A stretch of 63,619 bases of DNA, the filler included, from Collodictyon triciliatum (lineage: Eukaryota): the NCBI GenBank assembly GCA_043381765.1. It is 6 parts of 6 records of this genome, joined end to end, with 100 filler letters (N's around TTAATTAATTAA, not from the genome) between each part and the next. Parts side by side here need not be neighbours in the genome. Positions count along the whole stretch, not along the records: positions 19,153 to 38,196 come from JBHJMP010001313.1; 5 more parts are not named here. One strand, 5' to 3'. Below the pieces are notes generated by a model. That model saw only the letters and a list, made by a program, of their open reading frames with translations. It made no database searches and had not been told where the DNA came from. The position numbers and the translations under genes are program-made. Positions 1 to 63,619 of the stretch are shown piece by piece. Within the stretch, counting starts at the first letter, position 1. Each line of letters starts with the position of its first letter.

Positions 1-84
1 ATATCATAGAACTTACCATAACAATCCTCTTTATTTTTAGAGTTGAAAATTGACAAAATACTAAATAATGAAATGTTGGTCTAG

Positions 85-724
85 ATCCAGGAAAAGGATA
101 CATCGATAAGAACCTTGTTGAGAACCAAGGAAGAAAAAGAAAAGAAAAAGATGCATTCGGTATATGACGAATCGTATGTATTTCATTTTAATATGTCATC
201 CAAGATAAAAAAAAAAGATTCAGCTATACCATAACTTATTCTAACATATCTGCCCTGTTTCGATTATGGTAGCACATGTTAAGAGTTGGAAAAAGAATTC
301 CTTCTCATCACTTTATGCTCATCTTCATTCCAACATGTGTAGTGTGAGGCTGAAAACACTCGAATATAACCAAACTTTGGAAGAGGAGCTACGTCGAAAG
401 AAGGAAAGAGTGGAAAGTGAGCGTGCTCGTTCACCACCCCCCGCACGGGTGAGTTTTCATCAGAATTTGCCATAGTTAATCCGGAGTCTACCGGCCATTT
501 TGTTAGTGTATTTAATATTAAAATTGCCTATTAAGCGCACGAGGCTACAAAATAATGAAAATCAATCATATCATTATTGCAATAGGGTACACCGAGTCCA
601 GGGAGAATTACTAACAGGTCGACTGGTTCTGCTGAAGGTAAGCATGTTGTTCGGTGGCCATGTCACCCTTTACGTCCCTTATATCGCATTTTTTTCTTCT
701 TTTTGGACTTTAGTTAGGAGATAA
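85..724 (+). CDS. 3' part of a spliced coiled-coil protein of unknown function (5' end outside window)
   Basis: Exons ~85-173, 343-448, 586-637 and 714-724 join through GT..AG into IQEKDTSIRTLLRTKEEKEKKK...LEEELRRKKERVESERARSPPPAR-GTPSPGRITNRSTGSAEVRR*; stop TAA at 722-724. Confidence 0.6.
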
Positions 725-2496
725 AATTAAGCATAGGAGAATCGATGATAATTATATATGATCTTTTATGTTATTCTTTCACATGCGACGCCATGTCCAT
801 AGATAGAAACAAAATATTCGTCAACAAAAAAAAGAAAAAATTGTTTGCCTGATTAGCAGTATCCTTAAAGCAACACTTTGCTTGTACGCTCCATTCTCTA
901 GCAAAACGCAAAACACCGGCAACAAGCAAGAGATCACCATCCCCATCACCACAGACGACTCTGAAACTTCCACTGTCTGCATAACAGGATATGTAAAGCC
1001 AACCGAGCCAGCTAACGAAAAAAAAAAGTTTAAAAAAAAAGGCCGCAGACTTTGCTTCTGAGAACTCCATTTTTTGTATTGTTATCCAATCGAAAGTTTA
1101 AATAAAAGACCAAAGGACAATCCATTGAACATTTACGAGTGAAACAGTGATTATTCCATTTCTCTGTGCGCGTGATAAACAAACCCACACACACACACGC
1201 GTGGGGCGGATATGAAGCCAGTTGGTTTATCCAGACCCTGTGAGCCCCAGTCGGTAAAGTACTATGCGCCCGTAGAAGTCGGTACTTGTGGTGAAGACAA
1301 TCCGCAAACTCCTTGTGTTTATTAGGTGATATCTTGGAGATGGGAAAACACCACTTTGCATAGCTTGTATCGCAGTGATGAGTTTTGGGCCCAATCGGTG
1401 TCCGCTGTGGCCAGATGCCTTTTTTCAAGTCGCACATCCGGGTTCAAGTAACGAGGAAAAGGACCGAACTATCACTGCTATTTGTCAATAAAATTTCTCA
1501 AAAGACCTACAAAACCGAGGAATGAACAAAGTTAGAATAACTGCTGGCATGTGGGCAGCTTTCTGACGAATAGCCGGGCGCCCGATTTAGGTTATTTAAG
1601 TTCATTTAGAATCCTGGCCGATTTATATTATTATTACAATGGTTAATTATATTACATAATTCAAAAATGATGAAATATTTTGAATATAATCAAGGGTATT
1701 CCATTTCCGTGGAATAAAACAAAGATAAAGGACAGATATTGCCCCATGAACAACCCCTTACATTAGCATGCTCCGATTCTGCTAAAGCTTGCCTGACAGA
1801 GACTTCATTTGACGCAGTATGCAAAGCCCTCCATCTCCCAAGCGCGTCGTTAATTACAGAAACGGTATAGATACCACAAAAAGCGAGGAATATTGTTCGT
1901 TCTAGACACCTCCCTTGTCCAGAAGCTCAGAGAGCGACACTGAGGTTTCCAACATGCGGATAGGTGCAGATATTAGGGGCTCAAAGACACAAGCCCATGC
2001 GCCCTGGATTAGTCAGCCCACTGCAACACCGCCATTTTTTAATGCTGGAAACAACCATCTTTGCGTAAATATCATAAGCTTACAGATGTTATGTTATTTT
2101 GAACCCAAAGACTCCAATCTGACTGCTTCAGCCATATTTGCTCCTCGCCGTATTACATAAATCGGTGGACACATCAATTAGACAAAGAACGAGTAAATGA
2201 TAATTAATTTCCAGATATATTTTCCATATAGATATACCTGATATAGGTAAGATGATTTTTCCCTCATATGTACTTATTCAAATGTGGAATTTCTATATGC
2301 GGATATCCGTTTCACCGGAAAAGTCAAGCAACAGCCAACTGCGTTCCGCTCGGCAAAAGCGCCACGAAAATGGTGGAGTGGGATGCTTTGCTCAAGGCCC
2401 GACTTTTCGCGTGAGAGCCTCATCCCTTAGCTGACCACGCCCAACAAGACAAGAAATCACACGGCCGAAGCACAACAACGTAACCTAGGGGAGAAA

Positions 2497-2798
2497 AGTA
2501 TAAAAGTAAATATATATACATAAAAGTAAAAATAAAAAAGTAAAAATAAAAAAGTAAAAATAAAAAAGTAAAAATAAAAAAGTAAAAATAAAAAAGTAAA
2601 AATAAAAAAGTAAAAATAAAATAGTAAAAATAAAATAGTAAAAAGTGAAAATAAAAATAAAAATAAACAAGTAAAAATAAACAAGTAAAAATAAACAAGT
2701 AAAAATAAACAAGTAAAAATAAAAATAAAAATAAAAATAAAAATAAACATAAACATAAACATAAACATAAACATAAACATAAACATAAAAATAAAAAA
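2497..2798. repeat. AT-rich compound tandem repeat (AAAAAGTAAAAATA / AAACAAGTAAAAAT / AAACAT units)
   Basis: Directly visible short tandem units; source of the low-complexity F/L/Y ORFs on the minus strand. Confidence 0.9.
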
Positions 2799-3083
2799 GC
2801 ATTTTCAGCCACTCTACCTGTCAATGCTCCCTAGCAACTTTGCCTATTTTCTAAGGTTTATGTTGACTTTGCTTTGCTGTATTCTTATTCACTTTTCTGA
2901 TTCTTTACAGAACAAAACAAAAGAAATCAATTTTTTTTCTACGAAACTCTGACGACCAAATCAGCAATCAGCTACTTAAAAAAAAAAAAAAACAAACGGG
3001 GAAATCAGGCCATAGAATTCTCGCGGCGCCCAGCTGGATACCCGATTCCTGCAACAGCTATACCACCGCACGGCAGATCCGAA

Positions 3084-6000
3084 ATGAACTCAAAACCAAC
3101 TCAGGCATGGGTTACTGAGGAGAAAACCAAAGCAAACAGAGGAACGCACCCAACACATATCAAGGTAACATCTCACCAATGCAGATGTTCCCTCTTGGAA
3201 GGACATGGAACTCTGGGCCCAATACATCCTTTCACCCAATAAAACCCACAATATTTTGAAAGTAGCCATATTTAACTATGCCTGCTTTAACCAAGAACAT
3301 CAATGTTTTACTGACAATTATCCATTACAAATTGTGCGAAGGTTGGAGCCTCTTCAAGTGAAACTCTTGGACTGAATTTCGAATACAAGAACCTTGTTTA
3401 CTCTGTCGACCAAAAGACTATCCTGAACGATGTCTCGGGTCGTGCATACCCAGGTTATTCCTGTCTTAAAATCGACGAAATAGGATGAAGGATTTTCGAT
3501 GCGAAATGATGAAAAGAACGAATAATCTATAAAAATAAAATGAAATAATAATACCACGGCGTGGTACAAGAATCATATAAAACTAAATAAAATTTCCTTT
3601 ATCACTTCTTCAATCCTATGCTACTATTTATCACCGCTTCCCAGGAATGCTTCTGGGTATCATGGGGCCAAGTGGTTTGTGCACTTGTATTGCAGGAACA
3701 TGATTTTTTTTTGGTTTCTTTTCAACAGTTTATTGAGAGAAAACAATTGCAGGAGCATGATATTGGATAGTGACACATGCTGATATAAATCATTTAATGA
3801 GTTTTTATTTATTAAAACCGATATTTATTGTTATCGTCATCTATCATATCGCAACATCCGTGGTGTCTAGGAGCCGGCAAAACCACACTGCTACACTGTC
3901 TATCCGGTATAATCAATACAACAAAAAACGAAAGAAGCAAAATTGATGATAAAAATATACCATTCGTATCACATTCCAGCTCAATGGGGAAAATCAAGCC
4001 TCGCAGAGTTCATCGCAAATCACATACGCCAGACGAAGTTTATACTATAATTGCTTCTCCTTTTAAAGCTGGTGCACCAGCAAATCATCTCTCTTCCTCA
4101 AGTTCATCATATTGCATCCAGGAAGACGCATGGCTGGTCAGCTACAGGGAGATGTTGCTGTCAATGCAAATCCAGTCAGCAAGGACCTGATGCAGGTATG
4201 GGCTTTTCCTTCTGGTTGATGATTCGAGGCATCGGGCCATAAGAGAACCCACCGCAATGCACAAGAACTGTAATGTTGGAATCAACAAACAAAACACGCT
4301 AACCTTTCATCATGCTAACGACCGACTTCTGGATACACCAGAGAATATCAGCGTTTGTGGAGCAAATGGACGTCCTGTTTGGGTCATCCGTAAGTACATC
4401 TGACACATCATGCAACAATACGGAAAGAGAGGAAAAGGGATGGTATAGTATAGGCAAAAAAGGGCAAAAGGAAGGGTTCGTGTGCTTACTGAGCACTCCT
4501 TTTCCTACGATAGACACCTCGAGAGGCACTTCTTTTTGCATCGAAACTACGACTGGACTCTAATATCAAGGACCAATATCTTCTCGAGCGTGTGGATAAC
4601 TTGATTGAAGAGCTCGGCCTGAGCAAATGCAAACACTCATTGATAGGGTAAGCTGAAGATTTTGGAGATACTGTGTAATGGCAACAGTTTGGTAGCCTTT
4701 AGCTTCTATTTTTGTTTTTGTTTTTGTTTTTGTTTTTGTTTTTGTTTTTGTTTTTGTTTTTGTTTTTGTTTTGTTTGTTTTTTGTTTGTTTTTTGTTTGT
4801 TTTTTGTTCTTTGTTTTTGTTTTTGTTTTTGTTTTTGTTTTTTGTTTTTGTTTTTGTTTTTGTTTTTGTTTTTTGTTTGTTTGTTTTTTATGTTTTGTTC
4901 TTTTTTTGTTCTTTTTTGTTCTTTTTTGTTCTTTTTTGTTCTTTTTTTTGTTTGTTGAGTGACCGTGATGTTTCTTCTGGTAGAGGACACATAGTATTAA
5001 TCACAAATTATTATTTGACGCTCAGATATATCGGGGAGGCGGCAAAGAATAGCGGACTAAAAAGAGGGCTTTCTGGGGGAGAGCGCAAACGTCTGTCGAT
5101 TGGGTTCGAGCTGATTACGGAGCCGCTACTGATTTTTCTTGACGAGCCGACAACAGGTGAGTCCTGTACAGAGAGGGCATGATATCTCAGATTGATGTAT
5201 AGCCAACGAGAACAATTCATAAAGCTCATATATACAATAAACCATGAACCATACATTGTAAATTATACGAAACAAAAAAAATGAATACAAGAACACTTAC
5301 CGACAAGCCACCATGTATGCCACTTCTGTGTGGAGATATAGATGTTCTATTATCCACTCCAAGCTTGTCGAATATCGAACATTCTCATGTGCCTTGCAAC
5401 CCCGCACCATGGGGATTCTTTACGTTACACATGACGCAAATAGAGATGCTGAGGTCTGGCCTTTCTTTTTTTAACAGGTCTGGACTCCTTCGCAGCAAAC
5501 AGTGTGATTCGTACACTCCGAAGGCTGGCGATACGACAGAACCGCACAGTCATCTTCACCATACACCAGGTAGGAATGGCAGACAAAAGAGCAACAACCA
5601 AACTACATACCAGGTCTATACAAGAGAACTCACCTATGTGCGAGTGTTTAAAGACACAGGGATTTGGAATGGGAGTTTGGACAAAGCCGCAGGGTTTTAC
5701 CCACGGAGAGTAAAAGTCGTTTTAGAGGTATTTGAAGATTTCTAACCAACGGTACACGCAGCCGTCCGATGAGATATTCGAGTTACTGGACTACGTGCAC
5801 ACACTAGCGCTGGGGAGAACAATCTATTTCGGAGCACGAGAGCATCTTGTGGGATACTTCCATGAGATTGGCCGACCGTGTCCACCCCTGTCCATCATTC
5901 CAGACCACTTGAGTAAGTCATCCACATCCACATCCACATGCGTGTGAGAAAGAGAACAAGGGAAGATGCGCCACTGCCACTCACTCTCCATGATGGATAT

Positions 6001-8458
6001 TTATCTAAAAGAACCTTAATATGGCGTTTAATCAGCGTTGTATATGGATTGACAAGCATCTATGCATTGATTTTTCAGTTGATATGATATTCGGAGATGA
6101 CCTGGAGAGAAACAAAGGCAGCTATCTTGAAATGGACCCCAACAAGCGAGACGTAGGCAGCTTTATTGAACAAGCTCGGCAACTCGCGATGGTAAGCCAG
6201 GCAGACAAATGATAACTCCATCATACTTGCCTTATTTTTTTCTTCGTAATTTTATAAATAAAACATGAATAATCGAACTGATGAGTGTATGCAACGGCCT
6301 CTACAGAAATACAAGGAGTCTAGTGTGTGGACAGAAATCGAGAAGAGACCGTCGCCAGAGTATACGGACTTGAGCATCACTAACGGGTGAATATCCTCGA
6401 GATGTTTATATGATGATACCGTTATGGATAATATGGATTGAGGGCAGTAGTATTGAGGCGTATAGAAGCACATAGATGATAGATAATCGGATGATATATT
6501 TTTCCAGCATGATGATATAAAAGTGAGGTTATGAAATAATAGGCGTCACGGTAAAGCGAGTTTTGCACGGCAGTTTCGAGTACTAAGCGAGCGAGCATGG
6601 AAGGACGCCATACGAGAACCGCGACAGGTTTAAGACAGAAAAGGGGTTTTTTTTTTTTTGTATGAAGATGTAAGCGGAACGGGAGGCATGCATATTTGGT
6701 AAATTGAATAGCAAAAGAAGGAAGCAAAACTCACTGGGAATACCACCACAGCTTCGCTCTTGGATTGGTCAAGCGATATTTATGGGACTTTTTCTGGGAT
6801 TAACATACTTCCAGCTAGACTACACTCAAGTTTGATTAAATGTGATAGATTTCTAATTAACAAATTGTCAAAATTATTTGCAGGATTTTTTTACAGAAAT
6901 GTCTATGTAGGAAACCTCGCAGTATTGCTTTATATATCTTACAGAACCCAATTGTTAGATAAATGTAGGGGACAGAATGGGATGTCTTTTTATGTGCATG
7001 ACACTGATGTTTATGACATCTTTCAATTCGCCTATCAATCTTTGTAAGTATATATATCTTTTCAAGGCTTAGGATGTTTTGAATGAAAGTATTTTTGCGC
7101 TTATAAGAAATACTCGACGATGTTAGTTCCTGCGGAACGGGCCATCTTCCTTCATGAGTTTCGACAAGGATTATATGACACTCTCCCCTATTTTCTCGCC
7201 AAGCTCAGCACCGAGGTCTCGAAAACACTTATTTAGTTTATATTTATTTATTCATTCAATTAGTTGTCATTTTTAAGTTCGAATTTTCCTTGAAGGCAGC
7301 ACAATTAGTTATTCGACCCTTGTTATATGCAATCACCGCTTATTGGTTGATTAATTTGAACCCTGAGGTATTATTTCCTTCTTGCTTAATTATTACCAAA
7401 GGCACTGTTTTTGTATTTTTCCTTTTATTCTGATATTTTGTACGTACCAATCTTAAGGATTAAAATTTACCGTGATGTGATAATTTTTTGACAGGGGTCC
7501 CGATTTGTTATTTTCGTCATTGTGATGTCTGCTGTTTCCTACTGTGTGTTTTCCCTTGGTAAGGTCCCAAAAGAAAAAGAAAAAGAACTTGGATAAATCT
7601 ACAATGGTTGTTGAAAATGGAACATTCCTTCCAACCTCGACTATTTGTAACAATTTTTTTGTAGCATTAGTGCTTGTTGCTTCAATTCAAGATGCGGCCA
7701 TAGTACTAGCTGTAATGCCGATCATCTTTATTCCATTTGTTGTAATTTCAGGCTTTTATGTGAATCTAGATTCGATGCCAGTGTTTATTTCATGGTAGGT
7801 ATCTTGTTTATATCGATAAAATGTTACATAAACTTTGCAGCAACCATCAGATAAATATGACTTAAAAATGTGTTGGTGAGAGCCTTTATGCTTTTCATAT
7901 TTAAATATTTTCTACATAGGATGCAGCACATCAGTTTCATCAAATATGGGTATAAAAACATAAATTTATGATAAATATGGTCTGATATTATTCTCATATC
8001 TTCGCTTCGAAGGAATTTATCCGAACTTTACATTTTTTTCAATTCCACAATCGCTATCTAACTGCATAAGATGTCCCCATGAGAGACTAGGAAGTATATT
8101 ACATTTTTTTTATTTATTAATTTTTTCTCTTTATTAACAGCTACCGAGCCATATTGAACAACGAGTTTCATGATATTCACATCAAATGCACTGAGGCGGA
8201 GCGAATTCTATACAATTGTGAGATATCCTTGTTACCTTTAGTACAAACGTATTTTCTTTTACTTGCAAGACCATCACACGCGTCCTAATTACCGATACAG
8301 GTGCATGTCCGTATCAAACAGGGGATGACGTTTTGTCCAGCCTTGGGATGAAAGGTCACCCTATCGGCCAAGACATTGTCACGATGATAGGCATCGGTGC
8401 TGTTTGTAGTTTCTCTGCCTTTTTCATTTTAAGGCACAAAGCACACAAAGAGATATGA
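3084..8458 (+). CDS. ABCG (White-family) half transporter, multi-exon
   Basis: Spliced product has [12 protein letters not shown], Walker A GIMGPSG|AGKTT, Q-loop [12 protein letters not shown], signature [13 protein letters not shown], Walker [15 protein letters not shown]-loop [10 protein letters not shown], then TM domain ([40 protein letters not shown]); stop TGA 8456-8458. Start ATG is tentative. Confidence 0.92.
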
Positions 8459-8689
8459 GCAGCTTCCATGGCCCAACTTAGGATTATCAAGGCTGCGACT
8501 AGATAAACTAAAACTAAAACTAAAAGTTCGACTCGAAAAAAGGAGAAGAAAAAACAGAAACAAAAAAGTACAAATATGCGAGGGAAAAGGAAAAATAAAA
8601 ATAAAAATAAAAAAAAAGCAAGATCGAGCAGAGGCACTCATGAATGTCCGTCTGTACAGAGTACGCAACTTGAGAACCACACACTACGA

Positions 8690-10987
8690 ATGGGAGCGTT
8701 CTTCTCCTCTAGTCCTCCACAATTACTTGCCGAGCAAGCCAACTTTTGCTACCAAGGCTTGTCTGTCGTCCCCACCGTAATCGTCAATGCGACACAACTC
8801 CAAGTGCTTCTCTTGGCTGAGAACAAGGTGAAAGATCCATTCCTTTTATGAAGCAGTGCAGTTTGATTTTGTATTTTGATGTTTGTTCAACTAGAGTCTA
8901 TCCAAAAACAAAAACAAAAACAAAAACAAAAACAAAAACAAAAACAAAAACAAAAACAAAAACAAAAACAAAAACAAAAACAAAAACAAAAACAAAAACA
9001 AANNNNNNNNNNNNNNNNNNNNNNNNNNNNNNNNNNNNNNNNNNNNTTAATTAATTAANNNNNNNNNNNNNNNNNNNNNNNNNNNNNNNNNNNNNNNNNN
9101 NNAACAAAAACAAAAACAAAAACAAAAACAAAAACAAAAACAAAAAACAAAAAACANNNNNNNNNNNNNNNNNNNNNNNNNNNNNNNNNNNNNNNNNNNN
9201 NNNNAAAACAAGAGACATTTCCTGCGATGAAGCTTCTTATCCACCTTCTCTCTGCAATATTACCCTACTCCTGTTCTATCGCTTACTAACTCTACTTTAT
9301 TTCTTCTCTTAAAAATAAACAAATTTAACTTCAGCTTTCACACTTACCGCGACAGCTAAGCCTTCTTAGTTGTTTGACTCGCTTGGCGATCGGGGCTAAT
9401 CATGTTCATAGATTTTATATAATATAGGGTCATAGATAGAAGATTAGATAAAATGCTCATTTACATTTTATGTACAATTGAAATACATATGAATAAAGTA
9501 GACATTAGCTGTAAATTCATAAGATATCAATAACATTAGTTTACTCATGTTCCCGATTGTGTGATGACACTGGATAACTTAAAGTGGTTAGGTTTAAACA
9601 ACAATAAGGTTCTGACATTTTTTTCACCCTGTTTATTGCGATATTGTTTTTAAATGAGCATATTATATACAATCCATGGTTATTTAAGCCAACTATTCAT
9701 TTGAAAATATGAATAGATTTCATCGATGCCAAGAAATTTTTCTTGTCTCACTAATTTGATATCTTTGAGCATCCGAGGAAATCAGGTTTGTAAAAAGTTG
9801 TGCATATTTAAATAATTTTTTCAAGTCGAAGGGAAAAAAAGTTTGGAATAGATAGAGTGTAGTAAAAAATGAAAAGATAGGATATCCTATGTAGAAAATG
9901 TCAAATGATCGCCTTCCTTGAATTGACATATTGAATTAAAAATATTAGAGAAATTATCGAAACATCTTCACTTACAAATAAACAGTTTACAGAGTTGCCA
10001 GATTCCATGAGCAATCTTACAAGGATAACCGAACTTCTTACCTTAAATAACAAGGTTTTCATACCTCCGTAATTAATTGGGTGTACTGAATGTGACATCA
10101 AATATATTGCATCTTATCTTTTTATATTATTTTGGGATTTAGATTGGTCATTATCCCGAATGGATATGGAAGTTTAGGGACCTTTCTATATTCAAATATT
10201 CATTGAGTTCTTCTGCTACACACGTAAATGCCCCTAGAGGAATTACGAGTCTTCCATGTTGGAGAAACCATGCTCCAGGATGTGATATGCAGATTTCATA
10301 CGGAGAGTCCTTGAGAAACCTTAGTCTCTATAATCACCCTCCCTTCTATGTCGGGGAGGATATCCATACAATTCCTGCTCATGTTAGAGAACTATCACAC
10401 CACACGATATTAGACCTTTCTCAAAATAAAGTACGAGCCAAAACTATTTGTTTTGATCATTCATATGTATTGAAATAGTCTACATCTTGATAAATAAAAT
10501 AACCAAATTTACTACGGAAGACTGAAGCAGTACTTTTTACTGTCAGATCGAAGACATAGCATCTTTGAGTATTCTAACTAATTTGGAGGTCCTTTCGCTA
10601 TCGAAAAACGAGGTTTTCCTTCAGCATGCGCCACAATGATTTATTTTTTTAAAAAAAATTCTACTTTATTGTTGCAATAAATATGTGTTAATTGGCCAAG
10701 ATTTCGTAAGCAATCTTCCATAGGTTATTAATTTGAACATATTTTATCTGTTACAGCACGTATGGTACACGTAAATGACCCATGATTTGATTTACTAGAT
10801 TCACCACCTACCAGACAGCATATTCCTGTTAACAAGGATGACAAGCCTGGATATTTCAAGCAACACAGTAGGCCCCTAAATTTACAAAAAAAAAAATAAT
10901 AAATTATTGCATTATTCGACATTGTTAACCATAGACCAGAAAGTTCAGAATTTATTATCATAATTATTATCATTATTATCATTATTA

Positions 10988-11075
<88 letters not shown>

Positions 11076-11633
11076 CACCATCATCATCATGAAAACCAAT
11101 AGATCACGGCACTCCCGGCATCTTTGTCCAATTTGACGAATCTGCATGAATTGCACGCTTCAGGGAACAAGGTTTTCAGCCTGCATCATCTATAGCTTTT
11201 GATCATTTTAAGGATTACTATTTATACCAAATTATGACATAGTTATCAGAGTTACCGAGCCTTAACCCTTTGGTTTTCCTGATTGTCCTTGAACTGTCAG
11301 AAAATATGTTTTCAGAGAGAGCACAACATTTTCTGGATGCAATCACTATAGAAAAAACGTGTTATAGATTGCCAATATATATTTCACATTTGGATGATGT
11401 CTTTTTTATGCTTCCTTACAAGAAGCATATCGACTTAGCAAATTGCATGGTAAAAAAACCAGGAAATTCATATCTCATCATATATAATTTCTTTATTGAG
11501 TATGATTAAATAAAAAATTTTTAAAAGCTATCAGAATTACCAGTATCTTTTGGAAATCTCACTCACGTGCAAAAACTAGACATTAGCTACAATAAGGTTT
11601 CATACTCTTATTAGCTCATCATCATGCTGTTGC

Positions 11634-11728
<95 letters not shown>

Positions 11729-12107
11729 TAAAAAATGAAAAGTTCCTTAGGATACCGGAGCCATTAAAAAATTTGACAAATCTAGTTCAACTGTCGATCC
11801 ACCACAACAAAGTTGCTTTTTATATGTTAAAAATTGCAATTCAGATTTTTTTACCTACTTTTTCTCCAACATTTGATAATTATATACATCTTACAGATAT
11901 TTGAAATACCGTCATGGATATCATCTCTAAAGAATTTAAGGGTCTTGGAGACAAAGGTTACTTCAATGAGCTACTTTTTATAAAATTTGAACTAATTTAA
12001 ATATTTCAAATATACAGAGTATAATTAGAGAGGTATGTCTCAGTGTCTTACGCTTCGAAAGTCGACGGGATATGCTATCGATTAATTTTTACATGAGCAC
12101 TCACTGA
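8690..12107 (+). CDS. Leucine-rich repeat protein with putative N-myristoylation signal; about one 23-aa LRR per exon
   Basis: Starts MGAFFSS; exons translate to LSHLPRQLSLLSCLTRLAIGANH, FTELPDSMSNLTRITELLTLNNK, ITALPASLSNLTNLHELHASGNK, LSELPVSFGNLTHVQKLDISYNK etc., joined by phase-0 introns. Assembly gaps at 9003-9204; last exon uncertain. Confidence 0.85.
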
Positions 12108-13109
12108 TATGTATTGAATCTTTGTCACAAAAGCATGTCAATAGGACAAGAAATGTAATAAATTTCAGAATCAATACTTATTTTCATGAAATCAATATAA
12201 AAACTATGAATTTTCACACCAAATGCTGCAAACGAACGAAAAATGAAACAAAATTTTCAATTAAAAGGATGTAATTAATTTTAATTAATGATTATCATAA
12301 TTTAATCATAAATAGGATCGAAGCAATATTATTCTTACTTTTTACGTCTAATTTTTTTTAATCGAAAAATCCTTCTCAATAGACGGTTTGTATCCTCTCT
12401 TCATAAAATAAATTATGATTTGTACTGACATTATTTCGACTCAGGAAGTTTGTTCTTAAATTAGATTGCATGCACTCATTTATATATTGAATGATGGTGA
12501 TTTGAACCATAAATTTATGTATATGTTAAAAAAAATTTTTTTGTTCAGAATGAGTCCAATCTAGTAAGCTTAATCGAATGCATTTTATAAGAAATTTTTT
12601 TTTAAAAAAAGAAATCCCAATAACCGAATTTCAAAACAGGATGTAAGCCAGATTTAATCTTTTATTTCATTCATGCACAATTCATCGATAACAAAAATCC
12701 TGTTTCTTTTAGGAGGTTTTTTAGATTTTATGATGTAAATGCACTATTTTGGCTTCATATTCTAATCATATTTCAACATCATGGTTCCTTTATCTTTTCC
12801 AAGATGGTAATATTTACAAAAAAAAAAACGCTGATTTCTATAGGCATTGATATACAATTTCATTTTAAATAATACCGCTTTAACATAGATACAATTCGCT
12901 CCTCGTTCTTTTAAAAGTCTGCCTTGTTTTAAGCAACCTGTCCGGTGTGGAAAATTTGACCATATCGAGTTTTACTCAACTGGCGAGTGAAAAGGTATAT
13001 TGGCTTCTTTGACATATTTATTCAACACAAAAAAGTGATTTTTTCCCTCGCATCATTCTTGAATTTGATGTTTTATTTTTTCATTTAAGGCCGCCTTTTT
13101 CTCTCCATA

Positions 13110-17549
<4,440 letters not shown>

Positions 17550-18506
17550 TTCGATTTTACTCTACCGGATGCGGAATAATGTGTATATAAAAATTATGAT
17601 ATTAATCACCATTATTATGATATATGAATCGGTAACATTTTTTTCAATGATTTGTATATTATCCCTCTAAAGCCAATCACCCTGTTATTCATGGTGACCG
17701 TCGTGTACTTTTGATGCTTTTGGAAATATTTCTCATCATGTATAATAAATTATAGTATGATAAAGAGGTACATTATGAGCTGCGTTGATCTTTGAAGGCT
17801 TCGTTAGACTCTGAAAAAATCATAAAGTAATTACCGATGGGAAATGATTTTTGTTGTATCCTATATTATCTCTTTCCTCGCCTCAGCTGTTGCTGCTGAG
17901 CTTCGGTTCAACAATTGGCTTAAATATCCTGACACAGTCCTGGGTTAGTGATTTATTGTTGAGATCATTCTCTCTGCAAAGGTAACACAGGCTACGGGGA
18001 ATATGCATCTACCTTTCACCATCCTGTGGCAGCTCTCGAAGTGNNNNNNNNNNNNNNNNNNNNNNNNNNNNNNNNNNNNNNNNNNNNNNNNNNNNNNNNN
18101 NNNNNNNNNNNNNNNNNNNNNNNNNNNNNNNNNNNNNNNNNNNNNNNNNNNNNNNNNNNNNNNNNNNNNNNNNNNNNNNNNNNNNNNNNNNNNNNNNNNN
18201 NNNNNNNNNNNNNNNNNNNNNNNNNNNNNNNNNNNNNNNNNNNNNNNNNNNNNNNNNNNNNNNNNNNNNNNNNNNNNNNNNNNNNNNNNNNNNNNNNNNN
18301 NNNNNNNNNNNNNNNNNNNNNNNNNNNNNNNNNNNNNNNNNNNNNNNNNNNNNNNNNNNNNNNNNNNNNNNNNNNNNNNNNNNNNNNNNNNNNNNNNNNN
18401 NNNNNNNNNNNNNNNNNNNNNNNNNNNNNNNNNNNNNNNNNNNNNNNNNNNNNNNNNNNNNNNNNNNNNNNNNNNNNNNNNNNNNNNNNNNNNNNNNNNN
18501 NNNGAA

Positions 18507-19052
18507 ATGGATCACGCGGATTCAGAGTCAAGGACACCTCTAATAACTCCGCCCAAGTTTGATCAAAAGCTGACACCTGGAACATATGGTTTGATGATTT
18601 TCATCGCTCTTATTATGTTTCAGTACATCATTCTTGTTTCACGTATATACGAAAAGAAGGAGACTATCATATACTACTTAATCCCCTCGCGCAGGTTCAG
18701 GAGGCCAGTTTTCTGTGGAAACAGCTCAGGTATGTTTCTCCATGAAATAAGGCCTGACTTTGACCTTTTCTTACTCCTGAATAATTCAAACCGCATTTCC
18801 AATGCGCCGCCGCGTTTGGAGTGTGAAACTCACTCGGTCCATTGATAACATTAAATTACAGGATGTGGAAAAAGATTTGCCGGAGCTGAGCTTGGAATAC
18901 AAGAACCTTGTTTACTCTGCCGACCAAAAGACTATCCTGGACGATGTCTCGGGTCGTGCATACCCAGGTTATTCCTGTCTTAAAATCGACGAAATAGGAT
19001 GAAGGATTTTCGATGCGAAATGATGAAAAGAACGAATAATCTATAAAAATAA
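18507..19052 (+). CDS. 5' exons of a third ABCG gene, cut off by an assembly gap
   Basis: Three exons splice in frame (MDHADSES...[51 protein letters not shown]); 18895-19052 matches 3381-3538 with 2 mismatches. Confidence 0.75.
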
Positions 19053-19935
19053 NNNNNNNNNNNNNNNNNNNNNNNNNNNNNNNNNNNNNNNNNNNNTTAA
19101 TTAATTAANNNNNNNNNNNNNNNNNNNNNNNNNNNNNNNNNNNNNNNNNNNNAAAACTAGTATTGTAAGTCAATTTTATATAAATTTATATTATTATCCA
19201 CACATATAAAATTTCATTGAAATTCTGAAGCTTTCACCTTTCGAGGCCATGCGGTTCGTGGCGTGGAATGTGGCATCTTATCCATCGCTTATGCCTGAAC
19301 TCCAAGGCACAGCTCTGTGAGAGCAGAATCCCAACACCACCACCAAACACTCCCAAGCCGCTACTAGCGCGGTGGGAGGTTCTGTATGAAAACTGTGAAA
19401 TGTGCGAGTCTACCCAACTACATGCTGTTACAGGCCAACTTTGCTGGGATAGAGCAAAAGGCTTCTGTATCATCAAGTCGAGTGAAGGAAACAGCACCTT
19501 CACCCTACAACAAGTCACTCTCCAAAAGGATGGGAGCTTCGCACCGCTGAAAAATGTAACGATATTTCACTCCTCGAATGCAACCCCAACCACAGCCGTC
19601 CTGAACAACAAAGGAGAATGGCGCTCACGACTTCCCGTCTCATGCGGAGCACTTTCGCCATTTTTCTTTTGTCTAAAGAACCTAAAAATGTCAGATACAC
19701 GATTCCATGTTTTTTGTATGTATGATTATTTCATCTGAGATACTAAAAGAGCAAGAAAAATTAAGAATGACGTAGGTCAAGCAGATTGGCGTATATTACC
19801 TGTTATTCTTATGAATCATTCAATAAACTAGAAGGTCGGTTTGCGGTTAATACTATTTCGATTACATGTCGTACACTTCTATGTCAATTTAACATGCAAA
19901 CAAAAGCTAACAAGAAAAACCCCCCCACGGAACAA

Positions 19936-19977
<42 letters not shown>

Positions 19978-20256
19978 ACAAGAAATAAAGAACGAAAACA
20001 AACACAAACACAAAGAAATACATTAAAGAAAAGATTTCTTCACAAATCACGTATTTATCGATTTTTCCATGCCGAAAATGACCGATATATGATTGGTGAT
20101 GGGTGAGTTTTGTAGAAAATTCTCAAAAAAGAAAGTAGTAAAGAAAGAAGCAAAGGAACATACGAAGGCAGGTTTGCAATGAAAGTGGATGCAAATGAAG
20201 TCAAGTCGATGTCGAAAGTCGCAAAAGATAGGTCAAAAGTAGACGGGTCAAAGGAA

Positions 20257-23200
20257 TCATGAATCAATTTCCAAGGCATCAAAGTTGCATTTATCCTCCA
20301 TCTCTTCAATTTTTTGCCGCCTACCAATTTTGATAATACTTTGCTTTATGTATTGTGAAAAATAATTATTTGTGACTATTTTGCACATGAAATGTAGGAC
20401 TGATAGTATTTTCCCAAAAAGCATGCGAAGAACAGCAGGGCCTGCTTTTGACAAGAAAAGAACGCCAATCATCGTATTGAGAGAGGCAACCATAATTAAT
20501 AGTATCATTTCAGCTGTATGACTTAAATCGCTGTAGCGAAACAATAAACTTGACATAAGAGTAAAGTAAAGAACGAAAAGAGATTGAATCTGAGATTTTT
20601 TCAATCCTCCATACATAAATGGCTTGAAATATATCGTTGATGCTATCATTAAAAACAATAACCACAGCCCAAAGTAAATCTGTAAGGATGTTGAAAAGAA
20701 TGCACTTATGAGAACTACGATAAGTTTTTGCATCATCATCACAACCTCCCAAAACTGGCACTTTTCTGTATACCCATCTACCAAAAACCTTAACAAGTTA
20801 TATGCTTTCGAAGATGTATCCCTTAAGCTTTTACTTTTTCTGACTATTGTCCCCAAAACCAATAGTGGGCTACCTAAACAGTAGCAAATGAAAAAAGTGA
20901 GGCATACATTTCTCCAAAAAACATATTGAGCATCATCACACATTACAGACATGTCAGCCTTCAAGTAAATTCCGTCTCCAAGAGTTTCGCATTGAAATAT
21001 GGTAGAAATGTTTGATGCTATAGAAGGATGGACAAAGAATAGGATGACCAACATCGAGTAAACAAGTTCCTCTAAAACCCGAGAGAAAGAAACGTCATTG
21101 CTTGAAATCATTCTCTTGTAAAACAACCACATTTTTTTCAGAGAAATAATAATTATTACTATGGCCATTAGTATAAGTGGTGTTAATATGGAGTAAAACA
21201 CTTTGTCATAAATGCTCATGTTAAATCTGCAATCCATTGGATAGCTGTCCACAGATAATGAGAAAGAAAATATTGCAGGAATTTTCAAAATTGAGATAAT
21301 GGTTGAATTCCATCGGACATCAAAATTGGCCAAATATGATAAAACTTGGTAGTGGGTGAGCAACGATTTAAGAACTTGAATATTTTCTGTTTTAGGTTGT
21401 CTTGATTGTTCTATCATAAAAAAGACAAATACCAGAGGAAGCACCACACTCAGGAAAACAAGAAAACCGTTTGCACTACTTGATGCACATTTGATACAAA
21501 AAGAACCTGTCTTTCCATATCCTTCCTCGCAAACACTACACAAAGCCCCGGTATAGCCTGATGCGCATGTATTGTTTCCTCCATGGCACGCATTTTCATT
21601 TAAACACTTGTAAGCCAAATATTTTCCATCTGAAGATGGGGCTTGCCAATAACCTGGGGCAACTATGGGCTGGCTACTCCCATCACAAAAAAACCCCTCA
21701 GGACAGTTTTCACAAAATTTTCTTTTAGAATCTAAATAAAAGGATGGGAGGCATATACAATCTTCTAGTGAAGACGATCCAGTAGTATTTGTATACGAAT
21801 TTTGAGGGCAGTCTTTACAAAGGGTGTTTCCGTAGATTTCCTTGTATGTGCTTGGAGAGCACTGGTAGCACATACCTTGTTTTTCGTACCAACCAGGCTG
21901 GCATTCGCATACATTGCTTATATTAACAAATCCAAGCTTACAGGCACAATCAGTAGGACTAATTGAACCATTATATTTTGTTGTGAGCCTCTCTGGGCAC
22001 GGCAAACATAAGTTTGTACTATTTTCTGATTTATATGAACCAAAACCACAAACATCACAGTGATTACCATCCTCAAACATCCCTGGAGAGCAAGTGCATA
22101 TCCGATTAAATAAAATATAGGTTTCCAAACACACACACTCATCAACATTTTGAGAGCCAGATCTTAATGTGGTTGAGCGTGCGGGACAAGCGTTACATGA
22201 AGCACTAGCAACTGGGCTGTAAGTGCCATTTGGACATGGTATACAAGCTGACTCATTAAAGGAGCCTTTTTTATTGTTATATGTTCCTGCCTTGCACGGT
22301 TCACATGAGGCTTGACCTTCTTTGATATTGTAAGTCCCTTTCGGGCACTCTATGCATGATTGGTTTCCGTGCGAGCCAAAGTTCGGATTATATTTTCCAC
22401 TCGGACAAGCTTGGCATGACCTTGAATCTTTTGGTACGCCTTCTTCTTGATAAAAGCCAGGCGCACACGATATGCACAAAGTACTTCCCTCAAAGCTGTA
22501 ACTACCACGGTCACATTTCCGACATAATGACGGGTCAGATATTCCGGATTGATTACTGTACGTTCCACTGGGGCATGCCATACAGATTGTTCTTTTCTGA
22601 TTTCCATAGGTTCCTGGGGGGCAGTTGGTACAGTTTTTTACATCAGTAGACCCATAAAAAGGATTGTAACTCCCCAAAGGACACAATTCGCATGCTATTT
22701 GCCCAATCCTTGAATTGTACTCCCCAGGGGGGCACATATCACAGGAGGATTTTTCCTTGACTTTCGATTTATACCCTACATCACAAGGTATGCAGCTGCT
22801 CATTGACACAGATGCAGTATTGGAGTTGAAGGTACCTGGAGGGCAATCGTCACAAAAGGTCGACCTAGTTCTGTTTGTAAAAGTACCCGGGTTACAAGGA
22901 GAGACGAATGACTCACCCCTATTACTAACATAATATCCTGCTTTGCTTGCAAGACATTCTGGCTGACCCTCGTTGCCGTTATACGTCCCAGGGTCGCATG
23001 GGATGCAAGAAGAATTCGAGGTCGACCAAAAATCTGGATTGTATGTTCCAGCAGGACACAGTTTGCAAAATTTCTGTCCAAAGGAATCAGAATATGACCC
23101 CGGAATGCAAGCTATACACGAACTATGCACAGAGGATGACTCTTTGCTGGGATTAAATGCTCCAGGAGGGCAGTTTTTACATAATGATTGCCCAGAAAAT

Positions 23201-26200
23201 GGATTGTAGGTTCCAAAATCGCAAGGGATACAGTCGGTGCTTGAGCAGGAGCCCTTTTTTGGATTATGAGTACCAGGTGGGCATTTAGTGCATGCGTACA
23301 GATAATTCACATTGTGATATGTTCCTGAAGGACATGGTTGACATTTTTTGGATAGCACATCATAAAAGAATCCTAGGTGGCATAAGTTGGTCCATATTTT
23401 GACTGTGGTATCATCACTACCTGATATAATAGTTGAGCCATCAGAAATGTATACTACACTGGAAACAGGGCCACTGTGTCCTGTCAACACACGCACTAAA
23501 GAACCGTCTGATATGTTCCAAATTCTGATAGAATAGTCATCACAAGCAGACGCAATTTTTTGACCATCGGCACTTGCAGTGATACTTAAAACATTTAATT
23601 GCGCATCTATCACTTGTTCCAAAGAGCCATTCGATAGACTCCAAATTTGAATTTTTCTGTCCCCGCCTGAAGATATTATTTCTAAAGGATTGGTTGCGGA
23701 GGCGATGATATAGTTCACATTAGCTTTGGTGTCTATCACCCTGACTTGAGTTCCATCGGAAACCCTCCATATTCTAATGGAATAATCCTTACTTCCAGAG
23801 GCGATATGTAGACCATCGGATGTGATAAGAACACAATGAACCTGAGATGTATGTCCCCTCATTATATGAATCGGCATTCCATACTTGAAATTCCAAAGAA
23901 TAACTGTTCCATCATAGCTCGATGATGCAATATTTGACCCGTCTGGAGAAACAGCTACACCTGAAACTATCCCGTTATGGCCATCAAGTTTCCTAACCAA
24001 GGCACCACTCTGCAAATCCCATATGTAAACGAAGCGATCAAAATGGCCAGATACTATGTTTATGTTGTTGGGGGCTGCTGCGATGCTTACAACGTCACCT
24101 GCATATCCTGTAAATGTTTGTACCGATTTACCATCTGAATATCTCCGTACATAAATGATTTTATCCTGACCAATACCTCCTGATACGATTTTTGTGCCAT
24201 CAGGGGTAACAGCAATGCACTGAATTGTGGTTTTATCTCCTGTCAACGTACGAATAGAAATGTCTTCGGGTAGGTTCCATACTTTGATGCTATTGTCTTG
24301 GCTGCTGGTAATAATGTTAAGGTCATCAGGTGTTATAAGTAAACTGTTTATCAATTTAGTGTGCCCACTCAACGAGCGAATGAGTTTGAATTCTGAAGAG
24401 CTCCATACATGAATCGTATTATCACCTCCTGAAATGATTTTTGATCCGTCATATGAAAACGCAAGGCCATTAACCCAATCAGTATGAGCAGAAACTTTCT
24501 GAACCAAAGTACCTTCATTGATATTCCAAATATAGATGTCAAAAGATGTTCCTGAGGCGACTTTTAGGTCATCAGGTGAAATAGCTACACTCACCACTTT
24601 TTTGGTGTGGCCATCCAATGTGCGAATCACCTGTGCACTATTAATATTCCAAATACGGATGACAGAGTCAGAAACAACTGTATCAGATCCGCCCGCAGAT
24701 ACAATTATTGAACTGTTTTGGTTAACAGCTAGAGCAAGGACATGATCAGTATGATTGATTAATGTGTGGATTAAAGTACCATCTGTCATATTCCAAACTT
24801 TGATAGTCGTGTCCATGCTTCCAGAGACAAGTTTTAACCCATCAGGAGTGACTGCAAGTGTGTCTACCCAATCTGAATGCCCAACCAAAACCTTTTCTAG
24901 AACTCCAGTATTAGAATCCCACATCCTTATTGTGTAGTCAAAACTGCCAGAGATGATTTTGGATCCATCTATGCTTACAACAACAGACCTTACGAAATCT
25001 GTGTGCCCAGACAAGGAACGAAGTAAATATCCACTGGAGAGGTCCCATATCTTTATCGTTTTATCAGAGCTTGCAGAAAATATCGTCGGCTCTTGACTAG
25101 ACACAGCCACACTGTTTACTGTACTTGAGTGGCCGTAAAAAGCATCGATTAAGCTCCCATCTAAAAATTGCCATATCTTAACTGAATAGTCACTCCCCCC
25201 TGAAACTATGTTTGAGCCATCTGGGGTCAAAGCAAGAGAATTGATACTACAAAAATAATCATCGATTATAATGCGAAAGAGCTCTCCATCCAATGCTCTC
25301 TGAATGAATATTCTACCTGTAGCATCACCAGATAAAATAAAGGTGCCATCAGGAGTCACTGCCAGACTCAATATGCGACTTCTGTGGCCAATCATGTTGC
25401 GAATGAGAGCCCCTGTATCAACGTCCCAAATTTTGACCATCATATCACCTCCTCCAGATATAAGCATCGAGCTGTTCGAATGGGTTATGACAGCTGTGAC
25501 ATTATTCAAATGACCAACAAGTGTTTTCATTAGTTTTCCATCAGAAATACTCCAAATTTTGATGGTTCCGTCTCCACTTCCTGATGAGAATTTTAAACCG
25601 TCAGGGAAGACAGAAACGCTATAAACAGACTCATTGTGGCCGTATAGTCTATGAATTAGAGTCCCATTTGAAAAATCCCACACTAATAGAGCTGCTTTGT
25701 CGTCCCCTGAAATAATTTTTGAGCCATCTGGGGTGAGAGCTAGTGCTTTAATTCTTCCTAAATGTCCAATAAGAGACCTTGTCACTGCTCCAGTGCTGAG
25801 GTTCCAAATTTTAATGGTTTTGTCATCACCTCCAGAAACAACTCTCGTCCCATCTGGGGTAACTGATACACTATTAATATCCCCCTGATGCCCGGTGTAT
25901 GATCTAATATGAGAACCATCAGAGAGGTTCCAGATTTTGGCTTCAAAGTCTCCAGCAGAAATTATTTTCCACCCTCTTGCGTCCAGAGATATTTCTTCAA
26001 CACCACCACTATACCAATTCCAGGTGCGAATAAGACATCCGTCTTTTAAATCCCACAATCTCATAGACCTATCAAGACTACCAGAGATAAATCTTGACCC
26101 GTCTGGAGAAACAGCAACACTTGTTACGCCGTCAATATGAAGTCCAAAAGTATACAGGGGAGTACCATCATAAATATTCCAAACTTTGACGGTTGTGTCG

Positions 26201-27058
26201 TTGCTCCCAGAAATAATCTTCAGCCCATCAGGGGTGATTGAAACACTACTTATTGAATCCGAGTGACCTGTCAGAGAAAGTAAGAGTTTTCCATCATGTA
26301 AATTCCAAATTTTCAGGGTGCTATCGCAGCCACCAGATATGATTTTAAACCCATCAGGCGAAACCATTAACGACTTGATGCACCCAGTATGTTCTGTCAG
26401 ATTTTTCAATAAATGCCCATCGGACATTCTCCAGATCTTGATGATTTTATCATCACCACCCGAGATAATTTTCAAACCATCAGGCGTGGTTGAAATGGTT
26501 CTAACCGCTGCATCATGACCATTTAACGTACTGATCAATTTTCCATTATAATAGTCCCAAATTCTAATGCTATTCTCTTGACCTCCAGAAATTATTTTTG
26601 ATCCATCGTTCGTGAATAGAATGCATAATACGGCATCGGAGGCGTTTATTGTTTGTAGCAATAGCCCATCTGAAAGATTCCTTACTGATATCACCCCATC
26701 TCCATCTCCAGATACCATCTTTAAACCATCTGGAGCGACGGCAATACAATGAATTTGTTTAAAGTGTCCGTTAAATATTCGAATCAAGCTTCCAGTCGAT
26801 GTATTCCACATTTTTATCACATCGCCATCCGCAGTGAGGATTGACGAACCATCAGATGAGAAAACAATACTTTGAATATCTTTTGGGCCCGTTATAGTGT
26901 TGATGGAGTCGTCAAGGCCCACCGCAATCTTGATTGAGCAAATTAAAAGAAATCCTGCTACAAAATCAGTATTATAAACTGTTTTAATTTTATTTATTTT
27001 TTTAGAAATAGGGCATACCTAATCCTATGGTGAGAAAATTTGTGAGGCTTCTTCCCAT
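20257..27058 (-). CDS. ~2,250-aa predicted cell-surface protein: signal peptide, ~28 WD40 repeats, GCC2/GCC3 (ephrin-receptor-like) Cys-rich repeats, ~9 TM helices
   Basis: ORF 20257-26922 extended by exon 27019-27058 across GT..AG intron 26958-27018, giving MGRSLTNFLTIGLAGFLLICSIKIAVG-LDD; repeats GHxxxVxSVAxTPDGxxIxSGSxDxTIKIW; repeats CxxCPxGTY; C-terminal hydrophobic helices with YTEKCQFWE and FKPF motifs. Confidence 0.9.
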
Positions 27059-29486
27059 TTTTGAACTACAACCGTTTTAAAGAAGTTTTATGTCTGGATT
27101 ATTTTTTTTTGTATACAAGCTATTTAACTTAAATGCCAAATTATTCAGTTCACTTCTTCTAAACTCCAAGATTTTTTTTTTACAAGACTTATATCAAGCT
27201 CTGGCGAGAAGTGTATGTCTCCATATTTCAATTATTTTTTTCTGAATTACATCATTATTTGCAATTAATTTCGTTCACAAAGTGAAAGATCGATTTAAGA
27301 AAAGTCAAAAGGAAACACCCCTTGAAGAAAAAAACCACGATTTGGTTGGATTCTAAGGGTATTCAAATAATATAATAATGAATTATTCTGATACGTCATA
27401 ACTGCTTTACGAGAAGAATGAGATAGAAAAATAATATTTTCGAAAAGAATACAATATATCATGTACATTTAAAAATCAATTTGAACATCTGATCAAGTTA
27501 GTCCCTTTGTATTTTTTAAAGGTTTAACGAATAAAAAAGACGTAAGTTTAAATATAAGAAAATGAGATGAAAAATATCGATTGAAAGAAAATTTAGTGTT
27601 TCAAAGTTGCTTTAAGAAGTTTTGTAAGTAATATTAAGATTTAGTTGGAAGTCGTCCTCGCCTATTTCCGTCTTGAAATTGATCTGCGAGAGTTGATTAT
27701 GAAATGAATGAAACGAATGTAAATAAAAGTGATATAAGAACGTAAATTTTTAGGCAATCTGCCATTCAAAACTAGAACCTTCATATCACATTTGCTCATG
27801 AGACATACCGAGTGTTTTTAACAATTTTATTTTCGAGAAATATTGGCGTATCTTAATACCGATTTTATACAATATTAAAATGAAGTGTTTAAATAATTAT
27901 GGTGAAATGGAGGATTGAATTCATATATTTTATGTGCGTATGCAAAAATGTTTTCCGAATTATAATTTTTTTTTATTTTTTATGAAAAATACTTGAAATT
28001 CATCACATGACAAGGCGAAAACTAATGGAGAATGACTATTCGTGGTCCAATCTTTTACGTATACCTTACATCTTGGTAACTGCAGTAAACAGTAAGTGTA
28101 GTTGTTTTTGTGTTTGTTTATTTATTTTGTTTAAATAAGATTTATATTGATTTTCTTTAAAACCGAAACAATATTATCAATAACTAATGCTATTGTGAGC
28201 TTCAGTAAATAGATTATTAAAAAACATATCAATACTATCCATTGCGTAGTTTGCAACCTGGCCACCAAGTAGCGTCCATGCAAACAATGGCTAGCGAATC
28301 AAACCAAAATATACGTCATCTTGCACAAATCGAATGGAAGAATAAAAGAAAGCTAGCTGTTGAGTAAGGTCATAAAATTATGACTGAATTTCATGCGTTT
28401 GACAATCATCTAAAATGCCTATAATGTACCAAATGTACACACTCGGCAATATCAAATAACTAAAAACTATTTTTGAAAAAATGACTAAATTAGAGTTACC
28501 TCGCATGCAGGATTTTTTTTTTTAAAAAAAAAAGACTCAGTGACTTTTATGGTTTAATGTGAAATTACACAACATATGAGATATCATACTATGACTCATG
28601 ATTTAATTGAAAATGAATAAAAATCACATATTTCACATCATTATTTTTTTCGGAATTGAATATATAAGTTTGAAGATCATGAACCAAAGGTGAAACGGGA
28701 ACCATTCATCTCCGTTGAATTTAGCTGTTCGATTAAGGATAAAAAGAATGGTATTCAATCACAAAGAAAAAAAATACTCTCGAGGGGAAAGACAAATGTC
28801 CATGGTTGTCAGCGAAATGAAACGGCCTATCTTCGGATAAAGTAAAATAAAAAGAGAAGGAAATAATATGTGCACTAGCATTCAAGTAATGCCTGACTAT
28901 CCCTTACTTGTTCTTATTCTCAATATTTCTCTTTTCCTGAGACAAGGATCATAGAACCTTAGGCAGTAAAAAAAGCAGATCTTTTGCAAAAGTGGCCTCG
29001 GTGAAAGCCAAAAGAAAAGTGTTCGCGCAAGATGAAGCAACCCTAACTTTGTACTCAACATCCACCAGGTCAACAGTATTTCCAAAAAAAAAAAAAAAAG
29101 TATGTTTACCCTGTGCCACTGACGACGTATTCTTCATGTTTTGTTTTGTGCTGGGAAGAGCGAGAGCGTGGCTGGGATAAGAGTCAACGCACAGGATTTG
29201 AAGCTGATTAATTGGGCGAGACAAAAGAGAGCTAATAATTCAATGAAAAATTTTATTTGTGGAATGTATGATTTTTCCGAGAAATCTACCTTCTACTTGG
29301 CCAGGAGTTATTACTCGCTACAACATTTTAAAGAATATTAGAAAATGGTTAAAGCTATTAGAGAAATGAAGATATACGGTTCTTATGCTGCAAGATTATG
29401 CCCAAGGATGATGAAGGTATCCGCTTTATTCAAAGGTTGGCGTGGGGTTGTTGCACTTTGCAGTGTTTATGTTCTTTATTGGTCGA

Positions 29487-29509
29487 TTTTTTCCCCTTTA
29501 TTCGATTCA
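29487..29509 (-). mobile_element. Micro-insertion copy 2
   Basis: TTTTTTCCCCTTTATTCGATTCA with degenerate flanking repeat TTGGTCGAT (ending 29487) / TTGGTTGAT (ending 29531). Confidence 0.6.
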
Positions 29510-29678
29510 GAGATGCTCCTTCTTGGTTGATAAAACGAACGGGGTTTGCCGAAATTCAAGTATTGTTGCGATATCTGGGGTGGCAGTGTTCGGTCTGAGC
29601 AACGAAACCTATAGGATAGTGTGCTTCATTTTCGGCTTTTATTTGTTAGGTCATCCATCTTCAGAGCTCGCGGCCGGT

Positions 29679-31392
29679 TTAAAAGATATTTATGTGACAG
29701 TCGCTCCAGTTGGCCACAACCAATCGACCATCCGAGAGGAAAGACCCACCTTCGGCACCGCGGCATGGTACACTTTTAACTAAACTTCCTTCTCTCGAAA
29801 AAATGCTAAATGACCCAGCCCCAAAATCTGTCAACAAAACACCACCGCCAGGTCCGCGTGACATGAAGTTAGCATTGCCACTAAGTTCTTTGATTGTGAC
29901 AGACCTGATAAATACCCCGCTCGTTTGGTGGAAGTACATGTTTGATCCGGACATGGGGACGATAACAACTTCATTGGCATCATTCACGGTGATTCCATAT
30001 GGCCGAATATTTGTTGTGGCTGTAGGTTCCACATCACCAAGTTGGAACTCGAGAACAAACTCACCTGTTGGTGAAAACTTCTTGACTCTGTTATTATCTC
30101 GATCGCTCACGTAAAAGTATCCCTGCTGATCCGAAGTGATATGGCGAGGCTCTCTGAATTCGTTAGACTGTGAACTTTTACCATTAATCTCCTTCATAAG
30201 CACCCACTCAGAGGAGAACAAAAGCACTCGGGACTTTGAGCAATCTACAACACCTATTGTCCCAAATATGTTTACATTTATACCACGGGGCTCCGAAAAC
30301 TTTCCATGAGGCGTTGCCTTACTTTCGTAAATCTCATAAAAACTTAAATCGCTATTCAACACCTGTATGCGAGAGTTTTTCTGGTCAACAATATATATTC
30401 TGTCAGTCATCGGGTGGACAGCTACGCCATCAGGAGCATTGAAGAGAAGTGGTCCATCACTGCCACTTTTTCCGACGGTAAGCACATTCGATCCGATGGT
30501 TGATACGTCACGGTAGATGGGACGGAACCCCACAAAGAAGGCTGGTTTTTTAAGTTCTGAGGCGGGATTTATTAATTACAACGAGAATTCAAGAGGAAAA
30601 GCGAAAAAATAATTGATACCAAGAAATCAAGATGATTCAGAGCGTGTATAGAATATGTATTTCATTTGACACAATGGTGAAAGGAGAATCAAAAAAAACC
30701 TTCAGATAGTTTTGATGTGGCGGATATGCAAAAGGGATTCGGTATATGAATAGTTCCTGGGAACGGTTCCTTGTTTAGGCTGGGACATGCCACGGACATG
30801 TGCTCTCTTGCAATCGATGCGATGGTATTTGGAGATTTTTGCTTGAATGTTTCGTGAAGTAGCTCTTTTTCCATGCGAAGGAGAGTATTCAATGTCGCTT
30901 TGAAACTTGCTTCATCTAGGGCTATGTCTTTTAACTGGCTGCTTCGGTGGCCCTTGGCCTATTTTTCAGGGAGACTATCACCACAGTGGATGAAAACGAA
31001 TGTGATGGTATTTGGATGTATCCGACAGCTTTAGTTATGTGTGGCCACATTAATAGAGACATGTATTGTTATGAATGTATTTATATGCATGTTTGTACAC
31101 ACGGCATCCTTTAGCTGCTCGCGGTGGGCTGCTAGAGAGAGCTTCAGGGCATCGAAATGACTGGCAAAAGACGTGTCCATTGATTCAAAAGCGCCTTCAG
31201 TCTGCGCCAGGTGTTGGCATTTTTTGTGTGGTGATTATGGCAAAATAAAAGAGAGGAAAAAACACAACTAATAAGATAACATTAGAAAAAGAAGAAAGAA
31301 ATACCGAGAAAGGGCCATACCCGAGCCATAAGATCACTGGAGTTTGACAAACGGGCCTCGATCAGAGAAAGAAAAGCTCTCGATTCTTCCAT
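29679..31392 (-). CDS. Coiled-coil plus NHL-repeat beta-propeller protein (TRIM-NHL-like, no RING or B-box seen)
   Basis: Four exons: MEESRAFLSLIEAR..., TEGAFESMD..., AKGHRSSQLK..., last exon with NHL repeats (FNAPDGVAVHP..IYIVDQKNSRIQV, FSEPRGINV, FREPRHITSDQQGYFYVSDRDNNRVKKFSPTGEF). Confidence 0.85.
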
Positions 31393-31547
31393 GCAGTACA
31401 ACTATTCGCTTCGCCTGTGTCTGTGAGAAAACAAAAGTTTGGACGGTGAACAAAGAACACATACGAAGCAGAATAACAGGACGCGTAGTGAGTTCAAAAC
31501 AAAGACAAATCCAAGACGGAGACAGGCACGAGAACAAAAAGTGAATC

Positions 31548-31619
31548 TGAGCCCTACGTGAATCGAACACGCAACCTTATGATCTGGAGTCACACGCTCT
31601 ACCATTGAGCTAAGGGCCC
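31548..31619 (-). tRNA. trnW: tRNA-Trp (anticodon CCA), 72 nt, intronless
   Basis: GGGCCCT TA GCTC AATGGTA GAGC G TGTGA CTCCAGA TCATA AGGTT GCGTG TTCGATT CACGT AGGGCTC A folds as a cloverleaf; T5 pol III terminator just downstream. Confidence 0.96.
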
Positions 31620-31799
31620 ACTCTTGGTATTCTGAAGAAATTTGACATACTTAATATACATAATCAGTTTTAGTTTATTTTTTTTCGTTTTTCTTCGTTT
31701 TTATCTTTTGGCTTTCTCTTTTTCGTTTTCCCTTTATTAATAATTCCTTGACTAGGGTCGCAGCCAAGAACAACGTATACGCAACAGCAAATCGAATTA

Positions 31800-34411
31800 T
31801 CAAGCGCCCTGGGGCCCATCAGGCATAGGAGACAAGGGAAATGATTCTTCCATGGCCATGATTTCGTCCAAGTATGCGTTGATTGGAGTATCTGGTGGTG
31901 AAGCCTCGTCAATCTCCAGGTGAGGTGGATGTGTGCGTAGTTTCAACTCAGCAAAATCAACCGAGATTTTTTCATTCCCAATTGAATATTCATCAGGAAT
32001 ATCGTCATCTTTTAAAACTATTGATTCTCTTCCAATCCCTTCACCAGCAACTAGGTGCCCATCATTTTCCTGAAAAGCATGTGACCTATGGTTCTGCTCA
32101 GACTCATTTATTAAACTTGAGTTCTCGGCTGATTTCGTATATGCAGTTCTGGTTTGCTTTTGAGGGCTATTATGAGGGCTTTCTTCACTATCGTAAACAT
32201 CTGCCGAGTCATTTGCAAAATCTCTTGTAATTACACGGCCTGATAGCTTAGCGTTTAACCAATTATCTTGAAATTTTCCTGGCTCGCGAGTATCCCCAGG
32301 TGATAGCCGCTCTGTGAATTCGGTCGCTCTCGGCTGCTGTGTTTTTTCTTTACCTATAAAGATATATACCGTGTATACCATTTAATGAACGGCTTCATCG
32401 CATTTAACATATTACATGGAGTCTTTAGATCTTCACGTTTTCTTCATTTCCTGCTCTTCGCTTCTGGGACTAATATTAAAAAAAAAAAAAAAAAGGAATT
32501 CAAACATATTGCATACTCTATTTTAAACGAAATGATTAGAATTGAAGTACCTAGCTTTCTGGATTCCGTGGAGGATAACTCGTTCTCGTGGTATTCTTTA
32601 TCACTAATTACATTGGTGTGGTTGTGTGTTTTCATTATGGGGAGATGCGGCAATGAATTTGAGTTTTCGGAGTTGAAAGAGCGGCCAGATTTTGGTGAGT
32701 CTTCCTCAATTAATTCATGATTTTTATTCTGATTACTGAAGTCAAGTTTTGAGTAAGATCCAAATATCTGCAGATCTTTTCCTTCATTCACTTTTCTGGA
32801 TTGATTAAAGCGTTCAGATGCTGGTCTTGATTGAAGATTGACACTTTGCAGTTCTTTTTCATCTTCAGCTACTTTCGTGGATTGATTGGAACGTTCAGAC
32901 GCTGGTCTTGATTGAGCATCGACACTTTGCAGTTCTTTTCCATCTTCAGCTACTTTCGTGGATTGATTAGAACGTTGAGACGCCGGTCTTGATTGAGCAT
33001 CGACACTTTGCAGTTCTTTTCCTTCATTCACTTTTCTGGATTGATTAGAACGCTCAGACGCTGGTCTTGATTGAGCATCGACACTTTGCAGTTCTTTTCC
33101 ATCTCCAACTGCTTTTCTGGATTGATTAGAACGTTGAGACGCCGGTCTTGATTGAGCATCGACACTTTGCAGTTCTTTTTCATCTTCAGCTACTTTCGTG
33201 GATTGATAAGAACGCTCAGACGCTGGTCTTGATTGAGCATCGCCACTTTGCAGTTCTTTTCCATCTTCAGCTACTTTCGTGGATTGATTAGAACGTTGAG
33301 ACGCTGGTCTTGATTGAGCATCGCCACTTTGTAACTCATTTCCGTCCTCAATCACTTTTCTGGATTGATTGGAACGTTCAGACGCTGGTCTTAATTGAGC
33401 ATCGACACTTTGCAGTTCTTTTCCTTCATTCACTTTTCTGGATTGATTAGAGCGCTCAGACGCTGGTCTTGATTGAGCATCGACACTTTGCAGTTCTTTT
33501 CCTTTCATTACTTTCAAGCCATCCAAGGCAGAAATTTGAGACCTGGGCGTAGAGTCTTTTATAGTTTCCGGATTCAACATCGAAACAAGTTTGGTCGGGT
33601 CATGCTCTCTGCGAAGTGAAATAATTCCACCGTTTTCTTTATATTTTTTTGTATCTGCTGATCTCGAACTATTTTCCGATTCGAGTGAAGATTGCATTTC
33701 AGATTTTACTCGAATTCTTGCGCTTTCATGAGTATTGCCTAATATTTCTTTAGGGTCTTCGGCCTGAGCTGAATTCAACCTGTGACAGTAACTGAGAGAG
33801 GCACCATTGGGTCCCTCATGGGTTTCGGTGATAGAGTTCTCTAGCCTTTGAGTAGATTGTCTGATAGAATTTTGAGACACATATATCTGTGATGATTGCT
33901 CGCTACGAACATCAGAGATTGCCGAAGAATAAAACGAATTGGGAGAATGAACAACAGCTGCGGTATCCAAGGGATATTGCGGGGAAATATTGTGTAATGC
34001 AAGTCGAGGCACGATGGTTTGTTCCGTATTCTCAACATCATGCATATCGTCATTAGTTGCCTTTTTATCGACTCTAGAGGGTGTGTTGCTAGGTGGGTTT
34101 GATGATGGATGTGCATTGACTCTGTGAATCGCTGAGAATGCCGCCAGTGCACTTTCGATAGAAGGATATGCCACAGACACATCCATGAGAGTCATATCAC
34201 TGCTCCACGTGGTTTTCTTGGTTTGTTCGCTTGCTTGAACACGAGATTTCTCTTTAGCCGATGTGTTTGAAGTTGTAGGCTTGGGTCCGATTGGAGCGGT
34301 ATGAAACTGTCGACGGAATTCCTGGAACTTGGAGCGGGCATCGGACATGAGGACCTCTGCTCGGTCTGCTCGGGTCTGGATGGCATCGCGCAAGGGGCTA
34401 TGCGTGGACAT
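31800..34411 (-). CDS. Low-complexity protein of unknown function with internal 28-29-aa tandem repeats
   Basis: ORF 32444-34411 joined to ORF 31800-32381 by GT..AG intron 32354-32550 (RKLG|KEKTQQP); repeat unit KELQSVDAQSRPASERSNQSRKVNEG. Confidence 0.75.
32770..33510 (-). repeat. Coding minisatellite, 84/87-bp unit, about 8-9 copies
   Basis: Near-identical units ...GCTGGTCTTGATTGAGCATCGACACTTTGCAGTTCTTTT... on the plus strand. Confidence 0.9.
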
Positions 34412-35347
34412 TCCAGTGCGAATGATTTTCTAGTTTTCTTGATAGTATAAGATATCTGAAGTCTCGTTTGTTTTTTGTTTTTTTGTTTTTTGTTTGTTTG
34501 TTTGTTTGTTTGTTTGTTTGTTTGTTTGTTTGTTTGTTTGTTTGTTTGTTTGTTTGTTTGTTTGTTTGTTTGTTTGNNNNNNNNNNNNNNNNNNNNNNNN
34601 NNNNNNNNNNNNNNNNNNNNNNNNNNNNNNNNNNNNNNNNNNNNNNNNNNNNNNNNNNNNNNNNNNNNNNNNNNNNNNNNNNNNNNNNNNNNNNNNNNNN
34701 NNNNNNNNNNNNNNNNNNNNNNNNNNNNNNNNNNNNNNNNNNNNNNNNNNNNNNNNNNNNNNNNNNNNNNNNNNNNNNNNNNNNNNNNNNNNNNNNNNNN
34801 NNNNNNNNNNNNNNNNNNNNNNNNNNNNNNNNNNNNNNNNNNNNNNNNNNNNNNNNNNNNNNNNNNNNNNNNNNNNNNNNNNNNNNNNNNNNNNNNNNNN
34901 NNNNNNNNNNNNNNNNNNNNNNNNNNNNNNNNNNNNNNNNNNNNNNNNNNNNNNNNNNNNNNNNNNNNNNNNNNNNNNNNNNNNNNNNNNNNNNNNNNNN
35001 NNNNNNNNNNNNNNNNNNNNNNNNNNNNNNNNNNNNNTTTTTGTTTTTTGTTTTTTGTTTTTTGTTTTTTGTTTTTTGTTTTTTGTTTTTTGTTTTTTGT
35101 TTTTTGTTTTTAATTATGGTGAATCGGCAATAGAAATATGATTCGCAACCACTTCAGACAGATGTGGAAAATATAATTTCCTGAAATCTCGGCAGCCGAG
35201 GCAACTCTACAGAAATAATCTCGACACAACAATCAAAAAGCCGGTTGGAAGCGCCACAGACGCGGCTTCACTGCTTTCCCACAGAGAAAAGAAGGAGTCG
35301 ACTTTTTTTCATTGACACTGCACCATTCAAGAGGAGGCCAGTAGGCT

Positions 35348-37600
35348 ATGGCTAATCGAACGGATCCGTCTGCAAAAACTGTGCACGGCACAAATCCACA
35401 GAACTTAGTGGAGAAGATTTTGAGGAGCCGAATCTACGGATCGCGCTACTGGAAAGAACACTGCTTCGCCCTCACAGGTGATCCAAGTCCCTTAGAACCT
35501 GTCTTTTAGCAATACTATGTGTATTTATTCACCCTTCAATTGGATAGAAATATGCGAAAAGTAAAATAAAATTGACTAGTCTTCACTTGTATTGCTGTTA
35601 CATTTGTGATCATGTCCATTTTCACTCCATTTTCACTCTATTTCCACTCTATTTTCACTCTATTTTCATTCTGATTACATTCTGCAATAGCGGAGACATT
35701 GGTTGATAAGGCTGTGGAGTTGCGTGCTGTTGGTGGCTCGTTTGGTGGCACACAACAACCCACAAAATTTATTTGTCTGATTCTGAAGCTTCTTCAGCTG
35801 CAGCCTGATAAAGAGATTATCATTGAGTTTATTCGTAATGAGGACTACAAGTGACTCTTCATACCGATTGTCTTGTCCCCCTTTTTTTTTTGTAGTTAGT
35901 TTGAAGGCACTCGTACAAAGTTTTGACTAAAATCTACATAGGTACGTTCGCGCTTTGGGAGTGTTCTACATGCGCTTAGTAGGAAGGGCCCAGGATGTCT
36001 ATCAGTATCTGGAGCCATACTACAGTGATTATCGCAAGCTTTGCTATCGAGAGGCCCAAGGCATGACTTGGCATTTGAATGTTTTCTCATTTTCTTTTCT
36101 TTCTTTTCTTTCTTTTCTTTCTTTTCTTTCTTTTCTTTCTTTTCTTTCTTTTCTTTCTTTTCTTTCTTTTCTTTCTTTTCTTTCTTTTCTTTCTTTACTC
36201 TGTACCTGAGGTGATGAAAGACAAAGGAACACGATTATTTCAATAGGTTTCAAACTCGTACACATGGATGAATTCATCGAGAAACTCCTTAAGGAAGAAA
36301 TGGTGTGTGATATAATCCTCCCCAGAATTTCAAGCCGTTCCCTGCTTCAGACTCAAGGTCTCCTTGAAAATCGCGTTAGTTTGCTTGATAGCGACCTCGA
36401 TAATGACTTAGAGGAGAGTGAAAGTGAAAGCAGCTCTGAAGAAGAGAGACCCAGATCTCGCCATGTATGCATTTCATCTTTGGCAACTCTACAGAATTCT
36501 ATCCATCATTTTTCTTTCAGGATTTGCATCTTTCCTTCTACTTTCTTCTTTTTATGAGATCATATTTCCTTCCACCAAACATGGGAAATGGTTCGCAATG
36601 GCTCATGCTGAAAATTTTATACTGAGATGTTAATCAACTCGAAGTAGATTTCATCTTGCTTCCAGATTACAATTGAAAAAATCCTAATATAATGTTTGTC
36701 TAATAGGAACGCAGTAGCCGCGATGCTGAATCCAGTCAAAAAGGTATTTAGTTCATCAATGTAGAACATGTTTTTCCCTTGACATAATTTATGATTTTGC
36801 CAGTATTTCCTCTGTGCGACACGCCGGAAGAAGACTCGACAATGTTTTACTTTGTGTGAAGAAGAGAGGCCGAGCCTGTCCATCTTTTACTATACTCATG
36901 TTTGCTACATTTTAGAAAAAGAAAAAGACCGAGATAGGGCCAAGGACAGAGACAGAGAAAAAGAAAGAGACAGAGACAGAGACAGAGACAGAGACAGAGA
37001 TATAGATAGGGATAGGGGTAGAGATAGAGGTAGAGATAGAGGTAGAGAAAGGGACAGAGAAAGGGACAGAGAAAGGGACAGAGAAAAGGATAGAGAAAGG
37101 GACAGAGAAAGGGAAAGAGAAAGGGACAGAGAAAAGGATAGAGAAAGGGATAGAGAAAAGGATAGAGAAAGGGATAGGGACAGGGAAAGAGAAAGAGGCA
37201 GAGATAAGGATAGGGAAAGAGAAAAAGATAAGGATAGAGGCAGAGATAAGGACAGGGAAAAAGAAAAAGATAAGGATAGAGGCAGAGATAAGGACAGAGA
37301 CAGAGAAAAAGACCGCGGAAGCAAAGGAAAAGAAGACAAAGGTAACCATAGAGCATGTCATCATTTTTTGCCATCATTTTTTTTATTATCTTCCTTTCTT
37401 TCGTAGCACGTCATGCGATGAGCCCTCTCTGTTGGCATACTTTTGTTTTTATATAATTATAATTATGAATATTGGATAAATGATTGTGCAAAGGAAAATC
37501 AAAGGCTGCGGCTGACTCCGGAAAGTCCAAAGATGAGCTTGAAATCGAAGAGGCCAACAAGCTTCGTGCGTCTCTGGGACTCAAACCCCTTCGTGCATGA
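35348..37600 (+). CDS. PRP38: Pre-mRNA splicing factor PRP38 (PRPF38A-type) with RD/RE-rich tail and C-terminal HIND motif
   Basis: [51 protein letters not shown]...[12 protein letters not shown]...[12 protein letters not shown]...[10 protein letters not shown]; 7 exons; ends [19 protein letters not shown]. Confidence 0.95.
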
Positions 37601-38093
37601 ACAGAGCACAGGACTGCAGAGGAAGCGGCAGGAACCATCATTGCTCTTTGTGCCGCGCTTTGCGCACGAAAAGGAGACTCCGTTCAGGAAACACAAGACA
37701 ATATAACAAACACGTTTAATAAAGACACTTGCAGGCGAACATTATACATACATATATATGTGAGTGAGTGAGTGAGTGAGTGAGAGTGGCAGCATTAATG
37801 TTTGTATGTGCTTTGCTGCTTCTTTGTTGTTTCTTGTCTGTGCGTTTGTTGCTGGGTTGCTTCTGTTGAAAGGTTGGAGCTGTGTTTCTGAGTTGCGGCT
37901 GCGACTAACGCGGGTCAACAGAGTGTGTGTGTGCGTTCGTTGGGCTATGGACGATGGTACTCATGCGTCTCTTGGGGGTGGAGATCAAACAGTCACATAT
38001 AGTCTCACTGGAGGTCTGGAAGGCTTGTGCAACTTTCAGGTAACTTCCACTATCTACTTTTTCTTCTTGTTTTTTATGCGTTCTTTTGTTCTC

Positions 38094-38196
<103 letters not shown>

Positions 38197-39485
38197 NNNN
38201 NNNNNNNNNNNNNNNNNNNNNNNNNNNNNNNNNNNNNNNNTTAATTAATTAANNNNNNNNNNNNNNNNNNNNNNNNNNNNNNNNNNNNNNNNNNNNTTTA
38301 TTGTCTTTTTTTTATTGTCTTTTTTTTATTGTCTTTTTTTATTGTCTTTTTTTATTGTCTTTTTTTATTGTCTTTTTTATTGTCTTTTTTTATGTAGGTG
38401 GACTGAGAACACACACGGCATTCACGCAAGGCGCTGATGGAGGGATCTGCAGAAGCGGAGGAAAAGACAAAGACTAATCCCGGAGGGGAATTCCTAAATG
38501 AACAATTTCTGTTGTGACCAAAGGTGGACGAAGATTCAATGAAAATAATAAATGTGGATTATATATGTAATGTTCATATATGTAATATATAGTTATGAAA
38601 TTTATTATTTAAAACTATATCATTAATAAAATAATGATGTGAAAATGACAAGTACTTCGAAAGATTTCATTATAATATCTGTGGAAATTATAGTAAATTA
38701 ACTTTTCTAATCATTAATATGATTTTTTACTGCTGTTATATGCATATTCAAATTATGTAGGAAATTAATATGTACTGAGAATATGTATAGTTCTGTGGCG
38801 AAATGTAATTTTTGTGTCCAGCTCTCGCAGCCCAAAGTATCATAATTTCTGAACTTCGTGGGAGACGCAACAAACAAACGCAATTTTCCTCGCCAGCCGC
38901 AACTTGCCCAAGGAGCGTCATTTCCTTATTGGCAGTTCGTGCACAACCCATTCCAAAACTGGATTCGTGAATAAGAATTCAAACATTTGAAACATGCACG
39001 CAGCATTTGAAAATGAAACAAGCAAAGACAAGCACAACCCGAAGGAATCGAAGAATCGTTATTTCCGCGCTGGTTTGTTATTGATTAATACGCCCAAATG
39101 GGGTGTCGAAAGCGAACGTGTGGAACAGATCGAAATTGCCGAAAATCGCCACAACCAGACACAGGCACAGACACAACAAAGAAAAGCATTGGGTGCTCCC
39201 GTGTATAAAGCAACTGGCCACGAAAAATCGATTCAAGAAAGCCAGCCAAGGAATTGTTACCAGGGCTGAGAATTGCCGTGCCGAGTCCAAACAATTCAAT
39301 AGAAGAAATGTACAGCACAAAGCAAAACGTGAATTAGTCATCCCCGTTCGCTGGAGATGGGTCTTGTCACTTCAGGGCATTCACGCATACCTACCACTTT
39401 GTTCGCTGCACACTTTGTGTGCTTTCTTCCCAAGCCTCCCTTTGAACTGCATCGCTTGGGGATCATTTTTATGTGGCATAACTTT

Positions 39486-39704
39486 GACTTTTTCCCGCGA
39501 CTTTTTCCCGCGACTTTTCCTCACGACTTTTCCTCACGACTTTTCCTCACGACTTTTCCTCACGACTTTTCCTCACGACTTTTCCTCACGACTTTTCCTC
39601 ACGACTTTTCCCCGCAACTTTTCCTCACGACTTTTCCTCACGACTTTTCCTCACGACTTTTCCTCACGACTTTTCCCCGCGACTTTTCCTCACGACTTTT
39701 CCGC
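39486..39704. repeat. 13-bp minisatellite (GACTTTTCCTCAC)n, about 17 copies, immediately upstream of the GMD start
   Basis: Directly visible; variant units GACTTTT(T/C)CCCGC; ends ~30 bp before ATG 39735. Confidence 0.95.
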
Positions 39705-39734
39705 TGTAGTGTCACCTTGCAAGTCACCATAAAT

Positions 39735-42344
<2,610 letters not shown>

Positions 42345-42620
42345 GCGCACAAGTAAACAAAGCTTTTTGTTCATTTCCCCACTACCGGCCAATCGAACCA
42401 CAAGCGGCCCGTTATTGCGGATGAACAGGAAAACACGAGTCAATAATAATCACTGTGGGCGGCGATTCCACCAGTTTATTATCATTTTTTTTTAATAAAA
42501 GAAGAAAAAGAGGAAAAGAAATGACAATTCTTAGCGTGTGGAGTTTCGTGTATCCGAGTGGAGAGTGAGAGAGCAGAAGGAGGAGGGTGACTCGTATAGT
42601 AGGAAAGGAGGAGACACGCG

Positions 42621-47685
<5,065 letters not shown>

Positions 47686-47997
47686 CGGCTACGAGATTTG
47701 TTTTACACCGAGTATTAGTCAAGACCGACGGGCCGCCTGAGAAGCACAAAGCTTTGCAAAAGCGTGCGCAAGTTAGCCGATCTTTGCTACCGACTCTGAA
47801 AACTACATACAAACACCTAAACGCTATTGTCTATTTTATTCCTAGTCTGTTTAAATAATTAAAGTGCTTTTGTTTAAACCCTTATTTTACTTATTATTCG
47901 TTTCTTTCTCCACTTTATTTTTATCTTTATCTTTCCTTTTACTTTTCATTTTCTCTCCCCTGTTCTCACGCCGCACTGACACGTAAGTTATCATAAT

Positions 47998-50900
47998 TCA
48001 CTGCGTTGGCTCGTGTTGCTGGTGATGATGGCGGTGATTATGATGGTGGTTGGCCTCAGTGTGCCCCTCCATAAGTTGTCGCGCTTCTTGTCTGGGTACA
48101 TCGTGGGCATTTACGGGCGGAAGCAGAATACTTTGCGCGCTCTGGTTCTGCTCTTTGCCAGCAGAGACATCTTTTTGTAACGTATCGATTGTTCTTTGCA
48201 TGCTGCTCATGGTTTCCTGCAGGGTTTGAATCCCAGCCAAGATTCTATGTGTGCACGACTCCATGAAACCAGCCAACTCGTCGGTGGTTAAGGCACGGCC
48301 CCGCATGTTTCCTCGGATTGGATTCTTGGGGATGTCTTGGATTGAGTTTCCTTGACCCTGGCGCAAAGCGATACTAGGAGTCGCAGGTATTGTGGAGTGT
48401 TGTATCTGCAATCGTTGTGTCGGTTGTGGTTGGAACCCTTGTCCAGGGTTTTGATACTGGTAAAAGTTGATACTCTTGGGCCGATTGCGTTGCGGGTAGG
48501 AGAACACGCTTGGATGAGCAAGAGAGGCTGATTCCCCATTATCATAAGCAGTATCCACTTTGGTGTTTGTTTTATCTGCTGCTTTGGATTTCGTGTTATG
48601 GAGAGTTGGTGGAGAATGGGATGGAAATGTTCGCCCGGGCTTTGAGGTTTGAGTTCGTGGTTTTTCAATAGCTATTGGGCCATCTCCTTTGTTATCTTCT
48701 CTTCTCTTTCTGTCGTGATTAGTATCTACTTCGTTTGTGGATTCTTCTGGCTGATTGCAAATGGATTCGGAGATGCCATCTAAACCATTGATGGCGTTGA
48801 TTGGTCCATGGCTGGTTGAAGTGTCTCCAAATAACATTTGTGGTGTTCTTAAAGAGTTGCCATCAACTTCGTTTGAGGCGTTCAGTCGGATGCGTTTAGA
48901 CTCTGTTTGATAGTTACATAAGTGTTTTGCATATACATAGCAGTAATTATAATCTTATGTCGCTTCAATCATACATAACATAATATCGATGATTCATTGC
49001 GATATGCGAGGAAAATGAATTCCAAGTCATGCTAATTTTTTTTAAAAGTTCACATTTTAAGAAGAAAAAGAGAGAAATGAAAAGAAAGGATTAAACGAAT
49101 ATCAATAAAGTAGTCCAATATAAACAAATACCGTTTGAGTATTGGTTCACAACTGATTCGACCGCACTTTCATCAAGACCTTCGTGCTCGTCCTCTGCAC
49201 TCATGTTCTCATGCATTTCCGGAATGTCACCTTGAAAATTATGGTTTTCCATTGCATTATTGATGTACCCCAATAGTCTATCAGGTAGCGATTGGAGAGG
49301 GATATATCCAAATGTGACTCTGAATAGCAGGTATGCATCTGAGTTTTGCATCGCAAATTTTTCGGCGTCTTCTGGACACTATTGTATGTATATATCAGCT
49401 CATCATATCCGGTTGCATATTTATTTCCAAAATTAAGGGAAAATATATTTGAATGACAATTCCACAAAGTCTTTAGGGAAACCTCAGCTATATAAACAAA
49501 TGGCTATAATGCATATGAAGCACAACAAAAAAAAAACCAATATATTTTATTTTGTATGTGGGTGCTTTGTAAAGAGGCACTTACAGACATGCATGTGACT
49601 ACATTTTTTATCTTTCTGTAGACCTGATGGAAATCGTGCTGGCAACCCAAATTGACCATGTGCGAGAATATGTATCTTGTCAAGCTCAATGGCCGAAAAG
49701 CAAATTTGCGATAGATGCAACATAGAACTGCCAAATCGAAAACTTGGTCTGTCGCCCAGTTGGGACCTCTTGCTCGCTTCAAGGAAGGCGGAGCCACAAC
49801 ATCGGTCACTCCAAGATTCCGGTCCAAATTGGAGAGGATTTGATTGCTATCTAGTGGGTACATACATTCATGCTTGTTTGAGAATCTTTTTGAAGTGCAA
49901 TGATAATAGGAGAAAATTCCATTCTAAAAATAATAATTGGTTGGTATACTTTATGTCGGCAAAACAGGGTTCTAATCTATAGTACCGTAATGCTGTGGTG
50001 CTGTCCTAGCCGTAGAATATTGCAGGATGTTGCCAGAGTCTGTTGATGAATTCATAATTGATTTATCCATTTTAAATTCATATATAGTCGCGATAAGGAA
50101 ATAGCCAAAGCGATCAACAAATAATAAATCATATGATTACTATTTTAGACATGCGAAGAAAAGAGAACCTCCTGGGTGAATTATGGGTTGCTTCAAAGGA
50201 CACGAAGAGCGCATAACCCCGGGTTTATATTTATTTTCAAGATCCTTTTCTACTTTACCAACTACCTGTCGAATAGGAGAGATAGGCGGAGAGTGCGCAA
50301 TCGTAAATCGCTGATCCGCTTGGGGCATGTGGCTGTCTTCTGGGATGTATCCCCCGAGTTGATGTGATAGCGCATGTAATTGATTCTTTGACATGTCGGG
50401 CTGTTGTATCATAGTTTCATATATACGAGGGTACGGTTGGTGGGTGAGGTGAGATTGATTTGTGTGCTGCATATGATGAATGTGTTGGCTTTGGTGTATT
50501 TGGTGGGAATTTTGATGCTGGTGGGGTCTTTTGGAATGACCCACGGATACTCGTTCAGTTGTTCGATTCGTTGTGGGTTCAACATCACCTAAGTTGGATT
50601 TATATATTCACTTTATTGTTTACCTGCCGGAATGGTTGCCCCAGATACTCACATGATTAGTTAATGAGAACGAAACCATATTGCATCATTTATATCAGTG
50701 CGCAAGACAAAGAAGTGGTTTATAAACCAATCATAAGCATAGGCGGAAGGAAAAAAGGAAGGAGGAGAGAGGCATGTGCTACATGCCAAGTGATGCGAAA
50801 GAAAAATGTAGAAGTGTTCAAGGAGATCGCATACCTGTCAAAGGTGATGATTCACTCGGAGGTTGAGACAAGTTCGATCTCAGGGAGGACATGATATCCA

Positions 50901-51126
50901 CTTGATTTTCTTTCTGACTCTGTGGCTCTGCTTGGGCCTTTCTCTGACCAACAACCTCGTCTTGCAGCCTTCCCATTCCCGGAAAGGCTGCTGGGTTCAT
51001 CTCTCCTGGATGCCTTGGTGTATCATGAGGCAACATGTTCATCGCAAGACTACCTGATCGACTATCATTCTCTTGAATCCGCGCACTCCGCAGCTCTTGA
51101 CCCGGTGGGCGGTTACCAGCCTCCAT
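47998..51126 (-). CDS. Myb/SANT-like (trihelix-type) putative DNA-binding protein, multi-exon
   Basis: Exon near 49590-49790 gives KRARGPNWATDQVFDL...IFSHMVNLGCQHDFHQVYRKIKNV, matching the R..NW...L...I...M...G.....Q...K.KN pattern; Q/H-rich flanks and a short C-terminal coiled coil. Exon boundaries only partly resolved. Confidence 0.6.
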
Positions 51127-51713
51127 GACCGATACTACAGGTATGTGACGAGATGTGACGAAAATGATGAAGAAAATAGAGATAGCAAGAAAATGTAGCC
51201 GAGCTAGCACTATCACAGTCATCTCGCCCTAAGTCGCAGGATTAGGAAGACCAAGGACATATCATCCCAATCTCTAAGGTTATACGCGCCTTTCTTTGCA
51301 TTAGAGCAACACCCATAAATAGGCACCCTCCGAAGCCGCAGCAGCCTCCGCCCTTTCTTCCCTCTGGCTAGCCAACTATTAAAACTAATCCGTGTTGTTT
51401 GCGGCTCCCAATCAGTCCAAAGTCTTTAGACTTACATGTTTAGACTTTGTCCTTTCGAGCCGGAGTGCGACCGCGCCTTGGCTGGCGTCTGAACACCCTT
51501 CTTTTCTTACACGCTTGCTGCTCAAGCTGTCACCCGGCCTCAGGCTTAGTCCTTAAGCTCAAAATCACCCGGCACCAACAACAGCCCGGGACTCTGGCTT
51601 TAGGCTTGCTGTGGTTGCTACATTTTGCTACAGTCGGCTATATTATTTGTGGAATTTATAGTATCGATGTCAATTGAAGATATTATATACTGAGTAAATA
51701 TATTATGCTGAGA

Positions 51714-51736
51714 TTTTTTTTCCTTTATTCGATTCA
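51714..51736 (-). mobile_element. Micro-insertion copy 3, intergenic
   Basis: TTTTTTTTCCTTTATTCGATTCA flanked by TATTATGCTGAGAT (51701-51714) / TATTATGCTGATAT (51739-51752), 13/14 identical. Confidence 0.8.
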
Positions 51737-52213
51737 TGTATTATGCTGATATTTAGATTGTTAATATAGCAGGGTTATGTACAATATGAAGCATTCTCTG
51801 TGTGATAGCCGAATTGGAAATCCGTTGCAACAGTGCCACACCCTCGGCTTCCTTCCACACAAATCACAAAGCGCTCGGGCCGCTGTCACAAGAGATCCGT
51901 GTGATGATCCGCAAAGGGTGGACTTTGGAGTCGACGCGGCTGTCGGAGTAACGGGGCCCTTCTCATTTCTCGTGGTAGGAAAGGATTTGGGTTGCCAAAC
52001 TGGTGTCATGAGGCCTACCTTTGTGTTCTTTGCATCTAGTCGCGAAAGCTTTTTGACCGGCTGCTAGCCGGGTGTATATGAATCAAAACGAAAGGGCCGC
52101 TGCTTAAACCCTCTCGGGGTGCGTCGCAATTGGCACTCAACCCCTCTTCTCCAACGAGGGTGTCTTTTTTTATGTTTCTGTTGTTGTTTTTGTAATTGTT
52201 TTTGTTTTTGTAT

Positions 52214-52276
<63 letters not shown>

Positions 52277-52679
52277 CATGGCACAATCTTTGAACAGCCT
52301 CCCACTTATTCATTATTTGCTTTCGATACTGCTATATCACTCAGGAACTTCCAGTATTTGATCTCCTAGAAAAGAAAGGCCTTCCATAAGTGAGACTTCG
52401 ATCATCCGAATCGCAAAGTCATACCCTAGCTGAGAGTTTGTCTTTGGTTTTGTTTTTATCTAATACTTTGACTTGGACTTTGTCTTTGTCTTTGTCTTTG
52501 TCTTTGTCTTTTTTCTTCTTGATACATAATAAAACCCACCAGAAAACAATTAAGGTTTCGGAAAATTACTATCTTTGGGTATTTTTCATAATGTTTGTCT
52601 ATGCTGCACAGTATTTTGTATAATTACTAGTATTTTATGCATTTTTAGTCTGCACAATCATAACCGTGAAACGCAGGTC

Positions 52680-55600
52680 ATGGGCGAACATTCTTCCACT
52701 CATAATGTCGGGAAACTTCTTGTTGTCGATAGTGGGAAGAAAGAGCTGAGCCCGGTACAGACGCTCGGCGCTTATCTGAACCCCACCTTTCGTCGGAGAT
52801 TACCTCCGAAGCCGGTTGAAAGGTAACAACTCAAGAGCCTTGGCTGCTTTGCATCTTTGGAACGTAATGGATGCCAACCACTTCAGATTGAACGTTTCCC
52901 TATACATCGCTAAACCAGCTTACGCATTTTAGTAGAACCAACGCCATATTACGGGAACGACGGTTTAACATACCAGTAGGATCTGGCGTCAACACAGAAA
53001 TTCCGGTCTATGACTCGCTATTTGATAGACACATGAAAGGATACTTCAATAAACCGATTGTCCGAAAGACTTTGTTTCAGAATGGAGTGGTTTGTTATGT
53101 CATATTCTTCCATAAGAATATATTTAGGTTTTCACTACTATTCCATTAAAGTATTCCTTTTTATAGATCGGAAAGAATGGTATGGTTGTCCTTTCACCAC
53201 AGGCTCCTCATAAAGCGATTCCTGTTGATATGACGGTGTTAAGTCATCGCAACAAAACCTCGAGGAGTTTACCAGAAGTATACTGCTCATATTACATTCA
53301 CATAAAAAGATACAGACATAATCCCCAATAAGTAAAGAAAATTTTTAATAAAGAAAAACTGATAAAATTTAGATGAATCCTACAAGTAGAACGTTGTATC
53401 CGCATCGTAAAGAAGTACTCGCCTTTTCACAATTCTCTTGCTAACTTTATGCATCGATACCGAGCCTAACACACACTTTTTTCTAAAGCCTCAGCCCGGA
53501 GATCCGTTTTATAGGAAGAAGCTTCCGCAAACGAAGGTTTCGCATATCCTTTTTAAATATGATAATCAAAATCAGACTCACCAATTATACATATTTGTAT
53601 ATTGGATATGTGTGTTTTCTTTCTGCTTCTGAAGTGATCCTTTCAACTACAGAGCGAAGGTGCTCATGCGCCACCGAACAAAGAGGGAAAAATACAAACT
53701 AAGCAACCATTAAAGCCAATTAATCCTTATGTAAGTCAGTTTAATTTCATGTGGGGGTTAACTCTTTTCTGAATTTCCATGTTTATGATTTTTTTTTTGA
53801 TTTTCCTCCCTATATTGATGTGATAGCATTCTCAAGAACCTTCCAAGAAAGAACCGAAAAAACAGGAAGCACCCAAAGCCAAAGAGGACACCAGAGACCC
53901 GTTATTCGAGAAAGTAAACGAAATCAAAACAGAAGCGAAGGAAGAAGCGCCCAAGGAAGTCGAGGAAAGCAAGACACGATCCAACGTATCCGTATCCAGT
54001 GTTACAGACTCAGAAAGTGAGGAAAGTGAGGCCGAAATAGTAGCTCAAAAGCCTAAAGGCGAACAACCTGAGCAGAGTCAGATTGTTGAGAAAGAAAAGG
54101 CATACTTCAATGAAGATGATTCTGAAGAAGAAGGTTGAAATACTTGATAACGAGTGATGCATCATTATTCTTGCCATTTTCATTTTATTAACAGGAATCT
54201 ATCGTTCAATAGAATCTGAAACTGAGTCTGAAGCGGATAATACTAAGAGCGCCGAACTATTGGAGAAGCGACCAGAAGAGGAAGACGAAGAGGTAGAGTC
54301 TCAAGAGGCTGTCGAGGAAAATGCTCAAAATGAAAACTCTGAAGATGAAGCAATCACAGAGAACGATGTCCACAACGATTCCAAAGACCCAGGCCAGGAA
54401 GTAGATGTCGAGTCCAAAAATGATCGGAGCCAACCTGAAAAGAAATCCGAACAAATGGCAAATGATGTTGAGCATGATGACGAGGATTACGAGGAAAAGT
54501 TTGATGGGGATGATAATACTGAAGCTGACAGTGAGGTTGTTGAGCACCCAATTCAGTCTCAAACTGGACATGAAGAGGAAGCGAATGAAATAGAAGAAAC
54601 TGATGTGGCTGAATCAATCACCAATGAGAACGTTAAGGAAGATGCAAACCTTGAGGCCACAGACGAGGCCGGACTCTATGAAAAAAGTGAAAACAAAGAG
54701 GTTAGCAAAGATATCTCTGGCGAGGATGTGGATGATTCAAAAGGGAAAGAGGATTTGGTTGCCCCAGAAAGTAGTGCACATGACCAAGGAGCTGAAGAGC
54801 AGCCTTATACTGAGGAAAATTTTGCCACAGAGGCTGCTATGGAACAAGCCACAGAACAAGCCCATACCGAAGAGAACAATGGTGATGAGGTTGCAACAGA
54901 ACAGGTCACAGAGGAGCCCAAAGTCGATGGCACTAATTTTGAAGAGACCGTGGAGGGAGTTCATATAGAAGAGACTAATGCTGATGAGGCTGTACCCGAA
55001 CAAACTACTGAAGAAGTTCATGTTGAAGAGACTTACACCGAAGAGACTAATGCTGATGAGGTTGTAGCTGAGGAAGCTAGGGAGGAAATCCCTGCCGAAA
55101 AGACCAAGGCTTATGAGGCTGTACCTGAACAGACTACTGAAGAAGTTCATCTTGAAGAGACTTGCACCGATAAAACTAATGCTGATGAGGTTGCAGCTGA
55201 AGAAGCTACGGAGAAAATCCCTGCTGATGAGACCAAGGCTGGTGAGGCTGAGCCGGAACAGGCCACAGAACAAGCCCATACCGAAGAAGCTAAGACTGAG
55301 GAGGTTGCAGCTGAACCAACCGCAGAAGTCGATGTCGAAGAGGCTAAGGCTGAGGTAGCCTTATTGGAAGAGGGTACTGAACAGTGCAAAGTTGATGAAA
55401 CTAATCCTGAAGAAACTACAGAGGAAATCCCTGCCGAAGAAACTAATCCCGAGGAAAGTGTAGCAGAACAGGTCACTGAAGAACCCCAAGTCGAAGAGGA
55501 AAAGGCTGATAAACCTGCAGCAGAACAGTCCACTGAAGGACTTAAAGTCGATGAAGGCAATAGCGAAGGGCAATTAGCTGTCGATGTATCATACACAGGA

Positions 55601-57214
55601 GACTTCGAACCAGAGGGTACTGACCAAGAACAAAATACTGAGGAACCCGCAGTCACAGAAGTCCCAACTGAAAAAGTTGCAGAAGAGCCTAGGACCGATG
55701 AGTTTGTTGCGGAACAGGCCACTGAAGGATGCAAAGTTGTTGAAACTAATCCTGAAGAAACAACAGAGCAGCCCAAAGTCGACGAGGCTAATGCTGAAGA
55801 AACCAAGACTGAGGAAATTGCAACAGAGCAGGCCACTGAAGAGCCCAAGGTCGACGAGACCAAGACTGAGGAGGCAGTAACAGAGCAGGCTACAGAGGAG
55901 CCCAAGGTCGACGAGGCTAATGATGAAGAAACCAAGACTGAGGAAATTGCAACAGAGCAGGCCGCAGAGGAGCCCAAAGTCGACGAGGCTAATGCTGAAG
56001 AGACCAAGACTGAGGAGGCAGTAACAGAGCAGGCCGCAGAGGAGCCCAAGGTCGATGAGGCTAATGATGAAGAAACAAAGACTGAGGAGGCAGTAACAGA
56101 GCAGGCTACAGAGGAGCCCAAGGTCGATGAGGCTAATGATGAAGAAACAAAGACTGAGGAGGCAGTAACAGAGCAGGCCGCAGAGGAGCCCAAGGTCGAT
56201 GGGGCTAATTCTGAAGAAACCAAGATTGAGGAGGCAGTAACAGAGCAGGCCGCGGAGGAACCCAAAGTCGATGAGGCTAATGCTGAAGAAACCAAGACTG
56301 AGGAAGTTGCAACAGAGCAGGCCACTGAAGACCCCAAAGCCGATGAGGCTAATGCTGAAGAAACCAAGACTGAGGAGGCAGTAACAGAGCAGGCTACAGA
56401 GGAGCCCAAGGTCGACGAGACCAAGACTGAGGAAGTCATAACAGAGCAGGCCACTGAAGAGCCCAAAGTCGATGAGGCTAATGATGAAGAAACAAAGACT
56501 GAGGAGGCAGTAACAGAGCAGGCTACAGAGGAACCCAAAGTCGACGAGACCAAGACTGAGGAAGTCGTAACAGAGCAGGCCACTGAAGAGCCCAAAGTCG
56601 ATGAGGCTAATGCTGAAGAGACCAAGACTGAGGAGGCAGTAACAGAGCAGGCCGCGGAGGAACCCAAAGCCGATGAGGCTAATGCTGAAGAAACCAAGAC
56701 TGAGGAGGTTGCAACAGAGCAGGCCACTGAAGACCCCAAAGCCGATGAGGCTAATGCTGAAGAAACCAAGATTGAGGAGGCAGTAACAGAGCAGGCTACA
56801 GAGGAGCCCAAGGTCGATGAGGCTAATGATGAAGAAACAAAGATTGAGGAGGTTGCAACAGAGCAGGCCACAGAGGAGCCCGGTGTAGAGCATGTAGAGA
56901 CTGGAGAGCACTTAGTCGCTGATGCAGCATACGAAGGGGATTTTGAGCCTGAGGAAGCCAATACCGAAGCGCCGAAGTCCACAGAGGCAAATGGTGAAGG
57001 AACGCCTGGGGTTGCAGCAGTAGAAAATGCCGTGGTTCAATCTGCGACGGAACAACCAAGCGAAGAGCACAAGACCAAAGAAGACGCAGCAGCTGAACAG
57101 GATGGCATGCGGGACAACACACAAACGACAGAGGAAGCAGCAGCAGCCAATCCAGCTGCCCAACCAGACTCTGATGGGCTCGAGGCCTCATCGGACCAAA
57201 AGAACACAGAGTGA
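52680..57214 (+). CDS. ERICH3-like glutamate-rich protein with acidic tandem repeats
   Basis: Exons 2-3 give IPVYDSLFDRHMKGYFNKPIVRKTLFQNGVIGKNGMVV, resembling the ERICH3/FSIP2-type N-terminal motif (Y.SL.D.HL..YF....R..L...G.I...G.I); last exon is a ~1,000-aa E-rich region. Confidence 0.72.
55770..56880 (+). repeat. Coding minisatellite, 72/57-bp units (EEPKVDEANAEETKTEEAVTEQAT)
   Basis: About 16-17 near-identical 24-aa or 19-aa units within ORF 54260-57214. Confidence 0.9.
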
Positions 57215-57571
57215 AACGCCAGTCAGAGCGCACAGTCCATATGGCGTTTGTCATAGCTTCTTCTGCATTGCTCCTTTTCCCGCTACTCTCAATATTTCTT
57301 TCGTCCTTTGCCTTTGCTTTTNNNNNNNNNNNNNNNNNNNNNNNNNNNNNNNNNNNNNNNNNNNNTTAATTAATTAANNNNNNNNNNNNNNNNNNNNNNN
57401 NNNNNNNNNNNNNNNNNNNNNTGTTTTTGTTTTTGTTTTTGTTTTTGTTTTGTTTTTGTTCTGTTTTTGTTTTGTTTTTGTTTTGTTTTTGTNNNNNNNN
57501 NNNNNNNNNNNNNNNNNNNNNNNNNNNNNNNNNNTTTTTGTTTTTGTTTTTGTTTTTGTTTTTGTTTTTGT

Positions 57572-57603
<32 letters not shown>

Positions 57604-58587
57604 GTTTTGTTTTTGTTTTGTTTTGTTTTGCTTTGCTTTGTTTTGATTGAGATGCATTTTTTACGTTAAAATACCATATCTGGATAACAAATAAGGTATG
57701 AGTGCTGGTTTGCGGCCTCTTTTGCTGCGTTCAGGTTGTTTGAAAGAGAGAATGGGCATACACCGCAGAGCTGACAAGGCTATGACTATGTGTTATGTTC
57801 TATGAATTATACTTTCACCATGCTAGGATAATATTAGGGTGTATTTGTAATATTATACTGTTGTGCTCGGACTTTGCGTTGCCTTGAAAGCCCATCACCC
57901 AGGATTAGATTGCCTGGTGCTGTACAAAATTCCATTGAAAGTCTTACATATTTTAAAATCGGTTCCAAAAGTCTGTTCTGTCGCTCTCCAACAAAGCGCT
58001 ATATGTATTTAATTCATTTTTAGACTCGAAGGGGTATACTAATCGAAAGATTAGTAAACCTGGCCCACTAGTATACAAGGTCTCACCACATTTATTCCCA
58101 GTGGATTGTATAGAATATTTCAAAAAAAAATTCGGGCATGGGCTCAAAGATTGTCGTACCTTGCAAGCAAGCAAAAAAAACAAACAAACAAACAAACAAA
58201 CAAACCTTGCAAAGATGCATATATAGGTTAATCACAAAAGGCGATGAAGCCGACGACTCACGAAACTGATTTATCATGCCATATTTGGTATTAACGGGCG
58301 GTCTTGTGGAGGCTGCGATTGTTGTGTCTTCTGAGGCCAACGATTCCTCTTCTCAAAACAAGCTTCGTCGTTGAAAAAAAAAAAGAAAAGAAGGAAAGGA
58401 AGGAAAAGATCGAAGGAGACAAAAGAAATGCAAAGAGAACACAAGCGTTTTTTTTAACAAAGGGTATGTGCCTCTGGGTTTAGGAATATTCTCTTATTCC
58501 TCTTTCTTTTTTTTTTCTATCCTTCCATTTATTCATCGCTTTCATTCCTCCCACTCACAAGCAACATTGTAGATACCACCCCCTGGA

Positions 58588-62423
<3,836 letters not shown>

Positions 62424-62774
62424 ATCACCACAAAATAGCAACCCCACTCACACAGCACCGCCCGAAGCCGACTCCTAAAAGTTCAAAGCAATAAACACAC
62501 CCGCACCCCAAACACACAAACCCAGAAAACAAAGCCAAGATGAGCGGAATACTCTACATGACACAAGTGCATCAATGGCGTAATGCCGAGGACTTTAGAC
62601 TCCTTTCTGGCATTTTTAAGCCCGGCCTCAAATTGGGGACGCTAGAAGAATCCTGCAGACAGAACAGCGAGAAAGAAATAATGTGGTTGGTAAGGCTGGG
62701 AGAGACTGGGAGGTTGGGAGTACAGAGAAAAAGGCTGCAGGGTAAAGGCATTCTCTGGAAGGGTCTCTCTTCTA

Positions 62775-63543
62775 TCACTTCCACTGTGGATGCCTGAAGT
62801 CCTCCAAAGCAAGCAACCGCCCTTGCGACAACGAATCCAGAAGGAACTGTGGTGTGAGTCGCTTGTGAGTGAGAGTGAGAGTGAATCACGGTGGGGTGGC
62901 AACAAGCTGCAGTCTACGCGAATCCATACCTTTTCTGTCACAACAGGCAGCCCAACAAGCTCCTCCGGGATGACTTCGGATTCGGATGCGATGATGAATC
63001 GGCAGTGGTCGTGAAACTCGGCAATCTGGATGGACAAAGAGCTTGAGTGGTGTACCAAGATTGACTCTCCGAGAAGGGTGGGTATCTTTTGGCAGACTTA
63101 CATCGCCATCACATGCGAGAATCAGCTGCTCAAGTTCGTAGTTTTTTGGCTGTGTTTCTCCATAGACGTAGACGTGCTGACCAAAGAGCAGTCCGTATGT
63201 TTCGGTTTCTGAGATGAAGAGAGGGGCAAAAAGTAATATAAAAAATATAATTAAAAAAATTGAAACTCCAGCTCGATAATTGGAAAACAGTATGTGTTGG
63301 CCAAATACATATATATGTGGTTTACGAACAGCGAAAAAAAAAATCCTAGAGTGTTATAATTTATTTCATGCGCATAAAAAAAAAAAATAAGTAGCATGGT
63401 ATAAAGTGGGTATGTCTTGGAACCTCGCTTTGTTCTGGATTCTTTGATTCCGGGAAGAAAACTCAGTTCGTGCTCTTCTTCTTTCGCCCAGCCTGCGTTT
63501 TCGAGGCAGGCATACACCCACGTCGCATTCAGGACCCAGATGC
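62775..63543 (-). CDS. 3' end of a tandem-BRCT protein (microcephalin-like C-terminus); 5' part outside window
   Basis: GIWVLNATWVYACLENAGWAKEEEHEL | GLLFGQHVYVYGETQPKNYELEQLILACDGD | ...LPVVTEK | FLLDSLSQGRLLALEDF; stop TGA 62775-62777. Confidence 0.75.
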
Positions 63544-63619
63544 CTGTGTGTAGTATGCATTTAGATATTTAGATTTTAGCCTAATGGTTAACCCTCCCCC
63601 CCCCCCCCCCCCATCAAAA

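Follow-up and report, generated by a model that had tools for sequence, protein, structure and literature searches.

The WD40 fold is usually found inside cells. Long, consensus-like WD40 arrays are present in the NACHT-WD40 (HET-E-type) NLRs, and the repeat arrays of HET-E-type proteins are near-identical and contain hypervariable sites, with diversification driven by concerted evolution. Propeller ectodomains have been described in plants. CRINKLY4 receptor kinases contain a seven-bladed propeller ectodomain, referred to as WD40 by the authors of its description, followed by a TNFR-like cysteine-rich domain; the propeller carries a disulfide in each blade, and its nearest structural neighbours are UVR8 and BLIP-II (10.1101/2020.08.10.245050). 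Arabidopsis GEX3 comprises a signal peptide and an extracellular seven-bladed propeller serving cell-cell (gamete) adhesion (PMC13589550). Regarding membrane modules, the fungal Flc/Pkd2 proteins (PF06011) are the only studied branch of a nine-helix family found in the literature. Fission-yeast Pkd2 consists of a signal peptide, an extracellular domain, nine transmembrane (TM) helices, and a cytoplasmic tail (10.1101/2022.08.11.503631), and reconstituted Pkd2 passes calcium under membrane stretch (PMC9727806). Furthermore, uncharacterised giant receptors of eukaryotes (P0005-P0153; Atlas Ephrin_rec_like/TRP clusters) combine a variable head with an Ephrin_rec_like/TIG stalk, DUF7630, and a nine-helix module; full-text searches yielded no description of this family or architecture.

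Here, we describe a gene of the eukaryote Collodictyon triciliatum located in a window of 63,619 nucleotides, i.e., the whole stretch of DNA that was analysed. The gene is an unusual WD40-headed variant of this large, little-studied receptor family. A WD40 array, a cysteine-rich stalk, and a TM module are joined in one unbroken 6.7-kb open reading frame (ORF) on the minus strand (20257..26922; 2221 aa), and the predicted protein follows the order proposed in an earlier, sequence-only reading: signal-like N-terminus, WD40, cysteine stalk, and TM helices. With Flc/Pkd2, it would share a putative signal peptide, an outside domain, a nine-TM module of ~400 aa, and a cytosolic, helix-bearing tail. 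By contrast, the small Ig-like lipid-binding domain of these proteins is replaced by ~1,800 aa of WD40 and stalk, and the identity is very low; the WD40 and cysteine repeats account for the whole ectodomain, and a Pkd2-style N-terminal Ig-like domain is absent. The TM module, cysteine stalk, and giant size, together with a putative signal peptide and a DUF7630-like juxtamembrane knot, link it to the uncharacterised giant receptors, the heads of which, in the relatives examined, consist of TIG, RCC1, FG-GAP, PQQ, Kelch, lactonase-type propellers, LRR, DOMON, or filamin instead of WD40. The order of propeller and cysteine-rich domain is that of CRINKLY4, although CRINKLY4 has one propeller, a single-pass TM segment, and a kinase, whereas the protein described here combines 28 canonical PF00400 repeats, free of blade disulfides, with nine membrane helices. 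GEX3, a lone propeller on a single-pass anchor, is likened to it by described features.

The family assignment is based on the TM module (20440..21480, minus strand; spliced residues 1840-2186), which is followed by a cytosolic C-terminal helical tail of 60 aa with 9 K/R and the stop codon at 20257-20259 (20257..20439, minus strand). The AF2 model of the region (pLDDT 84.9, pTM 0.80) contains nine TM helices, as the earlier estimate of about nine anticipated, and an outside β-hairpin bearing two family-invariant cysteines, C199 and C216. At E<=1e-3, the family numbers 5,614 cluster representatives; the relatives described here were drawn from the best 150 of these 5,614, and 56 of those were scanned with Pfam, picked by rank and by size up to ~2,850 aa. 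Full-length relatives are homologous in the TM module with E-values down to 2.9e-56, and the family occurs in ciliates, chromerids, and dinoflagellates; Atlas labels add algae, sponges, cnidarians, and giant viruses. The module itself has no direct PF06011 match at E<=1; two relatives that match the module, P0010 at E 6.7e-45 and P0023 at E 2.4e-36, pass the PF06011 cut-off of 28.5 bits with 38.8 and 42.0 bits, respectively, and PF06011 was matched in 2/18 relatives and in 4/24 aligned members. In BFVD, the fold matches (E 4.8e-5, TM-scores 0.50/0.53) a protein from Megaviridae that bears the name "transient receptor potential ion channel", and the Atlas neighbours of the module are DUF7630, TRP, and Ephrin_rec_like clusters. 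Through such intermediates, the module appears to be distantly tied to PF06011, the fungal Flc/Pkd2 "TRP-like" proteins. Foldseek against the PDB returned 0 matches at E<=0.001 (best query-normalised TM-score 0.19), and the family profile found nothing below E 0.9 among PDB sequences; the 7TM GPCR and canonical TRP/polycystin six-TM folds were rejected because neither search gave a significant match. Among the scaffolds suggested earlier, a channel-like, Pkd2-Flc-like fold is retained as the best match found, and GPCR and canonical TRP are discarded.

The cysteine-rich stalk (21484..23391, minus strand; spliced residues 1203-1838) extends over ~636 aa, in line with the ~600 aa of CxxCPxGTY repeats noted previously, and comprises 12 Ephrin_rec_like stretches (PF07699; E 1.9e-83, 274.5 bits vs a cut-off of 23.1) in addition to TNFR/NCD3G-like matches; 70 Cys are located between spliced residues 1203 and 1830. 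A DUF7630-like knot (21487-21579, minus strand) adjoins the membrane; it scores 25.6 bits (E 1.4e-5), just under the PF24633 cut-off of 27, and lies where expected, by the first TM helix, and DUF7630 was matched in 9/24 aligned relatives.

On this shared base, only the head looks new. Propeller types other than WD40 were found in 16 of the 56 scanned relatives and PF00400 in none of them, and our own WD profile was combined with a stalk or TM module in none of 272 fetched proteins. A search across the WD/stalk junction gave, among the 120 matches listed, 61 WD-only and 59 stalk-only proteins and none with both; among longer proteins, a profile search brought up 12 matches, none with WD40; querying a word index with the TM region yielded, at near lengths, 2 weak matches only; and an Atlas query across the junction gave WD40 clusters only (below 0.9 taken as blank). 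No ortholog or paralog of the same architecture was found in the best-ranked matches, and when the three modules were compared with the window by tblastn, no paralog appeared outside the gene. An already catalogued architecture, named earlier as a ground for refutation, applies in part: the cysteine stalk and TM module with swappable heads, propellers among them, belong to a large catalogued family. An architecture seen once in these searches, in a draft assembly with 14 N gaps in the window, might also be a non-functional or artefactual fusion, i.e., a pseudogene, a joining error of the assembly, or an ORF that is not expressed. We consider this scarcely credible: an open frame of 2,221 codons does not survive without selection, positions 20257-27058 are free of N gaps, and the WD-to-stalk junction is in frame and in unique sequence.

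The WD40 array, predicted to form an extracellular or lumenal head, occupies spliced residues 28-1202 (23392..26916, minus strand). Pfam WD40 (PF00400) matches 23 stretches (E 1.2e-194), and delimitation with our own profile gave exactly 28 repeats, where about 28 had been claimed. The AF2 model of the region is all-β (pLDDT 80.0), and its best Foldseek match is 2ymu_A (E 5e-52), followed by the tandem propellers of Pwp2, Utp, Apaf-1, and Aip1; a β-propeller fold similar to that of solved WD40 propellers is therefore predicted. The division into four seven-bladed propellers is arithmetic (28 = 4 x 7). A repeat-similarity comparison revealed neither lag-7 periodicity nor similarity between neighbours, and duplication at the level of propellers is therefore unusable as support for this division. 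Pairwise identity between the repeats averages 34% with a maximum of 60%, and the most variable columns lie after the GH and around the D-x-T motif, which we take to be the top, ligand-binding face of the propeller. The 28 blades contain 9 Cys, at buried-type positions and without a conserved pair; they are devoid of extracellular adaptations such as per-blade disulfides and look like ordinary cytosolic blades.

These repeats are the basis of the earlier suggestion that an intracellular HET-E/NACHT sensor array has been moved outside, and of a related explanation in which the head is a rapidly diversifying HET-E/NLR-type array for self/non-self, prey, or pathogen recognition. The repeats resemble consensus arrays including those of NACHT-WD40 proteins, the fungal members of which are 35-38% identical to this protein (37% for a protein named HET-E-1), and the placement of the variable columns is that expected of the top face. 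By contrast, the protein has no NACHT or effector domain, its repeats are not near-identical, and its predicted location is outside the cytosol: no NACHT match was present among the best 25 of 54 Pfam families, and the array begins at residue 28 behind the signal-like segment. Moreover, because lag-7 or neighbour similarity is absent, no DNA tandem repeats were found within the gene, and repeat identity is as low as given above, no sign of concerted evolution is seen; paralogs are also absent from the window. The WD repeats are old and diverged, the transfer of a HET-E/NACHT array is not supported, and we regard a diversifying recognition array as unlikely, recognition of prey, pathogen, or self being pure speculation.

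The placement of the head depends partly on the 5′ end of the gene. We infer a first exon of 40 nt (27019..27058, minus strand) with its ATG at 27058, comprising the start codon, 13 further codons, and 1 base, which is separated from the 6.7-kb exon by a predicted 61-nt intron (26958..27018, minus strand) that is AT-rich, has GT..AG ends, and carries a T-rich tract before the acceptor. The in-frame join yields 6741 nt, i.e., 2246 aa plus stop. Exon 1 would encode the n-region of a signal-peptide-like segment together with the leading half of its hydrophobic core, and the start of exon 2 (26917..26957, minus strand; spliced residues 14-27) the remainder of the core and a small-residue A-x-G end. 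As read by eye, the ATG has A at -3 and G at +4; the ORF frame lacks an ATG from the stop at 27021-27019 to Met38 of the ORF; acceptors giving 40-, 61-, or 64-nt introns are all in frame; and the core is uninterrupted with the 61- or 64-nt intron. Without splicing, the exon-1 frame reaches a stop after 18 codons, and only one GT donor precedes its in-frame TAA. Two PRP38 introns, also read by eye as GT-AG, of ~214 and ~90 nt, are located in the same window. In the spliced protein, residues 4-32 show a hydropathy peak of 2.26, and no other stretch ahead of residue 1835 is strongly hydrophobic. Read by eye, this segment, which itself depends on the predicted splice, has a basic n-region and small residues in a -3/-1 pattern, and the -3/-1 rule places a putative cleavage site after residue 27. 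The claim that a 40-nt first exon adds a signal-peptide-like N-terminus is thus borne out as a prediction, and a strongly hydrophobic N-terminus is present in 48/109 of the relatives that start with M and carry the distal TM module.

Hydropathy revealed no hydrophobic segment between residues 32 and 1835, which puts the WD40 array and the disulfide-rich Ephrin_rec_like stalk with its 70 Cys on one face of the membrane, as the earlier reading had it. Between the nine modelled helices, the inside loops contain 11 K/R in 49 aa and the outside loops 4 K/R in 65 aa, in addition to 3 Cys and 2 sequons; by the positive-inside rule, this distribution fits an N-out/C-in orientation of the model. The array is most likely extracellular or lumenal, because no segment separates it from the stalk and because of the positive-inside rule and the signal peptides of relatives. 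The anatomy, the assignment of each part to its family, and this topological logic are in silico results, and we hold the architecture together with an outside-facing WD40 array to be highly probable. In the opposing gene model, exon 1 is unused and the first internal Met serves as the start codon; the signal anchor is then the first TM helix, with WD40 and stalk both in the cytosol. The 61-nt intron is indeed shorter than both PRP38 introns, and the blades, being free of disulfides, resemble ordinary cytosolic ones. Inverted topology would, on the other hand, put the 70 stalk cysteines in the cytosol and reverse the K/R bias (11 vs 4), and it makes the hydrophobic core just upstream of the first usable start of the ORF a coincidence and disregards the N-terminal signal peptides of relatives. 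This gene model is accordingly very improbable.

WD40 repeats of this style had been taken to be normally cytosolic. In a crude hydropathy screen, a signal- or anchor-like segment directly precedes the array in 4 of the 61 WD-only relatives, and a premise that they are always cytosolic is therefore too strong; the screen suggests that extracytoplasmic WD40 arrays, some of them bacterial, already exist. Such arrays (e.g., P0247, named as Pirellulales bacterium), for which export is predicted, are similar to this protein in the placement of the array, although they have neither a cysteine stalk nor a multi-pass module and are 23-33% identical over long alignments. Furthermore, many N-x-S/T sequons had been reported. 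The observation stands, with 31 in total and 16 within the WD region, at a density of 1.36 per 100 aa that exceeds that of all 61 WD-only relatives (maximum 0.92), and a sequon follows the repeat end in 4/24 cases here vs 41/1179 in relatives (Fisher p 0.0105). When the WD region is shuffled, however, 10.5 +/- 2.8 sequons are expected, and at least 16 were obtained in 88/2000 shuffles; the enrichment is therefore real and modest, and weak once composition is controlled.

Collectively, a giant N-out/C-in multi-pass receptor with a channel-coupled WD40 head is, as a whole, the explanation that we moderately favour. A cleavable signal peptide would take the N-terminus into the secretory pathway, and the 28 repeats, probably folded into several tandem propellers, would make up a large head for binding, exposed to the cell exterior or to a lumen and kept away from the membrane by the disulfide-rich stalk of ~636 aa. 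The DUF7630-like knot would couple the stalk to the nine-helix module distantly related to Flc/Pkd2 (PF06011). When the head binds a ligand or is pulled mechanically, the effect may be relayed to this module, by analogy with fission-yeast Pkd2, and the module may alter cation (Ca2+) permeability or signal via the cytosolic tail. Channel-coupled sensing taken by itself is doubtful though possible, and the case for channel formation in the nine-helix family rests on one fungal protein. More specifically, we propose tentatively, at somewhat less than even probability, that about four canonical PF00400 propellers without blade disulfides constitute the glycosylated extracellular ligand- or force-sensing head of an Flc/Pkd2-like nine-helix channel-receptor; a fold classically employed as an intracellular scaffold would in that case operate outside the cell.

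The same architecture and topology could also belong to a passive surface-coat or adhesion molecule, in which head and stalk serve as a glycocalyx or as a cell-cell or cell-substrate adhesin and the nine helices as an anchor or trafficking unit without ion flux. Relatives contain adhesion modules (TIG in 12/18, plus filamin, LRR, FG-GAP, and a GEX2-like Ig domain), and no pore or selectivity motif was identified in this module. An extracellular propeller acts in adhesion in plant GEX3 (PMC13589550). Against passive adhesion, the conserved 400-aa nine-helix module, with residues invariant across thousands of proteins, far exceeds the needs of an anchor, and the nearest studied relative behaves as a stretch-activated calcium pathway (PMC9727806). 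We assign the adhesion molecule a rather low probability and retain the channel-coupled receptor.

The nine-helix module and cysteine stalk define a receptor-like family that ranks among the larger uncharacterised ones of eukaryotes, and this gene indicates that the modular head position of the family accepts even canonical WD40 arrays. If splice or topology fails, the gene would encode a large WD40 membrane protein with no role assigned. Surface exposure, if true, would extend the settings in which the WD40 fold is known to occur, and studies of the coupling between binding and the TM module would gain a head that lends itself to modelling and engineering. If the channel-receptor reading is true, the gene would provide a handle on the coupling of heads to TM module across this huge, unstudied family.

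The main open reading frame of the giant gene (20257..26922, -) is open throughout and encodes 2221 aa. A predicted exon 1 of 40 nt, with an ATG at 27058 (-), lies upstream of this ORF, and splicing of a predicted 61-nt GT..AG intron (27018..26958, -) would fuse this ATG, in frame, with the large exon into a coding sequence of 6741 nt (2246 aa plus stop). As read from the sequence, the unspliced exon-1 frame runs for 18 codons before a stop, the frame of the large ORF is open in the 5′ direction as far as a TAG at 27021-27019 and contains no ATG upstream of ORF Met38, and only one GT donor is present. The frame is preserved with any of three acceptors, for introns of 40, 61, or 64 nt, and the hydrophobic core is left intact by the 61- and 64-nt introns only, not by the 40-nt one. 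Since two PRP38 introns in the window measure about 214 and 90 nt (GT-AG, by eye), a length of 61 nt is short for the window but plausible. The draft assembly contains 14 N runs in the window (1,451 N in total; e.g., 18044-18503 and 34577-35037), none of which falls within 20257-27058; an assembly artefact or a pseudogene is unlikely, given an open frame of 2,221 codons without internal gaps or DNA repeats.

The giant gene is almost intronless (a 6.7-kb exon), whereas its neighbours are ordinary intron-rich eukaryotic genes with short exons: PRP38 (35348-36554, +), GDP-mannose 4,6-dehydratase (39333-42421, +), ABCG-type transporter pieces (4703-7795, +; 14595-14945, -), and an EMC3/TMCO1-like piece (43450-43755, -). 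A 298-aa ORF with NHL repeats, another β-propeller type (29682-30575, -; E 5.2e-14), lies on the same strand as the giant gene, 2.6 kb upstream. The only Rfam family in the window is tRNA, represented by a tRNA-Trp (CCA) gene (31547-31620, -; 66.7 bits). Two further frames have no Pfam match: a 661-aa ORF (32447-34429, -), in which an 81-nt unit (27 aa, rich in S, Q, R, and E) occurs in about nine tandem copies (32769-33502), and a 1018-aa frame (54158-57211, +) for an extremely acidic E/T/A/K-rich repeat protein. Long ORFs also occur on the strand opposite the latter, consistent with the biased composition of this block (GC skew 0.19, AT skew 0.36). Perfect microsatellites are found within a PRP38 intron (TTTCTTTTC x 11.8, 36091-36196) and on the flanks of an N gap (GTTT and TTTTTGT, 34466-35111).

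The WD40 array occupies spliced residues 28-1202 and comprises exactly 28 WD repeats (Pfam WD40, E 1.2e-194). Its AlphaFold2 model, built from 16 aligned sequences, is all-β (pLDDT 80.0, pTM 0.41) and best matches the "highly repetitive propeller" 2ymu_A in the PDB (E 5e-52, 33% identity), followed by the tandem WD40 propellers of Pwp2, Utp proteins, Apaf-1, and Aip1. A division into four propellers of seven blades each is a matter of arithmetic only, and similarity among the 28 repeats carries no lag-7 signal. Pairwise identity among the repeats averages 34% (maximum 60%), and they are anciently diverged; no relative of the array is clearly closest, with long-alignment identities of 23-39%. 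The stalk (spliced residues 1203-1838) consists of 12 Ephrin_rec_like stretches (E 1.9e-83), with secondary TNFR-like and NCD3G-like matches, and a DUF7630 match adjoins the membrane at 25.6 bits, just below the cut-off of 27. The C-terminal 442 aa form the TM module, the predicted model of which (pLDDT 84.9, pTM 0.80) shows nine long helices, an extracellular β-hairpin with two cysteines invariant in 24 aligned relatives, and a long C-terminal helix.

Before residue 1835, strong hydrophobicity is confined to a signal-like segment at spliced residues 4-32, with a basic n-region and small -3/-1 residues ahead of residue 28. From this segment to residue 1835 no TM-grade segment is present, which therefore places the WD40 array together with the stalk and its 70 cysteines on one side of the membrane. 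The loops of the nine model helices assigned to the inside carry 11 K/R in 49 residues, with nine more in the tail, versus four K/R in 65 residues, three cysteines, and two sequons in those assigned to the outside. Among the best 150 relatives listed for the TM module, 109 start with M and have over 300 residues ahead of the module; a crude screen detected a strongly hydrophobic 10-residue window within the first 40 residues in 48 of these, many being textbook signal peptides. The WD region contains 16 sequons versus 10.5 ± 2.8 in composition-preserving shuffles (reached by 88/2000), and six of the 28 repeats start with N-x-S/T. By regular expression, a sequon follows the repeat end in 4/24 cases versus 41/1179 in 61 WD-only relatives (Fisher p 0.0105), and at 1.36 sequons per 100 aa the array is denser in them than any of the 61 (maximum 0.92). 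These sequon data agree weakly with an outside-facing array. Adaptation to the outside is counted against by the few cysteines of the WD blades, nine with no conserved pair, in contrast to CRINKLY4, in which a disulfide is described as stabilizing each blade (10.1101/2020.08.10.245050). An inverted topology, with array and stalk in the cytosol, is nevertheless unlikely because of the shared side of array and cysteine-rich stalk, the loop charges, the signal peptides of many relatives, and the sequons; the WD40 head is thus probably exposed outside.

When the last 442 aa were searched exhaustively with phmmer against 1.84 billion representatives, 5,614 relatives were found at E<=1e-3, of which 1,388 reached E<=1e-10 and 39 reached E<=1e-30; the best match is a 293-aa fragment (50% identity), and the best full-length relatives share about 32% identity. 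PF06011 ("TRP") does not match the TM module directly even at E<=1, and four lines of evidence tie the module indirectly to this family. The relatives P0010 and P0023 match the module (E 6.7e-45 and 2.4e-36) and pass the PF06011 cut-off; PF06011 is hit by four of the 24 aligned relatives; Atlas neighbours (scores 0.93-0.94) are DUF7630, "TRP C-terminal," and Ephrin_rec_like clusters; and in a viral structure library the model matches (E 4.8e-5, TM-scores 0.50/0.53) a protein from Megaviridae that bears the name "transient receptor potential ion channel." The nine-helix fold is also predicted in environmental Megaviridae (BFVD A0A5J6VHI1, A0A5J6VI06, and A0A5J6VLW6; TM-scores 0.39-0.56), and Nucleocytoviricota is the commonest label in one Atlas cluster of the family. 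No solved structure matched the module in the PDB structure search (none at E<=0.001; best query-normalised TM-score 0.19) or in the search of PDB sequences with the profile of the 24 relatives (none below E 0.9), and a canonical six-TM TRP/polycystin or GPCR fold is therefore rejected. Within PF06011, it is the fungal branch that has been studied. For its fission-yeast member Pkd2, the described architecture runs from a signal peptide through an Ig-like domain outside the cell and nine TM helices to a cytoplasmic tail (10.1101/2022.08.11.503631), and the reconstituted protein is described as passing calcium upon membrane stretch (PMC9727806).

The anatomy and homology of the parts, as determined in silico, fit a receptor architecture: a rigid disulfide stalk would carry a large, multivalent head of propellers, a juxtamembrane knot and the conserved outside hairpin would couple the stalk to the nine-helix module, and this module may gate cation flux or use its tail for signalling; splicing, the outside position of the head, and all functional steps are inferred. 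A role confined to adhesion or the surface coat is the main rival; adhesion modules are abundant in the relatives, and plant GEX3 is reported as an extracellular propeller in gamete adhesion (PMC13589550).

The heads of the TM-module family are highly modular. Fifty-six of the 150 top-ranked relatives listed, selected for rank and manageable size, were scanned with Pfam. The first 18 carried TIG (12), RCC1 propellers (4), FG-GAP (3), PQQ (1), LRR, DOMON, and filamin, with PF06011 matched in two; the next 38 carried RCC1 (4), PQQ (2), Kelch (1), and a lactonase-type propeller (1), giving propeller heads in 16/56 and WD40 (PF00400) in 0/56. Among 272 other fetched proteins, a profile of the 28 repeats of the giant gene detected WD40 in 61, and in none together with stalk or TM module. 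The search across the junction of array and stalk likewise gave 61 WD-only and 59 stalk-only proteins among the matches listed and none with both, and no WD40 occurred in 12 longer-protein profile matches, including names from Ichthyophthirius, Chromera, and a Symbiodinium gene model. P0250, a WD40 relative of 1993 aa, has PF00520 (Ion_trans) in its precomputed Pfam list and four hydrophobic segments C-terminal to the array, a different link between WD40 and a membrane domain of channel type.

The sequence-only reading envisaged a HET-E/NACHT-type intracellular sensor array moved outside, which is only partly right. The likeness to NACHT-WD40 proteins holds, as the repeats are consensus-like and share 35-38% identity with fungal members, but the giant protein has no NACHT domain and its repeats are anciently diverged. 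A hydrophobic segment occurs in 17/61 WD-only relatives, and because four of these (P0161, P0197, P0219, and P0247, the last with a name pointing to a Pirellulales bacterium) have a signal- or anchor-like segment directly ahead of the array, bacteria probably already possess exported WD40 arrays. The family also makes routine use of RCC1 and Kelch heads, which are further propellers of the "intracellular type"; the base architecture of stalk and TM module with exchangeable heads is thus already catalogued, and the WD40 head is the new part. An ectodomain of 28 canonical WD40 repeats is unusual and was not found elsewhere among the top-ranked relatives searched. Extracellular propellers in general are common and the family exchanges its heads freely, and the surprise is therefore moderate.
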